Below are positions 1 through 64,000 of a stretch of 64,000 bases of DNA, one piece after another. This DNA is from a virus. Its lineage: Duplodnaviria > Caudoviricetes. The position numbers and the translations under genes are program-made. Each line of letters opens with the position of its first letter. The first letter of the stretch is position 1. The stretch is taken from positions 32,001-96,000 of IMG/VR virus record IMGVR_UViG_3300037851_000284. One strand, 5' to 3'. A model generated the notes under the pieces. It did no database searches. It worked only from the letters and a program-made list of their open reading frames with translations, and was not told the origin of the DNA.

Positions 1-99
1 ATAATTTTGGCAGAATAAACTAAAGTGGAAAGGTCTGCAAAGGATTCGAGTCCCTTTGTGCAGTATTAAAAGACCACGCGAATCCACAACTGTAATTTT

Positions 100-171
100 T
101 GAGGCGTAGGATAACGGCAATCCGCTGGATTGTTAATCCAGACATTACTGGTTCAAGTCCAGTCGCCTCAG
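100..171 (+). tRNA. trnN: tRNA-Asn(GTT)
   Basis: Acceptor TGAGGCG/CGCCTCA, anticodon arm CTGGA-TTGTTAA-TCCAG, T arm ACTGG-TTCAAGT-CCAGT; no encoded CCA. Confidence 0.92.
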
Positions 172-421
172 TTGTTTTGTGTAAGATTTATTATTATATT
201 TTAAGCTGATTTTCTATCCATACTTCCAATTTCGAATGTCTATTATCGGCAGACTTATTACTAGAATAAGCAGCCAAGCAAGAATGAGAGCAGAACAGCC
301 TGCTCGATTTAGATTTTTCAATTTCAGCGTTTGTTTTAATAATTTTCTTTTTACATGTTTCACAGTTAAGTTCTTTTTTACGACTTTTACAGACAGTTTC
401 GAAATTGAAAATTCAAAATAT

Positions 422-496
422 TGGGACGTAGTTCAATGGTAGAACAATGGCCCTTGGAGCCATCTGTTAAGGGTTCAAATCCTTTCGTCCCAGCCA
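422..496 (+). tRNA. trnQ: tRNA-Gln(TTG)
   Basis: Acceptor TGGGACG/CGTCCCA, anticodon arm ATGGC-CCTTGGA-GCCAT, T loop TTCAAAT, encoded CCA. Confidence 0.92.
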
Positions 497-506
497 GTTA
501 GGATAT

Positions 507-704
507 ATGCCTGAAAAAGAATATATATTAACACAATATTTTCTTGATAAGTACCCGTTAGAAGCCAAGACTATTGTAATTGGTGAACAAGAAACAAAGG
601 CCTTATTAAAAAACTTTAACGAGTTTTTTTACAATGATAGGATAAATAGTCCTATCCTACTAAGGGGTCAGTATACAAACAATATACTGATGAGAATTAA
701 ATAA
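507..704 (+). CDS. hypothetical protein
   Basis: 65 aa ORF directly after tRNA-Gln with AGGA RBS. Confidence 0.55.
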   Translation: MPEKEYILTQYFLDKYPLEAKTIVIGEQETKALLKNFNEFFYNDRINSPILLRGQYTNNILMRIK

Positions 705-802
705 CATGGAATTCAAACCAAACAAAATATCCAAAAGTAACACGCATTTTGGTGCCTCAGGAGAAGATACACCATAAATTACGTCGAGAATGGCTAGTTG
801 GC

Positions 803-836
803 AAAAACCCTCTCGACGAAAGTTGGGAGGGTTTTT
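803..836 (+). terminator. intrinsic terminator hairpin
   Basis: AAAACCCTCTCGAC-GAAA-GTTGGGAGGGTTTT stem with GNRA loop and T tract. Confidence 0.65.
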
Positions 837-996
837 AAATGGGTAAAAATATGAGCATTAAATGTAGAATATACTGGACTATAACAATTATATGTCCATG
901 GATCATAAGAAAACTCAATAAATATAAGAATAAGTGTCTAGCAAAGAGACTTGAGGACTTGTCTTGGACTATGAGTCATAACGAAGGAGGTATAAC

Positions 997-1242
997 ATGG
1001 ATGAACGTAGAACACCAGTTATAATAACAAGAAGAAAGAATAAGAAACGACATCCTCAGTCTGGAACCAAGTCTGGACGTTCCAAGGTATGGTACGAAGT
1101 TTTCTGTCCTATTCATGGAACAAAGAATATGGACAACAAAGTTGTATTAAAGGTGGGATGTCCCGAAAGTCGTAAGGAACGGTTCTATACTGGATGTCCA
1201 AAATGTAAAGCAATCAATGATAAAAAGGGGGCTGTAGTTTAA
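997..1242 (+). CDS. small Cys/His-rich hypothetical protein (possible Zn-binding)
   Basis: GGAGG RBS; CPxH ... CP ... CPxC; last codons overlap tRNA-Ala. Confidence 0.55.
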   Translation: MDERRTPVIITRRKNKKRHPQSGTKSGRSKVWYEVFCPIHGTKNMDNKVVLKVGCPESRKERFYTGCPKCKAINDKKGAVV

Positions 1243-1299
1243 TCGGAAAAATTGTAGATTTGCAATCTATAGTCATCGGATCGTAACCGATCAGCTCCA
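1228..1299 (+). tRNA. trnA: tRNA-Ala(TGC)
   Basis: Acceptor GGGGCTG/CAGCTCC with G3:U70 Ala determinant; anticodon arm GTAGA-TTTGCAA-TCTAT; atypical T loop ATCGTAA. Confidence 0.88.
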
Positions 1300-1500
1300 A
1301 GTAAGGAGATCATGTGGAAAAAATAACTTCCTTTAAATCAGATAAAACAAGAGAATTACATAACAAGTTAGTCGCCAATGTCAAAGATATCCTTGGAGAT
1401 ATTATACCAGATGGATACAAAATTAAAGAAATCCAAATTGATATATATAACGGGGAAACCCGTTTAATAATAAGTTCTGATATTTAAATAGAAGAAAAAT

Positions 1501-1698
1501 ATGTTTAAACTAGATCATGTCGGAAATACAAAGTTTTATACAATAATACCAATATTATTATATATTAGTGTTACAGAAATAAAACAGGAAGATAAAATGG
1601 TTGGTAAGAAGGCGGTAGCTATTGCTATTCATATTACACCCTTATTTGCATTTGGCTTTTCCATAATTAAGAAATTTAATGAATACGAGAATTGGTAA
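1501..1698 (+). CDS. small membrane protein, hypothetical
   Basis: 65 aa with two hydrophobic stretches. Confidence 0.5.
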   Translation: MFKLDHVGNTKFYTIIPILLYISVTEIKQEDKMVGKKAVAIAIHITPLFAFGFSIIKKFNEYENW

Positions 1699-1699
1699 G

Positions 1700-1774
1700 G
1701 CTGTATCGTTCAGTTTATTGTGAGAGCGTTTGCTTGAAACACAGAAGATTATTTATTCAATTCCGATTGCAGTT
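1700..1774 (+). pseudogene. degenerate tRNA, probably Phe(GAA)
   Basis: Residual acceptor GCTGTAT/ATTGCAGT, D-loop-like GTTCAGTT, loop TTGAAAC, T-loop-like TTCAATTCC, but anticodon and T stems no longer pair. Confidence 0.5.
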
Positions 1775-1791
1775 AACATAAAGGAGGAACT

Positions 1792-1989
1792 ATGGCAGAA
1801 TACTTGTATACACTACAGTTAAAGTTTACTGCTCTAGATGATGTAGCTGCAAGAACAGAGATATTTAACGAGGATTTTGAAAACAAACTTATTGCTTGTG
1901 GAACTAAAAAATTACAGGAAATTTATTTAGACAAGCCACCAAGAAAAGTAGATATCACAAATACCACAGTCCTTTCGTCCAGTGGTTAA
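1792..1989 (+). CDS. hypothetical protein
   Basis: Strong AAGGAGG RBS; 3' end overlaps tRNA-Glu. Confidence 0.55.
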   Translation: MAEYLYTLQLKFTALDDVAARTEIFNEDFENKLIACGTKKLQEIYLDKPPRKVDITNTTVLSSSG

Positions 1990-2039
1990 GACATCTGGTT
2001 TTCAGCCAGAAGACAAGAGTTCGATTCTCTTAAGGACTA
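1968..2039 (+). tRNA. trnE: tRNA-Glu(TTC)
   Basis: Acceptor AGTCCTT/AAGGACT, anticodon arm TCTGG-TTTTCAG-CCAGA, T arm AAGAG-TTCGATT-CTCTT. Confidence 0.92.
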
Positions 2040-2142
2040 AGAAGGGTCAACTATAAGTTATTACTTTTATATTGCTGGATCAATATGTTTTATAATTGGG
2101 TCGATAACCAGACTATTATTTAAACACTGAAATGAAACAACT

Positions 2143-2469
2143 ATGATAATCCACATAGAAAAGTTCTACGATTTTTATATCAATGCGTGTAAAAAGTTTA
2201 GCATATCCCCAGATGACTATACAACTTTTCATAATGATATAATTGTCACAGTAAGTCATGCCTTGGATTGTTTATTAAAAGATCCCACAGGGGGAATATA
2301 TTCAAACAAGCTCAGTAATGGAGCATACATTCTATTAATTCCTGATTTGTCAGGATTTGTATATGCCATAGTTCCAACAATTGAAGAAAGAGACAAAATA
2401 TTGAAAGAACTACTCGAAAGATACTCATCAAAAGAGAATAAATCCTTAACTGGAGTAGAGTTATTCTAA
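2143..2469 (+). CDS. hypothetical protein
   Basis: 108 aa ORF coupled (TAATG) to the HNH gene. Confidence 0.6.
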   Translation: MIIHIEKFYDFYINACKKFSISPDDYTTFHNDIIVTVSHALDCLLKDPTGGIYSNKLSNGAYILLIPDLSGFVYAIVPTIEERDKILKELLERYSSKENKSLTGVELF

Positions 2470-3065
2470 TGTTTGAAGATTCTGTAGTTGTATTAAATAA
2501 ATATCTGGAATACTGGACTGACACATCAATTAGAAGAGCAGTAAGTAAGATAATAAACAATAGGGCTTCTGTAGTAAAAGAAGATAAGTCGGTATTATTG
2601 GGAACTATAGGAATTGGAATAGGAACAGAGTCAATACTCCAACCAATATATAAACCATTAGTAATTAAGCTGTTATATTTCGATTACTATAGATACAAGA
2701 CCGACAAGGTTAATTATACGGACAGGGCGGTATTTGTAAGGGACCAAGGAATTTGCCAATATTGGCATAACAATACACAATACAAGTGTCTACCTTCTGA
2801 AATGACCATCGACCATGTAATCCCGTTATCTAGAAACGGAAAGGCTAATGATTTCACTAATGCCGTTACTTGTTGCCGGAATTGTAATGAAATACTTAAG
2901 AAAAATAATACTCCAGAAGAAGCGGGGTTAAGGCTCATTAGAAGCCCAAAAATACCAAAGAGAATAAAAGGAGATGCGGTAAGATCCTTTTTCATATATA
3001 ATAATAAGAGTCTTGCTCATAAAGCATATATAGAGTTTCTCATGGGTATTAGTACAGATGGATAA
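2469..3065 (+). CDS. HNH endonuclease (McrA-like)
   Basis: VFVRDQGICQY ... TIDHVIPLSRNG ... NAVTCCRNCN ... TPEEAGLRL signature. Confidence 0.88.
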   Translation: MFEDSVVVLNKYLEYWTDTSIRRAVSKIINNRASVVKEDKSVLLGTIGIGIGTESILQPIYKPLVIKLLYFDYYRYKTDKVNYTDRAVFVRDQGICQYWHNNTQYKCLPSEMTIDHVIPLSRNGKANDFTNAVTCCRNCNEILKKNNTPEEAGLRLIRSPKIPKRIKGDAVRSFFIYNNKSLAHKAYIEFLMGISTDG

Positions 3066-3068
3066 TAT

Positions 3069-3139
3069 GGGGTATTAGTTCAGTGGTAGAATATCTCCCT
3101 GTCACGGAAAAGCCACCAGTTCAATTCTGGTATACCCCG
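3069..3139 (+). tRNA. trnD: tRNA-Asp(GTC)
   Basis: Acceptor GGGGTAT/ATACCCC, loop CTGTCAC, T arm ACCAG-TTCAATT-CTGGT. Confidence 0.9.
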
Positions 3140-3254
3140 TTATAACTAAATTAAATTATTGAGAGAAAGCAAATGGAATATCAGAACTTTTTGTAGACAA
3201 CAAGCTAAGAGATAGAAACTTCGTACCAACAGCAGGATGGAAACTAGATTAAAA

Positions 3255-3339
3255 GGAGAGTTAGGATAACGGTAATCCATTAGGTTGCTAACCTAACGAC
3301 CCAAAAAGGGTCTTGCAAGTTCAAATCTTGTACTCTCCT
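3255..3339 (+). tRNA. trnS: tRNA-Ser(GCT)
   Basis: Acceptor GGAGAGT/ACTCTCC, anticodon arm TTAGG-TTGCTAA-CCTAA, long variable arm GACCC-AAAAA-GGGTC. Confidence 0.92.
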
Positions 3340-3357
3340 CTAAAAGAAAGAATCAGC

Positions 3358-3630
3358 ATGATTGAATTACGCTTCACTAGTCCAGCTAGCATTTATTCTC
3401 AAAGGTCTGAGAGACCATTCAAGAGAATTAATCAACTAGATGCATATCTAGATAGTCTTGAGCTTCCGGAGAGAATGACGTTTAAAGAAGAAAGAGGAAC
3501 ATATACTACAGTGTTTTGCCATTCTGGAGAATTAGTGATAATCAGAATGGATATGTATCTTTCCTGGATATTACAAGAAGAATTAAGAGAATTTTTAACA
3601 CAACATGGATTTATAACAAGAAGGAACTAA
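3358..3630 (+). CDS. hypothetical protein
   Basis: ATG at 3358 chosen because the longer TTG start lies inside tRNA-Ser. Confidence 0.55.
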   Translation: MIELRFTSPASIYSQRSERPFKRINQLDAYLDSLELPERMTFKEERGTYTTVFCHSGELVIIRMDMYLSWILQEELREFLTQHGFITRRN

Positions 3631-3706
3631 GTGTCGTTGGCCTAGTGGTTTTGGGTCCCAGATTTCCAATCTGGTCACAGGTGTTCGATTCACCTACGGC
3701 ACTCCA
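3631..3706 (+). tRNA. trnG: tRNA-Gly(TCC)
   Basis: Acceptor GTGTCGT/ACGGCAC, U73, CCA; anticodon arm CCAGA-TTTCCAA-TCTGG. Confidence 0.9.
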
Positions 3707-3710
3707 TTTT

Positions 3711-4244
3711 ATGGAAAAAGAATTCATAGTAAAAGTAAAAGACTTTGATGAAAAGACAGACCCAACTAAGGTACATAACTGGAAAATTGGGGAAATAAAT
3801 TATACTGTCAATGTCGAAGAATATACATTTGATCCAAAGCCTAGAGCCTTGAATTTAAGAAGATCTTGTAATGAAGATTCAATAAACTCAGGGGATCCAG
3901 TAAGAGTACGCAATCTAGTAGAATCTCCAATAATGACAGTGGTGGAAATAAGACAGGAAAACGACGCAAAACGTCAGCGTATGGTGGAAGTTGTTGATGT
4001 AATTTGGTTTGATCAATTCCGTAATGTTAAAACAGCAGGTATAAGATTGGATCTGGTTGAGAAAGTAAATAAATCAGAGACATCTAAACCAAAATTTTCC
4101 GATGTAAGCATAGTAACTTCCGATCTCGTATTTAGAAGGCTGTGTTCTATAGGAGAAAAAGGTCTTGCTGTAAGGTACTTGAAGACTATGACTGGATTGG
4201 GAGTAAAAGAAGCACAGGATATTGTAGATAAAACTTCAACATAA
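3711..4244 (+). CDS. multi-module protein: YodC/DUF2158-like domain plus C-terminal ribosomal bL12-CTD-like motif
   Basis: GDPVRV...SPIMTV...VIWFD (DUF2158-like) and AVRYLKTMTGLGVKEAQDIVD (bL12-like helix pair); start moved past tRNA-Gly. Confidence 0.55.
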   Translation: MEKEFIVKVKDFDEKTDPTKVHNWKIGEINYTVNVEEYTFDPKPRALNLRRSCNEDSINSGDPVRVRNLVESPIMTVVEIRQENDAKRQRMVEVVDVIWFDQFRNVKTAGIRLDLVEKVNKSETSKPKFSDVSIVTSDLVFRRLCSIGEKGLAVRYLKTMTGLGVKEAQDIVDKTST

Positions 4245-4255
4245 GCAGAAATAAA

Positions 4256-4343
4256 GAAAGCGTGGCAGAGTCTGGTATCGCATCGGTCTTGAAAATCGAA
4301 AACGAAAAACGTTTCGCAGGTTCAAATCCTGTCGCTTCCTCCA
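4256..4343 (+). tRNA. trnS: tRNA-Ser(TGA)
   Basis: Anticodon arm TCGGT-CTTGAAA-ATCGA, long variable arm, T arm GCAGG-TTCAAAT-CCTGT, CCA; one acceptor mismatch. Confidence 0.88.
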
Positions 4344-4358
4344 AATGAAGGAGATATT

Positions 4359-4988
4359 ATGAAAAACCCATACTGGGGAGATAAAGATGACTCACAATCG
4401 AAAATAATTTCAACAAATAACTCATCAAGAGCAGAGATATACAAAGAGCTTGCGTTTGTTGAAACAGTATCTAATAGAATATATTTCTATTCAGAGATTG
4501 GAAGAAACGAGGTTCTTCAACTGAACAGAAGACTAAGGGAATTAAGTAACGAGCTCTTGGTAGCCGCAGCTGAACAAGAAAGACCACCAGCAAAGATATT
4601 TTTACATATTAACAGCTTTGGTGGGTCCATATTTGCAGGATTATCTAGTATGGACGAAATAGTCAGTTCACGAGCATCAATAACAACCATAGTAGATGGA
4701 TGTTGTGCTTCTTCGGCAACTTTCCTATCTGTAGTAGGAAAAGAAAGGATAATAAGACCAAATGCCTTTATGCTAATTCACCAACTACAGTCAGCATTTT
4801 GGGGAGGTAAATTCAGGGAATTACAGGATGAACATAAAAATAGTGAGAAACTAATGGAAACCATAAAAGACATATACAAGAAACATACAAAAATCCCACC
4901 GGAAAAGATAGATGAAATTCTTGATCACGATTTATGGTTTGATGCCAGAACTTGTGTAGATTATGGTCTAGTAGACAAAATTGCCTAA
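4359..4988 (+). CDS. clpP: ClpP-family serine protease
   Basis: LHINSFGGS, GCCASSAT (Ser), FMLIHQ (His), DHDLWF (Asp). Confidence 0.9.
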   Translation: MKNPYWGDKDDSQSKIISTNNSSRAEIYKELAFVETVSNRIYFYSEIGRNEVLQLNRRLRELSNELLVAAAEQERPPAKIFLHINSFGGSIFAGLSSMDEIVSSRASITTIVDGCCASSATFLSVVGKERIIRPNAFMLIHQLQSAFWGGKFRELQDEHKNSEKLMETIKDIYKKHTKIPPEKIDEILDHDLWFDARTCVDYGLVDKIA

Positions 4989-5000
4989 AAAGGAGGAACC

Positions 5001-5360
5001 GTGGTTACTCTAATGGCTTTATCTATAATTTATGAACTGTCTTCTCTTTTTTATCTGAATGAGATTTATGACTCTTATAAGAATAACGAGTTCAAATTCT
5101 CAACAACTCTTTTTCTAATATCTACTATACTTGGTTTACCATATATAATAGTTACTATATGGATGATATTAAGTTCTGTAACTATAATAAATATGTCTGG
5201 AATAGTTATTCTTGGAATATCTATGTTACAGCCGTTTTTGTCATATAAACTGGCCTTCTCAAATAAGAAGAAGATATTTTTCATTGTCCATATAGTTGAT
5301 ACATTAATATGTATGATCTTACTATCAGTATCAATATACGCAAAAATCGTTCTCGTGTGA
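5001..5360 (+). CDS. membrane protein, hypothetical
   Basis: Four hydrophobic segments, AGGAGG RBS, GTG start. Confidence 0.6.
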   Translation: MVTLMALSIIYELSSLFYLNEIYDSYKNNEFKFSTTLFLISTILGLPYIIVTIWMILSSVTIINMSGIVILGISMLQPFLSYKLAFSNKKKIFFIVHIVDTLICMILLSVSIYAKIVLV

Positions 5361-5587
5361 GAAATTAGAAAAATCGTGGTGAAGAATTTGATGGCAGTAT
5401 TAAATTTAAGAGATGTAGATTATGCTCTAGACATTGTGGAGGAAAAGTAAATTTAATCAGACATAGTAGGGTCATTTTTAGATCACCTCCGTGCCATACT
5501 AATAAGATTGAATTATGTAGACAATGCATAAGGAACCCGCTTACACAAAATAGAATAAGCATGGGTTATTTCAAGGGAACACCATGA
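5357..5587 (+). pseudogene. Cys-rich small gene interrupted by in-frame TAG at codon 4
   Basis: GTG overlaps upstream stop (GTGA) and TGA overlaps downstream start (ATGA); reads MRN*KNRG...CRLCSRHC...CRQC. Confidence 0.45.
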
Positions 5588-5940
5588 AAATTCTAATATT
5601 AGAGGATAGTTCAGATAGGATAGACGAATTCAAGAAAAAACTTGTCAGCCACGAAGTAGTTATAACAAACAAGCCAAGTGAATGTATCAAGTTTCTTGAG
5701 GAAGGGAAATGGGACTATCTATTTCTAGACCACGATATGGGTGTAATATTTGAGAAACCCAGTAAAGGCACAGGTTATGAAGTAGCATTGTGGATAGCAG
5801 AACATACTGAATATTGTCCAAGGCATATACTTATTCATAGTATGAATAATGTAGGTGCCGCTGCTATGATGCAAGTTCTTGGTTCTGTTGGAGTAAGAGC
5901 TACTTATATACCCCTTTTATGGGAAAAGATAAGAATATAA
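5584..5940 (+). CDS. cyclic-phosphate-processing receiver-like domain (cREC type)
   Basis: ILILED ... LFLDHDMG ... GTGYEVALW ... IHSMNNVG: DHD and HSxN motifs typical of this divergent receiver family. Confidence 0.75.
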   Translation: MKILILEDSSDRIDEFKKKLVSHEVVITNKPSECIKFLEEGKWDYLFLDHDMGVIFEKPSKGTGYEVALWIAEHTEYCPRHILIHSMNNVGAAAMMQVLGSVGVRATYIPLLWEKIRI

Positions 5941-6194
5941 ATTTTAGAGCCAATTCAGCAAAAGAAAGCAACAACAAGGGAAAACCCAGAATAGTAGAAA
6001 TATGGGATAATAGTTGTAATTTTAGGATATTTTGCATTGAGGAAAGAAAACGTATACTCTTTTTTCAATACTGGAAAAGAATTTGTAATGGTAGTCTCTC
6101 AAAGAAATTCAAAATAGAAGAGGAAGCAAGGAATTTCATAAATAACGGATGCCAATTTACACTAATTCGTGGACAAAGAATAATACAGGTATAA
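5919..6194 (+). CDS. hypothetical protein
   Basis: 91 aa ORF in the gene chain. Confidence 0.45.
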   Translation: MGKDKNINFRANSAKESNNKGKPRIVEIWDNSCNFRIFCIEERKRILFFQYWKRICNGSLSKKFKIEEEARNFINNGCQFTLIRGQRIIQV

Positions 6195-6304
6195 CATGAT
6201 AAATCTAAGAAATAATTACAAGTGTGAGCAAAAACTTCGTCAGAGTTAAGAAATAAGTATAGAATAGAAAGATCTGGGGAGTGTTTCTATATACAAAAGA
6301 ACCA

Positions 6305-6347
6305 GTGATTCTAGGGGTCGTGAGTTCAAATCTCACATACCAACCCA
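6305..6347 (+). pseudogene. 3' half of a tRNA-His(GTG)-like gene
   Basis: GTGATTCTAGG-GGTC-GTGAG-TTCAAAT-CTCAC-ATACCAA-C-CCA; no pairing 5' half found upstream. Confidence 0.55.
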
Positions 6348-6359
6348 AGGAGAAATAAA

Positions 6360-6911
6360 ATGGAATTCATACCATTTCCAAAAATACACAGGATATCCAG
6401 ACCTTGTGTTGTTACAGAAAAGATTGATGGCACAAATGCATGTATATGTATTACCAAAGAAGGAGAATTCCTAACTGGTTCACGTACCAAATGGATAACT
6501 CCTTCCGATGATAATCATGGGTTCTCAAAGTGGGCCCATGAGAACAAAGACGAACTGTTAAAACTCGGTATTGGCTGTCATCATGGAGAATGGTGGGGAC
6601 AGGAGATTCAAAGAACATATGGATTAAAGGAAAAGAGGTTTTCTCTATTTAATACATCTAAATGGCTAGACCCACTTGTAAGACCAAAATGTTGTCATAT
6701 TGTACCAGTATTATATGAGGGCTTATTTGACACTGTGGAAATAAACAAATGTCTGGATCGCCTTGCTCAAACAGGAAGCATAGCAGCACCAAACTTTATG
6801 AAACCAGAAGGAATAGTTATATTTCATGTAGCTGGAAATTTTTGCCTAAAAAAGACTTTAAACAATGATGGATTACCAAAGAGTTTGGTAAAGGAGGAAC
6901 AGCATGCCTAG
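6360..6911 (+). CDS. ATP-dependent RNA ligase (compact adenylyltransferase domain)
   Basis: FPKI start, motif I TEKIDGTN, GEWWG, PEGIVI, terminal KK. Confidence 0.85.
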   Translation: MEFIPFPKIHRISRPCVVTEKIDGTNACICITKEGEFLTGSRTKWITPSDDNHGFSKWAHENKDELLKLGIGCHHGEWWGQEIQRTYGLKEKRFSLFNTSKWLDPLVRPKCCHIVPVLYEGLFDTVEINKCLDRLAQTGSIAAPNFMKPEGIVIFHVAGNFCLKKTLNNDGLPKSLVKEEQHA

Positions 6912-6976
6912 GATTATAGATTATGAAGATTGGATGGATATTCATAATATGTTAGCAGAAATGAAGTCCTATAATA

Positions 6977-7282
6977 ATGAAGAACCTCCGGAAGAGGAAG
7001 ATGATGATAACATGGGACAAACATCCTGATATAGTTACTAGGAAAAGAACATCTAAACTGGGTATTTGCAATAGATGCGACTCCTTCTCTTCCTTATTTA
7101 CTTCGGGTGATGGTTATTATCTCTGTAGAGAATGTTACAGAGATATAATTGGTAGCATATTTGATACAGAACTAAATGAAAAAATAAATAAGATGAGGAA
7201 AGAAAGAGAATTAAACGCAAGAGAGTTTGATTTTATTAACAGGAGAAAAAGGGGTCTCTGTCCATTAGTACTGAGATGGTAA
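6977..7282 (+). CDS. small Zn-finger hypothetical protein
   Basis: CNRC ... CREC. Confidence 0.5.
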   Translation: MKNLRKRKMMITWDKHPDIVTRKRTSKLGICNRCDSFSSLFTSGDGYYLCRECYRDIIGSIFDTELNEKINKMRKERELNAREFDFINRRKRGLCPLVLRW

Positions 7283-7357
7283 TTCCTTCTTCCTTTTTGA
7301 ATTATTCGGATGATATTTTGTTTCGTTAGGGAACATGAACAAAGTATCAAGATAAGC

Positions 7358-7439
7358 TGGAGTTTCAACGTTAGTGTTGTACCTGTTCATTACTGGTTTC
7401 TAGTGGTAAGTAACTAAGGGGTAAACACGATATTATCCA
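7358..7439 (+). ncRNA. candidate structured RNA (nested hairpin)
   Basis: TGGA/TCCA, GTGTT/AACAC, TACC/GGTA and ATTACTGG/CTAGTGGT nested pairings in an intergenic gap. Confidence 0.35.
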
Positions 7440-7442
7440 ATA

Positions 7443-7561
7443 GCGGGTGTAGTACAGAGTTACTTCTGGTTTAATGCGAAAGCAGAGTGGGTCGAATCCC
7501 ACAACCCTATAGAAATATAGGTCTTGTCTCTGTATAATTTGTCTCTGTATAATTTGCCCGC
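7443..7561 (+). ncRNA. Y-RNA-like unit A (with T-arm-like hairpin)
   Basis: GCGGG/CCCGC; TGTAG; TACAGAG/CTCTGTA; TTACTTC; inner GTGGG-TCGAAT-CCCAC and CCTATA-GAAA-TATAGG. Confidence 0.65.
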
Positions 7562-7571
7562 AAAAATTTAA

Positions 7572-7651
7572 AAGAAACTGGGTGTAGATAGCAGATACTT
7601 CACTTTTATTGAAAAAAGCAGAAACCCTGCTATTGATTTAATCAGTTTCTT
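7572..7651 (+). ncRNA. Y-RNA-like unit B
   Basis: AAGAAACTG/CAGTTTCTT; TGTAG; ATAGCAG/CTGCTAT; ATACTTC; inner TTCA-CTTTTAT-TGAA. Confidence 0.65.
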
Positions 7652-7665
7652 TTCAGTATAAACCT

Positions 7666-7737
7666 GTGGGTGTAGAAAACTGTTACTTCGACTGCTAATC
7701 GACGCCCGAAAGGGATATCAGTTTTCGCTTTTCCCAC
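7666..7737 (+). ncRNA. Y-RNA-like unit C
   Basis: GTGGG/CCCAC; TGTAG; AAAACTG/CAGTTTT; TTACTTC; inner TCGA-CTGCTAA-TCGA and CCC-GAAA-GGG. Confidence 0.7.
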
Positions 7738-7758
7738 TTTTATTTTCTTGGAGGTAAT

Positions 7759-8133
7759 ATGCCTAGAATAAAGGTTGCGTTGTTAATATATAAACCGTTA
7801 TCAGACAATCAAGACCAACAAGATAAAATCCTTCTGGTAGAAAGACCAGATGGAAGTATGTCTATTCCAACAGTACAAGTTGGAGACTATCAAGGGATTA
7901 AGGAATGTATTGACCATTTAGTGAACCCTCACATGGAAATAGAAGAGACGGAACCAATTGGTATCTATGAAGATATGGATATAGAAATACATGATATCTA
8001 CATAGTATACCTGTGCGAAGTTAAAATAAAGGCAACAATCCCTTGTAATTATAAATGGATAACAGGAAAAAGCGTTAGCTTCCAATATAGACATATAGAC
8101 CAAAATTCAAGAGAAATTATTGAGATGTTATAA
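7759..8133 (+). CDS. NUDIX-fold protein with degenerate Nudix box
   Basis: KVALLI...KILLVERPDGSMSIP...G then no REUXEE; later IGIYED...IVYLC and KWI as in MutT-like fold. Confidence 0.55.
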   Translation: MPRIKVALLIYKPLSDNQDQQDKILLVERPDGSMSIPTVQVGDYQGIKECIDHLVNPHMEIEETEPIGIYEDMDIEIHDIYIVYLCEVKIKATIPCNYKWITGKSVSFQYRHIDQNSREIIEML

Positions 8134-8139
8134 AATTTT

Positions 8140-8199
8140 AAAGGGTGTAAACAAGAGATACTTCTACCATAATGAAACTCTCTTGCTGCTTTTCCCTTT
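8140..8199 (+). ncRNA. Y-RNA-like unit D (minimal)
   Basis: AAAGGG/CCCTTT; TGTAA; CAAGAG/CTCTTG; ATACTTC; TGCTTTT. Confidence 0.65.
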
Positions 8200-8213
8200 A
8201 TTAACATTACATC

Positions 8214-8277
8214 GGACGGGTGTAGTCGGGAGATACTTCTATAACGGTGAAAAAAACTCCCAACGCTTTACTCGTCC
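8214..8277 (+). ncRNA. Y-RNA-like unit E (minimal)
   Basis: GGACGGG/CTCGTCC; TGTAG; GGGAG/CTCCC; ATACTTC; CGCTTTA; ends 20 nt before the Ro60 start. Confidence 0.65.
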
Positions 8278-8297
8278 ATTTTTAAAAAGGAGAACGT

Positions 8298-9776
8298 ATG
8301 AAAGCGAATACAAGTGCTGAAGGACAGGGACTATCCAAGATAACCGACGGAGTAGTTCTAAATAAAGAAGGAGCAGTGGCTTACGCTCTGAAGGATAAAG
8401 AGAAACTAGTCACAGGTATTTTAACGAACTTCTTTAAAGAGCCTAAATTTTATGGAGATAATACCCCTGAGATAATCGAGACTGCCCGTAAGATTATACA
8501 GGAAGATCCAGAGTTCGTGGCAAAGGCAGCGTGCTTTGCACGTAACAAGTTTCATATGAGATCCATCTCTCATGCTCTTTCCGCCGAAGTAGCAAGAGGG
8601 GCAAAGGGGAATAAAATTGTCCGCAAGATGATCAGAAAAGTCATTGAGCGGGCCGATGATATGACTAACATTATATCATATCATATAAACACATGGGGAA
8701 AGCGTGGGAAAGAAAATCCTATTCCAAGAGGACTTCGAAGAGGTCTAGCCGATGTGTTTCCTCGGTTTGACGAGTATGCACTGGCAAAATACAAAGGAGA
8801 GAGCAAAACCGTCAAACTGCGTGACGTTCTCAAAATGATTCATCCCACTCCAAAGAATAAGGAGCAGGGTGAAATGTGGAAGCGTCTTATTGAGGGAACG
8901 CTGGCTACTCCTGAGACCAGAGAGACAATACTCTCTGATAAAGGACAGTCAAAGGAAGTATGGGAAAGTATCCTAGATGGTAAAGCGGGATACATGATGA
9001 TACTCCGCAACTTGAAAAATATACTTGAGCATGGTATAGATGATACTCATCTAGATAAAGTGTGCTCTCTATTGAAGGATCCTGATGAAGTTCGTTCCTC
9101 AAAACAACTTCCGTTCAGATTCCTTTCCGCATACAGAATGGTTCAAGATATGGGCAATCCGAGAGGAGCAAAGGTATTAGAAACTCTGGAAGATGCTCTT
9201 CTAACATCGACCGAGAACGTACAAAAGCTAAAAGGAATAACTGCTGTACTGACAGACGAATCAGGATCAATGACTCGTCTATTATCAAAAAACTCGTTAG
9301 TTAGGTACAGAGATGTTGGTAATTTGTTGGCAGCCATTTCACACAGAATATGTGATAGTTCTGTTATTGTCCCCTTTGGCACAGATGCTGTAGTATTAAC
9401 ACTTTCTCCTAGATCAAGCGTATTTGATAACATGAAGAGAATGAATAGTTCTGGTGTTGGCCACTCAACCAATGTACACATAGCTCTAGGAAAAGCATTC
9501 TCTGTAAATGTAAAAATAGACAGGATAATCCTGTTCTCAGATATGCAGGCTTATGGATGCTCAGATGGAATAAATTCCATGGTTCAGAACTACAGACGTG
9601 ATAAGAATTCCAACTTATGGGTACATTCTGTAGACCTAGCGGGATATGGAACCACCCAGTTAACGGATAAAGTTAATCTGATAGCAGGATGGTCAGAGAA
9701 GATTCTAGACTACATAGGTCTCGTCGAGAACAGAGGGTTAAGTCTTGTAGAAGATATTGAAAACTACAAGCTGTAA
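8298..9776 (+). CDS. Ro60/TROVE-domain RNA-binding protein with C-terminal vWA domain
   Basis: NKEGAVAY start, DPEFVAKAACFAR, YALAKY, HP, TWE-like TRETILS, YMMILRNL, LPFRFLSAY, MIDAS DESGS, FSDMQ, DLAGYG. Confidence 0.93.
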   Translation: MKANTSAEGQGLSKITDGVVLNKEGAVAYALKDKEKLVTGILTNFFKEPKFYGDNTPEIIETARKIIQEDPEFVAKAACFARNKFHMRSISHALSAEVARGAKGNKIVRKMIRKVIERADDMTNIISYHINTWGKRGKENPIPRGLRRGLADVFPRFDEYALAKYKGESKTVKLRDVLKMIHPTPKNKEQGEMWKRLIEGTLATPETRETILSDKGQSKEVWESILDGKAGYMMILRNLKNILEHGIDDTHLDKVCSLLKDPDEVRSSKQLPFRFLSAYRMVQDMGNPRGAKVLETLEDALLTSTENVQKLKGITAVLTDESGSMTRLLSKNSLVRYRDVGNLLAAISHRICDSSVIVPFGTDAVVLTLSPRSSVFDNMKRMNSSGVGHSTNVHIALGKAFSVNVKIDRIILFSDMQAYGCSDGINSMVQNYRRDKNSNLWVHSVDLAGYGTTQLTDKVNLIAGWSEKILDYIGLVENRGLSLVEDIENYKL

Positions 9777-9786
9777 CCCTCTGATA

Positions 9787-9822
9787 ATACGGGGGATACA
9801 CGACAAAAGTATCCCTCGTATG
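9787..9822 (+). terminator. hairpin after Ro60
   Basis: ATACGGGGGATAC-N9-GTATCCCTCGTAT; weak T tract. Confidence 0.45.
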
Positions 9823-9834
9823 TTCTATACTAAT

Positions 9835-10047
9835 GGGATAAGTTAAGTGAAAAGCAAATATTCTAGAGATATAGGAAAATAGATTAGAATAGGCCCCCCT
9901 TTTGCATCTTTTCGGGGCTACTGGACATTTCTAAAAGATACTGGGTTGTTGACTACAACACAGTTAGTATGACTGTATTATACTTGGTAAGTGGGATCAA
10001 ACAACCTGTAGTCCTGTTTATTCCATGCTACCATCTTGATTTATCCC
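9835..10047 (+). ncRNA. candidate ~210 nt rod-like structured RNA
   Basis: GGGATAAGTTAAGTG/CATCTTGATTTATCCC closing stem with nested GAATAGGC/GTTTATTC, GGCTAC/GTAGTC, GGGTTGTT/AACAACCT. Confidence 0.5.
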
Positions 10048-10059
10048 CTTAATTTTATC

Positions 10060-10159
10060 TTTTGGAGTAACTTTGGATAATACAAGTTTTATTGAACAAA
10101 GGAAAGGAGTATTTTACAAAGTCGCGTCGCTGTAACTGTGACTAGTGCAGACTTCAAAA
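10060..10159 (+). ncRNA. candidate ~100 nt structured RNA
   Basis: TTTTGGAGT/ACTTCAAAA closing stem; ACTTTG/CAAAGT, AATAC/GTATT, GTCGC/GTGAC inner pairings. Confidence 0.35.
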
Positions 10160-10188
10160 CTCTTTTACAACGTTAGTTAAAAGTAAAA

Positions 10189-10608
10189 ATGACAAGTGTA
10201 CATTTAAGAGACAAAAACAATCTAATAACAATAGCAGTCGCCGGAAAAGTTCCAATAAGAGGAAGAACCTCCTCTAACCAATATTTTCATACCCCATTAG
10301 AATTATTACTGTGTTCCCTTGGTCTCTGTGTTGGAGGGATCATAAATAATTTTTGTCGCGTGTATGATATTAATCCCCTTATATTTGAGGATATTACCAT
10401 ATCTTTCGATGGATTTATATTTATTGTATCTCTAACTAGACCTTCTGATTTCAAGCTAGAGTTTGAAAGGTTGCTAGAGATTTACATAAAAGATTGTTCA
10501 ATAGCGAGAGAACTAAAAAAAGATTTATCCATAAAATGGGGCGTAAACAGCGCACCAGTGGAGAAATTGATAGCAAGAAAAGAAAAGCCTTGCTGTGGAG
10601 GAAACTAA
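10189..10608 (+). CDS. OsmC-like protein
   Basis: TPLELLLCSLGLCVGG and distal CSIARELK two-Cys pattern. Confidence 0.7.
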   Translation: MTSVHLRDKNNLITIAVAGKVPIRGRTSSNQYFHTPLELLLCSLGLCVGGIINNFCRVYDINPLIFEDITISFDGFIFIVSLTRPSDFKLEFERLLEIYIKDCSIARELKKDLSIKWGVNSAPVEKLIARKEKPCCGGN

Positions 10609-10928
10609 TGGCTTTGAATTTAAGAAGAGGACTATCGAAAGACGATCAAATACAACACGATAAAGAGATGAATCAAAAACCAGTAGTGGTAGATGAAGAG
10701 ATCAACCTTAACAACTGTGTTTTTTGTATTACAGGAACAATACAAGGAATGACCAGAGACCAAGCAGTAAAGAAAATATTGGAGAAGTTTCCAAGCGCAA
10801 GATTCTCACCATCTATGTCCTCAGATGTAGAATATCTTATTACTGGTACTGGATGTGGACAGACAAAATTACGGGTAGCAGCAAGAAGAGGAAGTACACT
10901 AATTGAAGCTAACTCAATCCTAAGGTAA
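10608..10928 (+). CDS. stand-alone BRCT-domain protein
   Basis: FCITGT...MTRDQA...SMSSDVEYLITG...GQTKLRVAARRG as in NAD-ligase/RFC BRCT; start set at ATG 10608. Confidence 0.75.
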   Translation: MALNLRRGLSKDDQIQHDKEMNQKPVVVDEEINLNNCVFCITGTIQGMTRDQAVKKILEKFPSARFSPSMSSDVEYLITGTGCGQTKLRVAARRGSTLIEANSILR

Positions 10929-10931
10929 TAT

Positions 10932-11159
10932 ATGCCTATATTGCAAGGTAAGTGGGTATCAAGCCATCTAGAAGAACATAGGAGAATGTTTGATAACCTA
11001 TGTGTCATTTTGTCAGATCTAGAACATAGTGACGTAGTATTACCAAGGAACGAAAACGGTGTAATATTATGGAATCAGATATCAGTTGAATTTCTAATTA
11101 ATTTTGCATTGTTAAATGCGACAAAGGTAACACATAAGCATACAGAAGAGTCAGCATAA
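10932..11159 (+). CDS. hypothetical protein
   Basis: 75 aa, coupled to the next gene. Confidence 0.5.
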   Translation: MPILQGKWVSSHLEEHRRMFDNLCVILSDLEHSDVVLPRNENGVILWNQISVEFLINFALLNATKVTHKHTEESA

Positions 11160-11674
11160 TGAATCATCCCGTTGAAACTATTAGTATATATCTATGTGGA
11201 TATATAGGCGGACCACAAGTTTTAGATAAATGTAAACAATGGCGCCTAGATATAATCAAACATTACAACAATTACAAGGGTCAACGATATCCCATAATTT
11301 GGTTGGATCCAATTAATGGTAGGGACGCAGGAATAACAGATGAACACGGTCTCCAATCCAATGTCCCACCACACGCCATAATTCACAGAGATTATCAATG
11401 TGTTAGAAGATCTGATCTTCTAATAATAAATACTGATACCTTTGGAGAGAAGAGACCACTAATAGGTTCAATATTTGAAATTGCTTGGGCGTGGGAACAT
11501 CATATCCCCATTATAATGATTACAGACGATTCAATATTTGTAAATCATCCATTTACAAATTATGTAGTTTCTCACAGGGTGTCTTCTGTAGAGGAATTAT
11601 TAGAAAAGAAGGTCATAAACTACTATTTCAAAGGGTGGAACGATGCAATTTATTACGAAGAAAGAAAAAAGTAG
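11159..11674 (+). CDS. nucleoside 2-deoxyribosyltransferase/Rcl-like hydrolase
   Basis: IYLCG...WR...DP...RDYQCVRRSDLLI...GSIFEIAWA. Confidence 0.8.
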   Translation: MNHPVETISIYLCGYIGGPQVLDKCKQWRLDIIKHYNNYKGQRYPIIWLDPINGRDAGITDEHGLQSNVPPHAIIHRDYQCVRRSDLLIINTDTFGEKRPLIGSIFEIAWAWEHHIPIIMITDDSIFVNHPFTNYVVSHRVSSVEELLEKKVINYYFKGWNDAIYYEERKK

Positions 11675-12017
11675 TTGGAATAAAAAGGAAATTAGGGCAA
11701 TAAATGAATCTATAGAACACTGGATAGAGATACTATGCGGAGTCATACTAAATCATTTATCTGGTCTTGAATTAATGACAGATATTTCAATGGATGGGGA
11801 CAGTTGCCCTTTATGTAATTTATGTAAAACAAATAACAACTATGAAATCTCCTGCATTTATTGTCCTATAGGTATAGTAGTAAACGCTTTTCATTGTATT
11901 AAAACTCCATTTTATAGTGTAAGATATGCGATGTTTAACGACGATTATGAGAAAGTAGTAAGAGAGATAAAGAAAGAAATCATATTTCTGGAAAAAGTAT
12001 TAAATTACTATGATTAA
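11643..12017 (+). CDS. Cys-rich hypothetical protein (paralog of 24278..24667)
   Basis: IEHW...SCPLC...C..CPI...HC..TPF...EI.FLE pattern. Confidence 0.6.
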   Translation: MQFITKKEKSSWNKKEIRAINESIEHWIEILCGVILNHLSGLELMTDISMDGDSCPLCNLCKTNNNYEISCIYCPIGIVVNAFHCIKTPFYSVRYAMFNDDYEKVVREIKKEIIFLEKVLNYYD

Positions 12018-12134
12018 CAAACAAAGAAATAGCATCAAAGATTCAAACTGAGCAGACACAAATGATATAGATAATATTATTTAGTCTACTAAAAGCATAA
12101 AGCTGATTTGTACATAAAAAGAGGGATTATTTTA

Positions 12135-12425
12135 ATGCCATATATACCAAGTAAAAGAAGAAGAAATCAGATAGACAAAATAGTAAAAAAAGCGATAGCT
12201 ATAGACATAAAGCCAGATGGAGAGTTAAATTATTTTCTTTTTCGTCTTTTTATCGAATCAGTGACCGAATCCTACAATAATGATAAGAATTATATAGCGG
12301 AACTCACAGAATGTGCTGCTGAGATTAGAAGAAGGTACTTGTCTTCTTATGAAGACATTAAGATAAAGACAAACGGAGACGTAGAGAAATGGAGACCTCG
12401 TGATAAAAAATCCCAAAATAAGTGA
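12135..12425 (+). CDS. conserved phage hypothetical protein
   Basis: MPYI...GELNY...EIRRR...YED.KI..NGDV pattern; start moved to ATG 12135. Confidence 0.6.
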   Translation: MPYIPSKRRRNQIDKIVKKAIAIDIKPDGELNYFLFRLFIESVTESYNNDKNYIAELTECAAEIRRRYLSSYEDIKIKTNGDVEKWRPRDKKSQNK

Positions 12426-12624
12426 TTTTCCTGTATCATCAATTAAGACAGGAGATATAGTACTAGAGTACATATCTTGGGATAATATAAAGAAGGTAAT
12501 GGGAAAAAGATTATACAGGAAATTTATGGAATTCATGCATGGACAGACGTGTATAAGGAAAGGAGTTTATCCTTGTGATATAGAAAACTTCCTAAGACCA
12601 CCAGACAGGAGATTTTTTGACTAA
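12400..12624 (+). CDS. hypothetical protein
   Basis: 74 aa; FMEFMHGQT...YPCDIENF. Confidence 0.5.
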   Translation: MIKNPKISDFPVSSIKTGDIVLEYISWDNIKKVMGKRLYRKFMEFMHGQTCIRKGVYPCDIENFLRPPDRRFFD

Positions 12625-12711
12625 TGTCTTATAAGAGTAGAAGTAATTACGCTATTGGAATGTGTGTATCTCAGGAACAGTGGGACAAGTGGTTTCCAAA
12701 AGGAGAAAGCA

Positions 12712-13170
12712 ATGAATCTGAGAAGCGATCAACTAACACCGATACAGGAATTAGTAAAACTGTTCCAGAGCAGGAAAGAAAACATAAAAAATAAGTATCA
12801 AATAGAGGAAGAGATAACTAATCAAAATACAAGAATGATACAGTTCTTTCAGTCAGTTTTAAAACCAATAGTAAAACGGACAGGAATCGGGTTTAATCTT
12901 TGTATAGAGGATTATTGTGTTATAGCAAGTATTATGGTTATTAGAAAAGGGAATAGTAGAGTTGAACCAGAATCATTCAGGGTATCAATAACCCTTCCAG
13001 AAATAGAAGATCTACTATCAAGCGCAAAGAATTTTACTTATTATACAAGAATGTTGTATATATGGCTAAGGTATTGTAAGACACTATTGAAATTGTCGCC
13101 AAAGTTTACAATACCACAAGAATCAACAGTTACAGTTACAATAAAAACAAAGACAAGGTACTTTGGATAA
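12712..13170 (+). CDS. hypothetical protein
   Basis: AGGAG RBS before ATG 12712. Confidence 0.6.
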   Translation: MNLRSDQLTPIQELVKLFQSRKENIKNKYQIEEEITNQNTRMIQFFQSVLKPIVKRTGIGFNLCIEDYCVIASIMVIRKGNSRVEPESFRVSITLPEIEDLLSSAKNFTYYTRMLYIWLRYCKTLLKLSPKFTIPQESTVTVTIKTKTRYFG

Positions 13171-13574
13171 TGACGGAAATTAAAGACAGATTCGAAAAGA
13201 GTGAACCTCCTGTATTGATAGGAACGTATACAGGAGGAGGAAAACCTGTATATGTACCCAATAAACCTGGAGAGCTAGGTCCTGGATTCTTCAAAGACAG
13301 ACCATTAAGTATTATGAACAGGATAAAAGAAGAGAAAACAGCACAGGATAATCCTCTAGATGTACAGGTTGGTGGTGACCATTATAAGGATTTCGAAATA
13401 CAACCCATTGTATTCTGCATGAAAAACAAACTCAATGCATGTCAGTCTAATGTCATAAAATATGTGTGTCGATACAATCTAAAAGATGGAAAAAAAGACT
13501 TAGAAAAAGCTAAACACTATATAGAACTACTCATTCGAATGGAGTTTGAAAATGAAAAAGGAACCAACTTATAG
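13170..13574 (+). CDS. DUF3310 (SaV-like) domain protein
   Basis: QVGGDHY...NVIKYVCRY..K.GKKDLEKAKHYIE. Confidence 0.85.
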   Translation: MTEIKDRFEKSEPPVLIGTYTGGGKPVYVPNKPGELGPGFFKDRPLSIMNRIKEEKTAQDNPLDVQVGGDHYKDFEIQPIVFCMKNKLNACQSNVIKYVCRYNLKDGKKDLEKAKHYIELLIRMEFENEKGTNL

Positions 13575-14139
13575 AGCTGGTAAAAGATGTTCTATCTACA
13601 TAAAAAAGATGATAGGTAGAGGATTTTGGAAACCAAACGACCGGCTCCCTCAAATATCTAGAATAGCCAAGGTTTTAGACGTATCGGTACCAACTATAAG
13701 AAAAGCTCTAAGCAGGTTCGAGAAAGAAGGAATAATACAGAACTGGGGACATCTAGGATATAGACTAAATTCCCCAAGATCAAACGAATTGAGAAAAAAG
13801 AGCAAATACTCCTTCTGGATTCGACAGTTACGGTTGAATCTAAGATCTTATGATGTATTGAGTAAGGGTGGATTTGAAATACAGAACTGGATAGTGAAGT
13901 TCTGCCAAAAAACCAATGTTATATTCGGATTAGATATAATATCCGGAAACAGAATTAGGTCCTCGTTGGAGGAGATATCTTCCATACTAGTTAACCCGAT
14001 CAGACTTGAGAAAGTGTTAGAAATAAAAGATAGCAATCAGTTTATTCAGAGTAAAAGGAGATTTGATAGACAGAGACTCCTTCTCCCTCTTGCTACCTTG
14101 GTTAACAGAAACAAAAAGTTATTGGGTATAGATGCATGA
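13546..14139 (+). CDS. GntR-family winged-HTH protein
   Basis: WKPNDRLP...IAKVLDVSVPTIRKALSRFEKEGII. Confidence 0.75.
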   Translation: MKMKKEPTYRAGKRCSIYIKKMIGRGFWKPNDRLPQISRIAKVLDVSVPTIRKALSRFEKEGIIQNWGHLGYRLNSPRSNELRKKSKYSFWIRQLRLNLRSYDVLSKGGFEIQNWIVKFCQKTNVIFGLDIISGNRIRSSLEEISSILVNPIRLEKVLEIKDSNQFIQSKRRFDRQRLLLPLATLVNRNKKLLGIDA

Positions 14140-14492
14140 ATATAATATATACTGATTCGTGCCATCCATTAATGGTAGAAAAAGTAAGATTAGAGTTATC
14201 AATGGGACTTGTGTTGGGAATAAATAGAGAAGCATGGACACTGAATGATGCCATGTCAATAATAACTCATCCCAACGTAATAGTAGCTGTAATTAACTCT
14301 ATAAACGAGTTTACTGTATTGGAAATGGCAATGTTGCACTTTATGTGCAAACCAATAGTAGTTACATCCAAGTCTATAAACTCGTACCCTGTTTTAGCAA
14401 ACAGGATAGTAGACTTTATAGAACCAACGTGTAATCTACTCGAAGAGAACAATTCCTTCATAGAGTGGTTTAAAAGATGGCAAAGGGAATAA
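14136..14492 (+). CDS. hypothetical protein
   Basis: 118 aa, ATGA-coupled. Confidence 0.55.
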   Translation: MNIIYTDSCHPLMVEKVRLELSMGLVLGINREAWTLNDAMSIITHPNVIVAVINSINEFTVLEMAMLHFMCKPIVVTSKSINSYPVLANRIVDFIEPTCNLLEENNSFIEWFKRWQRE

Positions 14493-16543
14493 AGAAAATA
14501 TCGCCTAAAGTCATAGCTCTGTTAAGTCAATTATCAAAGAGCGGAGCTACCAATCTATATTCGGATAAAACAATAAAGCTCTTATCTCCATGTATATCCA
14601 AAGTGGAATCTTCCCACAAAGTAGATACGAAAAGATCAACCGCAGTAAACCGTCTGATCGACCAACTCCCAGACGGAATATACCCAAGTATGGGAGAGGT
14701 CGCATTATTAATCAAGAACTCCACAAAGGTAATTAATACAAAGTCTGTATCATACTCTCCAATGGTTATTCCGCATAAGGAGTTCCAGCCTTGCAAGGTC
14801 ATGAAACACATGCAAGGGAATATAATAACTGGACGAGATGTTGAAATACAGACAGTCTTACTAACATTATGTAAGAAAAGTAAGAGAGGGACAATATTAA
14901 TAGGTGATCCTGGAGTTGGAAAGACAGCCATAGTTCAGGCTATTAATTCGAAATTAATTGAACGGACAGTTCCTAGACAGCTAATAGGATGCCATATACT
15001 CAACATGGATGTTCCCTACATACTTTCAAAATATAAGGAAGATCCTGTAGGGGTTATAATTGGTATATTGGAAAAGGCGAGCGAATACGACAAGGCAATA
15101 TTATTCATAGATGAAGTTCATCAGCTATTAGGCCATCGGATGAACGATATACTAAAGCCATACCTGACTGAAAAAATAAGATTCATAGGCAGCACCACAA
15201 TAAACGAATATCACTCAATAATAACGGAAGATTCCGCTTTGGAGAGAAGATTTACCATTGTACACGTTAATGAACCAAATGTGGAACAAACAACGGAAAT
15301 GGTCAAGGGAACAAAGTCAGTATTTGAAGAACAACACAAGTGTATGATACCAAATGATATCTGTGATTATCTAGTAAAGACAGGAAGCAGATTTCTTGGA
15401 CATAGAAGGAATCCAGACAAGTCTCTAGATATACTTGATGTGGCCTGTTCAATAATGTATGAGAAAGAGATTCACAGTATATTCAATTCTTTTCATCCAA
15501 CTGGAGATTTCCTAAAGGATATAGAATTAAAGAGAAAACAGCTAGAATCCATGACTGACGTAGCAGGAAATAGAGTACTCGTTGAAGAATATATCAATCT
15601 TGCAATTTCGTCAGTAACTGGAGTAAGCTATACAGATATAGAGAACAGTACCAACTATGATGAAGTTGTATCTGGAATGAAAGGTATGGTATTTGGTCAG
15701 GATAAAGCTATGGAGTCCATCGCTAATGTTGTAAATATATTTAAACACGCAAAATGTGACAGGGAAAGACCAATATCGATTCTATTGACGGTGGGGCCAT
15801 CTGGATGTGGAAAAAAGACATCTGCTCAGCTGCTTGCTAAATATCTATTCGGAAATAAAAACTACTTCATAGATTATGATATGAGTAGTTTCAAAGATGC
15901 TTTTGCTCTAACCGAATTAAAAGGAGCTCCTCCAGGATATGTCGGATATGCAAAGTCTGGAGGTTTAATAAAAGCAGTAAGAACCAATCCTCTTTCTGTC
16001 CTCTATTTTCGAGGAATCAACAATTCTCACGAAGCTATCAGAAAGTATATAATAGATTGTTGCAGAAGTGGGAGAATGGTTGATTCTGCTGAAAGGGAAG
16101 CGAAGCTAAATAATACTATAGTAATATATTCCGTTACCCTATCTGATAAGGAATATGAAGAGCTACAGAAGGGAAAAGCAAGAAAAGGAATGGGGTTCAC
16201 GAAAAATGAGAATCAGCAGACAGAGAGTGAAGTATCAAAGACCTCTCTATCTTCTATTATTGGTGATGATTTAGTGAACTCGTGCGACGAGATAATTTTA
16301 TTTAATAAATTAGAGAAAGCAGACCTAGAGAGAATATATAATTCAAATCTAGACTACTATTTAGATATGTATGGTGTGGATATTGATAAAGATACATTGC
16401 AGAAAGAAGTTTTGTCCACAGCAAAGAATGGACATGATATAATTGCAAGGTTATCGTCAGAAGTACCAAAACAAGTATTCAAAATACTATCAGTTAAGGA
16501 GAAGAAAAATGAAAAAATCAATATTTCCAAAGAGAGTAATTAA
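14477..16543 (+). CDS. ClpA/ClpC-like Hsp100 AAA+ ATPase
   Basis: NBD1 GDPGVGKT, LFIDEVH, IGSTTINEY, ALERRF, PDKSLDILD; NBD2 GPSGCGKKT, GAPPGYVGY; GMGF loop. Confidence 0.9.
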   Translation: MAKGIKKISPKVIALLSQLSKSGATNLYSDKTIKLLSPCISKVESSHKVDTKRSTAVNRLIDQLPDGIYPSMGEVALLIKNSTKVINTKSVSYSPMVIPHKEFQPCKVMKHMQGNIITGRDVEIQTVLLTLCKKSKRGTILIGDPGVGKTAIVQAINSKLIERTVPRQLIGCHILNMDVPYILSKYKEDPVGVIIGILEKASEYDKAILFIDEVHQLLGHRMNDILKPYLTEKIRFIGSTTINEYHSIITEDSALERRFTIVHVNEPNVEQTTEMVKGTKSVFEEQHKCMIPNDICDYLVKTGSRFLGHRRNPDKSLDILDVACSIMYEKEIHSIFNSFHPTGDFLKDIELKRKQLESMTDVAGNRVLVEEYINLAISSVTGVSYTDIENSTNYDEVVSGMKGMVFGQDKAMESIANVVNIFKHAKCDRERPISILLTVGPSGCGKKTSAQLLAKYLFGNKNYFIDYDMSSFKDAFALTELKGAPPGYVGYAKSGGLIKAVRTNPLSVLYFRGINNSHEAIRKYIIDCCRSGRMVDSAEREAKLNNTIVIYSVTLSDKEYEELQKGKARKGMGFTKNENQQTESEVSKTSLSSIIGDDLVNSCDEIILFNKLEKADLERIYNSNLDYYLDMYGVDIDKDTLQKEVLSTAKNGHDIIARLSSEVPKQVFKILSVKEKKNEKINISKESN

Positions 16544-16703
16544 CATGATTCAAAATGGACACAGGAAAGGTCTTTCTGCTTCAGAAATTACTCTACGAAT
16601 CAATGTTTCTAATTTTGTAGCAAAAAGAGGATTATTCTATACAATTCCCTGTATAGCCACAAAGTTAGGAAATATTACAAGAAGCAAGTCAAGATCAAGA
16701 TAA
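16509..16703 (+). CDS. small basic hypothetical protein
   Basis: ATG 16509 overlapping the ClpA-like end. Confidence 0.4.
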   Translation: MKKSIFPKRVINMIQNGHRKGLSASEITLRINVSNFVAKRGLFYTIPCIATKLGNITRSKSRSR

Positions 16704-16766
16704 TCTGCTTCGTGTTTTTATTGATATCTGCACTAATTTATAACCAACTAAGGAGAAAATGAGCAA

Positions 16767-17156
16767 ATGAAAAAAATAGAAATAACCCACGCCGAAGTAG
16801 TGGCGTTCTATGGGACAAACACTGTGTTAGAAGAAGTAAAAGTAGAAAAGGGAACTATAGTTAATTTCAATATTAAGACAAGAATTAATGACAGAGTTTC
16901 TAACAGTCCTGTAATATATGATAAATGTTCTTATTTCGCGTCTTCCGAAGAGCAGCTTGGCAAGATCAAGAAAGTAATAACATTGGGAAATATAGTTGAT
17001 ATAAAAGGTACACACGACAGAACAAAAGGTAAAAAACTAGACAAAGACGGAAAAGTTAAATATTTTGATTCCATAAGAGTGAGAGAAATTGTTTCAATAC
17101 AAGACTCCCCAGCAAGATCCTCAAGCCCAGCTGTGGAAGACGAACTTCCCTTCTAA
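16767..17156 (+). CDS. ssb: single-stranded DNA-binding protein (OB fold)
   Basis: VNFNI...G.IVDIKG pattern and acidic tail VEDELPF. Confidence 0.65.
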   Translation: MKKIEITHAEVVAFYGTNTVLEEVKVEKGTIVNFNIKTRINDRVSNSPVIYDKCSYFASSEEQLGKIKKVITLGNIVDIKGTHDRTKGKKLDKDGKVKYFDSIRVREIVSIQDSPARSSSPAVEDELPF

Positions 17157-17164
17157 GGAGAAAT

Positions 17165-17593
17165 ATGTTTGTAACCAAAGATCCTAAAGAGATTAAATGG
17201 TACTGGTATGACAAGAAGTTACATGCGGTAAGTGTCTCTCTCAACGGAGAATCTCTTGATCTCGAAGAACTATACAAATCGGCCAATAAAATCCTGAAGG
17301 ACAAGGAAGATATGTGTAAAAATATATCCTACCTTGGTCTTGGATTAACTGGAAGTGAAGAAGCAGGATCAGGTTTCCTTCTAGGATGGCTGTTAAGAAG
17401 TATAAAGGGAGACCAACTTTGGGTAATCAATCATACCAAAGAAGATGCTTCGATAGATGAAATAAGAGAGAATGTTGGAAACGCCCTCATTGAGTATGGA
17501 ACAAAAATGAAAGAAGGAAAGATAAACAAAGAAACGGTAGTCAGTACTCCAAATGTTGGAGGAACAGATGGAACAGACCTCTTTAGCAAATAA
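17165..17593 (+). CDS. hypothetical protein
   Basis: 142 aa, AAGGAG RBS. Confidence 0.6.
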   Translation: MFVTKDPKEIKWYWYDKKLHAVSVSLNGESLDLEELYKSANKILKDKEDMCKNISYLGLGLTGSEEAGSGFLLGWLLRSIKGDQLWVINHTKEDASIDEIRENVGNALIEYGTKMKEGKINKETVVSTPNVGGTDGTDLFSK

Positions 17594-18344
17594 AGTTGTG
17601 TCATTACACTTACAGAGCTGTTCCACAGAATGTGGAAATAGCTCTGTATGTTACTTTAGGAAAAGGGAAAAACGATACGATATAAATTTTTTAATAAAGA
17701 CGCGCTCTAGCTTATTATATCCACTATTAAAAAAAGGAATTAGAGTACATGAATCCATAATGTATTTAGAAATGGATTCTGCCATTTTTTTAATGAGTCT
17801 TTTCTCAAATTATAACACTACCTTGTCATCAAGTTTAATTAACAAAACCCTCATAATACCAAGTTTGGTTAAAGACCAGTTTCAGATATCAGTTTATACA
17901 CTAAAGGATATCGAAAAATTTAGAAGCTTTCAAAAATTATTCTTAATGAAAGATTTCCAAAGTTTAGATCTTTCATTAAGAATACTTTCAGGAGAAATTA
18001 ATAATATTGGAAAAATACATCTATTAATAGACAATTGTTTCATAGATGCTAGAAAATCCTTATTATTAATCAAAATGTTGGAAAAAAACAAAGATCCTCG
18101 AATAACGCTAGACCGTTGTTTGTCAGGATGGTTAGTCAATGGACATTGTCCGTATAAGAAAGATTATATAGATATTAACTTTGATGGGACTGTGAGAAAA
18201 TGTCCTTATGCAAAAAAAGGACTGGTTCCAAAAGACTTAAAACTCTCAACTATAGAGAGATTATTAATAGAAGAAATAGATCACTATAAACTCGATCCAG
18301 AATTTATATGCCCGTATAGGGGCATATTTGGAGGAATTAAATGA
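17565..18344 (+). CDS. divergent radical-SAM-like protein with twitch/SPASM-like C-terminus
   Basis: CSTECGNSSVCYF (Cx3Cx5C) and CPY...INFDGTVRKCPY. Confidence 0.45.
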   Translation, partial: QMEQTSLANKVVSLHLQSCSTECGNSSVCYFRKREKRYDINFLIKTRSSLLYPLLKKGIRVHESIMYLEMDSAIFLMSLFSNYNTTLSSSLINKTLIIPSLVKDQFQISVYTLKDIEKFRSFQKLFLMKDFQSLDLSLRILSGEINNIGKIHLLIDNCFIDARKSLLLIKMLEKNKDPRITLDRCLSGWLVNGHCPYKKDYIDINFDGTVRKCPYAKKGLVPKDLKLSTIERLLIEEIDHYKLDPEFICPYRGIFGGIK

Positions 18345-19186
18345 TACCAAAGATACCACTAGTGAAAATGCGGTTGCCAATTGTGGGGACAGAAGCGATA
18401 CTGAATGTAACGGGAGATTTCCATCTCGGAGCAAGTAACGTAGAGAAGTCAGAGATTGTTGATTCCCTTAATAGAGAATCAACAGAACACAAAGGAAACA
18501 TATTCAGGATATTTACTGGAGATCTGATGGAGAACCAGCTAAAGACATCTGTTGGTCATAACTATGACCCATCGATAGCAGATCCATCAGTACAAAAAAC
18601 AGAGGTAGTAGATATACTCAAGAGAACAAATGAAGAGTTGTATGCAAAGGAAAACTGGTCAAAGTTGTCAGTCAACCAGAACGCAAAGAATTTTGAGGGA
18701 GTAAGATCTGTAGGAGTTGAAGGTAATCACGAATACAGGACACGGAAGCTGGCTGGGCAATGGCTCATGAGAGAAGTATGTTCTCTTTCTAAAACTTTAT
18801 ACCTTGGGATTCACTCAATAATTGAGCTGACTATATACAACAAAAAGCTGAAAATGGAGAAAGTATACAGGATATATGTAGCTCATCGTCCTTCAAAGAC
18901 AGATGCTACATCAGTAGAAGCCATATTAAGAGCATTCAGAAGAAAGCAAAGTATGCTTCCTGGAGTGGATGTGATAGTATTTGGTCACTTCCACAGAAGG
19001 TTTATTTCTCCAGAAGGATATTTTGATGCTAGAACAAACGAATTTAGAAAGATTCTATTCGTGACTAATCCTTCTCCGCTGTGTAATCCTGAGTACAGTG
19101 ATGAAGCGGGTTATCCTCCAATAGAAACGGGATTTTCAGTTAATGTAAGTCTACCCCTCTATGGGCAACCATGGGGAGTCATTTAA
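18341..19186 (+). CDS. calcineurin-like metallophosphoesterase
   Basis: GDFHLG, GDLMEN, GNHE, GHFH. Confidence 0.85.
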   Translation: MIPKIPLVKMRLPIVGTEAILNVTGDFHLGASNVEKSEIVDSLNRESTEHKGNIFRIFTGDLMENQLKTSVGHNYDPSIADPSVQKTEVVDILKRTNEELYAKENWSKLSVNQNAKNFEGVRSVGVEGNHEYRTRKLAGQWLMREVCSLSKTLYLGIHSIIELTIYNKKLKMEKVYRIYVAHRPSKTDATSVEAILRAFRRKQSMLPGVDVIVFGHFHRRFISPEGYFDARTNEFRKILFVTNPSPLCNPEYSDEAGYPPIETGFSVNVSLPLYGQPWGVI

Positions 19187-19200
19187 GAAAGAGAGAAACA

Positions 19201-20982
19201 ATGAACAAGACTACTGCTAAGGGAGAAAAGGCGGAGAAGGCGATTCAAGAGGCATTTGAGCCGATCTTCAATCGAATACTTTGCGACGCAGGGATTATCT
19301 TTGTAGATACTCCAGAGGAAACAAGATTAATAAGGGAAATATTGAGAAAGTTTCAAAAGGACTACGTACAGTTCTGGTCAATAGGGCAAGGACTCCATGA
19401 TGTCAACAAAAAGAACATTCATATAGACAGATTCTATCCGTACAAGTTCCCTTCTGCTCAAGCAAGGGTTGGTTCGGGGTCTAATTTTGACACTAGAGTA
19501 TCCCCTCTTAATGTATTTAGTATTATAGAAGAGGACTCCAGAACAAAAATAGTTCCTGAAGGAACGCCAAAGAAAAGGCACATATATGTCCTACGGGATC
19601 TTGATAAGTTTCTAAAAGACCCTGTGGTAATCAGAAGGCTGAAGGATTTGGTTTATCTTTGTGCGACATCGGCTTCAACCATAGTGGTGACGGGTTATGG
19701 AATATCGGTTCCAAACGACATAGAGAAGGATACCACCTATGTGCGACTTCCCTATCCTACAAAGGAAGAGATTCGTGACATAATACTAAAGGACGTAAGA
19801 GCTCAGATTAAAAAACATAATGCTACTCCGAAACCCAGGGAAGACAAGGTTGATGACACAATAGACGATTCATTCAACGATGATGATGTCGCTAGAGCTT
19901 GTCTTGGATTAACTGAAGACCAAATAATAAATGCTCTCCAGTATTCAATGACTACGTTGTATAGGGTGGATATTCCTCTCATTATAGAGGAAAAGAAATC
20001 CATCATAAATAAATCAGATATTCTAGAATATTGGGCTTGTAAGGACAATTTAAAGAATATTGGTGGATTCGGAGAGATAAAGAAATGGTTTAGTATACAG
20101 AAAACCGTAATAACAAATGCTGAAAACGCAGCAAAGTTCAATACAGAACCTCCCAAGGCAATTATGCTACTAGGAGTACAAGGTTCAGGTAAGACTCTCT
20201 GTGCGAAGGCTCTTGCTCAAGATTGGAATGTTGGATTGACAAAACTAGATTTCAGTAAGGTATTTGCTGGTCTAGTTGGTGAATCTGAAAAAAGAATGAG
20301 ACAGGCCCTAATGCAGGTTGATGCTGTTGGCGGTATTGTTGTTATAGACGAACTAGATAAAGGATTATCTGGAGCCGGAAGTTCAGACAAGACAGACGGA
20401 GGAACAACCAATAGAGTAATTGGTACCTTTCTAACGTGGTTGAACGAGGAGCATCCTGGGGTCTTTTTAATTGCTACTGCTAACGATATTTCCAATCTCA
20501 GAAGGAATCATCCTGAACTGTTAAGAAAAGGAAGATTCGATGAAATTTGGTTCTCCGATGTTCCGAATGTAGAGGAGAGAGAAGAAATATTCAAGATCCA
20601 CCTCGAAAAGAGAGGAAGAGATCCAGAGAAATTTGACATAAGGAAACTATCCGAGTATGAATTCACGGATTCCAGCGGACAGACCTATTCCGTAACAGGA
20701 GCGGAGATTGAATCTTCAATCAAGGACGCATTACGGAACAAGTTTGCGTCTAGAGGAGGAAAGGAAATTGAGATAGGATCAAAGGACGATATAAACACAG
20801 AAGATATTATGTCTATGCTTAAGAAAATAAAACCTATCACAATGATTGGGAAAGAAACCATATCATCAATGAGAAAATGGTCGGAGAACAACGCAAACAA
20901 CGTTTCCATCGGAACAACAAAGAAAGATAAGAAAGAAAAAGTACATAAACTTAACCTGAGAACAGACGACGTTAATATATAA
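19201..20982 (+). CDS. Ycf46-like AAA+ ATPase
   Basis: IGGFGEIKKW, GVQGSGKT, GLVGESEKRMR, VIDELDKG, ATAN, LLRKGRFDEIWFSD, TGAEIE. Confidence 0.88.
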   Translation: MNKTTAKGEKAEKAIQEAFEPIFNRILCDAGIIFVDTPEETRLIREILRKFQKDYVQFWSIGQGLHDVNKKNIHIDRFYPYKFPSAQARVGSGSNFDTRVSPLNVFSIIEEDSRTKIVPEGTPKKRHIYVLRDLDKFLKDPVVIRRLKDLVYLCATSASTIVVTGYGISVPNDIEKDTTYVRLPYPTKEEIRDIILKDVRAQIKKHNATPKPREDKVDDTIDDSFNDDDVARACLGLTEDQIINALQYSMTTLYRVDIPLIIEEKKSIINKSDILEYWACKDNLKNIGGFGEIKKWFSIQKTVITNAENAAKFNTEPPKAIMLLGVQGSGKTLCAKALAQDWNVGLTKLDFSKVFAGLVGESEKRMRQALMQVDAVGGIVVIDELDKGLSGAGSSDKTDGGTTNRVIGTFLTWLNEEHPGVFLIATANDISNLRRNHPELLRKGRFDEIWFSDVPNVEEREEIFKIHLEKRGRDPEKFDIRKLSEYEFTDSSGQTYSVTGAEIESSIKDALRNKFASRGGKEIEIGSKDDINTEDIMSMLKKIKPITMIGKETISSMRKWSENNANNVSIGTTKKDKKEKVHKLNLRTDDVNI

Positions 20983-20996
20983 TAAAGGAGTAACAA

Positions 20997-21425
20997 ATGT
21001 CACACAAGACAGAACTGAAGACAGAACTTCGGCACAAAAGGTATCTCACCAAGGCTCTTAAAGACCTAGGATTCACCTTCAAGCAGGCCGAGGGAAACAT
21101 GCTGGTTACCAATGGTAACTATGGAGTCCGCGAGAAGGTGGAAATACTGGTCGAAGGAAATGGAAACATCAACTACAACGGAGCGGTTGGATTCAAGAAA
21201 AATGAAGACGGTACATATACCGCAGTAGGAGATTTCCACGGCCTCCGGACAAGAGACGGAAGATCCGTTTCAGCAGAAATGTTAAAGTGTGAAGTTACTG
21301 CTCATGCCAAAGAAAATGAAGTAAACGAAAGGCTTGCAGCACTAATGTTCACTCTGGATCAGAGTAGCCGAAAGGAAAGCAACCAAGAGATATCCTTTAC
21401 ACTTCAAAGATGGGTCGATACTTAA
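20997..21425 (+). CDS. DUF1257 (Ycf35-like) protein
   Basis: MSHKTELKTE....LTKALKDLG...VGFKKNEDGTYTAVGDF. Confidence 0.75.
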   Translation: MSHKTELKTELRHKRYLTKALKDLGFTFKQAEGNMLVTNGNYGVREKVEILVEGNGNINYNGAVGFKKNEDGTYTAVGDFHGLRTRDGRSVSAEMLKCEVTAHAKENEVNERLAALMFTLDQSSRKESNQEISFTLQRWVDT

Positions 21426-21471
21426 TCCATTTGTTCATATTACAAATTTAACTTTTTAAGGGAGAATAATT

Positions 21472-21672
21472 ATGCCTTATCAAATGGTACACGTAAAAAT
21501 CAACAAAGCCAGCGGAAAGATAACAATCGAGGCTGAGGGATTTAAGGGAACACAGTGTGATGTCATATCCGAAGCTGAGGCTCAATTGGGTACTATAACA
21601 AATACTACTGATAAATCTGAGCGCTATCAGCATGTGCAACCTGATTATGTACCCAACAGACTAGGTGGTTGA
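21472..21672 (+). CDS. DUF2997-like small protein
   Basis: I...GKITIEAEGFKGTQC.....E..LG; ends RLGG. Confidence 0.7.
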   Translation: MPYQMVHVKINKASGKITIEAEGFKGTQCDVISEAEAQLGTITNTTDKSERYQHVQPDYVPNRLGG

Positions 21673-21736
21673 TTTTTCCATAGAAATCAATTAGAATCTC
21701 ACCTCCTTTCATTCTAATTGATCCACCTTCACGGGT

Positions 21737-21770
21737 AAGGGTAGATACCAAGGATGGCTACTACCCTTTT
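21737..21770 (+). terminator. intrinsic terminator
   Basis: AAGGGTAG...CTACCCTTTT. Confidence 0.55.
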
Positions 21771-21775
21771 AAAAT

Positions 21776-22387
21776 ATGTTAAAAGAAATAGTGTCGGATT
21801 TTATCGAAAAGGACAATACTTTAATAACTGCTTCCCCTGGGAATGGAAGTACGGTTATTACTATGTTGTTCGTTAATCTATTATTAAGAGAGAATAAGAC
21901 CATATTATACTATAATCCCACAACGGATATAGACGAACATTTCGTTAAATTAAACTATCCCCTGTTGTCTACAGATTTATTCTTTCATAAGGAAAGTTTG
22001 TCTCTATTGTTACAATTCCTGAAGCATATAAATTATAAAATAGATTACTTGGTCCTAGATTCTGGGGATACGTTGCTCGTTAAACGAGAGTTACTACCAT
22101 TATTGAGACAACAATTATTAAAAAATTGTTGTAAGATAATTGCTACCTCCCAGATAAGACAAGATCCAAATAAAGGAGGACAAGTGTATAGTCCATTGGA
22201 AGTACTCAATAAGAAGTATAACAATGAATTATTTAAGACAAGTATATGGATAAGAGACGTAACAGAACCAACAAGTATATGTAAGTCAAGATATCTAGAC
22301 ATTTATAACAATAACCGTGATGGAAATAACTTCGTCAGAAGATACATAGCAAAATTTGACACCAAAACAGGAATTGTATATGAGTGA
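21776..22387 (+). CDS. degenerate RecA/KaiC-like P-loop protein
   Basis: TLITASPGNGST (Walker A lacks Lys), YLVLDS, ATSQIRQ. Confidence 0.5.
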   Translation: MLKEIVSDFIEKDNTLITASPGNGSTVITMLFVNLLLRENKTILYYNPTTDIDEHFVKLNYPLLSTDLFFHKESLSLLLQFLKHINYKIDYLVLDSGDTLLVKRELLPLLRQQLLKNCCKIIATSQIRQDPNKGGQVYSPLEVLNKKYNNELFKTSIWIRDVTEPTSICKSRYLDIYNNNRDGNNFVRRYIAKFDTKTGIVYE

Positions 22388-22513
22388 AGATCACGAATTA
22401 TGTGTAGAAGTAAAAAACTATCCACATCTTGTACATTTCAATGGATCACATGAAAAACATAAGTAGGAGAGTATTATGAAAATGGTAGATTTGAAAATGT
22501 ATGTGAAAGATTT

Positions 22514-22738
22514 TTGTATGAGACTGTAGTATTTATAAAAATTAAAGAGTGTAGATGTGGATGTGGTGTACTCATACACGATGGAATTCCAAAACTTACT
22601 ATTAGATGTAATACAAGGACTAAGGCATTTAGTCAGCACACAAGTCTAATACAGCAATATATAGCAATTGTAAAAGCTGAACACTTCGATAAGGAAGAAA
22701 TTACTATAAGTAGAATGATTAATCTTAGGAGAAGATAA
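22514..22738 (+). CDS. hypothetical protein
   Basis: CRCGCG; ends INLRRR, coupled to next gene. Confidence 0.45.
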   Translation: MYETVVFIKIKECRCGCGVLIHDGIPKLTIRCNTRTKAFSQHTSLIQQYIAIVKAEHFDKEEITISRMINLRRR

Positions 22739-23151
22739 TGAAAAGAGTTTATACATCTGGAAATATGCCATCACACATAGCAGCGTTTGCAGTACAATTA
22801 CAAGGCAGGTTATCTGGACAAAAAGAGACGGAATTTTGGGAAGCCTCAAGTATTGAAGAATTTGAAAAGAATGCCAGCGAAATAGGGTATGAGATAGTAC
22901 CGTCAATGGACGCATCTACGAATAGATGCTACCTAGTAGGATTCGCTGTAGAGGATCCAGTGGTTGTGGTTGTTAGAGATGCTTATTCCCAGCTTAAGAT
23001 GTATTTTATAGAGATATCCGAACCAGAGTTTCGTGCTTGGGTAAAGAAAATAAAATCTCACAGAGAAGATCAGCAGTTAGATATGATGATGAGAAGAGAA
23101 CAAAGCAAAGCAAATAGAAAACCACTAATCACTGGAGGAACAAATGCTTAA
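22738..23151 (+). CDS. hypothetical protein
   Basis: 137 aa with RBS. Confidence 0.6.
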   Translation: MKRVYTSGNMPSHIAAFAVQLQGRLSGQKETEFWEASSIEEFEKNASEIGYEIVPSMDASTNRCYLVGFAVEDPVVVVVRDAYSQLKMYFIEISEPEFRAWVKKIKSHREDQQLDMMMRREQSKANRKPLITGGTNA

Positions 23152-23737
23152 CATGGGATATTCTATATCGGTGGAAGACGACAATGAACTGAAGAAGTTC
23201 AAAAACAGCGCCGCCTACGGGACCTACTTGAAATCTATAGCAAATTCTCCAGCATTTAAATCGATAATGAAAGAACACATCGATAGAATCGATGTTTCTG
23301 ATGATATTGCTGTTTTGAAAGATCAGGGAAAACTACCAGAAGCAATAAATGCGAAAACGCTGAGTGACCTGTTTAAACAGTCACTGTCTAGAATGGCTAT
23401 ATGTATAGTGGCTGATACCATCATACTAAAAGAACTGGAATCAGTGAATATCCAGGAGGTATTATCTGACATCAGTGCTGATTCCAATATTTGCTATTTG
23501 CTTGGGAAAGCTGATACTAAATACTATGAGCAGGCCAATAAACTACTGGAGAAGGGGGAATTAGAAGAAAATAGCATAGGATATAGAGGACTAGTGAATT
23601 ATCTGAAAAATTCTGGGAAATTCAAAGACCTAAAAATCACAAAAGTCCCTGAAATAAGCCAAGAAGAGAAAAAACCAAGGAAGTTTGAGAAAAAAGCTTC
23701 TACGATAGACCCAGATAGCAATAATATAGTTTTATAA
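23144..23737 (+). CDS. hypothetical protein
   Basis: 197 aa with GGAGG RBS. Confidence 0.65.
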   Translation: MLNMGYSISVEDDNELKKFKNSAAYGTYLKSIANSPAFKSIMKEHIDRIDVSDDIAVLKDQGKLPEAINAKTLSDLFKQSLSRMAICIVADTIILKELESVNIQEVLSDISADSNICYLLGKADTKYYEQANKLLEKGELEENSIGYRGLVNYLKNSGKFKDLKITKVPEISQEEKKPRKFEKKASTIDPDSNNIVL

Positions 23738-23746
23738 CGGAGAAAT

Positions 23747-23998
23747 ATGGATATACAAGTAAAAGAGGAAACATTAGGAGAATGTAACATAACAACTTAT
23801 ATAGATATCGATAAAGATGCTCAGTATCTTATAAAATCGCTTTGTATATTACAAATCCTCTGCATGAATTCTAGGGAAGATGAGAAGAAAAGCAGAGAAT
23901 TCTATGAAATATTAAAAGAAGCAACAGATAAAGCATCAAAATTATTTAATCAGGATAAGGAAGATTTAGATATAGATGCAACAGCTCAATTCCGTTAG
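23747..23998 (+). CDS. hypothetical protein
   Basis: 83 aa with GGAG RBS. Confidence 0.5.
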   Translation: MDIQVKEETLGECNITTYIDIDKDAQYLIKSLCILQILCMNSREDEKKSREFYEILKEATDKASKLFNQDKEDLDIDATAQFR

Positions 23999-24281
23999 TA
24001 TCACGTCTACATATTTTATTGATAAAATAGAGGATTTGATTGTTAAGCTTGCCAAAGCTTTATCTTTAGAACATAGCATACCCATCGATTCCGCTAAAGT
24101 AATGGCTCGCCAAATAATACAAAGAAGACTAAATTCTCTATTAACTGAGGAAGAGAAGAAAGGTATTGAAAATATAACCAATACCATTAAAGAGGACCTA
24201 AAAAGATTTAATGGTACCGCTGGACAACTTCTTAATTGTGAGAAAGTATACGAATTGCTAAAAACTATGGAGTTACTATGA
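23976..24281 (+). CDS. hypothetical protein
   Basis: 101 aa, coupled to next gene. Confidence 0.5.
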   Translation: MQQLNSVSITSTYFIDKIEDLIVKLAKALSLEHSIPIDSAKVMARQIIQRRLNSLLTEEEKKGIENITNTIKEDLKRFNGTAGQLLNCEKVYELLKTMELL

Positions 24282-24667
24282 CAAAGAAGGACATAGATCT
24301 AATAGAAAAAGCAATTTTACACTGGAAATATGATATATTACCAGCCTTATTGAATGATATGGTACCCAAAAGTGGTATAGGAGCAAGTTCTTGTCCTTTA
24401 TGTAGAGTCTATAACAAAGGAAACAGTAATGGATGTGGAAAGTGTCCTATAAAAATAAAAGTTAAACATGATTTCTGTTTATTTACTCCATTTATAAAAG
24501 TTCAGTTCTTTTGTAACAAAAGAAAATATAAGAAAGCTGTTTCTGCTTGCTTAGAAGAGATCGAATTGTTAGAATCCTTGTTAGACGGTAGAAAAGTTAA
24601 AAAAGGGGAAGGCAAGGAAGAGGATCGCGGATCTGTACCAGCTAATAGAATATGTTTAAGATATTAA
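24278..24667 (+). CDS. Cys-rich hypothetical protein (paralog of 11643..12017)
   Basis: ILHW...SCPLC...C.KCPI...FC.FTPF...EEIELLESLL. Confidence 0.6.
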   Translation: MTKKDIDLIEKAILHWKYDILPALLNDMVPKSGIGASSCPLCRVYNKGNSNGCGKCPIKIKVKHDFCLFTPFIKVQFFCNKRKYKKAVSACLEEIELLESLLDGRKVKKGEGKEEDRGSVPANRICLRY

Positions 24668-24683
24668 TAATAAGGATATTACA

Positions 24684-24896
24684 GTGAATAAGAAAATTAC
24701 TTTATCAAAGAAGAACCAGCGTTTAGTAAAAGAAACAATTGTTTACTGGGAAGACGATGTTCTTTGTGCTAGAAAAGAAATAAAGTTTCTTAAGTCTTTG
24801 CTAGATAATGGCAAAACTGTAAAAAGAAGGAAATATACAAAAAGAACAGAGGATCGTGGTTCTGTATCCACTAACGGGATTTGTTTAAGACAATAA
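24684..24896 (+). CDS. internally deleted paralog of 24278..24667
   Basis: Keeps N-terminal I.YW and C-terminal LKSLLD...EDRGSV..N.ICLR but lacks the Cys core. Confidence 0.45.
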   Translation: MNKKITLSKKNQRLVKETIVYWEDDVLCARKEIKFLKSLLDNGKTVKRRKYTKRTEDRGSVSTNGICLRQ

Positions 24897-24954
24897 AACC
24901 TTCGCGCAAAGAAATTCTAAAAATTCCGGCGGAGAATCTAGAAAGACAATAAAA

Positions 24955-25473
24955 ATGGTGAAATCTTGGCAAGAATTAGAAGATTTAGTCTGCGACCTAT
25001 TAGAAAACGACAACCCAGTCAAACCAAAAGGAAGCGGAAGTACCAAAAAAGAAGAAGATGTAGTCGGAACTTGTATAATAGCACAATGTAAATATACAGA
25101 GAACAAAAATATGTATCTATCTGATAACGATATAGATAGATTAAAATCCTCTGCAAAATTGCAAGACAAATTTCCAATATTTGTCAATTCTAATGGAAAA
25201 GACACAGTTATATCGTTTATAGTAAATAATGATACTAAAGATATTGTTTCAGATACTATAGATATTATTATATTAAATAAGTGTTCCTTTTCTCCAGAAT
25301 TAATAAGAAAAGTTAATAACTTAAAAACCCTTGAACAGATATCTAAAGCAATAGACGGTTTATCTAAAATTACTGTAGCTATTAATAACAAATCAAAGGA
25401 AAAATTTGATAAAGTAAAAAGAGTAATACAAGCAAAATTCGAAGATCTAACGACACACAACCTATTTGATTAG
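24955..25473 (+). CDS. PD-(D/E)xK nuclease, resolvase-like
   Basis: WQELE ... GSG....EDV ... QCK. Confidence 0.6.
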   Translation: MVKSWQELEDLVCDLLENDNPVKPKGSGSTKKEEDVVGTCIIAQCKYTENKNMYLSDNDIDRLKSSAKLQDKFPIFVNSNGKDTVISFIVNNDTKDIVSDTIDIIILNKCSFSPELIRKVNNLKTLEQISKAIDGLSKITVAINNKSKEKFDKVKRVIQAKFEDLTTHNLFD

Positions 25474-25765
25474 AACATTTGAGTACAACAACTTATTATA
25501 TCACAAGCGCATAGATATTTATGGAAAAAATAGATATAGTATGTTATAACTGCAGGTACTTGTTTGAATTTACTCCTTTTCGTATTGATATATGTGAAAG
25601 TTTAACTATAAAATATCCATGTTGTCTCATATGTTTAGACGTAGAAGGAAATATAATAGATGAAACGGTGTAAATATTGAGGTTGCGGATGATATTATAA
25701 ACTAAGAACAGTATATGAAACTGGGTGTGTTAGAAATAAATGTAAATACCTAAAAGGAAATAAAA

Positions 25766-26899
25766 ATGTCATTAAGCAAGGAAAAGAAGAAGGCATTACA
25801 GAAGCTAAGAGATAGTTTTTTAAAAGACAATAAGCTAGACCCAGAGAAAACCAAGATGGGGTTTCTAGATGAAAATGAAAATATTGGTAAAATAGAAAGG
25901 CTTCCCACTGGATTAATAGGATTTGATGTATTAACTGGTGGTGGTTGGGTGAAGGGTAAGATTAATCAGCTAGTTGGTGGAGAATCAGCAGGTAAAACTA
26001 CCAAACTATTAAAGTCAATAGCATACTGGCAGGATAATCTAAAAGACTTCGTAGCTGCATATATACCAGCAGAGAAGAACTTTGATCGAGAATGGGCTAC
26101 TGCCCAAGGATGTAAGGAAGATAGTACTTGGATTTATGAACCAAGATTAGCCGAGGAAAACCTAGATTTCGTAATGAAGTGCGCAGATGATAATAGTGGA
26201 GTAGATTGTCTTATTATAGATACTCTACAAGCTTTATCATCGGCAAAAGAAGTATATAAAGGTAAAAAGGCAGACGGAACCCCAGCAGATAAAGAACGTT
26301 CGGTGAATGATGATACAATGGCCTTGTTGCCAAGGCTATATTCCCAGTTTTTAAGAATGTATACTTCTAAAGCCTCTGACACTTTAACTTTGATTCTTGC
26401 ATCTCAAGTCAGAACGGATATAACATCCATGGCAAGGGACAAGGAAAAAGAAACCGGAGGTAATGCATTAAGGCATTACAATGTATTAAACGTTAAGATG
26501 ACTCGTAAGGGAGATAGCGCATTCCCAGTAAAAGAGGGCGAGAGAGCCCCACCTAATTCATATGCTGTGCAATTAACAATCACAAAATCCAAGGTGAAAA
26601 ATAGATACAAAGGAAACAAGTTATTGATGTATTTTTATCATGGATCCTTTGACCATAGGTTTAACGTTATTTGTATAGCTAGAGACCTTGGATTATGGGA
26701 TGGCAAGCATCTTGAATATGAAGTTAATGGAGAAAAAAAGGAATTCAAAGCTAGGGGTTTGAAAGAGGCCATCGAAAAGATGCCTCCAGAAGCTGTAATG
26801 TACCTAGAACCTCTACTAACCGATGCTTACACAAACTTAGTAATGAACTATATTCCCTCAGCAGACAATGATATTGACGAAGAGGATGGAGCATTATAG
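25766..26899 (+). CDS. recA: RecA/UvsX-like recombinase
   Basis: PTGLIGFDVLTGGG, GGESAGKTT, LIIDTL, SQVR, TGGNALRHY. Confidence 0.92.
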   Translation: MSLSKEKKKALQKLRDSFLKDNKLDPEKTKMGFLDENENIGKIERLPTGLIGFDVLTGGGWVKGKINQLVGGESAGKTTKLLKSIAYWQDNLKDFVAAYIPAEKNFDREWATAQGCKEDSTWIYEPRLAEENLDFVMKCADDNSGVDCLIIDTLQALSSAKEVYKGKKADGTPADKERSVNDDTMALLPRLYSQFLRMYTSKASDTLTLILASQVRTDITSMARDKEKETGGNALRHYNVLNVKMTRKGDSAFPVKEGERAPPNSYAVQLTITKSKVKNRYKGNKLLMYFYHGSFDHRFNVICIARDLGLWDGKHLEYEVNGEKKEFKARGLKEAIEKMPPEAVMYLEPLLTDAYTNLVMNYIPSADNDIDEEDGAL

Positions 26900-27143
26900 T
26901 GACTAAAGGTGAACTACTTAAGTTTTTAGAGGATGAGATAAAAGGTTATAGGAAAGGGGCTATAGCCTCTCTCGAAAGAAGCAAACACATGCATAATTGC
27001 GGGAATCTAAGGGTATCTCAAGATTTTATAGATGCCCTATTAGTAGACTCTGTTAATAACATAGCAGCAGGACAAGGCATAGACTAAGGAAAGAATAAGA
27101 GAATATAATAGACTATATATGCAAGGATACAGAAGGAGACAAC

Positions 27144-27449
27144 ATGAAATTTGAAGACTTAGAAGTTGGAAGATGTTATTCGTTTTCTAAAAACAGTGTA
27201 CGGGTTTATATAAATATAATATCCAACAACTCTAAACAGAGAAAGATAAGATATAATATGGTGACAAATGGAGGTTTGTCCCTTGAATTCAGAGGAACAT
27301 ACGAGAAGGACGAAAGAACGGTTTCTTGTCGAAAAATAACAATGAGATTTTTCAAAGACCGATTGGCAAAATCCAAGGACTTTACGACTGGCGTTCGTTA
27401 CGGTCAAGCTAAGGAACACACACTAGTTAGAGAGGTAGAACAAAAATGA
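27144..27449 (+). CDS. hypothetical protein
   Basis: MKFEDLEVGRCY; GGAG RBS. Confidence 0.55.
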   Translation: MKFEDLEVGRCYSFSKNSVRVYINIISNNSKQRKIRYNMVTNGGLSLEFRGTYEKDERTVSCRKITMRFFKDRLAKSKDFTTGVRYGQAKEHTLVREVEQK

Positions 27450-27676
27450 AAGATAGATTCGGAAGAGAATTAAATACTGGTGATATATGCTTTAGATACA
27501 AGACTGGTTCAGTATACACGAGATCCTATATAATCCCTGTAAAAATATTACATTTTTCAAAGGAGAGAGTCTATACCAGTCAGAATACCTATGTAGAATC
27601 TAAGTCATTAATTAAGGCATCAGCAGAAGGAATGTTGTTTGAATCTGACAAAAGAACAGAAGATAATATTGGATAA
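27446..27676 (+). CDS. hypothetical protein
   Basis: MKDRFGRELNTGD start typical of small phage SH3-like proteins. Confidence 0.55.
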   Translation: MKDRFGRELNTGDICFRYKTGSVYTRSYIIPVKILHFSKERVYTSQNTYVESKSLIKASAEGMLFESDKRTEDNIG

Positions 27677-29303
27677 TTGTTATACCAATTTATATATTAG
27701 CGCTGCTCCAGGGTCGGGCAAGTCTAGTATGTTGTCAATTATAGCCAATAAGTTATTAAACGATCCTTTAAATAGTATTTTGTTAATTACTTTTACTAAT
27801 AAAGCTTCAAAAAATATCATATTAAAATGTTTTAGTTCCGATCAGACTCGTATAGTTGGTGGAACATTTCATGGTCTAGCTAATTTATTTGCTAAACAAA
27901 ACAATATCTTTTGGAATATCTGTGATGAAGGAAAGAAACGATTAATAATTAAAAAGATATTTAATTGCAAGAAAGATAAATTAAAACTGTATGAACTCAT
28001 AGATAAGATATCATCATCTAAATCGTTATGGCCTATAGAACTATCTGATGAGGTACAGAAGTATAATTCTGAACTGGAGAAATATAACTTATTAGATTTT
28101 GATGATATGATTTACAGGATAATTAGCTTGCTTCCCAAATTATCCCTACCAAAGATTACACATATTCTAGTAGATGAACTTCAAGACACTTCTGGACCAC
28201 AGCTAGAAATGTTAAAGGCCTTACAAGCTAATCTAAAATGTAATATTATCGGTGTAAGTGACGATGATCAATGTATTTATGAATGGCGCAATGCCCGCCC
28301 CGAAAATGTACAGGACTTTATTAAAGTATTCAATTGTAAAATCTTAAACATGGGTTATAATTTCAGGTCGGATAGAAGTATTGTCGTTGCTTCTAGTAAT
28401 TTAATAACCCATAACAAGAATCGTATAACGAAAATCATACGACCATATAAAACATCTGAGGGATACATACATGAATACCAATGTCAGTCACCATTATCAG
28501 AGATAAGTTATGTAATATCAAAGTGTAAGCAGAATTCAGGTAAGAGAATAGCTATATTATATAGGAACAGAACACTCAAAAACCACCTAGAATACGAACT
28601 AAAAAAGAACAATATAAAATATACAGTCAATGACGCTCTAGAGATATCTGATAGAAATGCTGTGAAAGTCATTATGAGTTCTTTAAAGGTAGCATCTTCG
28701 TCAGGGGATATCTACGACCTAGAGATAGCATCGAAGGCCTTAAAAGGCATTGGATGCGTTACAATAGAGTCCCTAAAGAAAGAGTTAAAAGATAGGACTC
28801 TAGGAGAATTATTAAGAGATAAGTTTCATGACCCAAAGAATGCTAAGAAGTTTAATTCGTTAATAAGTATTATATCATATTTTAACAATAACAAAGACAA
28901 GAACTTAGATAGTTTAGTAAGTTATATAGAAAGATTCTTCTGTTCCTCCTTTATTTATCAAGATGATATGAAATTGTTTATCCATGATATAACTAAGGAT
29001 TATAAGATAAATTGTTGTGATATAAGGGAGTTATGTAACGACTTGGGGCTAGATGGTAAGGAAGAGAATCAAGATAAAGATGCGTTAGTAGAGTTATCGA
29101 CGATACATGGTTGGAAAGGAATGCAAGCTGACGTAGTAATTATACCATGGTGTCATATGTTTCTAGAATATAAGCAGGGAAGAGTTATAGATACAGAAGC
29201 TGAGAGAAGACTATTTTATGTCGGCATAACTAGAGCAGAATCAAAACTTTATCTTAGTTATACTGGAAAAATCCCGTTATTTATAGGAGAAATGTCCCTA
29301 TGA
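27639..29303 (+). CDS. UvrD/PcrA-like SF1 helicase
   Basis: AAPGSGKS, ITFTNKA, TFHG, VDELQD, DDDQCIYEWR, NFRS, STIHGWKG, ERRLFYVGITRA. Confidence 0.92.
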   Translation: MNLTKEQKIILDNCYTNLYISAAPGSGKSSMLSIIANKLLNDPLNSILLITFTNKASKNIILKCFSSDQTRIVGGTFHGLANLFAKQNNIFWNICDEGKKRLIIKKIFNCKKDKLKLYELIDKISSSKSLWPIELSDEVQKYNSELEKYNLLDFDDMIYRIISLLPKLSLPKITHILVDELQDTSGPQLEMLKALQANLKCNIIGVSDDDQCIYEWRNARPENVQDFIKVFNCKILNMGYNFRSDRSIVVASSNLITHNKNRITKIIRPYKTSEGYIHEYQCQSPLSEISYVISKCKQNSGKRIAILYRNRTLKNHLEYELKKNNIKYTVNDALEISDRNAVKVIMSSLKVASSSGDIYDLEIASKALKGIGCVTIESLKKELKDRTLGELLRDKFHDPKNAKKFNSLISIISYFNNNKDKNLDSLVSYIERFFCSSFIYQDDMKLFIHDITKDYKINCCDIRELCNDLGLDGKEENQDKDALVELSTIHGWKGMQADVVIIPWCHMFLEYKQGRVIDTEAERRLFYVGITRAESKLYLSYTGKIPLFIGEMSL

Positions 29304-29596
29304 ATCTAAGAGACACCCAATATAATGATGAATTAAATTTAAGAGAACCATTCACTAATGGAAAAAGGGTAAATGTTGAAGTATTAAAGTCAAAGGGTAA
29401 AATAATTCAAAAGGTAGTTTTAGGAAAAGACGTTTGTTATCTAGTTAAACTAGATGATATCTTTATAATTGCAAAAAAAGATACTTTAGACAGATCTAGA
29501 TTTCCTATTACAGGGACCAAAATAATTTGTATAAACATTGCCTACTTAAAAGAAATAGAGGATAATGATGGCACTCAAAGTATTGGACCGCGTTAA
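29300..29596 (+). CDS. hypothetical protein
   Basis: 98 aa, ATGA-coupled. Confidence 0.5.
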   Translation: MNLRDTQYNDELNLREPFTNGKRVNVEVLKSKGKIIQKVVLGKDVCYLVKLDDIFIIAKKDTLDRSRFPITGTKIICINIAYLKEIEDNDGTQSIGPR

Positions 29597-29746
29597 GAAA
29601 TGGATTTATCAATCAACATCAGAATCAGACCAACAATTATTTCATGATGTCCCAATAGGACAAGTAATATACATACAAGGTAAAGTGTATGTAACAAAAT
29701 CAGAATTAAAAACCGATGAAAACAGAGACTACTACGAGGTAGAGAA

Positions 29747-30334
29747 ATGCTAGATCTATTTTCCCAAGGTAAAAGCACACAAGAACTTATAACGCTTCTA
29801 GAAAACGACGTAAAAGCATACAGAAAGAAACAAGGAGTAGAGTCAAGGTCCAAGACAAAGATATATTATGGTAACTTAGAATATATTAATAACAATATAC
29901 TCATAGTAACAAGTCCTCCCAAAGCAAGGATATTTGAAACAGCCAATGATAAAAATATATCAGACCTGTTACTATCACACGGTATAACCAACTTTTTTAT
30001 AACATATTTTCATTTTATAAGCAAAGAACAAATATCAAAGAAGGATATTAAAGACTTTGGATTCTATGTCAGAGGATTCGCAGATATAATATCTCCTAGA
30101 ATAATAGTGTGCCTCGGAGAAGATGCTCAGCTATCCTTCTTTAAAAAGAAGTTTCTGATAGAAGACTATCACGGAAAAGAAATAGGAGACTTTGAAGGAA
30201 TACCAATATACACAACCTATCCTATGGAATATTATACAGAACATTCAAAGTTTGAAGACGATTCCTATAAAGAATCGCTAAAAGATGAAGACTGGAACAT
30301 CATAAAAGAAAGATACAAAGGAGTAATATCTTGA
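29747..30334 (+). CDS. uracil-DNA glycosylase family-4-like fold, degenerate
   Basis: ISPRIIVCLGEDA ... G ... IPIYTTYP..Y (HP replaced by YP). Confidence 0.55.
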   Translation: MLDLFSQGKSTQELITLLENDVKAYRKKQGVESRSKTKIYYGNLEYINNNILIVTSPPKARIFETANDKNISDLLLSHGITNFFITYFHFISKEQISKKDIKDFGFYVRGFADIISPRIIVCLGEDAQLSFFKKKFLIEDYHGKEIGDFEGIPIYTTYPMEYYTEHSKFEDDSYKESLKDEDWNIIKERYKGVIS

Positions 30335-30549
30335 TAATACTGGATTTTTTTTGTAAAAAATGTGGCAACCAAGAGAACGAAGTTCTAGTTAAAGATCATA
30401 GGGAAGAAGTAATATGTAAAATATGTCAAGAAAAAATGGAGAGAATATACAGTGGAACAGTATATAAAACCAGAAGAAAATCAGACACTCCATATCCGAC
30501 CAATCTACTGGGAAGAGGAAACGATAGAGCCAACTTCGGAATCATGTAG
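30331..30549 (+). CDS. FmdB-like zinc-ribbon protein
   Basis: DFFCKKCG ... CKICQEKMERIYS. Confidence 0.7.
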   Translation: MIILDFFCKKCGNQENEVLVKDHREEVICKICQEKMERIYSGTVYKTRRKSDTPYPTNLLGRGNDRANFGIM

Positions 30550-30607
30550 CAGAATATATTACTTCCTAGAATATATTCGACCTATAATATCTATTTATAC
30601 AATAATT

Positions 30608-30988
30608 ATGTATGTTCGAAGTCCACTACGTTATAGAAGAAATATAAATCTTCGTTCACAATCTGATCCCATAAAACAAGGTTGGAGTATATATATAGCA
30701 AGAGGAAATGAGTATAGTTCGTTATTCCAAAGTTGGAAGAACATGGAAAATATAGAAAAAATGTCATGTAAAAGACTAGACCTTGTTGTTTCACTAGGAA
30801 CAATAGAAACATCAACAAAAGATCGTTGTCATCAAACATTATTTGGAAATCACCTGTCAATAAGGCAAACAACTAGCAGCACAAAAACATTAGTGACATT
30901 ATCGAACAACCGCTTCTTTAGTGGAGTTGGAAAGACTGTGTCTTTAAAACAGGATATACTCATCGATGAATTTAATATACCATTCTGA
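30608..30988 (+). CDS. hypothetical protein
   Basis: Start moved to ATG 30608 to avoid overlap. Confidence 0.4.
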   Translation: MYVRSPLRYRRNINLRSQSDPIKQGWSIYIARGNEYSSLFQSWKNMENIEKMSCKRLDLVVSLGTIETSTKDRCHQTLFGNHLSIRQTTSSTKTLVTLSNNRFFSGVGKTVSLKQDILIDEFNIPF

Positions 30989-31634
30989 AAAGTATAAAAA
31001 TTGGTTTAGTGAAATATTATATTATTCCACTTCACAATCATATAGAGAATCAAAGGAATTATTTGAAGTAGAACATTCCAACTACAGAATTGAAGGTAAC
31101 TCATTTAGGCATATAAATACGAACTACAAAGAGTATCGTTATTACGCCTTTGGTATTCTAGTCCCTATACTTAGTACGAGAATCCTACCTATAGATATAG
31201 ATATGATTCCAATCGATCGTATACAAGAATTGACTCTAAAGATAAATACAATACCAGAAATAGAACAACTTGATTTATTAATCTCAAGTACAGGCGGAAG
31301 CATTTCACAGAGAAATTATCATATAATACTAGGATTTACTAAAGATATAAACGGACATGAACTATTAAGATCACTAAATACTAGTATATGTAAAGGATAT
31401 ATGAGATGCGCTACAGAAAACAAGGCATTGGTTCTAAGAACCTCCCAAAAATTCTGGGCAGATGGAAACATCACTTCCCCACCAAGGCACATAGTATCTT
31501 ATCTAGTAAATTCTAACAAAAAGACTAAGGAAATAGCTAATATTACATTACCGAAAAAGGAAGATATTGAAAGTAAGAATGATAAAGTTTCATTCTTTCA
31601 TTTGGGTAACCCATATCATATAATAGAAGGATAG
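30966..31634 (+). CDS. hypothetical protein
   Basis: 222 aa; PIDID and NYHI motifs loosely resemble AEP primase-like proteins. Confidence 0.55.
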   Translation: MNLIYHSEKYKNWFSEILYYSTSQSYRESKELFEVEHSNYRIEGNSFRHINTNYKEYRYYAFGILVPILSTRILPIDIDMIPIDRIQELTLKINTIPEIEQLDLLISSTGGSISQRNYHIILGFTKDINGHELLRSLNTSICKGYMRCATENKALVLRTSQKFWADGNITSPPRHIVSYLVNSNKKTKEIANITLPKKEDIESKNDKVSFFHLGNPYHIIEG

Positions 31635-31635
31635 C

Positions 31636-32028
31636 ATGGCTAAATTAATATCATCCAGAAAACAGAAGGGCAGACGTCTCCAACAGAGAATAGCAACTTG
31701 GATTATAAGAACGTTTAATTTAAGTCCAGAAGATGTATGGAGTAATCCAATGGGATGTGAAGGAGAAGATATAAGATTATCAGAGAAGGCAAGGGAGAAA
31801 TTTCCATTCTCTGTAGAATCAAAGAACGTTGAAAAAATTAATATATGGGCCGCGTTAGAGCAAGCAGAAGGTTCAAATAGAAAATATAAACCTCTATTAG
31901 TATTCTCTAGAAACAGAAGTGAAGATTATTGTGCTTTAAAATTCTCTGACTTTATGCAAATCTTAAGAGACAAAGAAGATCTGTTAAGAGAAATAGCAAC
32001 CTTATATGAACAAAGACAGGAGATATAA
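31636..32028 (+). CDS. Holliday-junction resolvase-like PD-(D/E)xK nuclease
   Basis: KGRRLQQ ... GCEGEDI ... FSVESKN ... EQA ... PLLVFSRN. Confidence 0.8.
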   Translation: MAKLISSRKQKGRRLQQRIATWIIRTFNLSPEDVWSNPMGCEGEDIRLSEKAREKFPFSVESKNVEKINIWAALEQAEGSNRKYKPLLVFSRNRSEDYCALKFSDFMQILRDKEDLLREIATLYEQRQEI

Positions 32029-32594
32029 TGGTTATAAAAGTAGTGGGTTGTGGAGGAATTGGGTCATACTTTGCACAACATATAGATAGATTAGTAGAAA
32101 CCAAGCAGATAACTACAGCAGATTTTTTCTTTTATGATGACGATGTTGTAGAATTAAAGAATATTCTATATCAAAACTTTTCTACGAAAGATATAGATTC
32201 AAACAAGGCAGATGCTCTATCTATGAGATACTTTAATATTACATTTAGGAATAAAAGATTATCAATAGATGACTTAAGTGGAGATTTATCTATATTATGT
32301 GCAGACAATAATAAAATAAGAAAGGAAGCCTGGAAAAATTGGATAGATAACAAGATCCCGTTCATAGATGCTAGAGCAAACGGGAGAGCGGTAGGAATCT
32401 TCTCCAATGAAACTCCAAATTATGAAGACACATTATCAAAAGATGATACTTCTTCTTCATGCCAAAATCCATTTCAGATAGCAAAGAAGGAAATAGAGTT
32501 TGGGAACGTAGTAATCGCAGCTATTTTAGCACAAGTAACACTTAATTATCTTAGACTTAAAACCTTACCAGTAGATGTAACTATAAACATATGA
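32028..32594 (+). CDS. ThiF/MoeB/E1-like adenylyltransferase
   Basis: VVGCGGIGS, YDDDVVELKN..YQ, LCADN, FIDARA, single Cys in SSSCQ. Confidence 0.85.
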   Translation: MVIKVVGCGGIGSYFAQHIDRLVETKQITTADFFFYDDDVVELKNILYQNFSTKDIDSNKADALSMRYFNITFRNKRLSIDDLSGDLSILCADNNKIRKEAWKNWIDNKIPFIDARANGRAVGIFSNETPNYEDTLSKDDTSSSCQNPFQIAKKEIEFGNVVIAAILAQVTLNYLRLKTLPVDVTINI

Positions 32595-32851
32595 ACAAAC
32601 ACATGAGTGACATCAAAGACAGAGATAGAGTAGTCCTTATTGACGATTCCCATGATGAATATAGTAGTGAAAGGTTCTTGAAGAAGGATAACATTAGCTT
32701 TGGTGAAATATATATAGTAAGCAGATCCACTAAATTATATCTAGCGTTAGAAGGGAAAAAGTTCTTCCATTCAAAACGCAGATTTGTAACTGCGGATAGC
32801 CTACCAAAAAGCGATAGTATACCATCAAGAAGATTGAATTTAAGAGGATAA
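32591..32851 (+). CDS. hypothetical protein
   Basis: 86 aa, ATGA-coupled. Confidence 0.5.
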   Translation: MNKHMSDIKDRDRVVLIDDSHDEYSSERFLKKDNISFGEIYIVSRSTKLYLALEGKKFFHSKRRFVTADSLPKSDSIPSRRLNLRG

Positions 32852-32852
32852 G

Positions 32853-43287: not shown

Positions 43288-43642
43288 ATGAAACTAAGAA
43301 CAGGATTTGTAAGCAACAGTATCACAAGTAGTCTTTTTAATATATGGAACAGAATTAGGTAAATACAAATTCGCTGAATTAGTAGCCAAAAAACACAAGA
43401 ATACAATAGAAAATAGCTATCAGAAATAAATACTCTTCTAGAAAACGTAAGAAAACTAAGATAACTATAGAAGAGTTATTAATAAAGGCGATAGAAGTAT
43501 ATACCTATATTTTATATAATTGATTATAACCCCAGTATAGTGTATCTGGGAAAAGTCTGTGTTTCATAAAAGATAATGAAACAATAGGACAATTTAAAAA
43601 TCAAATAAAAAAAATAAAAGAATTACTGGATAATGCTAAATA
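43288..43642 (+). pseudogene. GFVSNSSS family copy 6, multiply frameshifted
   Basis: MKLRTGFVSNSITSSLF...* then other frames read LIYGTEL... and IKDNETIGQFKNQI. Confidence 0.55.
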
Positions 43643-43646
43643 ATAC

Positions 43647-43680
43647 TTGACATTTATGGCGCTTTGTATTATATTATATA
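43647..43680 (+). promoter_or_regulatory. sigma70-type promoter
   Basis: TTGACA-N17-TATATT followed by ATATA. Confidence 0.7.
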
Positions 43681-43771
43681 TAAAGGAGCGCCATGTTTAT
43701 ATCGAATGTGTATATTAAAGCATTATTTGCTGGATTTCTAAACGGTTTATATCTCGGTAGAAGGTTAAGAA

Positions 43772-44230
43772 ATGATTGTAGAAGGAAACATTTTCATAGA
43801 TTTCAGTATAATTCAGAAGAGCAATCCTTCGAAACTGAAAGACGAATTAGACCTACTAGTTTCACTAAAGAACAAAGTATATCTGTGGTCAAAAACGATT
43901 GATTTAGTAACAATGAGAAGATATTGTCTATCAATAAAATACAGCAATATAGAAGATAAAGAGTTACATAAAAAAGTAATAGAATTAAGAGCGAAAAAGA
44001 AACAATATAGCGAAATATCCAAGGAAACGAGCTTACCTATATGGAAAATAGGGTTCTATCTGACTACTGACCCAGAAAAAGAATGGACTCTAGATGACTG
44101 GATCAAAGATTATGTTAAAAAGGACTCCGCTATATATTCAAAGGTAGACTTCATTATAGACCCAGATAAGAAAATAGTAGATAGGTTTAAGTCTAGAGGT
44201 ATAGATGGTAATTGTATAGAAAAGATATAA
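43772..44230 (+). CDS. hypothetical protein
   Basis: 152 aa; VYLWSK and FIIDPD. Confidence 0.55.
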   Translation: MIVEGNIFIDFSIIQKSNPSKLKDELDLLVSLKNKVYLWSKTIDLVTMRRYCLSIKYSNIEDKELHKKVIELRAKKKQYSEISKETSLPIWKIGFYLTTDPEKEWTLDDWIKDYVKKDSAIYSKVDFIIDPDKKIVDRFKSRGIDGNCIEKI

Positions 44231-45051
44231 TATTGAACAACGGACATGATTGTAATAGCTTAAGAAAAAGCATAGGTAGTTACATATATAAATATCCTTC
44301 CTCAAATAAAGAACAGAACGACGAGTGGTTAAGAAAATTAATCTCCTTAAAACCCTTCATTAATTCTGACCCAAAAAAAAGAGAAGAATATTATAAACTC
44401 AGGGAAACCATAGCTCTATCTAATGGTGGGTTCGCCATGAAATATGCTATGCGTTACTCTGTTTTATTAAATGATGACGCTGCCATTAGCGAGCTCTTTC
44501 AAGAAGCCAACATTGGTTTACTAGAAACCATAGATGCTTTTGATTTATCGAAGGAAACATCATTTACAACGTATGCGTTTTTTCATATTAGAAAACGTAT
44601 AATAGATTTTATTAAATACAATAAACTAGTTAGAGCCACTCGCGACATTGCCCGCAATATTAAGAATGTAAACAGCGTCTTATCCTCCATTCAAGTCCGA
44701 GACGGTATAATACCAACAGCTAAAGAAGTTAAAAAAGAACTAATAGAAAAATTCGATATAAACTTAAAAGAATCAATAATAGATAAAATATTAATTCTAA
44801 TAGAATTAAATTCAGCAAGCACAGAGGATGCCTTCATAAGCGAATATAAAGATCAAATATCAGTAGAAGACGAGAAAGATATATTCAAAGATATGGAAAT
44901 GGATATATCAAAACTCATAAAAGTGTACGATACTAAGCTACAAGAAGCCATCAAACTTCGCTTCGGAATAGGTACTAATTCTCCTCATAGCCCAGCCGAG
45001 GTTAAATTAATGTTAGGATTAAACAGGAAGGATTTATGTGCACTTAAATAG
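44212..45051 (+). CDS. sigma70-family sigma factor
   Basis: Region 2 ELFQEANIGLLETIDAFD....SFTTYAFFHIRKRI; region 4 AIKLRFG.....S..EV...LGL. Confidence 0.88.
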   Translation: MYRKDIILNNGHDCNSLRKSIGSYIYKYPSSNKEQNDEWLRKLISLKPFINSDPKKREEYYKLRETIALSNGGFAMKYAMRYSVLLNDDAAISELFQEANIGLLETIDAFDLSKETSFTTYAFFHIRKRIIDFIKYNKLVRATRDIARNIKNVNSVLSSIQVRDGIIPTAKEVKKELIEKFDINLKESIIDKILILIELNSASTEDAFISEYKDQISVEDEKDIFKDMEMDISKLIKVYDTKLQEAIKLRFGIGTNSPHSPAEVKLMLGLNRKDLCALK

Positions 45052-45490
45052 AATATCAAGAAACGATAATGAAGGTAAGAACAAGAAGGACGGAGACAAG
45101 TCAATAGAACTTTTCGCTAAGTTAGCTCAATCGTATGGATTTGCCCCAGTAGAAATAGTAGAAGATAACACAGAAGATAACAAAGTAAAAGGAATAGATA
45201 TATGGATTACTATTTCTGATAGAAGAGTTCCAGTGGATGTTAAATGCCAACGCAAATATAAGGACGTTATATGTCTAGAACACCAAAACATCTGGGGAAA
45301 AGTAGGTTCCTTATTCAAGGATTATACGGAATATATAGCCTTTGAATTTGATGATGGGTTTTATTTATACAAAACAAAAGATTTACGAAACTTATTTGTT
45401 AAACTGGTAGATATAAAGTCTAAATCAATAAGTACAAAGAATAAAAAGTTTGTTGGGATAAAGAAAATAAAAGATACAAACTATATGTGA
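45038..45490 (+). CDS. PD-(D/E)xK nuclease-like protein (C-terminus possibly frameshifted)
   Basis: GIDIW...VDVK...CLE...GSL...YIAF; another frame continues VMLNR...AYIHRSDL to ~45615. Confidence 0.6.
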   Translation: MHLNRISRNDNEGKNKKDGDKSIELFAKLAQSYGFAPVEIVEDNTEDNKVKGIDIWITISDRRVPVDVKCQRKYKDVICLEHQNIWGKVGSLFKDYTEYIAFEFDDGFYLYKTKDLRNLFVKLVDIKSKSISTKNKKFVGIKKIKDTNYM

Positions 45491-45594
45491 TGTTAAATAG
45501 AAGTGATTATCTAAGAGATTGGGATCACAAACCAAACGACGATAGATTTGCTTATATTCACCGAAGTGATTTAGAAAATCTATCGTCAATAGTA

Positions 45595-46611
45595 TTATTT
45601 AAGAACAATCCCTGAGTCCTGCATACATTTAGTCTTATACATACAATACTGACATTTTTCATCACCGTAGACTTCACCCTTAGCTATTCTATTTAATTTA
45701 ATTTTAGATAGTCTACCAATTTTGTGTTCTCTATCGGCTTGAGTCTTTGTATATACTAAACTATAATCTCTATCAGGTAATTTTTTATTGGTTACATAGT
45801 CAAACGTGCTATCTAGGCTCTCAAAAATATCTTTTATATTTATTTTTAATTCAGCCAATCTAGCAGCATCAGAAGTTGATATACCAGTAGTGTTTTCAAG
45901 GTCTTGTAAAGAGTTGACGTCCTTTAATTTAACAGTATATAACTCTTTTCCTGCTTGGTCATAGGCTGTTAAAACAGGCCATCCTTCTTGGTCCAAATCT
46001 ACTTTATAATAGAACGTGCTACCCGTACTTCGGTTTATATAAACTAAGTACACATTACTGATATCAAGTGCTTTACCAGATTCAGTATTCTCAAGGTAAT
46101 ATTTATATAACATTACCTGCATAAGATTACTGGGTGATGGCAATGCTGATTCAGAATTCATTATCTTAGCTGCCTTAAATTCACCAACGGATTTAAGTTC
46201 AATGGTGTCTTTCATTCCATCGTGTTCGATAATACAATCCATTCGACCATGAATATGAACGTTGTTTCTGCTGTTTGGAATTAGAAAGTTAATCTTTTGT
46301 TGGGTCTCTTTAAGCATACCATATTTTTTTAATTTATTAATAAAGTATGCTTCATACATGTTACCAGCATCACATATAGACTTACCAACTACACTCATAG
46401 GTTCAGTTGGTTGTATACCAGTAATTTTGTAATACATAGACCTACGACACTCACCAACAGAATAATTACCAATCTTAGCAGAGGCTTCGGAAGGCCATGC
46501 TACATTACCATTACGAGGCTGTATTGAACCATCTGTGTTATATGTATCAGCTATATCTTTAGATAATATAGCAGTTATGAAATTAGTACTTTTACGTAAA
46601 TTTATTGCCAT
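45595..46611 (-). CDS. Cas4-like/PD-(D/E)xK exonuclease
   Basis: CRRSMYY, GRMDCI, IELKS, QVMLY, CQYCMYKTKC (Fe-S staple Cys pattern). Confidence 0.8.
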   Translation of the reverse strand: MAINLRKSTNFITAILSKDIADTYNTDGSIQPRNGNVAWPSEASAKIGNYSVGECRRSMYYKITGIQPTEPMSVVGKSICDAGNMYEAYFINKLKKYGMLKETQQKINFLIPNSRNNVHIHGRMDCIIEHDGMKDTIELKSVGEFKAAKIMNSESALPSPSNLMQVMLYKYYLENTESGKALDISNVYLVYINRSTGSTFYYKVDLDQEGWPVLTAYDQAGKELYTVKLKDVNSLQDLENTTGISTSDAARLAELKINIKDIFESLDSTFDYVTNKKLPDRDYSLVYTKTQADREHKIGRLSKIKLNRIAKGEVYGDEKCQYCMYKTKCMQDSGIVLK

Positions 46612-46629
46612 ATTAGGCTCCTTTGAATA

Positions 46630-46663
46630 TATATAATATAATACATTGTAAGGAGAAAGTCAA
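46630..46663 (-). promoter_or_regulatory. sigma70-type promoter for the Cas4-like gene
   Basis: Reverse strand TTGACT-N17-TATATT-ATATA followed by AAAGGAG RBS. Confidence 0.7.
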
Positions 46664-46812
46664 TGGAAAAATCAGATAATAATATAATACAAAGTTATAG
46701 ACATGATAGGTGCCCAGATTGCGGACTTAGAATACCAGAGAACACAGATGAAGGAAATGAATGCGAAGAATGCGGACATGTATTCTGGGAGGAACTAGAT
46801 AATGCAGATTAA
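46663..46812 (+). CDS. zinc-ribbon microprotein
   Basis: 49 aa, AGGAG RBS, CPDCG...CEECGH (below the ORF-track cutoff). Confidence 0.6.
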   Translation: MEKSDNNIIQSYRHDRCPDCGLRIPENTDEGNECEECGHVFWEELDNAD

Positions 46813-47392
46813 ATTTGGAAATCATAAGTTGGGAGACGACACAGCAATATTTAATATGGGAACAGCTATAGATTGTCCATCTAGAAGGCTGGGATTATGT
46901 AAAACAATTAACATGGGAGTCCGGTGCTATGCAGAAAAAGCTGAGATACAGTACAAAGAACCAACAATCAATTATAGACGCACTCAAGAACATGATTGGA
47001 AGTCAGAATCTGCTGCTGTTATCCTTACAGAAATTATTAAAAGAATTGAAGCCAGAAGAAAAACAACGTTATATCTCAGATTTAATGAGTCTGGTGACTT
47101 CCACTCACAAGCTGATATTGGAAAACTCAGCTATATTGCTAGTGGGTTACGAGGTCTTGAGCAACCAGTCATCGCCTATGGCTACACAGCAAGATCTGAC
47201 CTTGATTTTAGCACATGCGAGTTCTTGTGTAAAGGGAGCGGATTTAATAAGCAGGGCCTTAACGGGTCTACAAGAGTAATACTAAAAGATGAACCTATAC
47301 CAAAGGGATATATATTATGCTCTGGAAGTTGCAAGAGATGCAATTTATGCAAGATAAATGTTCCTCATAACATAGCATTTCGAGTCCATTAA
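46802..47392 (+). CDS. GP88-like Cys-rich phage protein
   Basis: GNHKL...CP...C...CYA...LRFNESGDF...C...C..C.LC. Confidence 0.55.
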   Translation: MQIKFGNHKLGDDTAIFNMGTAIDCPSRRLGLCKTINMGVRCYAEKAEIQYKEPTINYRRTQEHDWKSESAAVILTEIIKRIEARRKTTLYLRFNESGDFHSQADIGKLSYIASGLRGLEQPVIAYGYTARSDLDFSTCEFLCKGSGFNKQGLNGSTRVILKDEPIPKGYILCSGSCKRCNLCKINVPHNIAFRVH

Positions 47393-47490
47393 ATATTTGT
47401 TTTACTAAATACGGTAAGTCATATTTTGTAGACAATCGTACTTATTATGTTATATCAATTTAAGAAATTAAAACAGTTTATATAAAACAC

Positions 47491-47524
47491 TTGACTTTTA
47501 ATTAGAAATATATTATATTATATA
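47491..47524 (+). promoter_or_regulatory. sigma70-type promoter
   Basis: TTGACT-N17-TATATT-ATATA upstream of the annealase. Confidence 0.7.
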
Positions 47525-47556
47525 TGAATTTTAATTAATATAGAAAGAGACTCAAA

Positions 47557-48297
47557 ATGAACCTACAAAATTTAAAAAGAGAGATTCCTTATAAGTATAA
47601 ACCACAATCAGTTAAGTATGGTAAAGCTATTATGGTAAGTTATATTGACGCCAGAGACGCACAAGATCTCTTAGACGAAGTGGTCGGACCGGACAACTGG
47701 CAGTCTGACTATAAAGTAATCAACGAGAATCTATATGCTGGAATAGGTATAAGAATGATACGTACTGATGATACTAAATCAAATAACAACGTTATAACCC
47801 ACGAGAGAACAGAGTGGGTATGGAAATGGGATTGCGGAGTAGAAAGTAACCAAGAAGCTGAAAAAGGAGAGGCATCAGACGCCTTTAAAAGAGCAGCAGT
47901 ACAATGGGGAATAGGAAGATTTCTTTACCGTTTAGGAGTAATCGAATTACCTACTAAAGAATATAATGGAAAAGAAAGACCATGTACAAAAGACGGAAAA
48001 ATCTTATGGGGAAACGACGAAATATCTAATTACATAAGAAATGAAATATTAAATGAAAATAAACCAAACGTAGGTCAACCTTCTCCGCCCCCTCCGGCTA
48101 AGAAAGAACTAAGCGAAAAGACTCTCAAACGTATGGAGAGCATATCAAAAGAAGGCATAAAAGGAAAAGAGTGTATAAAGAAATTCCTTCCAGATTTTAA
48201 TAAGGCTAAGGGATTATCATATAAATTAGCGGATCTTACGGAAGATAGATTAAATGTTCTAATGGACTTTATAGATTCTATACCTCCAAAGGTATAA
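47557..48297 (+). CDS. Sak/Rad52-like single-strand annealing protein
   Basis: YIDARD....LDEVVG..NWQSDY ... KWDCG ... KGEASDAFKRAAVQWGIGRFLY. Confidence 0.9.
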   Translation: MNLQNLKREIPYKYKPQSVKYGKAIMVSYIDARDAQDLLDEVVGPDNWQSDYKVINENLYAGIGIRMIRTDDTKSNNNVITHERTEWVWKWDCGVESNQEAEKGEASDAFKRAAVQWGIGRFLYRLGVIELPTKEYNGKERPCTKDGKILWGNDEISNYIRNEILNENKPNVGQPSPPPPAKKELSEKTLKRMESISKEGIKGKECIKKFLPDFNKAKGLSYKLADLTEDRLNVLMDFIDSIPPKV

Positions 48298-48319
48298 GTA
48301 AAGTGCGACATTTAATGTG

Positions 48320-48351
48320 AAAGGCCAGCAATTCCAAAGCTGGCCTTTTTT
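48320..48351 (+). terminator. intrinsic terminator
   Basis: AAGGCCAGC-N9-GCTGGCCTT-TTTT. Confidence 0.8.
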
Positions 48352-48378
48352 AATAATAAAGAAAGTTGAAAAGTTATA

Positions 48379-50805
48379 ATGGAAGACCTAAGCAAAGTAT
48401 TTGCAGAATTGGACAAGCATTTTCTAGAATATATAGCAGAACATGGTAAAATTCCTAATGATGCTGGCTTTATAAATTGTATAAATCCAAAGCATCCTGA
48501 TAGGCATCCAAGTATGCATATAATATCTGGTGGGGCCCATCATAATACAGCAGGATATTGTTTCTCGTGCTGTTCACATGTTGATATACTCCACGCAGCA
48601 CATTTTCTAGAAGGAAAGCCTCTTACAGGCATAGGCTTCTACGAAGATACTTTAAAATATCTGTGTGATAAATACAAAGTTCCATATGAACCAATACAAA
48701 TAGATAACAAGACTAGGGATATATATCAGAAACGTAATGGTGTAAAAGACGCCCTTAATATAGTACACGGAATGGTATTTAAGGGAACGAGTCTTAACAA
48801 AGATCACATTGGTATTAAACATCTTTTAGAGCGCGGTATAACCGAAGAAAGCATTAAAAAACATAAGATTGGAGTAGTTACTAGTTATAAAGATTATATG
48901 GATGCAATGACTAACCTTGGATATAATGATCCTGAATGGTTAGCAAGCGCTGACTTAGCAAGAAAAGATTTGTTTAATCCTAATGGTATTCTATTACCCA
49001 TATACGACGAAAAGAAAAGACCAGTTGGATTTGTTACTAGAAACACAGAACTTAAACCTAATGATAAAGGCGATCGTAAATATGTAAATTCAATAAATTC
49101 AGATATATATACTAAGAGTGAGATATTATATAATTTTAATAATTACGAACCAGATGAAGGACCACTTTGGATAGTAGAAGGATATCTAGATGCTGTATAC
49201 TTAGACCAAGCTGGAGTTAAAAATGTGGCTGCCCTTGGTAGTACTTCATTCACAGAACAACACGTAGATTTATTAAGTAGATGTAATGTTAAGAATATAA
49301 TATTAATGTTAGACGGAGACGAAGGAGGAAAACAAGGAACAAAACTAGCGTTAGAAAGAATAACTCCGTATCAGATATTTAAATCTATAAGAGTGGTAGA
49401 ACTACCAGATGGACATGATCCAGATAGCTTTGTAAGAGAAAAGGGTGTATCAGAATTAGAAAAGTTATCTCATCCTGACACAGCATTATCTCCTTTTGCT
49501 TGGACTATCAAATATACAACCTTCCAAGACGACCCAATAGCAATAGTAGAATCAGCAATTCCCTCAATAGCGGCAGAAGAAAGCACTATTAAGAGAATGA
49601 AGATGATTAAAGAGTTATCTAAGATTACTGGTATATCTAAAGATGATATCAAGAAAGACGTAGATTTAAAAGTTAATGCTGAGTCAGATAAGTTCTTGGA
49701 AGAACTAACGGAAGTAAATAAGTATGTACAGACAGCTTTAAATAAAAGGAAGATTAAAGATACTAAAGGTATTCTAGAAGAAGCAATAATAAAGGTTAAG
49801 AATATAGAATTAAAGTATAATGATATTCTAGATAACCATTCCAGTTATGAAAATAAGCGGGGTTCTCTGTGGACAAAAATAACCAACGGAGAATATAAGT
49901 ATGGATTAATGACTCCTAAATTTAAAAAGCTTGAAGAAATGTATGATGGGTTACCATATACTACGAATCTAACTTTGGTTGGAGGGAAGCCCTCGTGTGG
50001 CAAAACCACTTGGCTAAACGCATTAGCAGTAGATGTAGTTGAAGCTAACGACGATGCAGCAGTATTCTTTATGACTATAGATGATACTACAGAACTAATG
50101 ACCTTTAAGATGTTAGCTCAGAAAACAGGGTTTGCTACGTCTAAGATAAAACAATACGCAACCCTATTAGAAGAAGAACAAAAGATGATAGTAAATGGTT
50201 GGAGATGGTTAGAAAAACTATCTAGTAGATTCGTAATGGCTGATGCTAGCGAGGGAACAGCACCAGAAGCACTCGAAGCACACATAGAGTGGTTTATTAA
50301 AGAGTTCCCAACCAAGAAGAAGATATTCTTCTTAGATAACTTTCATAAACTAACGATGCCTAACCACAAGGAAAAGAAGGACTCCGTATCTTATCTATCA
50401 GACAGAGTGAAGAACGTGACGAGACTAAACGACTTACATCTTATAATGACAACAGAGTTAAGAAAGATGGATAATGATAGTAGGCCTACTCCGTCTGATT
50501 TAAAAGACACCGTACAACTAGAATATGATGCTGATAGTATATTAATGTTACATAATGATTTATTAGTTAAAGAGAACACTAATATATGTTGGGAAGGCCA
50601 ATATGGTACAGAAGGAACAAGAGCCATGCCTTATATAGAAGTATATTTATATAAGAATAAACACACAGGTAAAACTGGAGGACTAGCATATAGGTTAAAC
50701 ACTTATAACCTACAGGTTACGGAAGATAGCTATGCAACAATAAGAGCACTAAAAGCACAAAATGCCGGTCATCAAAAGATAACCGCAGGATATGAAAGAA
50801 GATAG
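48379..50805 (+). CDS. fused DnaG-type primase / DnaB-type helicase
   Basis: Zn domain CINPKH...CFSC; KYVNS; TOPRIM VEGYLDA, LDGDEGG, DPD; helicase GGKPSCGKTT, ELRK, SDLKD...LEYDAD, KNK. Confidence 0.92.
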   Translation: MEDLSKVFAELDKHFLEYIAEHGKIPNDAGFINCINPKHPDRHPSMHIISGGAHHNTAGYCFSCCSHVDILHAAHFLEGKPLTGIGFYEDTLKYLCDKYKVPYEPIQIDNKTRDIYQKRNGVKDALNIVHGMVFKGTSLNKDHIGIKHLLERGITEESIKKHKIGVVTSYKDYMDAMTNLGYNDPEWLASADLARKDLFNPNGILLPIYDEKKRPVGFVTRNTELKPNDKGDRKYVNSINSDIYTKSEILYNFNNYEPDEGPLWIVEGYLDAVYLDQAGVKNVAALGSTSFTEQHVDLLSRCNVKNIILMLDGDEGGKQGTKLALERITPYQIFKSIRVVELPDGHDPDSFVREKGVSELEKLSHPDTALSPFAWTIKYTTFQDDPIAIVESAIPSIAAEESTIKRMKMIKELSKITGISKDDIKKDVDLKVNAESDKFLEELTEVNKYVQTALNKRKIKDTKGILEEAIIKVKNIELKYNDILDNHSSYENKRGSLWTKITNGEYKYGLMTPKFKKLEEMYDGLPYTTNLTLVGGKPSCGKTTWLNALAVDVVEANDDAAVFFMTIDDTTELMTFKMLAQKTGFATSKIKQYATLLEEEQKMIVNGWRWLEKLSSRFVMADASEGTAPEALEAHIEWFIKEFPTKKKIFFLDNFHKLTMPNHKEKKDSVSYLSDRVKNVTRLNDLHLIMTTELRKMDNDSRPTPSDLKDTVQLEYDADSILMLHNDLLVKENTNICWEGQYGTEGTRAMPYIEVYLYKNKHTGKTGGLAYRLNTYNLQVTEDSYATIRALKAQNAGHQKITAGYERR

Positions 50806-50806
50806 C

Positions 50807-51106
50807 ATGAACAAAGTCAATAAGAGAAAAGTAAGACCAGAGATATTATCAAAAACTAAGTTTGTATTAAGTACAAAGAGATATCTAAAATATATAAAAA
50901 GAATAAGAGATCCAAGATACTGGTCATTTATAAGAGATATTGATGAAAGATTAGAAACTGAAAAACACGATTTAGAAATGTTGAAAAAACAATTAACGTG
51001 TAAACATCCAAATACTGAAACTACTGTAACTATGAATTATCATAAAGGAAACGAAGAAACAGAAATAAAATGCAAAGATTGTGAGTTCGTACTACAATGG
51101 GAATAA
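50807..51106 (+). CDS. hypothetical protein (CxH...CxxC)
   Basis: CKHPN ... CKDC. Confidence 0.5.
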   Translation: MNKVNKRKVRPEILSKTKFVLSTKRYLKYIKRIRDPRYWSFIRDIDERLETEKHDLEMLKKQLTCKHPNTETTVTMNYHKGNEETEIKCKDCEFVLQWE

Positions 51107-51268
51107 TATTAAGAGACCCTCCAGACCCAATAGAACCCGAAGAAGCATATAAAGAAGTAGAAAAGCAAATCGAATATGATAGAATAACTATATCTGGGGT
51201 ATTTAATCCCGAAGGAAACCTATTATCATGGCCAAAGGTCTACTATGTAAGGAAGGAAAGTCCAAGCC

Positions 51269-51943
51269 GTGTCTAGTGTAATACTATCTAGAACCTTCTA
51301 TAATAGGATGCATAAGTGTTATTACTATGCTGAAAATAATACTTATATTAAATATATAGATATATTATTTAATAAAGTTTTATCTATCTATTCTAAAGAT
51401 GCTACAAAGTCCTTCTTTTCTATATTCTCGGATAGATTTTCCTCGTATTCATATACTGGAATAAAATTCGTCTATAAAAAAGATAAAGAAGAGTTTAAGA
51501 ATCTATGTACATCTTATGCTAATAAGATAAACTCTTTTATAGAAACATATAAACTCATAAATATAAACGATTCAGTTACTTATAAAGGAAAGATAAAATG
51601 TTCTATAGGAGGAACCATACAAGAAAAGAACAAGAATGTATTCTTTTCATTTAAAAATTATCAAGACACACAAAAAGAACTTGACTTTTATTTGCTAAAC
51701 AATTATATTTATAATAAGATTAAGAATTTAACAAACGATTGTTTAGTATACTGTGTCTCAATAGACGCTTATTTCCTTGTAAAATATGAAGATAACGACT
51801 ATACTAATATTACCAAGAGAGGATTAATAAAATCCATTAAAAACTGTAAGATAAAAAGTCAGGGAGAACACTGTGTATCATGTAGAAACAAGTGTAAACC
51901 TATGATCATTAATGGATTAAATAGATTAAATTCTATATTATAA
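51269..51943 (+). CDS. hypothetical protein
   Basis: 224 aa; terminal CVSCRNKC. Confidence 0.55.
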   Translation: MSSVILSRTFYNRMHKCYYYAENNTYIKYIDILFNKVLSIYSKDATKSFFSIFSDRFSSYSYTGIKFVYKKDKEEFKNLCTSYANKINSFIETYKLININDSVTYKGKIKCSIGGTIQEKNKNVFFSFKNYQDTQKELDFYLLNNYIYNKIKNLTNDCLVYCVSIDAYFLVKYEDNDYTNITKRGLIKSIKNCKIKSQGEHCVSCRNKCKPMIINGLNRLNSIL

Positions 51944-52571
51944 GGAGACAAAATGTTAAATCTAATAACAAAATCAGGAAAAATCATTGGAAGAATATCA
52001 GATAGTCTAGATGAATCAGACATACTAGTAGTGGATGGAAAAGAAGTAAAGCTAGATGATGTTTATTCTGATGACGCCACCAAGAAAAGCTTTAATAATA
52101 ATGTTAAAGAATTCAAAGATGTCGTAAAAGAAGATGAGAAAAAATAAGCTACCAGAAGATATACAAGAATTAGTTTACAGTAAGTTTATAACATCACCGT
52201 TAAAACAAAAGATTGTTATATATGCAAAGCTATTACACGGTAACGCATTTAAACCTATTAATAATGATTTTCTAGGTTTAAACCGAAGACTTGTCAGTAA
52301 AATATTTAAAAATTTCACAGATAGCGTAAAGGAAGAGGTTAATGAGAGGTCTAAGAAAAGTAAAAAGTAGAGCAGTTAATCCTAATCCAAGGACATGTGC
52401 TGTTCCTCCTGTAACAGAAGCTCCAGTAAAAGTTGAAGTAATAGTTCCCTATGAATTAGGAACATCAACTATTACAGTAAAACAAGATACAGCAATTCCA
52501 ATAAAAAAGAAAAATGAAGAGAAAAAGAACAAACCTCAAACCAAATATAACAATTAATCTTAGGATTCTAA

Positions 52572-54056
52572 ATGTCAAAGAAAAGAGTTCTCTTTGTAAG
52601 CGATAGCATAAAGAGAAAGACCGGATATGCTATTGTTGCGAGAAATATAATAAAAAATTTAGTACTAACCAACAAATATGAAATAGGACACCTTGGTTTA
52701 GCAGATATACCCACCCCTGTAGAATTACCTATTCATTACTACACTCAGTTAAAGGACCACAACGGATGTTGTAAGCGTGGGGTATTAATTGAACATGTAA
52801 ATAATACCATATCCCCCGAGATTAAATTCTTAGTACCACAACAGAACACAGGTATAGTAAATGAGCACCCAACTAAGGGGATGTGTATCAGGGGACCAAA
52901 TATTAATCAAGATCACTATGGATATGATTCGGTATACTACGTGATACAACATTTTAAACCAGATATAGTTATACCAATCAATGACCTATGGGGATTGTAT
53001 AATATTAATCATTTAAAAAACAGAAAGTGTTACAAGTTTATACCATATCTAGCTATAGATAGTGATTGTTTATTCCCAATATTACAACCACCAGAAGGAA
53101 GACAGGGACTTCCTCCGATTGATACTATTAGAACTATAGGAACCACAAATAAGACAATAGTATTTACTCAATGGGCTAAAGATGTAATAAACAAAACATG
53201 TAGAGTAGTAACTAATGGTAGAGAATTAAATAACATAGAGATAATATCTCATGGAGTAGATACTCAAATTTGGAAACCACTTCCAGAAGAAGAGAAGAAA
53301 GCAAACAGAGAGAAATACTTTGGTATAAAAGACAATACTTTCTTAATTGGGGCCGTTGCTAGAAACCAACCAAGAAAGAGACTAGACGCTATATTCATGA
53401 CTATGCGTAGATTCATAGATAAAAACTATGAAAAATACGGTAGAAAGATAATGTGTTATTTTCATTGCTCTTTAGAGGATGCTATAGGATGGGATTTACA
53501 GTGGATGTCTTCTTATTATAACCTAGTTGATAGGGTGATATTTGATAAGAATCTTAAACCAGGACTTGGCCCATCGGATGAGCAACTAAATCAAATAATA
53601 AATTGTTTTGATGCTCACGTATTATTTTCTAACTCTGGAGGATTCGAGCTCCCAATGCTAGAAACCGCCGCCGCTGGGATACCCAACCTTGTATCAGACT
53701 ATTCTGCTCACGCAGACTGGGGACGAGGAACCTTAATGTATGCAAGAATTGGGGCATTTGAACACGAACCAAGAACGGGATTCGTAAAAGGAATAGTAGA
53801 TATAGATAGTGCCGCCCACCAATTAAAGCTATTATATGACAGTAAAAAACTATGTGAAGACTATAGTAAAAGAGGAATAGCTTTAGCAAAGAAACTAGAA
53901 TGGTCTAATCTGTGTAAACAATGGGAAGATAGTCTAGATAAAGTGGACATATCTGATTTAGAAGAAGGAAGATATGAAAAGTCGGACGTATTCCCTAATG
54001 GCGAACCACCAAAACAAGATTTCTCACAATTTAACCTTCAACACTTTCCAGAATAA
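52572..54056 (+). CDS. GT-B glycosyltransferase (GT4-like)
   Basis: TGYA start, HGVD, VARNQPRKR, GGFELPMLETAAAGIP. Confidence 0.88.
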   Translation: MSKKRVLFVSDSIKRKTGYAIVARNIIKNLVLTNKYEIGHLGLADIPTPVELPIHYYTQLKDHNGCCKRGVLIEHVNNTISPEIKFLVPQQNTGIVNEHPTKGMCIRGPNINQDHYGYDSVYYVIQHFKPDIVIPINDLWGLYNINHLKNRKCYKFIPYLAIDSDCLFPILQPPEGRQGLPPIDTIRTIGTTNKTIVFTQWAKDVINKTCRVVTNGRELNNIEIISHGVDTQIWKPLPEEEKKANREKYFGIKDNTFLIGAVARNQPRKRLDAIFMTMRRFIDKNYEKYGRKIMCYFHCSLEDAIGWDLQWMSSYYNLVDRVIFDKNLKPGLGPSDEQLNQIINCFDAHVLFSNSGGFELPMLETAAAGIPNLVSDYSAHADWGRGTLMYARIGAFEHEPRTGFVKGIVDIDSAAHQLKLLYDSKKLCEDYSKRGIALAKKLEWSNLCKQWEDSLDKVDISDLEEGRYEKSDVFPNGEPPKQDFSQFNLQHFPE

Positions 54057-54943
54057 TGTCTAGAATAATATTCGTATCTGATTTCTTTCTAAGTGAAATT
54101 AGACGCGGTGCTGAAACATGTAACGACGCGTTACTTTATCATCTAAAAGATTATGATATAACTACAGTAGAATCAAGTAGTTTAAACTATATAGACTCTA
54201 CGAAATTTTATATCGTAACAAACTTCTGGAACTTACCAGACCAAGCAAAGAGCTCGTTGATTAAGTACAAAAACTATTTAATATACGAACACGACCATAA
54301 ATATATCAGAACTAGAAACCCGTATAGATTACCTAATGGACAAGAAAACCCAACAGGTATAGTACCGAAACACGAACTTATTAACGTAGATTTCTATAAG
54401 AATGCTAAGGTAGTAATATGTCAAACTAGGTGGCATGAGGAACAGATATTGTCCAATATAGAATGTATAACTACTAATATTCATGGGTCCTTTTATACAG
54501 AAGAAGATCTAGATTTATTAGAAAAGTACTGCGCCTATCCAAAAACTATAGATAAATATGCGTTTTTTAATGACGCAGAATTTATATATACTTCTAATGG
54601 AAGAATAATGCAACAAGGGGATAATATCAAGAATAAAAAGGGAGCACTAAGATACTGCATAGACAATAAGTTATCCTATATGCCCATTCCAAGAATAAAC
54701 AATAAAGAAAAATTCTGGGAGACAATTACTAAGTTTAAAAACTTTATATTCTTACCAGACATACCAGAGACTTGTTCTAGATTATTAATAGAAACCAAGA
54801 TGCTTGGATTAAACGTAATTACTAACAGAAACAGTGGAGCCTATTGGGAACCTTGGTTTAAACTAAATGGTAAAGAATTAACAAATGAATTTAGAAATAA
54901 TATAATACCTAATGCTATAAACAAATTCAAGGGATACTTATAG
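54056..54943 (+). CDS. GT-B-like glycosyltransferase
   Basis: GAE start, YEHDHKY, KNKKG, PETCSRLLIETKMLG. Confidence 0.7.
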   Translation: MSRIIFVSDFFLSEIRRGAETCNDALLYHLKDYDITTVESSSLNYIDSTKFYIVTNFWNLPDQAKSSLIKYKNYLIYEHDHKYIRTRNPYRLPNGQENPTGIVPKHELINVDFYKNAKVVICQTRWHEEQILSNIECITTNIHGSFYTEEDLDLLEKYCAYPKTIDKYAFFNDAEFIYTSNGRIMQQGDNIKNKKGALRYCIDNKLSYMPIPRINNKEKFWETITKFKNFIFLPDIPETCSRLLIETKMLGLNVITNRNSGAYWEPWFKLNGKELTNEFRNNIIPNAINKFKGYL

Positions 54944-55380
54944 TGAAACCAATACTATTTGCCACTACCTATAAAGGAAATAAGATTTATATAAATGCTA
55001 ACTATGTGATAGGATTTCAAGATTGCGATACAAACACCGTAAATTTACACACAATCATAAAAACAGTTGAAGGAACTACCGACTATGCTACAGAAACACC
55101 AGAAGAAATATATAAAATTATAAACGATTGTCTACATCGGAGCGAAAATGATATACATATTAGTTGAACAAACATTAAATGGTACAGTAACAATGAATTC
55201 TCAAATTTCTGGAATAAAAGCTAAATCATTCAATGACGCAGTAAGAAAGCTACTATCCTTACAAACTATGAGCAAAGCTAAAGATATTAAAAAGAGTAGC
55301 AAAGAATTAACATTTGTTATTGAAGGAGAACTATTTAACACAGCGGGAACGATGAGTAACCAACCGTTAAATATTATAAT

Positions 55381-56154
55381 ATGATAAAACTACCAAATCT
55401 GTCAGTGGAACAAACATTAGAAATAATTCCTAATAAAGTCATATTATTAGGTTTTGTTGGAAGCATCGCACACGGCACATATGTACCAAAGAACGACCCT
55501 AATTCTATAGACGATAAAGACATACTAGGTATTTGTGTAGCGGATAAGTCTGTATATCTAGGATTAAAAACCTTCGAACAAAAGGAATGTAAAAAAGGAG
55601 AATGGGATTCAGTAGTATATGAAATTAAAAAATTCTTTAGCCTATTATTAAAACAGAATCCTAATGTAATAGGACTGCTATGGCTGCAGGACAAAGATTA
55701 CATTCACATATCAAATAATGGAAGATTAATACTAGATAATAGGGACCTATTCGTATCGAAACTAGCATACCATTCATTTATTGGGTATGCTCATGGGCAA
55801 TTACATAGAATGACCAATGGAGCTTTTGAAGGGTACATGGGCGAAAAACGTAAAAAATTGGTAAAACAGTTTGGTTTTGACACGAAAAACGCCAGCCATC
55901 TAATTAGGTTACTACGAATGGGAATAGAGTTCCTAACAGATGGGAGACTGAATGTATTTAGGGAAGATGCTTCAGAACTAAAAGACATTAAACAAGGAAA
56001 ATGGTCTTTGGAAAAAGTAAAAAAAGAAGCAGAATCACTGTTTACACTAGCCAGAGAAGCATATGTAAGGTCTAATTTACCCGAAAGACCAAATTATAAA
56101 AAGGCCGAGGAGATATTAATTCATATATTAGAAAAAGAGATTGTTAATGCCTAA
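55381..56154 (+). CDS. Pol-beta-fold nucleotidyltransferase (YcgL/RlaP type)
   Basis: GSIAHGT...DDKDILG...YEIKKF..L....NPN...K.ASHLIRLL. Confidence 0.85.
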   Translation: MIKLPNLSVEQTLEIIPNKVILLGFVGSIAHGTYVPKNDPNSIDDKDILGICVADKSVYLGLKTFEQKECKKGEWDSVVYEIKKFFSLLLKQNPNVIGLLWLQDKDYIHISNNGRLILDNRDLFVSKLAYHSFIGYAHGQLHRMTNGAFEGYMGEKRKKLVKQFGFDTKNASHLIRLLRMGIEFLTDGRLNVFREDASELKDIKQGKWSLEKVKKEAESLFTLAREAYVRSNLPERPNYKKAEEILIHILEKEIVNA

Positions 56155-56887
56155 AGATTATAGTATTATAATAGGAGTATATGCCGGTATAAATTGGTTA
56201 TCTCAGATTATTGACTCTTGTTACCGTCAGTGTATATCTCCTAACAACATATACTTATGGATTAATAAAAATCCAGATCAACCTATTAGTATAGATACCT
56301 TGCAACAAAAATATTCTGATATAAGAATTATATTGAATAATAGGAATCTTGGAGTATATAGCCGTTTTAGCGCAGCTATGTTAGATAACTCAAGTAGATA
56401 TCTAATCTTAGACGATGATACAATTCCTGCATCTAATTGGATAGGTAATTGTTATGATACACTAGAAGTAGTAGGAGAGGATGCCATTCTAGGATATAGA
56501 GGCATCAGATTAAAACCTGACGCATTATATGATGTGGAAGCTTATGAAAAAGGAACTCCAGAAATAACAGAAGTAGACCTAGTTGGTCACGCGTGGTTTG
56601 TAAAAAAGAAACATATTCTAGCAATGTTTGAAGACCAGCCAGTTAATTATTTTAATGGAGAAGACACGCACTTAAGCGCAATTAACCAAATAAAATACGG
56701 AACAAAGACTTATGTTCCAGCACAACCATTATCAAAACCTAACTCGTGGGGATCAATTAAGCAGCATCTAGGAGCACAAGCTGGAAGATTATCAACAAGC
56801 TTGGGACCTTCTGAGCATTTTAAACAGAGACAAGAAGTTAATAGTTATTGGATAAGTAAAGGCTGGAGACCATTATATGTCAGATAG
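56147..56887 (+). CDS. GT-A glycosyltransferase (GT2-like)
   Basis: NLGVYSRF, ILDDD, GED.HLS. Confidence 0.8.
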   Translation: MPKDYSIIIGVYAGINWLSQIIDSCYRQCISPNNIYLWINKNPDQPISIDTLQQKYSDIRIILNNRNLGVYSRFSAAMLDNSSRYLILDDDTIPASNWIGNCYDTLEVVGEDAILGYRGIRLKPDALYDVEAYEKGTPEITEVDLVGHAWFVKKKHILAMFEDQPVNYFNGEDTHLSAINQIKYGTKTYVPAQPLSKPNSWGSIKQHLGAQAGRLSTSLGPSEHFKQRQEVNSYWISKGWRPLYVR

Positions 56888-58649
56888 TTTAAGAGTAGCA
56901 GATTATATAGTGCAACGATTAGTAGAACATGGTATAACACATGTTTTTACTATAACTGGTGGCGGAGCTATGTATTTAAACGACGCCTTTGGTAAGAATA
57001 AAAACATTATGTGTATATATAATCATCATGAACAAGCTTGTGCTATAGCAGCCGAAGGATATTTTAGATCTACAGGGAAGATTTGTGCTGTATGTATTAC
57101 TACCGGTCCAGCTGGATTAAATACTCTTACTGGAATAATGGGACAATGGACTGATTCCATTCCGGTAATATATATATCAGGACAGGTTAACACTAATTTA
57201 ATGATTTCTTCGTATAATAATAAACTGAGGCAATTAGGTGATCAAGAATGTAATATCACAGAAATAGTTAGGTCACTAACTAAGAGCGCAGTAATATTAA
57301 AGAATCCTACTTATTGTAAGTCGGTAATAGATAATGCTATAGCAACTGCTACGAGTCCGAGGATGGGTCCAGTTTGGATAGACATTCCTTTAGATATACA
57401 AAAACAAGTAATAGACTCTTCCGAGTTAACAGAGATAAAAGAAGTAGTAACTCCAGTGAATGTTGATTCTAAATCAATAAAATATGTGACATCAGCGATA
57501 TTAAAATCCAAGAAACCACTAATAATAGCTGGTCACGGAATTAGGTTATCAAACAGTCTAGAGTTATTCAATTCCTTTATATCAAATGCCAAGATACCAA
57601 TAGCTACAACCTTTAATGGGTTTGACCTAGTTCAAGAAGATAACCCATTATATATAGGGAGAATAGGAACTATAGGACAACGCGGAGCTAACTTTTCGTT
57701 ACAGAACGCAGACTTAGTATTATTTCTGGGGACTAGAAATAATCTGAGACAAATAGGATATAACTGGAATACTTTCGCTAAGAAAGCCACAAAGATAGTA
57801 GCAGATGTGGATGAGTACGAATTAAATAAACCAACAGTTAAGCCAGATATTGGTATTAGAATGGATATAAATCTATTCTTAAAAGAATTACTAAAGGAAC
57901 ATATTAAATTTGAGTCTAATGATTGGTTAAATTGGTGTAAAAAATTATATAATAAATATCCTGTAATGTTACCTGAGTACGATAAATGTTTTCCTCTGAA
58001 CCCATATAAGTTTTCTAGAATTCTATCAGAAGAAGCAAAAGATTCCATAATAATATGTGGTAATGGTTCTGCTTGTGTCTGTATGTTTCAAGCAGGAGTA
58101 GTTAAAAATAATAATAGATTTTTCTGGAACGCTGGTTGTGCATCAATGGGTTATGATCTTCCAGCAGCCATAGGAGCAAGTATAGCTAATCCAGATAAGC
58201 ATGTGATATGTATAACTGGAGATGGTAGTATAATGATGAATTTACAAGAATTACAAACTATAAAAAATTATAAACTACCAATAAAGATATTTATATTAGA
58301 TAATTCAGGATATCATTCTATCAGACAGACTCAGAAAGCATATTTTGGAGAAGAGATATTTGGATGTGATAAGTATTCAGGAGTAGAACTTCCAAACTTT
58401 AGAGATATAGCTACTGCTTTTAAAATTGATTCGTGGATAATAAATAGTCCAGAAAGGTTGAATTCATCGATTAACGATGTGCTGTCGTGTTCTGGACCAA
58501 TTATATGCAAAGTCACAATACCAAATGACTATTCGTTCTCTCCAAAATTGGCACCTAGAATAAAAGACGGAATAATGGTGCCTTCTTCTATAGAAGATAT
58601 GTGTCCGTTTTTAAGTGAAAAAGAAATGAAAGAGAATATATATGAATAA
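56877..58649 (+). CDS. ThDP-dependent enzyme (acetolactate-synthase-like, YerE type)
   Basis: HHEQAC, TTGPAG.N, SGQV, ASMGYDLPAAIGA, ThDP motif GDGS...NLQEL...LDN. Confidence 0.9.
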   Translation: MSDSLRVADYIVQRLVEHGITHVFTITGGGAMYLNDAFGKNKNIMCIYNHHEQACAIAAEGYFRSTGKICAVCITTGPAGLNTLTGIMGQWTDSIPVIYISGQVNTNLMISSYNNKLRQLGDQECNITEIVRSLTKSAVILKNPTYCKSVIDNAIATATSPRMGPVWIDIPLDIQKQVIDSSELTEIKEVVTPVNVDSKSIKYVTSAILKSKKPLIIAGHGIRLSNSLELFNSFISNAKIPIATTFNGFDLVQEDNPLYIGRIGTIGQRGANFSLQNADLVLFLGTRNNLRQIGYNWNTFAKKATKIVADVDEYELNKPTVKPDIGIRMDINLFLKELLKEHIKFESNDWLNWCKKLYNKYPVMLPEYDKCFPLNPYKFSRILSEEAKDSIIICGNGSACVCMFQAGVVKNNNRFFWNAGCASMGYDLPAAIGASIANPDKHVICITGDGSIMMNLQELQTIKNYKLPIKIFILDNSGYHSIRQTQKAYFGEEIFGCDKYSGVELPNFRDIATAFKIDSWIINSPERLNSSINDVLSCSGPIICKVTIPNDYSFSPKLAPRIKDGIMVPSSIEDMCPFLSEKEMKENIYE

Positions 58650-59457
58650 CTTAGAACAAAGAATGGTGTCCCTCTTAAATAACCTAAAAAATAATCATGG
58701 GGTAATAGGAGTTAAAGCAGAATTTGAAGCTGAGGGTACTAGATTAGAGGAAGCTTTAAGATTAAAAGAAGTTGTAACACAAGCCAACCTAGATTTAACT
58801 ATTAAAGTTGGAGGCTGTGAGGCCTTAAAAGATATGTTTGATGCTAAATCTATAGGTGTTACTCAAATAGTTGGCCCAATGATAGAGTCAGCATATGCTT
58901 TGAAAAAATTTATAAAGGCTTGCAAAATATGTTATGTTGGAGAAGAACAATATCATGTAAACTTTTTAATAAATATAGAAACAAAGCTCGGAATAAATAA
59001 TATAGAGAGTATTTTATATTCTCCGGAAGTAGAAGATTTAGACGGAGTAACTTTAGGAAGAGTTGATTTAATTGGTTCTTTGGGTAGGGAAAGAACTTAT
59101 GTAAATAGTGACGAAATAATGTCTTATGCAAAAAAAGCATTTTCGTTATGTAAAAGAAAAGGTATTCTATGTACAATTGGAGGAGGAATAGACAAGGACT
59201 CTATTCCGTTTATTAGAGAATTATTTGTTGAAGGATTATTACATAGATATGAGACAAGAAAAGTAATATTTGATTGCGATGTTGCCTTAAGAAATAAACC
59301 AGAAGAAGGTCTATTAAAAGCAGTGAGTTTCGAACTTATGTGGTTGAAAAACAAATGTAATTTCTATAAGTCTATTCTGGATGAAGATTCTACAAGACTA
59401 CAAATGCTGGAAAAAAGATATAATTGCCTATTAGAAAAGATAGGATACCTAGCATAA
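58642..59457 (+). CDS. HpcH/HpaI aldolase/citrate-lyase family protein
   Basis: KAEFEAEG, KVGGCEA, PMIES, INIET, GRVDL. Confidence 0.8.
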   Translation: MNNLEQRMVSLLNNLKNNHGVIGVKAEFEAEGTRLEEALRLKEVVTQANLDLTIKVGGCEALKDMFDAKSIGVTQIVGPMIESAYALKKFIKACKICYVGEEQYHVNFLINIETKLGINNIESILYSPEVEDLDGVTLGRVDLIGSLGRERTYVNSDEIMSYAKKAFSLCKRKGILCTIGGGIDKDSIPFIRELFVEGLLHRYETRKVIFDCDVALRNKPEEGLLKAVSFELMWLKNKCNFYKSILDEDSTRLQMLEKRYNCLLEKIGYLA

Positions 59458-60422
59458 TGAATACTATAGTTATTACTGGATACAGAAGACCAGAGCTATT
59501 TAAGATACAATGTAATCAATTACTTAAAGAAAAAGAGGAATTTGATAAGTATAAATTACATTTGTTTCTAGACTATGGTTTTCATCCGGATTATTATAAA
59601 GTTATATCTTGGTTAAAGACTCTACATAGAAATATAAAACTAACTATTAGGACAGAGGAAGAATCAAAGAAGTCTCCTCTACCGGCTTTTTACAACATAA
59701 TGGATTCCTATCGTGCAGCAGTAGAGGAATCTGACGAATTTGTTATAGTAATGGAAGAAGACATGATAGTAACTCAAGACTATCTAAGATTTAACCGAGT
59801 GTGCTATGAGTTATTCTTGAGCAAATATTCTAGAATATTCTGTGTATGCCATAAAAGGCGCCCAGAAATCGAACTAAAAGGTAATATAAATATACTAATA
59901 GGAGATTATCAGCTGACGTCTCCTTCGTGTGTATCAGTAAAAGTTATCAAAGAATTAATGATACCTACAATGAGCAATCCTTTGTTCTTTGCTAATCCTA
60001 TATACTACAATCAGATGTTCTTCACTACGTCAAAAAACAAACCAGATGTACATATACATCATGATGGTCAGATAGAACGAATAGCCGAGATAAATAATAT
60101 GTTTAGCATTAAACCTGACCAAACTAGAAGTATGCACGTTGGTGTTGGTGGTCAGCATAGCGGAAGTAAATACACCATAGATGGTTCTTTAAACGATAAG
60201 GTGGCAAAATATTATGAACTAATGAGTCTAGGAACAGAAGAACTACGAAAATATGCAGAGAACTTTAAAGAGGATATAGTTGTAACAAACTTAGACAATG
60301 AGACTTGGGATAATTTAATACTTGACCCAACTAGAACATTATCCAAAGCCAGTTCATGGCACTATGATGAGGATAATGAATTTGAAAGATATATAGATGA
60401 AAAAAATAACAAACGATTATAA
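59457..60422 (+). CDS. GT-A-like glycosyltransferase
   Basis: RPE start, VIVMEED, HVG. Confidence 0.65.
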   Translation: MNTIVITGYRRPELFKIQCNQLLKEKEEFDKYKLHLFLDYGFHPDYYKVISWLKTLHRNIKLTIRTEEESKKSPLPAFYNIMDSYRAAVEESDEFVIVMEEDMIVTQDYLRFNRVCYELFLSKYSRIFCVCHKRRPEIELKGNINILIGDYQLTSPSCVSVKVIKELMIPTMSNPLFFANPIYYNQMFFTTSKNKPDVHIHHDGQIERIAEINNMFSIKPDQTRSMHVGVGGQHSGSKYTIDGSLNDKVAKYYELMSLGTEELRKYAENFKEDIVVTNLDNETWDNLILDPTRTLSKASSWHYDEDNEFERYIDEKNNKRL

Positions 60423-60607
60423 ATATATAATTGAAGATCTAAAACAATCAGTGCGACGACTTATAGTAAATTATTCAGATGGATTTAGTAAGAATTATAT
60501 AGAGAACTTAATATTTAGATCACATAGTTGTGTGGATTATATAAAAATAAACAAGAACAAAACAAAGTTTAAAGTCAAGGGACTACAGGGATATATCAAT
60601 ATAACAC

Positions 60608-61384
60608 ATGAAAACATTTAGAGGAGACCTAATAAAATTATACAACCATCTTAAAAAAGACGAACCTTTTGCCTTTAACAGATTCTCAGATGGTGAAGAA
60701 TTTATATTACAGAACAAATATCTAGAAATAAATGATTCTCAAGTTATAGCTGGAGAGACCGTATTTAATAAAGGGTTCTCAAAAGAAGACCATAAAGTAT
60801 TCGATCCTGAGAAACATCAATGGTTTAGAGAAAGACTTTTACAGGCCTTCTATTGGGAACAAGATAGATATTATAAAGGTATACCCTGTAGATGTTGTGT
60901 TGGAGAAGAAAGATTTAAGTACCTATATAATCTAGGTAATAGTGATAAAAATCAATACATTACATGGGCTAATTTATTAGTAAATGGTAACTATTCTTTT
61001 TTTATAGATACTTTTATACCTGAGTTTGCTAAAAAAGATGTTGTAATTATATGTAATCATAAAGCAAATATACAAAAACTTCCATTTAAAGTAGTAAAAG
61101 ACTTCAGAGTTGGTGATAATTGTATGATTAATGATTATAATATAATAGAAAAAATTAAAGAATTTACTGGACAAACCGATGGTAATTTATTATATTTATT
61201 CTCAGCATCAGCCCTAAGCAAAGTAGCAATACATCAATTATTCAAATTTAATAACAAAGGTTTTTACATGGATATAGGAACAACCCTAAATTACTATCTA
61301 GATATGTCATTGGACAGAGACTATCTTAAGAATAAATGGCTTGGAACTAACTACGATATGGGAAATAGAATGTGTATATGGTAA
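60608..61384 (+). CDS. GT-D-fold-like glycosyltransferase-related protein
   Basis: RFSDGE ... LFSASALSK ... MDIGTTL. Confidence 0.65.
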   Translation: MKTFRGDLIKLYNHLKKDEPFAFNRFSDGEEFILQNKYLEINDSQVIAGETVFNKGFSKEDHKVFDPEKHQWFRERLLQAFYWEQDRYYKGIPCRCCVGEERFKYLYNLGNSDKNQYITWANLLVNGNYSFFIDTFIPEFAKKDVVIICNHKANIQKLPFKVVKDFRVGDNCMINDYNIIEKIKEFTGQTDGNLLYLFSASALSKVAIHQLFKFNNKGFYMDIGTTLNYYLDMSLDRDYLKNKWLGTNYDMGNRMCIW

Positions 61385-61767
61385 ACAAACTAAGAATGTT
61401 GCATGTTAGACAGAATTATGACCGAGGGGAATTCATAAGAAAACTTCGAACGAATCCAAAACTAAGAAAGTGCTGGATAGAAAAAGCTAACATAACCCCA
61501 GAACAACAAATAGAATATATGAAGAAACACGGAAACGATTATTATGTCTGTATAGATAATGATGATAATATGTTAGGATTCGTTGGAGTAGTAGATAAGG
61601 ACTTAAGAATAGCTACCTTACCAAAGTATCAGGGATCAGGAGTAGGTAAGTTCATGATGGCGTTTATAATACAGCACTACGAATTTAAAATAAAGGTCAG
61701 AAAAAGAAACGTGGTTGGACAAAGATTCTTTTATGACTGTGGCTTACCTTTTGATATAGTGGAGTAA
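61372..61767 (+). CDS. GNAT acetyltransferase
   Basis: PKYQGSGVGK acetyl-CoA motif; N...QRFF. Confidence 0.75.
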   Translation: MYMVNKLRMLHVRQNYDRGEFIRKLRTNPKLRKCWIEKANITPEQQIEYMKKHGNDYYVCIDNDDNMLGFVGVVDKDLRIATLPKYQGSGVGKFMMAFIIQHYEFKIKVRKRNVVGQRFFYDCGLPFDIVE

Positions 61768-61769
61768 TT

Positions 61770-62417
61770 ATGACAGTAAAAAGTTTACTTTATAACCCAT
61801 TTTTAGTAGTAAAAAGATTCGAAGAAGAACTATCTAGATATACAAATTCTCCTTTTGTGGTAGCGGTAAATTGTTGTACTAATGCGCTATTTCTATGCTT
61901 TGAATATGCCAAGAGAAATATAGTAGATAAGTCACCCCTAGATTTACCTATTATAACTGTACCAAAAAGAACGTATTTATCAGTACCACAATCCATTATG
62001 CATGCTGGATTCAGAGTTAAGTTTGAAGATATAAAATGGTCTGGAGCATATCAATTAAAGCCTCTACCAATATACGATTCAGCAAAAAGACTAACATCAG
62101 ATATGTATATAAATAATAGCCTTATGTGTCTTTCTTTTCATATAAAGAAGCCATTACCGATAGGAAAAGGAGGAGCCATTTTAACGGATAACTACGAAGC
62201 ATACGAGTGGTTTAAAATGGCTAGATACGAGGGTAGGCACGAGATGAATTATAAAGAAGACGATATAACTTTTAATGGTTGGAATATGTATATGGGACCA
62301 GAGGACGCATCTAGAGGGTTAAATCTATTAATGAATTATCCAAAAGATGTACCCGACCAAGAAGAGCTTGGAGGCTACAGAGACTTAACAGAATTCACCT
62401 TATTCAAAGGAATGTAA
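61770..62417 (+). CDS. short DegT/DnrJ/EryC1/StrS aminotransferase
   Basis: FEEEL, AVNCCTNALFL, DSA, SFHIKK...GKGG; lacks usual C-terminal domain. Confidence 0.8.
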   Translation: MTVKSLLYNPFLVVKRFEEELSRYTNSPFVVAVNCCTNALFLCFEYAKRNIVDKSPLDLPIITVPKRTYLSVPQSIMHAGFRVKFEDIKWSGAYQLKPLPIYDSAKRLTSDMYINNSLMCLSFHIKKPLPIGKGGAILTDNYEAYEWFKMARYEGRHEMNYKEDDITFNGWNMYMGPEDASRGLNLLMNYPKDVPDQEELGGYRDLTEFTLFKGM

Positions 62418-62620
62418 TGAAAACCAGAGCAAAGTATAAAGAAATAGAAGTAGATATTCCAGATGAGCTATTCTTAAAGATAGCAAAAAGGGCTCACGAA
62501 AGGAATATAACATTTAATAAGATGGCAAATATACTAATTAAGGAACACATAGATGAACTCAGAAGAAATAAAAAAGATAGTAAACCAAAACATACAAAGA
62601 AAAACTTGGATAAAAGGTAA
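62417..62620 (+). CDS. small ribbon-helix-helix-like protein
   Basis: VDIPDELFLKIAKRAHERNITFNKM. Confidence 0.55.
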   Translation: MKTRAKYKEIEVDIPDELFLKIAKRAHERNITFNKMANILIKEHIDELRRNKKDSKPKHTKKNLDKR

Positions 62621-63845
62621 AGACTGGGTGCAGTATGCGGGACCTTATTTTACATCTGAGGAATATGTAGAAGCAATAAGAACTCTACTAGATGGTTGGC
62701 TTGTATTAGGACCTAAAGCCATAGAGTTCGAAAGAAAGTTTCCAAAAAAGCTAGGTAAAGATAAAGGAATATTAACTAATAGTGGCTCTAGTGCTAATCT
62801 AATAGCCTTGAGAGTACTTATAGAAAAGTATAATTTAAAATCAAACTCTAAAGTAATAACTCCTGTTGCTGGATTCCCTACTACAGTTAATCCGATAATA
62901 CAGTGCGGATTAACTCCGTTATTTGTAGATATAGAATTACCATCATTGAATATAGATATTTTTAAATTAAGTAAAATAAAAGATGGTAGAGTGTTAATGC
63001 TGGCGCACGCCCTAGGTAATCCAGTAGACCTAGAATTCCTATCAAACAATTATTATACAGACGATTTATTATTAATAGAAGATTGTTGTGATGCGCTAGG
63101 AGCAACATATTATAACAATTCCGTAGGAACATTAGCAGATATAGCTACCTGTTCATTCTACCCTGCCCACCATATTACTATGGGGGAAGGGGGGTTTGTG
63201 GCTACGAACGACAGCGAATTAGAACGAATAGCTAGAAGCTTTAGAGATTGGGGAAGAGGATGCTATTGTTGCGGAAAGGAACCATCATTATCAAAGACTG
63301 GAAAGTGTAGTAAAAGATTTTCTAACTGGTTGGAATCAATTCCTAATGAAGAGTTTGATCATAAGTATATATACGACAGAATCGGATATAACTTAAAACC
63401 TATAGAACTTCAAGCAGCAATAGGCCTAGTTCAATTAAAAAAGCTACCAGAAATAGTAAAAATAAGAAACAATAATTTTAAATTATTATATAATATATTT
63501 AAAAAATATGAATCATTCTTCTACCTTCCAGTAGCAACCAAGGACACCAAACCAAGTTGGTTTGCGTTCCCATTAACACTAAAAGAAAATATACCATTTA
63601 ATCGTAACAAGATATGTAAGTATCTTGAAGATAATAAAATACAAACTCGTCCCTATTTCGCAGGAAATATACTATTACACCCAGCTTATAAAAACCTACC
63701 TCAAGCCGTTAACGCAGCAAAGAAGTTTCCAGTAGCCACGTATGTTACACTAAATACTTTTTTCTTAGGAGTTTCTCCAGTTATAACACAGGATATGATA
63801 GATTATATAGAAGAAGTAGTAGAAAGATTTTTTAAATCATTATGA
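62553..63845 (+). CDS. rfbH: RfbH/DdhC-like NDP-4-keto-6-deoxyhexose 3-dehydrase
   Basis: TNSGSSANL, FPTTVNP, EDCCDALG, SFYPAHHITMGEGG (His replaces the PLP Lys), RDWGRGCYC, HKY.Y. Confidence 0.88.
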   Translation: MNSEEIKKIVNQNIQRKTWIKGKDWVQYAGPYFTSEEYVEAIRTLLDGWLVLGPKAIEFERKFPKKLGKDKGILTNSGSSANLIALRVLIEKYNLKSNSKVITPVAGFPTTVNPIIQCGLTPLFVDIELPSLNIDIFKLSKIKDGRVLMLAHALGNPVDLEFLSNNYYTDDLLLIEDCCDALGATYYNNSVGTLADIATCSFYPAHHITMGEGGFVATNDSELERIARSFRDWGRGCYCCGKEPSLSKTGKCSKRFSNWLESIPNEEFDHKYIYDRIGYNLKPIELQAAIGLVQLKKLPEIVKIRNNNFKLLYNIFKKYESFFYLPVATKDTKPSWFAFPLTLKENIPFNRNKICKYLEDNKIQTRPYFAGNILLHPAYKNLPQAVNAAKKFPVATYVTLNTFFLGVSPVITQDMIDYIEEVVERFFKSL

Positions 63846-64000
63846 TAGTATATATAACTGGATGCTTAGGATTCATAGGATACTACGTAGCTAGTAAGTG
63901 CCTTGCTAAAGGTTGGCACGTCAGGGGAATAGATAAAATAACCTACGCAGCAAATCCAGAACTACTGAAACAACTTAATATATTTGATAAATTTAAATTT
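63842..64000 (+). CDS. NAD-dependent sugar epimerase/dehydratase (partial, runs off window)
   Basis: MIVYITGCLGFIG...IDKITYAA Rossmann start as in dTDP-glucose 4,6-dehydratases. Confidence 0.8.
   Translation, partial: MIVYITGCLGFIGYYVASKCLAKGWHVRGIDKITYAANPELLKQLNIFDKFKF

What the first reader, a model, noticed from the sequence alone, without database searches (positions are those of the whole stretch)
5584..11674. Compact RNA-repair island beside the tRNA array: cREC receiver, RNA ligase, NUDIX-like, Y RNAs, Ro60
Seen: within about 4 kb are a DHD/HSxN receiver-like domain, a KIDG RNA ligase, a NUDIX-fold ORF and Ro60, followed by OsmC-like, BRCT and NDT-like genes, all directly downstream of eight tRNAs. 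Established: ATP-dependent RNA ligases need 3'-OH/5'-P ends, so 2',3'-cyclic phosphate must be healed first; cREC-type domains and Ro60 recur in predicted RNA-repair neighbourhoods. Inference: this is a healing-sealing-chaperone pathway without a recognisable T4-type Pnkp. No polynucleotide kinase is visible in the window, so the 5'-kinase step is unexplained.
Basis: partly seen in the sequence, partly recalled or inferred. Interest (0 to 1): 0.7.

Follow-up and report, generated by a model that had tools for sequence, protein, structure and literature searches.

The report
Phage Ro60, Y RNA and RNA-ligase island
A 219-kb phage carries, just after its tRNA genes, a conserved RNA-surveillance and repair gene cluster (a predicted cyclic-phosphate enzyme, an RNA ligase, five small Y RNAs and the Ro60 ring protein); it is a real example of a kit already described by computation in large phages, and it lacks the kinase a full repair pathway would need.

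Summary
Window 5584-9776 encodes:
- a cREC receiver-like protein (PF20274);
- a 183-aa RNA ligase with all catalytic motifs;
- a small zinc-ribbon protein;
- five Y-RNA-like genes;
- a NUDIX-fold protein with a degenerate Nudix box;
- Ro60.

An OsmC-like, BRCT, 75-aa and NDT-like block follows.

**Conservation.** The order recurs in related 57-230-kb phage contigs. Four of them carry an OB-fused Rnl5-type ligase in the slot where this phage has the minimal ligase. Two have no ligase and one has no Ro60. The whole region is syntenic as far as a ClpC-like gene, so order alone is weak evidence of function.

**Missing enzymes.** The genome has no polynucleotide kinase, RtcB, KptA, sirtuin, 2H, HAD or HD enzyme. 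A complete relative also lacks the kinase. One metallophosphoesterase lies 8.7 kb upstream.

**Reading.** A Ro60-Y RNA and ligase RNA-surveillance and repair module with an incomplete healing arm. cREC activity remains a published prediction with no experimental test.

**Novelty.** New member of a known kind. cREC-ligase links and TROVE proteins in jumbo phages, and Y RNAs beside phage Ro60, are already published. This scan reported similar modules before on other DNA (e1-3297857, e1-4047057, e1-4039243).

The parts
99..4343 (+). Eight tRNA genes (Asn, Gln, Ala, Glu, Asp, Ser, Gly, Ser), the last part of a 20-tRNA array
   Evidence: ARAGORN and Rfam; whole-genome ARAGORN
5584..5940 (+). cREC (cyclic-phosphate-processing receiver-like) protein, 118 aa
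   Evidence: PF20274 E 4.4e-18. Invariant D8, D49-H50-D51, H85, N88 and no conserved Lys. AF2 model pLDDT 97 with a receiver fold. 57-70% identical orthologues in five relatives.
6254..6347 (+). Decayed tRNA-like remnant with an intact T arm (6320-6336), at the place where relative G001 has tRNA-His
   Evidence: Called by ARAGORN only at an 80% threshold; T-arm sequence read directly; tRNA-His in G001
6360..6911 (+). Minimal ATP-dependent RNA ligase: nucleotidyltransferase domain only, 183 aa
   Evidence: PF09414 E 6.9e-16. Motifs I, III, IIIa, IV and V are invariant in 40 homologues. AF2 pLDDT 90.4; the best PDB matches are T4 Rnl2, Naegleria Rnl5, REL1 and Rnl3. At least 8000 homologues of about 180 aa.
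6977..7282 (+). Basic zinc-ribbon protein (CxxC...CxxC), 101 aa, conserved after the ligase
   Evidence: Orthologues follow the Rnl5-type ligase in L056 and L057. Weak DUF4428, zinc-ribbon and S14 matches.
7443..7561 (+). Y-RNA-like unit A, with a T-arm-like hairpin (7487-7502) and a 2 x 15-nt tandem duplication (7526-7555)
   Evidence: Shared motif; MFE fold z -4.7; covariation across 17 units
7577..7646 (+). Y-RNA-like unit B
   Evidence: z -1.8
7666..7737 (+). Y-RNA-like unit C
   Evidence: z -2.2
7759..8133 (+). NUDIX-fold protein, 124 aa, with a degenerate Nudix box, lying inside the Y RNA array
   Evidence: Strong GGAGG ribosome-binding site. Atlas model TM 0.72-0.80 to NUDIX domains. 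Catalytic RE..EE is replaced. No sequence relatives.
8140..8199 (+). Y-RNA-like unit D
   Evidence: z -2.7
8214..8277 (+). Y-RNA-like unit E
   Evidence: z -4.4
8298..9776 (+). Ro60 (TROVE plus vWA) ring protein, 492 aa
   Evidence: TROVE E 1.5e-34; vWA_Ro60 22 bits; phrog_850 E 8e-43; 56-60% identical orthologues in four relatives
9777..10188 (+). Structured non-coding gap after Ro60, with a strong hairpin near 9787-9821
   Evidence: strand folding z -3.5, 0 of 100 shuffles fold as well. Not followed further.
10189..10608 (+). OsmC-like protein with conserved cysteines (C47, C103, C-terminal CC)
   Evidence: Weak OsmC matches in six orthologues; alignment. Conserved neighbour; no shown tie to RNA repair.
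10608..10928 (+). Stand-alone BRCT-domain protein
   Evidence: PF00533 at 28.6 bits, over the cut-off; start set from the orthologue alignment
10932..11159 (+). Conserved 75-aa protein of unknown family
   Evidence: 40-50% identical orthologues in all five relatives
11159..11674 (+). Nucleoside 2-deoxyribosyltransferase-like protein
   Evidence: PF05014 at 24.4 bits here and 30.6 bits in the G001 orthologue, which is over the cut-off; 70-73% identity to G001 and L056

Best explanation
This is a conserved accessory module of a clade of large phages (contigs of 57-230 kb). It combines a Ro60 ring protein with five YrlA-like Y RNAs, an ATP-dependent RNA ligase, a small zinc-ribbon protein and a cREC protein. 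It sits at the end of the phage's tRNA array.

The most likely role is RNA surveillance and repair during infection:
- Ro60-Y RNA particles bind damaged or misfolded structured RNAs. This is inferred from bacterial Rsr-Y RNA biology.
- The ligase reseals breaks that carry 3'-OH and 5'-phosphate ends. This is inferred from intact catalytic motifs and from a fold shared with Rnl2 and Rnl5.
- cREC is predicted to open 2',3'-cyclic phosphates on RNA ends or on ADP-ribose derivatives. This is a literature prediction and has not been tested.

The healing arm is incomplete. The phage has no polynucleotide kinase, HAD phosphatase, 2H enzyme, KptA or sirtuin. Its one metallophosphoesterase lies 8.7 kb upstream in the tRNA array. 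As encoded, therefore, only breaks that already have a 5'-phosphate, or that the host has healed, can be sealed.

The minimal 183-aa ligase has replaced the OB-fused Rnl5-type ligase that four of six relatives carry in the same slot. The NUDIX-fold gene here has lost its catalytic box. The OsmC-like, BRCT, 75-aa and NDT-like block is a separately conserved neighbour, not a shown part of the module.
For: Family assignments:
- cREC, RNA ligase and TROVE all score over Pfam cut-offs.
- The ligase motifs are invariant. Its model is closest to T4 Rnl2 and Naegleria Rnl5, ahead of DNA ligases.

Y RNAs:
- Five units share one scaffold. The motif occurs 5 times against 0.09 expected and nowhere else in the genome.
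- Each unit folds alone into the same two-stem shape.
- In 17 units from five phages, each unit's two halves pair with each other at 6.65/7 and 5.4/6 positions, against 4.05 and 3.9 across units. None of 100,000 permutations reaches this.
- A unit in relative G001 aligns end to end with Rfam YrlA (25.6 bits, E 0.0099).

Conservation:
- The cREC, ligase, Y array, Ro60 order is seen in G001, L056 and L057.
- Ligases of two different types occupy the same slot, at 24-25% identity and with no OB remnant.
- The zinc-ribbon gene follows either type of ligase.
- A canonical NUDIX gene is in the cluster in L056 and L059.

Literature:
- cREC is linked in operons to RNA ligases and fused to Nudix. TROVE proteins occur in a subset of jumbo phages (PMC7824862, PMC9503650).
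- Y RNAs lie next to Ro60 in more than 250 bacteria and phages (PMC4201824).
- The Salmonella rsr-yrlBA-rtcBA operon joins Ro60, Y RNAs, a ligase and a cyclic-phosphate enzyme (PMC7790460).
Against: - No activity of any part has been shown. cREC is experimentally uncharacterised (PMC9503650; no later study found).
- The genome lacks a kinase, RtcB, KptA, PNK3P, SIR2, 2H and HD enzymes. Every Walker-A ORF is an AAA+, RecA, UvrD or DnaB type. The complete relative G001 also lacks the kinase.
- The ligase is absent next to cREC in two relatives, and Ro60 is absent in one.
- The whole region is syntenic as far as the ClpC-like gene. Shared order may therefore reflect common descent only.
- In Caulobacter phages and mycobacteriophages the minimal ligase lies among DNA replication and nucleotide-metabolism genes. 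In two metagenomic phage contigs it lies without cREC or Ro60.
- Ligases reduced to the nucleotidyltransferase domain are defective in full nick sealing in DraRnl (PMC1807946).
- The metallophosphoesterase is 46 kb from the island in G001.
Confidence: 0.55

Rival explanations
1. This is an NAD+/ADP-ribose or cyclic-nucleotide signal-clearing counter-defence. cREC, the NUDIX protein and the NDT-like enzyme degrade ADP-ribose-derived or cyclic-phosphate immune signals. The ligase and Ro60 are neighbours with separate jobs.
For: - The literature places cREC, Nudix and the deoxyribohydrolase (NDT/TIR) superfamily in one NAD+-ADPr network and notes cREC-Nudix fusions (PMC9503650).
- A distant cREC homologue sits next to a Macro domain (L060).
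- cREC, NUDIX and the OsmC-like block stay together in L059, which has no Ro60 or Y RNAs.
- No KptA, sirtuin or kinase is present to support an RNA-end pathway.
Against: - The NUDIX-fold protein of this phage lacks the catalytic box.
- The genome has no NAD+-consuming KptA or sirtuin that would generate ADP-ribose cyclic phosphate.
- An RNA ligase of either type directly follows cREC in 5 of 7 phages of the clade (the window plus four of six relatives).
- The NDT-like gene lies 5 kb from cREC, with Ro60 in between.
Confidence: 0.17
2. The co-location has no shared function. This is a variable accessory zone next to the tRNA array, where unrelated genes accumulate. The minimal ligase serves DNA replication, for example by sealing RNA-primed nicks. 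Ro60-Y RNA acts alone.
For: - The whole region from the DNA ligase to the ClpC-like gene is syntenic among relatives.
- The ligase or Ro60 can be lost individually.
- The minimal ligase lies beside DNA polymerase, Dda helicase, dNMP kinase and thymidylate synthase genes in other phages.
- ClpP, a membrane ORF and the NUDIX-like ORF are unique insertions in this phage.
Against: - Two non-orthologous RNA ligases occupy the same slot after cREC.
- Independent published cREC-RNA ligase linkages exist in unrelated phages and cells (PMC7824862).
- The bacterial rsr-yrlBA-rtcBA operon shows the same functional grouping (PMC7790460).
Confidence: 0.15
3. This is a complete healing-sealing-chaperone pathway for anticodon-cleaved tRNA that works without a Pnkp. 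The 5'-phosphorylation is supplied by an unrecognised phage protein or by the host.
For: - The cluster lies directly after 20 tRNA genes.
- A metallophosphoesterase of a phage family (phrog_547, E 1.6e-55) lies inside the tRNA array and could remove 2'/3'-phosphates.
- Several conserved small proteins of unknown family (75 aa, zinc ribbon) are in the cluster.
Against: - No P-loop kinase of any kind apart from AAA+, RecA, UvrD and DnaB types is present. The complete relative is the same.
- The Rnl5-type ligases of the relatives belong to a family characterised as sealing nicks in duplexes, not anticodon loops (PMC4408790, PMC5397189).
- The phosphoesterase is unlinked to the island in G001.
Confidence: 0.1

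Closest known systems
Jumbo-phage RNA-repair repertoire with cREC (Iyer, Anantharaman, Krishnan, Burroughs, Aravind 2021, PMC7824862; Iyer, Burroughs et al. 2022, PMC9503650)
   Same: - cREC stands alone next to an RNA ligase.
- Nudix is in the same neighbourhood.
- A TROVE protein is present in a subset of large phages.
- The genome is tRNA-rich.
- All functions are assigned by context only.
   Different: - The published cREC neighbourhoods usually include a kinase, HAD or calcineurin-like phosphatase, sirtuin, KptA or 2H enzyme. This genome holds none of these except one unlinked metallophosphoesterase.
- The ligase here is a 183-aa nucleotidyltransferase-only form, not Rnl1, Rnl2 or RtcB.
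- In the passages of those two papers that I read, I did not see cREC, ligase, Y RNA array and Ro60 described as one contiguous block.
Salmonella Typhimurium rsr-yrlBA-rtcBA operon (PMC7790460, PMC4201824)
   Same: One cluster holds Ro60, tandem Y RNA genes, an RNA ligase and an enzyme acting on RNA cyclic-phosphate ends.
   Different: - The ligase is ATP-dependent and needs 3'-OH/5'-P ends, whereas RtcB joins 3'-P or cyclic-P ends to 5'-OH.
- cREC is predicted to open cyclic phosphates, whereas RtcA makes them.
- There are five Y RNAs rather than two.
- RtcB is absent. RtcR was not searched for.
- The context is a phage.
YrlA-type Y RNAs next to phage Ro60 (Chen et al. 2014, PMC4201824; Rfam RF02553)
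   Same: - An outer stem, an internal loop and an inner 7-bp stem enclose a variable module.
- The genes lie just upstream of Ro60.
- The tRNA-like T and D arms are present in some units of relative G001, and a T arm is present in window unit A.
   Different: - No window unit reaches any Rfam score. The best relative unit scores 25.6 bits against a cut-off of 69.
- Four of five window units have lost the tRNA-like domain and carry short hairpins instead.
Rnl5 nick-sealing RNA ligases (DraRnl, NgrRnl; PMC1807946, PMC4408790, PMC5397189) and T4 Rnl2
   Same: The nucleotidyltransferase fold and motifs I-V are shared. Relatives of this phage carry a true Rnl5 architecture, PHA02142 OB plus PF09414, in the same slot.
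   Different: The window's ligase has neither the N-terminal OB module of Rnl5 nor the C-terminal domain of Rnl2. It is only 24-25% identical to the relatives' Rnl5.
T4 Pnkp + Rnl1 tRNA repair pathway
   Same: It is a phage-encoded answer to RNA breakage, and the genome also carries its own tRNAs.
   Different: There is no kinase-phosphatase. The ligase belongs to another family.

Membership tests
cREC_REC (PF20274) | Profile match over the curated cut-off | tested here: met
   66.2 bits against 27; the G001 orthologue scores 62.8 bits
cREC_REC (PF20274) | Receiver (beta-alpha)5 fold with conserved acidic residues at the beta1 and beta3 ends | tested here: met
   AF2 pLDDT 97; five strand-helix units. 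Foldseek top hits are all receiver domains, TM 0.58-0.71 over the 50 listed. D8 and D49-H50-D51 are invariant.
cREC_REC (PF20274) | Not part of a histidine kinase phosphorelay | tested here: met
   No HATPase_c anywhere in the genome. The conserved receiver Lys before the beta5 Pro is absent.
cREC_REC (PF20274) | Cyclic-phosphate phosphodiesterase activity | not testable with these tools
   Predicted from context only; stated to be experimentally uncharacterised (PMC9503650)
ATP-dependent RNA ligase (PF09414; Rnl2/Rnl5-like) | Nucleotidyltransferase motifs I (KxDG), III, IIIa, IV and V | tested here: met
   K21-x-D23-G24, G76-E77-W78, F94/L96/F97, E150-G151 and K164 are invariant in 40 homologues
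ATP-dependent RNA ligase (PF09414; Rnl2/Rnl5-like) | Fold closest to RNA ligases rather than DNA ligases | tested here: met
   The top 27 Foldseek hits are Rnl2, Rnl5, REL1, Rnl3 and a fungal tRNA ligase. A putative DNA ligase is at rank 28 and characterised DNA ligases from rank 29.
Rnl5 / Rnl2 subfamilies | Appended substrate-binding domain (N-terminal OB in Rnl5, C-terminal domain in Rnl2) | tested here: not met
   183 aa with only PF09414. No OB remnant upstream. Relatives do have PF21189 plus PF09414.
ATP-dependent RNA ligase | Preference for RNA 3'-OH strands | not testable with these tools
   Needs a biochemical assay. The context in other phages is DNA replication.
Ro60 / TROVE | TROVE domain followed by a vWA domain with a DxSxS metal site | tested here: met
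   TROVE at 120.4 bits. The DESGS motif has D320, S322 and S324 invariant against G001. vWA_Ro60 scores 22 bits, below its cut-off of 27.7.
Bacterial Rsr (NF041674 equivalog) | Equivalog-level score | tested here: not met
   30.5 bits against a cut-off of 900: a divergent phage Ro60, at most 34% identical to any isolated-phage Ro60
YrlA Y RNA (RF02553) | Covariance-model score over the gathering threshold | tested here: not met
   No hit in the window at E up to 10. The G001 unit scores 25.6 bits against 69.
YrlA Y RNA (RF02553) | Long stem with an internal loop, encoded beside Ro60, supported by covariation | tested here: met
   Caveat: the 3' halves were located by requiring pairing, so the permutation test leans towards the structure. 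The conserved CGUUUUU-like linker was not required by that search.
YrlA Y RNA (RF02553) | tRNA-like domain (T and D arms) | tested here: inconclusive
   Only unit A keeps a T-arm-like hairpin. G001 units 4 and 5 have both arms.
NUDIX hydrolase (PF00293) | Nudix box GX5EX7REUXEEXGU | tested here: not met
   The aligned segment reads DHLVNPH where L056 has REVKEET. No Pfam match. The fold itself matches.
T4-type heal-and-seal pathway | Polynucleotide 5'-kinase and 3'-phosphatase | tested here: not met
   No AAA_33 match over the cut-off, no PNK3P, no small Walker-A ORF. Rnl1 (PF09511) was not searched.
rsr-yrlBA-rtcBA operon | RtcB ligase | tested here: not met
   No PF01139 match in the genome. 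RtcA and RtcR were not searched.
OsmC/Ohr | Profile match and two conserved cysteines | tested here: inconclusive
   17.8-22.9 bits in six orthologues, all below the cut-off of 27.5. C47 and C103 are invariant.
Nucleoside 2-deoxyribosyltransferase-like (PF05014) | Profile match over the cut-off | tested here: inconclusive
   The window scores 24.4 bits against 28.8. The 70% identical G001 orthologue scores 30.6 bits.

The most novel reading that the evidence does not exclude
The cluster is a self-contained, kinase-free RNA repair machine. It would be a phage counterpart of rsr-yrlBA-rtcBA built from different chemistry. cREC would convert cyclic-phosphate ends into a form that the ligases can use directly, or together with the small conserved zinc-ribbon protein. 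The five Y RNAs, with their different inner modules, would present or mimic distinct broken tRNAs on Ro60.
Probability: 0.1. Interest if true: 0.7.

Novelty: new member of a known kind. Interest (0 to 1): 0.38.

Why it matters
cREC is a widespread phage domain, reported in up to 18% of jumbo phages, and its enzymatic activity has never been measured. This clade offers compact natural constructs for a direct test of the published prediction: a stand-alone 118-aa cREC next to either of two ligase types.

The locus also shows that an RNA ligase slot beside cREC is kept while the ligase itself is exchanged. It shows that a large phage can carry Ro60, Y RNAs and a ligase with no end-healing kinase at all. 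That limits which kinds of host RNA damage the kit can answer.

If the parts work together, the module would be a phage parallel to the bacterial Rsr-RtcB operon. None of this changes the general picture already drawn by comparative genomics.

Tried and rejected
- Megablast of the island against isolated phages gave no match. tblastn of cREC against isolated phages gave no match.
- The search for related loci with Ro60 alone found nothing. With a two-sequence alignment it found only G001.
- Rfam at gathering and at permissive thresholds found no Y RNA in the window.
- The 124-aa ORF had no relative in an exhaustive HMMER search. Pairwise BLASTP to the relatives' NUDIX proteins was weak (E 0.003 and 6.8). 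The NUDIX call therefore rests on the Atlas model and on position.
- The 91-aa ORF at 5919-6194 is rejected as a gene. It has no ribosome-binding site, no conservation with ORFs at the same position in relatives and no tblastn hit.
- I looked for a remnant of the Rnl5 OB domain between cREC and the minimal ligase and found none.
- I asked whether the small ORF after the minimal ligase in an unrelated phage contig matches the zinc-ribbon protein. It does not.
- The MAFFT alignment of six Y units misplaced the 3' halves. No covariance model was built, and covariation was counted by script instead.
- No complex prediction was run, because no binding claim is made.
- In the window's genome the metallophosphoesterase sits between two tRNA genes, which looked like a link to the island. 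Its G001 homologue lies 46 kb from the island, so I do not count it as part of the module.

Full report
**Source and setting**

The window is bases 32001-96000 of a 219,054-bp viral record. CheckV rates it 95% complete, and GC content is 28-40% in 2-kb windows, mostly near 33%. ARAGORN finds 20 tRNA genes at genome 14170-36343. The last eight lie at window 99-4343. Between the final tRNA and the finding are a ClpP gene (4359-4988, PF00574 E 7.8e-31) and a hydrophobic 119-aa ORF.

**Checking the observation**

Pfam gives the following:

| Position | Family | Result |
|---|---|---|
| 5584-5940 | cREC_REC | 66.2 bits, cut-off 27 |
| 6360-6911 | RNA_ligase PF09414 | 59.3 bits |
| 8298-9776 | TROVE | E 1.5e-34, plus a sub-threshold Ro60 vWA domain |
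| 10494-10928 | BRCT | 28.6 bits, over the cut-off |
| 10189-10608 | OsmC | 17.8 bits, under the cut-off |
| 11159-11674 | Nuc_deoxyrib_tr | 24.4 bits, under the cut-off |

PHROGs agrees for the ligase (phrog_548) and Ro60 (phrog_850).

The ORF at 7759-8133 has no Pfam, PHROG or NCBIfam family above threshold and no HMMER relative among 1.8 billion representatives. Even so, the NUDIX call is supported:
- The ESM Atlas holds this exact protein. Its model (pTM 0.74) superposes on NUDIX domains at TM 0.72-0.80 over 114-122 residues.
- Two relatives carry a canonical PF00293 gene in the same cluster.
- When aligned, the window protein keeps the N-terminal strand pattern and the IH-D/N-hydrophobic-Y-x-C segment. 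Its Nudix box reads DHLVNPH where L056 has REVKEET.

It is therefore a NUDIX fold that is probably not a hydrolase.

**The Y RNAs**

Reading 7260-8320 shows five units built alike: an outer stem, GGGUGUAG, a 7-nt inner-stem strand, (U/A)UACUUC, a variable insert, the complementary 7 nt, a U-rich linker, and the outer-stem complement.

- The shared motif occurs 5 times in the window against 0.09 expected. It occurs nowhere else in the genome.
- Each unit, folded on its own, gives the same two-stem shape, with z-scores of -1.8 to -4.7.
- A pattern scan of viral contigs found one record with five hits, a 213,094-bp phage with terminal repeats (G001). Its units lie directly upstream of a Ro60 that is 57-60% identical.
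- In 17 units from five phages, each unit's 5' halves pair with its own 3' halves at 6.65/7 and 5.4/6 positions. Against other units' halves the figures are 4.05 and 3.9. None of 100,000 permutations reaches the observed total, and most stem positions show two to six pair types.
- Caveat: the 3' halves were located by requiring pairing, so this test leans towards the structure. The conserved CGUUUUU-like linker was not required by the search.
- One G001 unit aligns over the whole Rfam YrlA model (25.6 bits, E 0.0099, cut-off 69) with the same stem, loop, stem, T-arm, D-arm order. No window unit scores at all.

The units are best described as divergent YrlA-like Y RNAs. In this phage most have lost the tRNA-like domain; only unit A keeps a T-arm-like hairpin.

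**The ligase**

The 183-aa protein carries motifs I (KIDG), III (GEWWG), IIIa, IV (EGIVI) and V (LKKT). All are invariant in 40 homologues.

- Its AF2 model (pLDDT 90.4) is closest to T4 Rnl2, Naegleria Rnl5, trypanosome REL1 and archaeal Rnl3. DNA ligases rank lower.
- It has no appended domain.
- The family is very large: at least 8000 proteins of about 180 aa at 60-72% identity.
- In two metagenomic phage contigs examined it stands without cREC or Ro60.
- In Caulobacter phage CcrBL9 it lies among DNA polymerase, Dda helicase, dNMP kinase and thymidylate synthase genes. In mycobacteriophages it lies beside ThyX.

An RNA-repair role is therefore not the only possibility. Truncated ligases of this superfamily are known to lose steps of the reaction (PMC1807946).

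**cREC**

Twenty-eight homologues keep D8, D49-H50-D51, G64, E66, H85, N88 and G91. No conserved lysine precedes the beta5 proline.

- The model has pLDDT 97 and the receiver fold.
- A profile search of the PDB gives only weak receiver hits.
- The genome has no histidine kinase ATPase domain.

This fits the published definition of cREC. That definition is a prediction from context, and the authors state the domain is experimentally uncharacterised. I found no later experimental paper.

**Relatives and gene order**

cREC homologues at 57-73% identity lie on long phage contigs. The contexts are:

| Phage contig | Gene order |
|---|---|
| G001 | cREC, tRNA-His, Rnl5-type ligase (PHA02142 OB + PF09414), five Y units, Ro60, OsmC-like, BRCT-like, small ORF, NDT-like |
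| L056 | cREC, Rnl5, zinc ribbon, Y units, NUDIX, Ro60, OsmC-like, BRCT, NDT-like |
| L057 | cREC, Rnl5, zinc ribbon, Y units, Ro60, OsmC-like |
| L058 and one further contig (carrying cREC homologue P0134) | cREC, a non-coding gap (one Y unit detected in L058), Ro60; no ligase |
| L059 | cREC, Rnl5, NUDIX, OsmC-like; no Ro60 |

- The Rnl5 genes are orthologous to one another at 40-59% identity. They are only 24-25% identical to the window's ligase, and no OB remnant lies upstream of it.
- The slot after cREC has therefore been refilled with a different ligase. That is better evidence of a functional tie than shared order is.
- The zinc-ribbon protein at 6977-7282 follows the ligase in the window, L056 and L057, whichever ligase type is present.
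- The whole stretch as far as a ClpC-like ATPase is syntenic, so order alone could reflect descent.
- The OsmC-like, BRCT, 75-aa and NDT-like block is present in all five relatives, including the one without Ro60.
- A more distant cREC (41% identity) sits next to a Macro domain in a different context.

**The missing healing enzymes**

Family searches of the whole genome find none of the following: an AAA_33 kinase over its cut-off, RtcB, KptA/Tpt1, PNK3P, SIR2, 2H, HD, or a second PF09414 ligase.

All ORFs of 80 aa or more with a Walker A motif are AAA+, RecA, UvrD or DnaB-primase proteins or very large proteins. The complete relative G001 also lacks the kinase.

One candidate end-processing enzyme does exist. 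It is a 192-aa calcineurin-like phosphoesterase (phrog_547 E 1.6e-55; PF12850 33.5 bits; related to Aquifex aq_1665). It lies at genome 28335-28913, between tRNA-Met and tRNA-Ile, 8.7 kb upstream of cREC and outside the window. Its G001 homologue lies 46 kb from the island, so I do not count it as part of the module.

**Interpretation**

ATP-dependent ligases need 3'-OH and 5'-phosphate ends; this is established enzymology. Breaks made by metal-independent anticodon nucleases carry 2',3'-cyclic phosphate and 5'-OH. Repairing those breaks would need three things:
- a cyclic phosphodiesterase, for which cREC is the only candidate;
- removal of the resulting phosphate, possibly by the metallophosphoesterase;
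- a 5'-kinase, which is absent.

The encoded set can therefore seal only breaks that already carry a 5'-phosphate, or breaks healed by the host.

The most economical reading is an RNA-surveillance and repair module centred on Ro60-Y RNA particles and a ligase. cREC is a predicted but untested end-processing enzyme. The nearest functional parallel is the Salmonella rsr-yrlBA-rtcBA operon (PMC7790460). The nearest description is the jumbo-phage RNA-repair catalogue (PMC7824862, PMC9503650).

Two rival readings remain open. One is that cREC, NUDIX and the NDT-like enzyme belong to an NAD+/ADP-ribose signal-clearing network. The other is that the genes merely share an accessory zone.

**Novelty**

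All the components and most of the pairings are already in the literature:
- cREC with a ligase;
- cREC with Nudix;
- Ro60 with Y RNAs;
- TROVE proteins in jumbo phages.

This scan has also reported similar modules on other DNA. One of those reports describes Ro60, five Y RNAs, a ligase, a receiver-like protein and tRNA-His.

Three things are particular to this phage:
- the contiguous arrangement of all the parts;
- the exchange of ligase type in a fixed slot;
- the complete lack of a kinase.

I file it as a new member of a known kind.

Noticed in passing
window 6254-6347: A decayed tRNA-like element with a perfect T arm (6320-6336) lies just upstream of the minimal ligase. ARAGORN calls it only at a relaxed threshold. 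Relative G001 has an intact tRNA-His at the same place, so this may be a scar of the ligase exchange.
   Followed up: partly
window 7526-7555: Y unit A contains an exact 2 x 15-nt tandem duplication of its 3' inner-stem strand and linker. This gives two alternative closing partners for the inner stem.
   Followed up: no
window 9777-10188: The 412-nt gap after Ro60 folds far better than shuffles do (z -3.5). It has a 13-bp hairpin near 9787-9821 and a long multibranched domain. The same gap is only 150-300 nt in relatives.
   Followed up: partly
genome 28335-28913 (L064:1498-2076), outside the window: A 192-aa calcineurin-like phosphoesterase (phrog_547) is wedged between tRNA-Met and tRNA-Ile in the tRNA array. 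It is the only candidate phosphate-removing enzyme in the genome. Its G001 homologue lies elsewhere (78.3 kb).
   Followed up: partly
window 6977-7282: The conserved zinc-ribbon protein gives a weak match to zinc-ribbon ribosomal protein S14 (NCBIfam NF004424, E 1.2e-5, 25 bits against a cut-off of 54). Relatives L056 and L057 also encode a bL12-like protein (PF00542) a little upstream of cREC.
   Followed up: no
L054 12181-12249 (G001): ARAGORN calls this stretch tRNA-Ile and Rfam calls it tRNA (31.1 bits, over the cut-off). It is in fact the 5' part of a Y RNA unit, so automatic annotation of these phages will mislabel Y RNAs as tRNAs.
   Followed up: partly
L059 11133-12665: In this relative the NDT-like gene is called as a 510-aa product with a LAGLIDADG domain. 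Only its first ~96 residues align to the NDT-like protein. That suggests an intein or a homing-endonuclease insertion.
   Followed up: no
window 4359-4988 and 14477-16543: The phage encodes its own ClpP and a ClpC-like double-AAA ATPase. The ATPase is syntenic in relatives. The ClpP at this position is not found in the fetched regions of the five relatives.
   Followed up: partly
window 10189-10608 and orthologues: The OsmC-like proteins all end in a conserved Cys-Cys-Gly tail, in addition to the two OsmC-type cysteines. This is unusual for the family.
   Followed up: no

What the first reader, a model, noticed from the sequence alone, without database searches (positions are those of the whole stretch)
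7443..9776. Array of five Y-RNA-like RNAs with a shared scaffold and swappable inner modules, upstream of a phage Ro60
Seen: five non-identical hairpins (7443-7561, 7572-7651, 7666-7737, 8140-8199, 8214-8277) share one architecture: [stem 1] TGTAR [6-7 bp stem 2] WTACTTC [variable module] [stem 2'] YRMTTT [stem 1']. The stems differ in sequence but keep complementarity (TACAGAG/CTCTGTA, ATAGCAG/CTGCTAT, AAAACTG/CAGTTTT, CAAGAG/CTCTTG, GGGAG/CTCCC), while the loop motifs are conserved. That is the covariation pattern of a structured RNA family, not a DNA repeat. Established: bacterial Ro60 (Rsr) genes are flanked by Y RNAs (Yrn1, YrlA/B) that have a Ro-binding stem and an often tRNA-like effector module. 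Inference: one Ro60 is loaded with a panel of five interchangeable RNAs whose effector modules range from tRNA-like to minimal, forming a modular phage RNP system. I cannot see the metazoan-type GGUCCGA element, so this may be a distinct family.
Basis: partly seen in the sequence, partly recalled or inferred. Interest (0 to 1): 0.9.

Follow-up and report, generated by a model that had tools for sequence, protein, structure and literature searches.

The report
Five Y-RNA genes beside phage Ro60
A large freshwater phage carries, just upstream of its Ro60 RNA-binding ring protein, five small structured RNA genes with one shared "handle" and different "heads"; they are a divergent branch of the known bacterial and phage Y RNAs that the standard RNA library misses, and the same branch lies in arrays beside Ro60 in many phages and Bacteroidota.

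Summary
Five units at 7443-7561, 7572-7651, 7666-7737, 8140-8199 and 8214-8277 (+) share this layout: outer stem, GGGUGUAR, 7-bp stem, WUACUUC, variable head, 7-bp stem', YGYUUU tail, outer stem'. They are the only five in the 219-kb phage genome, and they end 20 nt before a TROVE/vWA Ro60 gene.

A covariance model built only from other phages' units finds four of the five (E 2e-7 to 1e-5). A second model finds all five and nothing else. The same model finds about 350 units next to Ro60 genes, every one on the Ro60 strand. These sit in viral contigs, Caulobacter phage CcrColossus (8), Xanthomonas phage Sopo (5), Bacillus phage G (4) and 80 mostly Bacteroidota loci (284). Both helices covary strongly.

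The scaffold has the architecture of YrlA-type Y RNAs (Ro60-binding stem, internal loop, 7-bp "anticodon-like" stem, YUAY). The canonical CGAA is replaced by a clade-specific UGUA, and four of the five units lack any tRNA-like domain. Rfam YrlA scores nothing here.

Verdict: real Y-RNA-like partner RNAs, a new variant of a known kind. Ro60 binding and expression are untested (no RNA run was listed). This scan has described similar arrays on other DNA before.

The parts
7443..7561 (+). Y-like RNA unit 1 (119 nt). Outer stem 7443-7448/7556-7561, GGGUGUAG 7445-7452, inner stem 7453-7459 with 7543-7549 (or the duplicate at 7528-7534), UUACUUC 7460-7466. The head has a T-arm-like hairpin (about 7486-7501) and an acceptor-like hairpin (about 7506-7521), but no D arm.
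   Evidence: MFE -40.4, z -4.15; R2 22.3 bits, E 0.012; the weak score reflects the long head and the duplication
7527..7556 (+). 15-nt tandem duplication (two copies of the inner-stem 3' strand plus tail) inside unit 1
   Evidence: Read directly. Identical in contigs of two further freshwater runs (records 3 and 9).
7572..7651 (+). Y-like RNA unit 2 (80 nt). 10-bp outer stem, GGGUGUAG, inner stem 7588-7594/7627-7633, AUACUUC, 25-nt A-rich head.
   Evidence: z -3.75; R1 37.5 bits, E 2.1e-7; R2 E 8.3e-10
7666..7737 (+). Y-like RNA unit 3 (72 nt). Outer stem GUGGG/CCCAC, inner stem 7676-7682/7719-7725, UUACUUC. The head has two small hairpins, and a U-run follows the unit.
   Evidence: z -2.56; 30.8 bits, E 1.2e-5; E 1.5e-8
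7759..8133 (+). 124-aa ORF with a Nudix fold and a degenerate Nudix box, inserted between units 3 and 4. It has no counterpart in the related Ro60 loci fetched here.
   Evidence: No Pfam or PHROG hit. ESM Atlas structural neighbours are NUDIX families at TM 0.72-0.80. tblastn finds no homologue in the other loci.
8140..8199 (+). Y-like RNA unit 4 (60 nt, minimal). AAAGGG/CCCUUU outer stem, UGUAA, inner stem 8151-8157/8180-8186, AUACUUC, 15-nt loop.
   Evidence: z -3.02; 35.3 bits, E 8e-7; E 1.0e-8
8214..8277 (+). Y-like RNA unit 5 (64 nt, minimal). 8-bp outer stem, UGUAG, inner stem 8226-8232/8257-8263, AUACUUC, 17-nt A-rich loop. It ends 20 nt before the Ro60 start codon.
   Evidence: z -4.14; 37.4 bits, E 2.3e-7; E 1.1e-8
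8298..9776 (+). Ro60 (TROVE ring plus vWA), 492 aa
   Evidence: Pfam TROVE 1.5e-34, vWA_Ro60 1.7e-4. PDB 9KOP/9L5Y phage phiLo Ro60, E 5.7e-32. 2466 homologues, the best other at about 60% identity.
5584..5940 (+). cREC (cyclic-phosphate-processing receiver) protein. It is a conserved neighbour upstream of Ro60 in the three closest relatives.
   Evidence: Pfam PF20274, 4.4e-18. tblastn 57-64% identity in L130, L188 and L189.
6360..6911 (+). RNA ligase (PF09414 / phrog_548)
   Evidence: 6.9e-16; 1.6e-27
99..4343 (+). Array of eight tRNA genes on the same strand (context)

Best explanation
The five units are paralogous genes for Y-RNA-like partner RNAs of the phage's own Ro60.

Shown: they form a conserved, covarying, strand-specific RNA family that is found only beside Ro60 genes. 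Their layout matches YrlA-type Y RNAs. The paired 5' and 3' ends form a terminal stem. Next comes an asymmetric internal loop, about 5 nt (UGUAG) against 6-8 nt (YGYUUUU). Then comes a 7-bp stem equivalent to the YrlA 'anticodon' stem. Then comes the conserved YUAY (here WUAC, extended to an invariant UACUUC). Last is a variable head.

Inferred: the array, the Nudix ORF and Ro60 are transcribed in one direction and the RNAs are cut out of the precursor, as shown for M. smegmatis YrlA/YrlB. Ro60 would bind the terminal stem and loop of each RNA on its outer surface. The heads would then gate the Ro60 cavity or tether the ring to different partners. The heads are one partly tRNA-like, two with small hairpins, and two A-rich single-stranded loops. 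The precedent for a partner is host PNPase, in Deinococcus and in Thermus phage phiLo.

The unit sits in an RNA-repair neighbourhood (cREC, RNA ligase, tRNA array). It would therefore serve RNA surveillance or repair, or counter host RNA-targeting defence, during infection.
For: Five exact motif copies are the only ones in the genome.

Model R1 was built from 16 units of other phages, none from this window. It finds units 2, 5, 4 and 3 at E 2e-7 to 1e-5, and the next hit in 64 kb has E 1.1. Model R2 finds exactly these five in 219 kb.

Linkage:
- 68 of 68 R1 hits in 48 viral Ro60 loci (plus this window) are on the Ro60 strand, within about 1.7 kb of the gene apart from a few in L140, L148 and L157.
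- 30 hits in five whole phage records (1.2 Mb) all lie at the Ro60 locus.
- 284 of 284 hits in 80 bacterial Ro60 loci are on the Ro60 strand.
- A plain regex control gives 62 + against 6 - in viral loci and 202 + against 24 - in bacterial loci.

Covariation:
- A7: 86.9% paired against 56.6% shuffled; score 0.797 against 0.230; slid controls at most 0.247; inner helix 95.3% paired with 7 of 7 pairs changed on both sides.
- The nearest relatives alone (A8): 88.4% against 59.1%.
- An alignment not fitted to a model (A6): 82.5% against 58.1%.

Architecture. Rfam YrlA (RF02553) aligns over its full length to the sister unit L130:3342-3473. Its helix 1 falls on the outer stem, its 5-nt loop on GUGUA, its 7-bp helix 2 on the inner stem, and CUAc on UUAC. 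Sub-threshold YrlA hits (30-52 bits) lie inside R2 units in phages Sopo and CcrColossus. This matches the published YrlA description: a Ro60-binding module, short loops, an AC stem, and a conserved UA kink (PMC4201824; bioRxiv 10.1101/312249).

The closest solved Ro60 is the phiLo protein, which binds two upstream Y-like RNAs and host PNPase (PMC12135203).
Against: There is no expression or binding evidence. No RNA run was listed that holds the sequence, and the host is uncultured.

The canonical GNCGAA(N)G motif is absent, and GGUGUAG matches it at 5 of 7 positions. In phiLo Yrl2, single changes in CGAA cost only 3-4 fold in affinity, so the motif's weight is itself uncertain.

Rfam YrlA and metazoan Y_RNA give no hit here even at E 10. 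Four of the five units lack the tRNA-like domain that defines YrlA.

No clear promoter or terminator pattern was found: the promoter-like count equals that of shuffles. The A7 and A8 alignments were fitted to the model, so their pair counts lean towards it. A6 was not fitted.
Confidence: 0.85

Rival explanations
1. The hairpins are cis-acting parts of the Ro60 operon transcript rather than free trans-acting RNAs. They would be Ro60-binding sites for autoregulation, or processing and stability elements that set the dose of the Nudix and Ro60 mRNAs.
For: The units are on the same strand as Ro60 and close to it. Unit 5 ends 20 nt before the start codon. No separate promoters or terminators were detected above chance. 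In M. smegmatis, YrlA and YrlB come from one precursor that lies upstream of rsr (PMC4201824).
Against: In many relatives the arrays lie downstream of Ro60, or 1-3 kb away (L139, L148; Chryseobacterium loci). That position does not fit a 5' leader. The Shine-Dalgarno sequence (8286-8292) is outside unit 5's stem. Heads with full T/AS/D tRNA-like domains in sister loci have no obvious role in a leader. The two roles are not mutually exclusive.
Confidence: 0.08
2. The units are degenerate or circularly permuted tRNA precursors from the neighbouring tRNA array. They would be matured with the help of the adjacent RNA ligase and cREC, not act as Ro60 partners.
For: The Rfam tRNA model weakly aligns to the 5' half of sister units (L130:3345-3409 at 31 bits, L186:2743-2813 at 29 bits). 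A CcrColossus unit is annotated as tRNA-Gln. Authors of the YrlA structure raised a permuted-tRNA origin (10.1101/312249). An RNA ligase and cREC lie 0.5-1.9 kb upstream.
Against: ARAGORN and Rfam find no tRNA in 7400-8300. Four of the five units have no T or D arm at all. The conserved part is the handle, not the tRNA-like part. Linkage is to Ro60 rather than to tRNA genes as such.
Confidence: 0.03
3. The repeats act at the DNA level, as operator or recombination sites or as a REP-like repeat, and the hairpin potential is incidental.
For: There are five similar elements in 840 bp, and a 15-nt tandem duplication in unit 1 shows local DNA slippage.
Against: Stem sequences differ completely between units while pairing is kept, G-U pairs included, which only works in RNA. 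The strict strand bias, about 350 to 0 by the model, is not expected for DNA palindromes.
Confidence: 0.02

Closest known systems
YrlA (Rfam RF02553; S. Typhimurium, M. smegmatis, 22 phages; Chen et al. 2014, PMC4201824; Wang et al. 2018, bioRxiv 10.1101/312249)
   Same: It is encoded within 4 kb of Ro60 on the same strand. The 5' and 3' ends pair into a terminal stem that carries a conserved 5'-strand motif. It has an internal loop, then a 7-bp stem, then the conserved YUAY with UA, then the effector head. RF02553 aligns in exactly this register to a sister unit. Sister units in L130, Sopo and CcrColossus carry full T, acceptor-like and D arms.
   Different: CGAA is replaced by UGUA (GGUGUAG against GNCGAAG). 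YUAY is extended to an invariant UACUUC (68 of 68 units). Four of the five window units have no tRNA-like domain, and unit 1 lacks the D arm. There is no RF02553 hit in the window or genome even at E 1-10. The R2 model does not pick up the actinophage YrlA candidate (L185:2520-2636).
YrlB of Salmonella and M. smegmatis, and Yrl1/Yrl2 of Thermus phage phiLo (PMC12135203)
   Same: These are short Y-like RNAs without a full tRNA mimic, encoded with YrlA or upstream of a phage Ro60. They have a stem-bulge-stem layout with the motif in the internal loop. The phiLo Ro60 is the closest solved relative of this Ro60.
   Different: Those RNAs carry CGAA and occur as one or two per locus. Here there are five, with UGUAG plus UACUUC.
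Deinococcus radiodurans Yrn1/Yrn2 and metazoan Y RNAs (Rfam RF00019)
   Same: The modular logic is the same: a Ro60-binding stem plus an effector-binding head. There are several paralogous Y RNAs per Ro60, and Yrn1 tethers PNPase.
   Different: There is no GGUCCGA or bulged-C helix, and no RF00019 hit at E 10. Head types differ.

Membership tests
Y RNA (Ro60-partner ncRNA, broad class) | Encoded next to a Ro60/TROVE gene, on the same strand | tested here: met
   The units lie 20-855 nt upstream of Ro60 on the + strand. Family-wide, every model hit lies beside a Ro60 gene on its strand.
Y RNA (Ro60-partner ncRNA, broad class) | Terminal stem formed by the 5' and 3' ends, with a conserved motif and an internal loop, plus a variable effector module | tested here: met
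   Folds; covariation of both helices; heads of 15-76 nt.
Y RNA (Ro60-partner ncRNA, broad class) | Physically bound by Ro60 and present as a discrete small RNA | not testable with these tools
   No RNA run was listed. No RNA-protein docking tool was available.
YrlA (Rfam RF02553) | Score at or above the gathering threshold (69 bits) | tested here: not met
   No hit at E<=10 in 7000-10200 and none at E<=1 in the genome. The sister unit in L130 scores only 25.6 bits.
YrlA (Rfam RF02553) | GNCGAAN0-1G motif near the 5' end | tested here: not met
   All five units have GGUGUAR, which matches at 5 of 7 positions. Related clades have CGUAG, CGCAG, CGAAU and UGAAA at the same place.
YrlA (Rfam RF02553) | tRNA-like domain with T arm, acceptor-like stem-loop and D arm | tested here: not met
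   Unit 1 has a T-like hairpin (6-nt loop) and an acceptor-like hairpin only. Units 2-5 have none. There is no tRNA or YrlA hit.
YrlA (Rfam RF02553) | 7-bp 'anticodon-like' stem followed by the conserved YUAY (UA kink) | tested here: met
   A 7-bp inner stem is followed by UUAC or AUAC in all five units. The register is confirmed by the RF02553 alignment to L130.
   R1 gives 30.8-37.5 bits for units 2-5. R2 gives 45-50 bits for units 2-5 and 22.3 bits for unit 1.
tRNA | Cloverleaf recognised by ARAGORN or Rfam RF00005 | tested here: not met
   No tRNA is called between 4344 and 64000.

The most novel reading that the evidence does not exclude
The UACUUC-handle RNAs are a large, uncatalogued class of Ro60 partner RNAs in phages and Bacteroidota. 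A single Ro60 would draw on a genomic library of 5-8 or more RNAs with one handle and unrelated heads, each acting as an adaptor to a different target or effector. The handle's loop motif (UGUAG, CGUAG, CGCAG and so on) would co-evolve with the Ro60 clade as a specificity code that keeps phage RNAs on phage Ro60 and off host Ro60.
Probability: 0.3. Interest if true: 0.6.

Novelty: new variant of a known kind. Interest (0 to 1): 0.45.

Why it matters
Ro60/Y-RNA particles are well known from human autoimmunity, but their function is understood in very few organisms. Bacterial Y RNAs have so far been found mainly through their tRNA-like domain.

This locus, and the roughly 350 relatives recovered here, show that a handle-based definition finds many more partner RNAs per Ro60. 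The handle is a terminal stem, a loop, a 7-bp stem and UACUUC. Most of the RNAs it finds are not tRNA-like, and they occur in arrays of up to eight. Named, culturable systems are among them: CcrColossus with Caulobacter, phage G with Bacillus, and Flavobacterium and Chryseobacterium.

That gives tractable models for three questions. What do the different heads recruit? Is the loop motif a Ro60-clade specificity code? Does phage Ro60 work with the adjacent RNA-repair genes? It also suggests that Rfam's YrlA family needs a companion model.

Tried and rejected
- blastn of the region against 50,697 phage records gave no match.
- The search for related loci with the single Ro60 protein found nothing. 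The 31-sequence alignment was needed.
- An exact-pattern scan of viral contigs gave about 119 stretches that were almost all single chance hits. Only L122 was a real array.
- MAFFT on whole units misaligned the 3' halves, so I seeded the model with minimal units only.
- The seed alignment mixes two tail lengths (8 and 9 nt). This lowers outer-helix pairing to 72% in A6. I accepted it and let Infernal realign.
- Rfam gave no Y_RNA or YrlA hit in the window.
- The AlphaFold single-sequence model of ORF 7759-8133 was unusable, with pLDDT 37. I relied on the ESM Atlas model's neighbours instead.
- The promoter and terminator scan was not above shuffles for promoters. Its terminator hits are mostly the heads' own hairpins read on the wrong strand.
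- Two searches for RNA runs listed none.
- Laying DNA contigs showed no variants, so there is no population covariation.
- Annu Rev Microbiol 2020 (PMC10870794) and the supplements of Chen 2014 are not held. I could not check how many Y RNAs per phage were already tabulated.
- I considered a K-turn reading of the internal loop and dropped it, because the order AG rather than GA does not fit.
Full report
**Where the window lies.** The window is positions 32001-96000 of a 219,054-bp IMG/VR virus record that is estimated 95% complete. Identical sequence occurs in contigs of three freshwater metagenome runs from three studies. One of them may be the source sample.

**Observation.**
- Each unit starts with a 5-10 bp outer stem.
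- This is followed by GGGUGUAG (UGUAA in unit 4).
- Next comes a 7-nt strand, then WUACUUC.
- The head is 15-76 nt long.
- Next comes the complement of the 7-nt strand.
- The unit closes with a U-rich tail (UAAUUU, UGAUUUAAU, CGCUUUU, UGCUUUU, CGCUUU) and the outer-stem complement.

The spacing between GGTGTAR and TACTTC is exactly eight in all five units. The pattern matches five times without mismatch. With two mismatches allowed there are 8 matches against 1.76 expected, and no shuffle reaches 8. The whole genome holds just these five, all forward, and none for the reversed control pattern. All five fold as predicted, with z-scores from -2.6 to -4.2.

Unit 1 holds a 15-nt tandem duplication (7527-7541 and 7542-7556) that doubles its inner 3' strand and tail. 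The duplication is also present in contigs from two other runs, so it is not an assembly slip.

**Surroundings.** All of the following lie on the + strand:
- eight tRNA genes at 99-4343
- ClpP at 4359-4988
- a cREC receiver-like protein at 5584-5940
- an RNA ligase at 6360-6911
- units 1-3
- a 124-aa ORF at 7759-8133
- units 4-5
- Ro60 at 8298-9776, with TROVE at 1.5e-34 and Ro60-type vWA at 1.7e-4 (below Pfam's cut-off)
- a BRCT protein

The 124-aa ORF has no Pfam or PHROG match. Its ESM Atlas model has NUDIX families as structural neighbours at TM 0.72-0.80. My single-sequence AlphaFold model was useless, with pLDDT 37. The ORF has no homologue in any related locus, whereas cREC is conserved upstream of Ro60 in the three closest relatives. 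The closest solved structure to this Ro60 is the Thermus phage phiLo Ro60, E 5.7e-32.

**Relatives.** The Ro60 has 2466 homologues at E<=1e-5 among the candidates scored, the best at about 60% identity. A 31-protein alignment retrieved 50 viral loci and 80 loci from prokaryote genome assemblies.

A pattern scan had already turned up L122, which is part of a complete 213-kb phage whose Ro60 is 57% identical. There, five units with the same GGGUGUAG-N7-UUACUUC...CGUUUUUAUC handle lie directly upstream of Ro60. Two of those units carry a full T arm, acceptor-like stem-loop and D arm. Three share a CACGUUAUAGUCGUG hairpin. Heads are therefore mixed and matched on one handle.

A relaxed motif scan showed the same architecture in most viral Ro60 loci. 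The handle there usually reads GG-U-NN-CGUAG ... CGNUUGUU-NN-CC.

**Independent model test.** I aligned 16 minimal units from other phages, with none from this window (A6). I wrote the two helices by hand. The alignment was 82.5% paired against 58.1% in shuffles, with a covariation score of 0.731 against 0.259. From it I built model R1.
- R1 finds units 2, 5, 4 and 3 of the window at E 2.1e-7 to 1.2e-5. The next hit in 64 kb has E 1.1.
- Over the window plus 48 viral Ro60 loci, R1 gives 68 hits. All are on the Ro60 strand. Nearly all are within about 1.7 kb of the gene, upstream or downstream, and a few in L140, L148 and L157 lie farther off.
- On that alignment (A7) the inner helix is 95.3% paired, with all seven pairs showing changes on both sides. 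The outer helix is 79.5% paired.
- The overall A7 score is 0.797 against 0.230 for shuffles and at most 0.247 for slid partners.

Model R2, built from A7, gave the following results.
- It finds exactly the five units in the whole 219-kb genome.
- In five further whole phage records (1.2 Mb) it gives 30 hits, all clustered at the Ro60 locus.
- In the fetched Ro60 loci of named phages, it finds eight units upstream of Ro60 in Caulobacter phage CcrColossus, five in Xanthomonas phage Sopo, four in Bacillus phage G, and one clear unit in a crAss-like Bacteroides phage.
- In the 80 loci from prokaryote assemblies, R2 gives 284 hits, every one on the Ro60 strand and up to eight per locus. These loci are mainly Flavobacterium, Chryseobacterium and Pontibacter.
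- A plain regex with a stem check gives 62 + against 6 - in viral loci and 202 + against 24 - in bacterial loci.
- The window's own clade alone (window, L130, L188, L189) is 88.4% paired against 59.1%.

The family is therefore real, is an RNA, and is tied to Ro60.

**Relation to known Y RNAs.** Rfam 15 holds YrlA (RF02553, gathering score 69 bits). It gives nothing in the window at E<=10 or in the genome at E<=1. It reaches its threshold in none of the 34 related loci scanned at the gathering score, nor in the eight named-phage loci scanned at E<=0.1. Sub-threshold YrlA hits of 30-52 bits do occur, and they lie inside R2 units in Sopo and CcrColossus.

For the sister unit L130:3342-3473, RF02553 aligns over its full length at 25.6 bits, E 0.006. 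The mapping is:
- Rfam helix 1 onto the outer stem
- its 5-nt loop AUGCu onto GUGUA
- its 7-bp helix 2 onto the inner stem
- CUAc onto UUAC
- its 8-nt 3' loop onto CGUUUUUA

This matches the published description of S. Typhimurium YrlA. That RNA has a Ro60-binding module joined by short loops to an anticodon-like stem, and a conserved UA makes a kink (bioRxiv 10.1101/312249). It also matches the conserved GNCGAAN0-1G and YUAY motifs (PMC4201824).

Across the 68 viral units the loop 5-mer is clade-specific:
- UGUAG in the window, L130, L131, L140 and L146
- CGCAG in L125-L129 and L141
- CGUAG in most loci
- CGAAU, UGAAA and CAAAG in a few

The window's UGUAG is therefore one state of a YGNAG continuum that includes the canonical CGAAG. 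UACUUC is invariant in all 68. Part of that invariance reflects how the units were found.

R2 does not recognise the actinophage YrlA candidate (Gordonia phage Neville, L185:2520-2636, Rfam 44 bits). The UACUUC-handle group is thus a distinct branch and not simply YrlA re-found.

**Literature.**
- Chen et al. 2014 reported YrlA near Ro60 in 254 bacteria and 22 phages, including CcrColossus and phage G as cited in PMC12135203. They noted that non-tRNA-like partners escape bioinformatic discovery (PMC4201824).
- The phiLo study showed a phage Ro60 binding two upstream Y-like RNAs with a CGAA motif, and forming ternary complexes with host PNPase (PMC12135203).
- Iyer et al. 2021 placed TROVE proteins in jumbo-phage RNA-repair systems with cREC and RNA ligases (PMC7824862).
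- I found no paper in the held library that describes arrays of five to eight units or the UACUUC handle.
- The 2020 review and the 2014 supplements are not held, so prior tabulation cannot be excluded.

**Mechanism.** The shown steps are the family, its structure, its strand and its exclusive linkage to Ro60. The rest is inferred.
- The array is probably co-transcribed and then processed.
- Ro60 probably binds the outer stem and loop.
- The heads probably gate the Ro60 cavity or tether the ring.

The two minimal units and unit 2 have A-rich single-stranded heads, and the R1 and R2 model consensus for minimal heads is A-rich as well. Such heads would suit the S1/KH domains of PNPase. Unit 1 offers a T-arm-like elbow. 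The neighbouring cREC, RNA ligase, Nudix-fold protein and tRNA array point to RNA repair or surveillance, or to countering host RNA-targeting defence.

**Rivals.** I considered a cis-acting operon leader, permuted-tRNA precursors, and DNA-level repeats. Each is weighed in its own section. Three findings count against them: arrays downstream of Ro60 in relatives, the absence of tRNA features in four units, and RNA-type covariation with total strand bias.

**Earlier notes of this scan.** Earlier notes describe the same kind of array on other DNA:
- e1-3297857: five Y RNAs upstream of a phage Ro60 with a ligase and a receiver-like protein
- e1-5320501: five handle RNAs after a freshwater phage Ro60
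- e1-2563885: seven modules in a cyanobacterium

These notes agree with my reading but are not independent evidence.

**Verdict.** The feature is real and correctly read. It is a new variant of a known kind, and it is of moderate interest because it exposes a large uncatalogued branch of Ro60 partner RNAs with tractable hosts.

Noticed in passing
window 7527-7556: There is a perfect 15-nt tandem duplication (TCTCTGTATAATTTG twice) in the 3' half of unit 1. It gives two alternative partners for the inner stem and creates two TATAAT boxes about 20-35 nt upstream of unit 2. The same sequence occurs in contigs of two other freshwater runs.
   Followed up: partly
L180 (Caulobacter phage CcrColossus NC_019406.1) 2118-2283: The annotated tRNA-Gln (locus 2122-2189) lies inside a Y-like unit that has the GGCGUAG...UACUUC handle, a T arm and a D arm. 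It is probably a Y RNA mis-called as a tRNA. Rfam's tRNA model likewise aligns weakly to the 5' halves of units in L130, L186, L148, L133 and L134, which fits a dimeric-tRNA origin of the handle.
   Followed up: partly
L191-L267 (Flavobacterium, Chryseobacterium, Pontibacter and other rsr loci): Arrays of up to eight R2-type units lie 0.1-3.5 kb downstream of bacterial Ro60 genes, all on the Ro60 strand. None reaches the Rfam YrlA threshold in the loci I scanned. Some loci also hold long tRNA arrays (L191, L199, L255).
   Followed up: partly
window 7759-8133: A Nudix-fold ORF with a degenerate Nudix box is inserted in the middle of the RNA array. It is absent from all related Ro60 loci fetched here.
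   Followed up: partly
L188 (JALNZI010000003.1, 'Omnitrophota' MAG) and L189 (CAYVGZ010000001.1, 'Bathyarchaeia' MAG): These 136-kb and 197-kb contigs carry the closest Ro60 genes (60% and 53% identity), the same cREC gene, tRNAs and UGUAG-type units. They look like relatives of this phage that were binned into cellular MAGs.
   Followed up: no
L122 900-1110 (= L130 about 3120-3330): A 230-nt non-coding gap lies between units 4 and 5 of the sister phage. It begins GUGGUGUAGACCUACGAAAG and contains a weak abiF-RNA-like hit (23 bits, E 0.2). It may be another structured RNA.
   Followed up: no
window 10494-10928: A small BRCT-domain ORF with weak similarity to the C-terminus of NAD-dependent DNA ligase lies about 0.7 kb downstream of Ro60, and its frame overlaps ORF 10189-10608.
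   Followed up: no

What the first reader, a model, noticed from the sequence alone, without database searches (positions are those of the whole stretch)
7599..8251. Y-RNA-like units display anticodon-loop mimics of different specificities (Lys-UUU, Ser-GCU, possibly Met-CAU)
Seen: the TTC of the conserved TACTTC opens a small hairpin at the same register in four units. B is TTCA-CTTTTAT-TGAA (canonical-looking loop, anticodon TTT). C is TCGA-CTGCTAA-TCGA (anticodon GCT, close to the TTGCTAA loop of the tRNA-Ser(GCT) at 3255). D is TTCT-ACCATAA-TGAA (CAT). E is TTCT-ATAACGG-TGAA (non-canonical). Unit A instead carries a T-arm-like GTGGG-TCGAAT-CCCAC. Established: anticodon nucleases such as PrrC cut tRNA-Lys(UUU) as anti-phage defence. 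Inference: these may be Ro60-held decoys or sensors for host anticodon nucleases, diversified like a bait library and recycled by the neighbouring ligase.
Basis: partly seen in the sequence, partly recalled or inferred. Interest (0 to 1): 0.75.

Follow-up and report, generated by a model that had tools for sequence, protein, structure and literature searches.

The report
Anticodon-loop look-alikes on phage Y RNAs
A 219-kb freshwater phage encodes five small Y-RNA-type genes beside its Ro60 gene; two carry a hairpin whose loop copies a tRNA anticodon loop, and related phages keep this loop frame while changing the middle three letters, which suggests a swappable specificity module of untested function.

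Summary
Five units share a covarying scaffold upstream of Ro60. They are divergent YrlA/YrlB-type Y RNAs that fall below Rfam's YrlA threshold.

Units B and C carry a 4-bp stem and a 7-nt loop, C-U-UUU-A-U and C-U-GCU-A-A. D and E have only 3 pairs and non-canonical loops. Unit A has a T-arm-like hairpin with a 6-nt loop.

The hairpin follows the conserved UUAC, which matches YrlA's YUAY motif. That is where YrlA's poorly conserved 'V' stem-loop lies.

In 15 related arrays the same position is strongly enriched for anticodon-type loops:
- CU-NNN-AA with at least 4 bp occurs in 11 of 71 units, against 0.15 expected.
- That is 39% of the 7-nt hairpins there, against 0.56% genome-wide.
- There are 17 different middle triplets, and A is avoided at the wobble position.

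Between two near-identical arrays, 5 of 12 triplet letters changed, against 5% of the other RNA positions and 8% in spacers.

So anticodon-arm mimicry and diversification are supported. The decoy, sensor and ligase-recycling function is untested. Taken alone the hairpins are thermodynamically marginal.

This scan has noted phage Ro60/Y-like tRNA mimics on other DNA before, but the notes retrieved do not describe this variable anticodon-like module.

The parts
7443..7561 (+). Unit A. Y-RNA-like gene with outer stem GCGGG/CCCGC, GGGUGUAG, stem UACAGAG/CUCUGUA, UUACUUC, a GAAA-capped hairpin, a T-arm-like hairpin, a second GAAA hairpin, and a 15-bp tandem duplication at 7524-7553.
   Evidence: (MFE -40.4, z -4.4)
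7487..7502 (+). T-arm-like hairpin GUGGG-UCGAAU-CCCAC of unit A. The loop is 6 nt, not 7.
   Evidence: related units L098:2490 and L104:1588 have the same layout
7570..7653 (+). Unit B. Short YrlB-like unit with an 11-bp outer stem at 7570-7580/7643-7653 and inner stem AUAGCAG/CUGCUAU.
   Evidence: z -4.0; I8
7599..7613 (+). Anticodon-arm-like hairpin of B: UUCA-CUUUUAU-UGAA, middle triplet UUU. It is marginal in energy and has a competing fold.
7665..7738 (+). Unit C. Short unit with outer stem GUGGG/CCCAC, inner stem AAAACUG/CAGUUUU, and a second hairpin CCC-GAAA-GGG.
7688..7702 (+). Anticodon-arm-like hairpin of C: UCGA-CUGCUAA-UCGA, middle triplet GCU. It is part of the minimum-energy fold of the unit.
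7759..8133 (+). ORF of 124 aa between units C and D. It has no Pfam hit here. The ORF in the same position in related arrays is a NUDIX protein.
8139..8198 (+). Unit D. Minimal unit with outer stem AAAGGG/CCCUUU, inner stem ACAAGAG/CUCUUG(C), and a 16-nt apical insert.
   Evidence: (z -3.3)
8161..8175 (+). Apical region of D: UUC-UACCAUAAU-GAA. Only 3 bp and no U33, so not a canonical anticodon-type loop.
8214..8277 (+). Unit E. Minimal unit with outer stem GGACGGG/CUCGUCC and inner stem UCGGGAG/CUCCCA(A).
   Evidence: (z -4.0)
8237..8251 (+). Apical region of E: UUC-UAUAACGGU-GAA. Only 3 bp and non-canonical.
8298..9776 (+). Ro60/TROVE protein of 492 aa, the presumed protein partner of the units.
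   Evidence: (PF05731, 1.5e-34)
5584..5940 (+). cREC (cyclic-phosphate-processing receiver) domain protein.
   Evidence: PF20274, 4.4e-18; syntenic in relatives
6360..6911 (+). Short RNA-ligase-domain protein of 183 aa.
   Evidence: PF09414, 6.9e-16; only 25% identity to part of the 394-aa ligase of L098
3255..3340 (+). Phage tRNA-Ser(GCU), used as a comparator. Its anticodon arm is UUAGG-UUGCUAA-CCUAA, and the stem is unrelated to unit C's.

Best explanation
The five units are divergent YrlA/YrlB-type Y RNA genes of a jumbo phage, presumably bound by the adjacent Ro60.

In units B and C the small hairpin that starts in the conserved UACUUC is an anticodon-stem-loop look-alike. It is a module shared by about a third of the units in related phage arrays. 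It is displayed in three contexts:
- alone on a short Y stem, as here;
- at the three-way junction where the YrlA tRNA-like domain is opened;
- as the true anticodon arm of a whole tRNA body nested in the Y scaffold.

Selection keeps the loop frame (C32, U33, A37, A38, plus a closing stem). The three middle letters are free or driven to change.

Inferred: the module lets the Ro60-Y RNA particle engage a factor that reads tRNA anticodon loops. Given the surrounding tRNA, RNA-ligase and cREC island, that factor is most likely a host tRNA-cutting defence nuclease, with the RNA acting as competitor or decoy.

Shown: sequence pattern, covariation, enrichment, triplet turnover. Inferred: Ro60 binding, folding in vivo, and any nuclease interaction.
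For: Scaffold:
- 10 of 13 consensus pairs show compensatory changes in 17 short units.
- The inner stem pairs 6-7 of 7 in nearly all units although the sequences differ.

Family:
- Rfam YrlA matches homologous units full-length at 30-47 bits.
- In that alignment the hairpin is an insert directly after YrlA's CUAc (YUAY) motif. The same place is called 'V' in PMC4201824.

Enrichment:
- Among 71 distinct units, loops [ACU]U-NNN-A[AU] with at least 3 bp occur 22 times, against 2.0 in shuffles (maximum 6 of 500).
- CU-NNN-AA with at least 4 bp occurs 11 times, against 0.15.
- Genome-wide only 0.56% of hairpins with at least 4 bp and a 7-nt loop are CU-NNN-AA, against 11 of 28 here (p 3e-18).

Loop profile of 27 curated loops:
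- Position 32: C in 21. Position 38: A in 25.
- Position 34: U 16, G 7, C 2, A 2, which resembles natural wobble usage.
- 17 distinct triplets.

Other tools:
- ARAGORN calls five such units tRNAs.
- One nested unit scores 57 bits on Rfam tRNA.

Turnover between arrays L019 and L225:
- UAU changed to CUU, and UUUGAAA to CUGCUAA, with identical stems.
- 5 of 12 triplet letters differ, against 49 of 978 other RNA positions (p 2.4e-4) and 26 of 310 spacer positions (p 0.003).

Context:
- cREC, RNA ligase, NUDIX and Ro60 are syntenic across relatives.
- The phage carries 20 tRNA genes, which lie upstream of the island.
- tRNA-cutting defences and phage tRNA countermeasures are established (PMC10264068, PMC11555353, PMC12409363).
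- A competitive-inhibitor role for YrlA has been suggested (PMC7790460).
Against: - Taken alone the hairpins are barely stable or unstable (+2.1 to -1.6 kcal/mol). Minimum-energy folds of the local sequence often choose other pairings, including for unit B.
- Stems in the window are 4 bp, not 5.
- Only about a third of units carry the module. The relative with the closest fetched Ro60 (L227, 60% identity) has none.
- Bacterial YrlA-like RNAs with the same UUACUUC motif mostly lack it.
- The turnover statistic rests on two multi-base events noticed before they were tested.
- Faster change at the triplet could reflect lack of constraint rather than selection. An ORF embedded in the same array is 29% diverged.
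- There is no expression, end-mapping or binding datum.
- Salmonella YrlA is not cut by the SOS-induced anticodon nuclease (PMC7790460).
Confidence: 0.5

Rival explanations
1. Evolutionary leftover. YrlA-type RNAs arose from tRNA (dimer) transcripts. The hairpin is the decaying anticodon arm of the upstream tRNA and has no present role.
For: - The order hairpin, variable loop, T arm matches tRNA positions 27-65.
- The tRNA-dimer origin model is published (10.1101/312249, discussion).
- Many units have degenerate or no hairpins, including window D and E and all units of L227.
- The hairpins are thermodynamically weak.
Against: - Decay should hit all loop positions. Yet C32, U33, A37 and A38 are kept in 21-26 of 27 loops, although U33 and A37 were part of the selection criterion, so only C32 and A38 are independent.
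- Between L019 and L225, 5 of 12 triplet letters changed, against 1 of 16 other loop letters.
- The L225 orthologue has a canonical closing pair where L019 has a mismatch, at two hairpins.
- The module persists in lineages whose Ro60 is only 36-45% identical.
Confidence: 0.17
2. Tether for an anticodon-arm-binding enzyme. The hairpin recruits a protein that recognises the shape of an anticodon arm but not its triplet, and brings it to Ro60. Candidates are the phage RNA ligase or healing enzymes, a tRNA modification enzyme, or a host RNase. The triplet simply drifts.
For: - Y RNAs are known tethers between Ro60 and effectors such as PNPase (PMC4201824, PMC12135203).
- The ligase and cREC genes are syntenic with the arrays.
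- Unconstrained triplets would also look fast compared with constrained RNA positions.
Against: - Triplets changed faster than non-coding spacers (42% against 8%).
- A is avoided at position 34 (2 of 27), which drift in AT-rich sequence would not give.
- Arrays carry several different triplets side by side.
Confidence: 0.23
3. No real module in this window. B and C resemble anticodon loops by chance, and the conserved UACUUC serves only the YrlA kink or junction.
For: - UUACUUC is conserved in bacterial YrlA-like RNAs that lack the hairpin.
- B has an alternative fold and a positive hairpin energy.
- No close orthologues of the window's own units were found.
Against: - Chance expectation per unit is about 0.011, and two of five units match.
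- The same register and loop frame recur in 15 related arrays.
- C's hairpin is in the unit's minimum-energy fold.
Confidence: 0.07

Closest known systems
YrlA (Y RNA-like A; Rfam RF02553; Salmonella, Mycobacterium, mycobacteriophages; PMC4201824, 10.1101/312249)
   Same: - Encoded next to Ro60 on the same strand.
- Closing stem with a conserved 5' motif.
- YUAY motif, here UUAC/AUAC.
- In homologous units, a T arm, closed acceptor stem and D arm in the YrlA order.
- A stem-loop ('V') can precede the T arm.
   Different: - The 5' motif is GG(U/C)G(U/C)AG rather than GNCGAAN0-1G.
- No unit of the window reaches any Rfam score, and homologues reach 30-47 bits against the 69-bit threshold.
- Published YrlA is described as lacking an anticodon loop. 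Here the pre-T hairpin carries a C-U-NNN-A-A loop with a hypervariable triplet.
- Arrays hold up to 9 units.
- Window units B-E have no tRNA-like body at all.
YrlB, Yrn2 and other short Y RNAs (long hairpin with a small loop; PMC4201824)
   Same: Units B-E are short stem-bulge-stem RNAs that share the Ro-site scaffold with the longer unit and are encoded in the same cluster.
   Different: Published short Y RNAs end in a small pyrimidine-rich loop. B and C end in an anticodon-arm-like hairpin, and C has an added GAAA hairpin.
D. radiodurans Yrn1 'anticodon arm' (PMC4201824, section 6)
   Same: A Y RNA that can be drawn with a stem-loop in the anticodon-arm position.
   Different: Yrn1 has a 6-nt loop and was not reported to have the conserved 32/33/37/38 frame or triplet variation. 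Its orientation of arms is different.
Phage-encoded tRNAs that bypass tRNA-cutting defences (PMC10264068, PMC11555353, PMC12409363)
   Same: Phage RNA with an anticodon arm, encoded in tRNA-rich regions. Anticodon-loop sequence is the battleground with host nucleases.
   Different: Those are decoding tRNAs that replace cut host tRNAs. The units here have no free acceptor end and cannot decode. Any role would be as competitor, decoy or sensor, which is untested.
TYMV tRNA-like structure and tmRNA-SmpB (tRNA mimics with an anticodon-domain mimic; 10.1101/312249)
   Same: Non-tRNA molecules that imitate the anticodon domain as well as the elbow.
   Different: Those have free CCA ends and are aminoacylated. 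Their anticodon-domain mimic is fixed, not a variable cassette.

Membership tests
YrlA / Y RNA-like (RF02553) | Encoded within about 2-4 kb of a Ro60/TROVE gene, on the same strand | tested here: met
   Units lie at 7443-8277 and Ro60 at 8298-9776, all on the + strand. The same holds in 15 related loci.
YrlA / Y RNA-like (RF02553) | 5' Ro-binding motif GNCGAAN0-1G | tested here: not met
   All five units have GGGUGUA(G/A). Relatives have GGUGCAG, GGCGUAG or AGUGCAG. This resembles the published motif, with GGCGUAG closest, but is not the same. Whether Ro60 binds it is unknown.
YrlA / Y RNA-like (RF02553) | Conserved YUAY after the 5' stem strand | tested here: met
   UUAC or AUAC in all five units. 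It aligns to CUAc of the Rfam model in L105.
YrlA / Y RNA-like (RF02553) | 5'/3' closing stem supported by covariation | tested here: met
   10 of 13 pairs have compensatory changes.
YrlA / Y RNA-like (RF02553) | tRNA-like domain with T arm, closed acceptor stem and D arm | tested here: not met
   In the window only unit A has a T-arm-like hairpin, with a 6-nt loop and no D arm. B-E have none. The feature is met in homologous units such as L105:3784, L103:3827 and L101:3352.
YrlA / Y RNA-like (RF02553) | Score at or above Rfam's gathering threshold (69 bits) | tested here: not met
   No YrlA match in the window even at E up to 10. Homologues reach 30-47 bits.
YrlA / Y RNA-like (RF02553) | Bound and stabilised by Ro60 | not testable with these tools
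   No RNA or binding data. No RNA sequencing run was listed.
tRNA anticodon stem-loop (as a mimic) | 7-nt loop with U33 and purine 37 | tested here: met
   B is CUUUUAU and C is CUGCUAA. It is not met for D (C at position 33). E meets it only if a U.U pair closes the loop.
tRNA anticodon stem-loop (as a mimic) | 5-bp stem of tRNA-like stability | tested here: not met
   B and C have 4 bp, and D and E have 3 bp. Energies are +0.9, -0.8, +1.5 and +1.5 kcal/mol, against -2.2 to -4.3 for the phage's own tRNA anticodon arms in the same drawn fold (5 bp, 7-nt loop). Some homologues have 5-bp stems, such as L101:2758 and L104:1849.
tRNA anticodon stem-loop (as a mimic) | Conserved 32/33/37/38 with variable 34-36 across relatives | tested here: met
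   C32 in 21 of 27, U33 in 26, A37 in 26, A38 in 25 (33 and 37 were partly fixed by the selection criterion), and 17 different triplets.
tRNA anticodon stem-loop (as a mimic) | Recognised (bound or cut) by an anticodon-reading protein | not testable with these tools
   This needs biochemistry or infection experiments.
tRNA gene | Cloverleaf recognised by ARAGORN or the Rfam tRNA model, with a free acceptor end | tested here: not met
   No tRNA call at 7200-8400. Some homologous units are called tRNA, but they are enclosed in the Y scaffold.

The most novel reading that the evidence does not exclude
The Ro60-linked Y RNA arrays of this phage clade are a swappable bait library. Each unit presents one anticodon-arm look-alike on a Ro60 handle to soak up, block or report a host anticodon nuclease of matching specificity. 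Triplet switching between near-identical phages would then track the defence repertoire of their hosts. This would give a first concrete function to the tRNA-like side of bacterial and phage Y RNAs.
Probability: 0.22. Interest if true: 0.9.

Novelty: new variant of a known kind. Interest (0 to 1): 0.66.

Why it matters
The function of the tRNA-like part of bacterial and phage Y RNAs has been open since 2014. The published YrlA structure paper stresses that YrlA lacks an anticodon loop.

A phage lineage in which Y RNAs do display anticodon-type loops makes the 'competitor of tRNA nucleases' idea directly testable. The loop frame is conserved, the triplets vary, and several different ones sit in each array. 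Triplet swaps can be tried against defined nucleases.

It also supports a tRNA origin for these RNAs. It shows Y RNAs as modular scaffolds that carry interchangeable RNA modules.

Tried and rejected
- Rfam at the gathering threshold and at E up to 10 on the window gave no Y RNA or tRNA family over the units.
- Rfam gathering search of 17 more distant Ro60 loci gave only tRNAs and one Flavo-1 match, with no YrlA.
- blastn of the region against 50,697 phage records gave no match.
- Single-protein scan of viral contigs gave nothing.
- Pattern scan of viral contigs with GGTGTAG-N7-9-TTACTTC gave only single matches at about the expected random rate and was discarded.
- No DNA was available for the contigs of P0003 and P0026.
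- Vibrio phage Va1 and the uncultured 635-kb phage LR745206, both with distant Ro60, showed no units of this type by my patterns.
- Sequencing runs: no RNA holder is listed. Three freshwater DNA runs hold the stretch, one of which may be its source. Contigs laid from them are identical to the window, with one doubtful letter in a low-depth contig, so they gave no strain variation.
- I tested whether displayed triplets match the phage's own 19 anticodons. The result, 21 of 27 against 62% expected from composition (p 0.07), is not significant and was dropped.
- Hairpin stems do not match the anticodon stems of the phage's tRNA-Lys or tRNA-Ser, so they are not recent copies.
- Minimum-energy folding of 32-nt segments is too unstable a guide for these AU-rich hairpins. 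Pattern counts against shuffles and against the genome background were used instead.
- Two review papers on bacterial Y RNAs (PMC10870794, PMC6047535) are not held, so I could not check whether they mention anticodon-like V loops.

Full report
**What is in the window**

The window is part of a 219-kb virus record that is about 95% complete. Between a short RNA-ligase-domain gene (6360-6911) and a TROVE/Ro60 gene (8298-9776) lie five units. Each starts with GGGTGTA(G/A)-N7-(T/A)TACTTC. The starts are at 7445, 7580, 7668, 8143 and 8218, all on the + strand. These are the only five occurrences in the genome.

Each unit folds as follows:
- an outer stem;
- an asymmetric internal loop, 5' UGUA against 3' GUUUUU-like;
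- a 7-bp inner stem;
- an apical region that begins with UUACUUC.

Folding z-scores run from -2.1 to -4.4.

An alignment of 17 short units from this and related phages gives a consensus of 13 pairs. Ten of them show compensatory changes. A 124-aa ORF sits between units C and D. In related arrays the ORF in the same position is a NUDIX protein.

**The observation**

Units B and C are as described:
- B is UUCA-CUUUUAU-UGAA (7599-7613).
- C is UCGA-CUGCUAA-UCGA (7688-7702).
- The phage tRNA-Ser(GCU) loop is UUGCUAA.

D and E pair only through UUC/GAA. That gives 3 bp and a 9-nt loop, or a 7-nt loop closed by U.U. D has C where U33 should be. 'Met-CAU' is therefore not supported.

Unit A's GUGGG-UCGAAU-CCCAC is real, but its loop is one U short of a T-loop.

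Taken alone the hairpins are marginal, at +0.9, -0.8, +1.5 and +1.5 kcal/mol. B has a competing local fold.

**What family this is**

Rfam finds nothing over the window units. The Ro60 protein has relatives at 50-61% identity on long phage-like contigs. I fetched 15 related loci.

They are syntenic, with cREC, RNA ligase, often NUDIX, then Ro60, an OsmC-like gene and a BRCT gene. They carry 1 to 9 units of the same scaffold upstream of Ro60.

Several longer units give full-length but sub-threshold matches to Rfam YrlA, at 30-47 bits against the 69-bit threshold. In the alignment of L105:3780-3914:
- our UUAC falls on YrlA's conserved CUAc, the published YUAY motif;
- the small hairpin is an insertion right after it.

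Chen et al. [quoted passage not shown] The structure paper (10.1101/312249) states that YrlA lacks the anticodon loop. So the units are divergent YrlA/YrlB-type Y RNAs, and the hairpin sits at a place already named.

The 5' motif GG(U/C)G(U/C)AG differs from the published GNCGAAN0-1G. Bacterial YrlA-like RNAs of Flavobacterium, Chryseobacterium and Clostridium also carry UUACUUC, mostly without the hairpin.

**Is the anticodon-loop likeness more than chance?**

I took the 33 nt that start at the ACT of TACTT in the 71 distinct units matching the core 5' motif; L227's variant-motif units were examined separately. I counted hairpins that start within the first bases and have a 7-nt loop:

| Loop pattern | Minimum stem | Observed | Dinucleotide shuffles |
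|---|---|---|---|
| [ACU]U-NNN-A[AU] | 3 bp | 22 units | mean 2.0, maximum 6 of 500 |
| CU-NNN-AA | 4 bp | 11 units | mean 0.15 |

As a second control I used all 9,866 hairpins with at least 4 bp and a 7-nt loop in the phage genome, leaving out the tRNAs and the array. Only 0.56% of them are CU-NNN-AA, against 11 of 28 at this position (p 3e-18).

In 27 curated loops the profile is:
- position 32: C in 21;
- position 38: A in 25;
- wobble position 34: U 16, G 7, C 2, A 2, which resembles natural anticodons;
- 17 different triplets.

ARAGORN itself calls five such units tRNAs.

The module appears in three settings:
- alone on a short unit (window B and C, L098:2941, L104:1748);
- just before the variable loop and T arm of YrlA-type units, where a 3-bp helix (CGU/ACG or AGC/GCU) joins it to the tRNA-like body (L105:3784, L103:3827, L101:3352);
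- as the genuine 5-bp anticodon arm of a nearly complete tRNA body nested in the scaffold (L019:1077, 57 bits on Rfam tRNA).

It also occurs in lineages whose Ro60 is only 36-45% identical (L046, L023, L025, L026). About two thirds of units lack it. The relative with the closest fetched Ro60, L227, has none.

**Triplet turnover**

Arrays L019 and L225 are 92-97% identical in the RNA units and spacers. The differences pile up in the loops:
- AUUGA-CUUAUAA-UCAAU became AUUGA-CUCUUAA-UCAAU.
- UUUAU-UUUGAAA-AUAAA became UUUAU-CUGCUAA-AUAAA.

The stems are identical. At two other hairpins, where L019 has a mismatch at the closing pair, L225 has a canonical pair.

| Positions compared | Changed | Test against the triplets |
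|---|---|---|
| Triplet letters | 5 of 12 | - |
| Other RNA positions | 49 of 978 | p 2.4e-4 |
| Spacer positions | 26 of 310 | p 0.003 |
| Other loop letters | 1 of 16 | not tested |

Other orthologous groups show the same pattern:
- CUUU-AUUCUAA-AAGG against CUUU-CUGUUAU-AAAG;
- GGA-CUUUUAA-UCC against GGA-AUUGUAA-UCC.

Caveats: the test rests on two multi-base events that I noticed before testing. An ORF embedded in the array is 29% diverged, so the local neutral rate is uncertain.

**How it most likely works**

Shown:
- a covarying Y-RNA-type scaffold next to Ro60;
- a recurrent hairpin with the anticodon-loop frame;
- a hypervariable middle triplet;
- several different triplets per array.

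Inferred:
- Ro60 binds the conserved internal loop.
- The hairpin folds in the particle, since its own stability is too low to be sure.
- The hairpin is read by a factor that recognises anticodon loops.

The genomic setting points to the conflict over tRNA cleavage. The phage has 20 tRNA genes, which lie upstream of the island. The island holds a cREC domain predicted to process cyclic phosphates, plus an RNA ligase (PMC7824862). That conflict is well documented (PMC10264068, PMC11555353, PMC12409363).

A competitive-inhibitor role for YrlA was already suggested by Hughes et al. (PMC7790460). I therefore rank 'competitor or decoy for tRNA-cutting nucleases' first among the functions, at modest confidence.

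The rivals are:
- a shape-only tether for the ligase or another enzyme, with the triplet drifting;
- a decaying tRNA relic;
- chance, for the two window hairpins.

Ligase 'recycling' has no evidence for or against it.

**Novelty**

Already known:
- phage Ro60 with Y-like RNAs (PMC4201824, PMC12135203, PMC7824862), which this scan has also noted repeatedly on other DNA;
- tRNA mimicry by YrlA, and the existence of a V stem-loop.

I did not find the following in the papers I could read, or in the scan notes retrieved:
- the anticodon-loop frame of that hairpin;
- its display on minimal units;
- the diversity of triplets within arrays;
- triplet switching between near-identical phages.

Two reviews could not be read. 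I class the finding as a new variant of a known kind.

Noticed in passing
L104:1475-1567, L012:2717-2812, L102:2650-2749, L101:1842-1997 (and others): A second recurrent module occurs in homologous units. It is GUGAAAUUCAGAGC followed by a hairpin with a covarying 3-4-bp stem and a conserved GU(U)AUAGYC loop. There was no Rfam match at E up to 0.1 and its function is unknown.
   Followed up: partly
L098:2490-2641, L101:2145-2292, L103:3033-3227, L104:1588-1731, L019:~2030-2070: A third recurrent module, GAAGCACGACGUGAUGCUCG(C)CA, lies near the 3' side of several long units. It is not present in the window's units.
   Followed up: no
window 7524-7553: There is an exact 15-bp tandem duplication (TTGTCTCTGTATAAT, twice) inside unit A's 3' half. 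It duplicates the inner-stem 3' strand and creates two TATAAT promoter-like sites just upstream of unit B.
   Followed up: partly
window 6360-6911: The RNA-ligase-domain protein is only 183 aa. It is 25% identical to residues 209-367 of the 394-aa ligase (PHA02142 plus RNA_ligase) found at the same place in relatives. No second copy exists in the genome.
   Followed up: partly
window 7759-8133: The ORF between units C and D has no Pfam match, while its positional counterparts in L098 and L104 are NUDIX proteins. It may be a degenerate NUDIX.
   Followed up: no
L019:726-1054, L225:1483-1816, L224:1981: One unit carries an insert of about 290 nt that starts with a T arm followed by GAUUCCCCGCCAC, an acceptor-3'-strand-like run. 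It is 97% conserved between L019 and L225. ARAGORN and Rfam give no tmRNA or other call.
   Followed up: no
G000:C1:28915-28992 (outside the window, just upstream): The phage tRNA-Ile(GAU) begins with GGGUGUA, the same seven bases as the Y scaffold's 5' motif. One homologous unit (L012:3348) displays the GAU triplet. This may be coincidence (roughly 1 in 12 by my estimate) or a trace of origin.
   Followed up: no
L006, L010, L014, L046, L238, L301: Many distant Ro60 loci, both phage and bacterial, sit directly beside arrays of 4-20 tRNA genes.
   Followed up: no
window 7448-7463 and equivalents: The conserved GUAG and UUAC that flank the 7-nt inner-stem strand are complementary to each other (G-C, U-A, A-U, G-U). 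A D-arm-like alternative hairpin is therefore possible, which is how ARAGORN and the Rfam tRNA model read it. Covariation favours the inner stem instead.
   Followed up: partly
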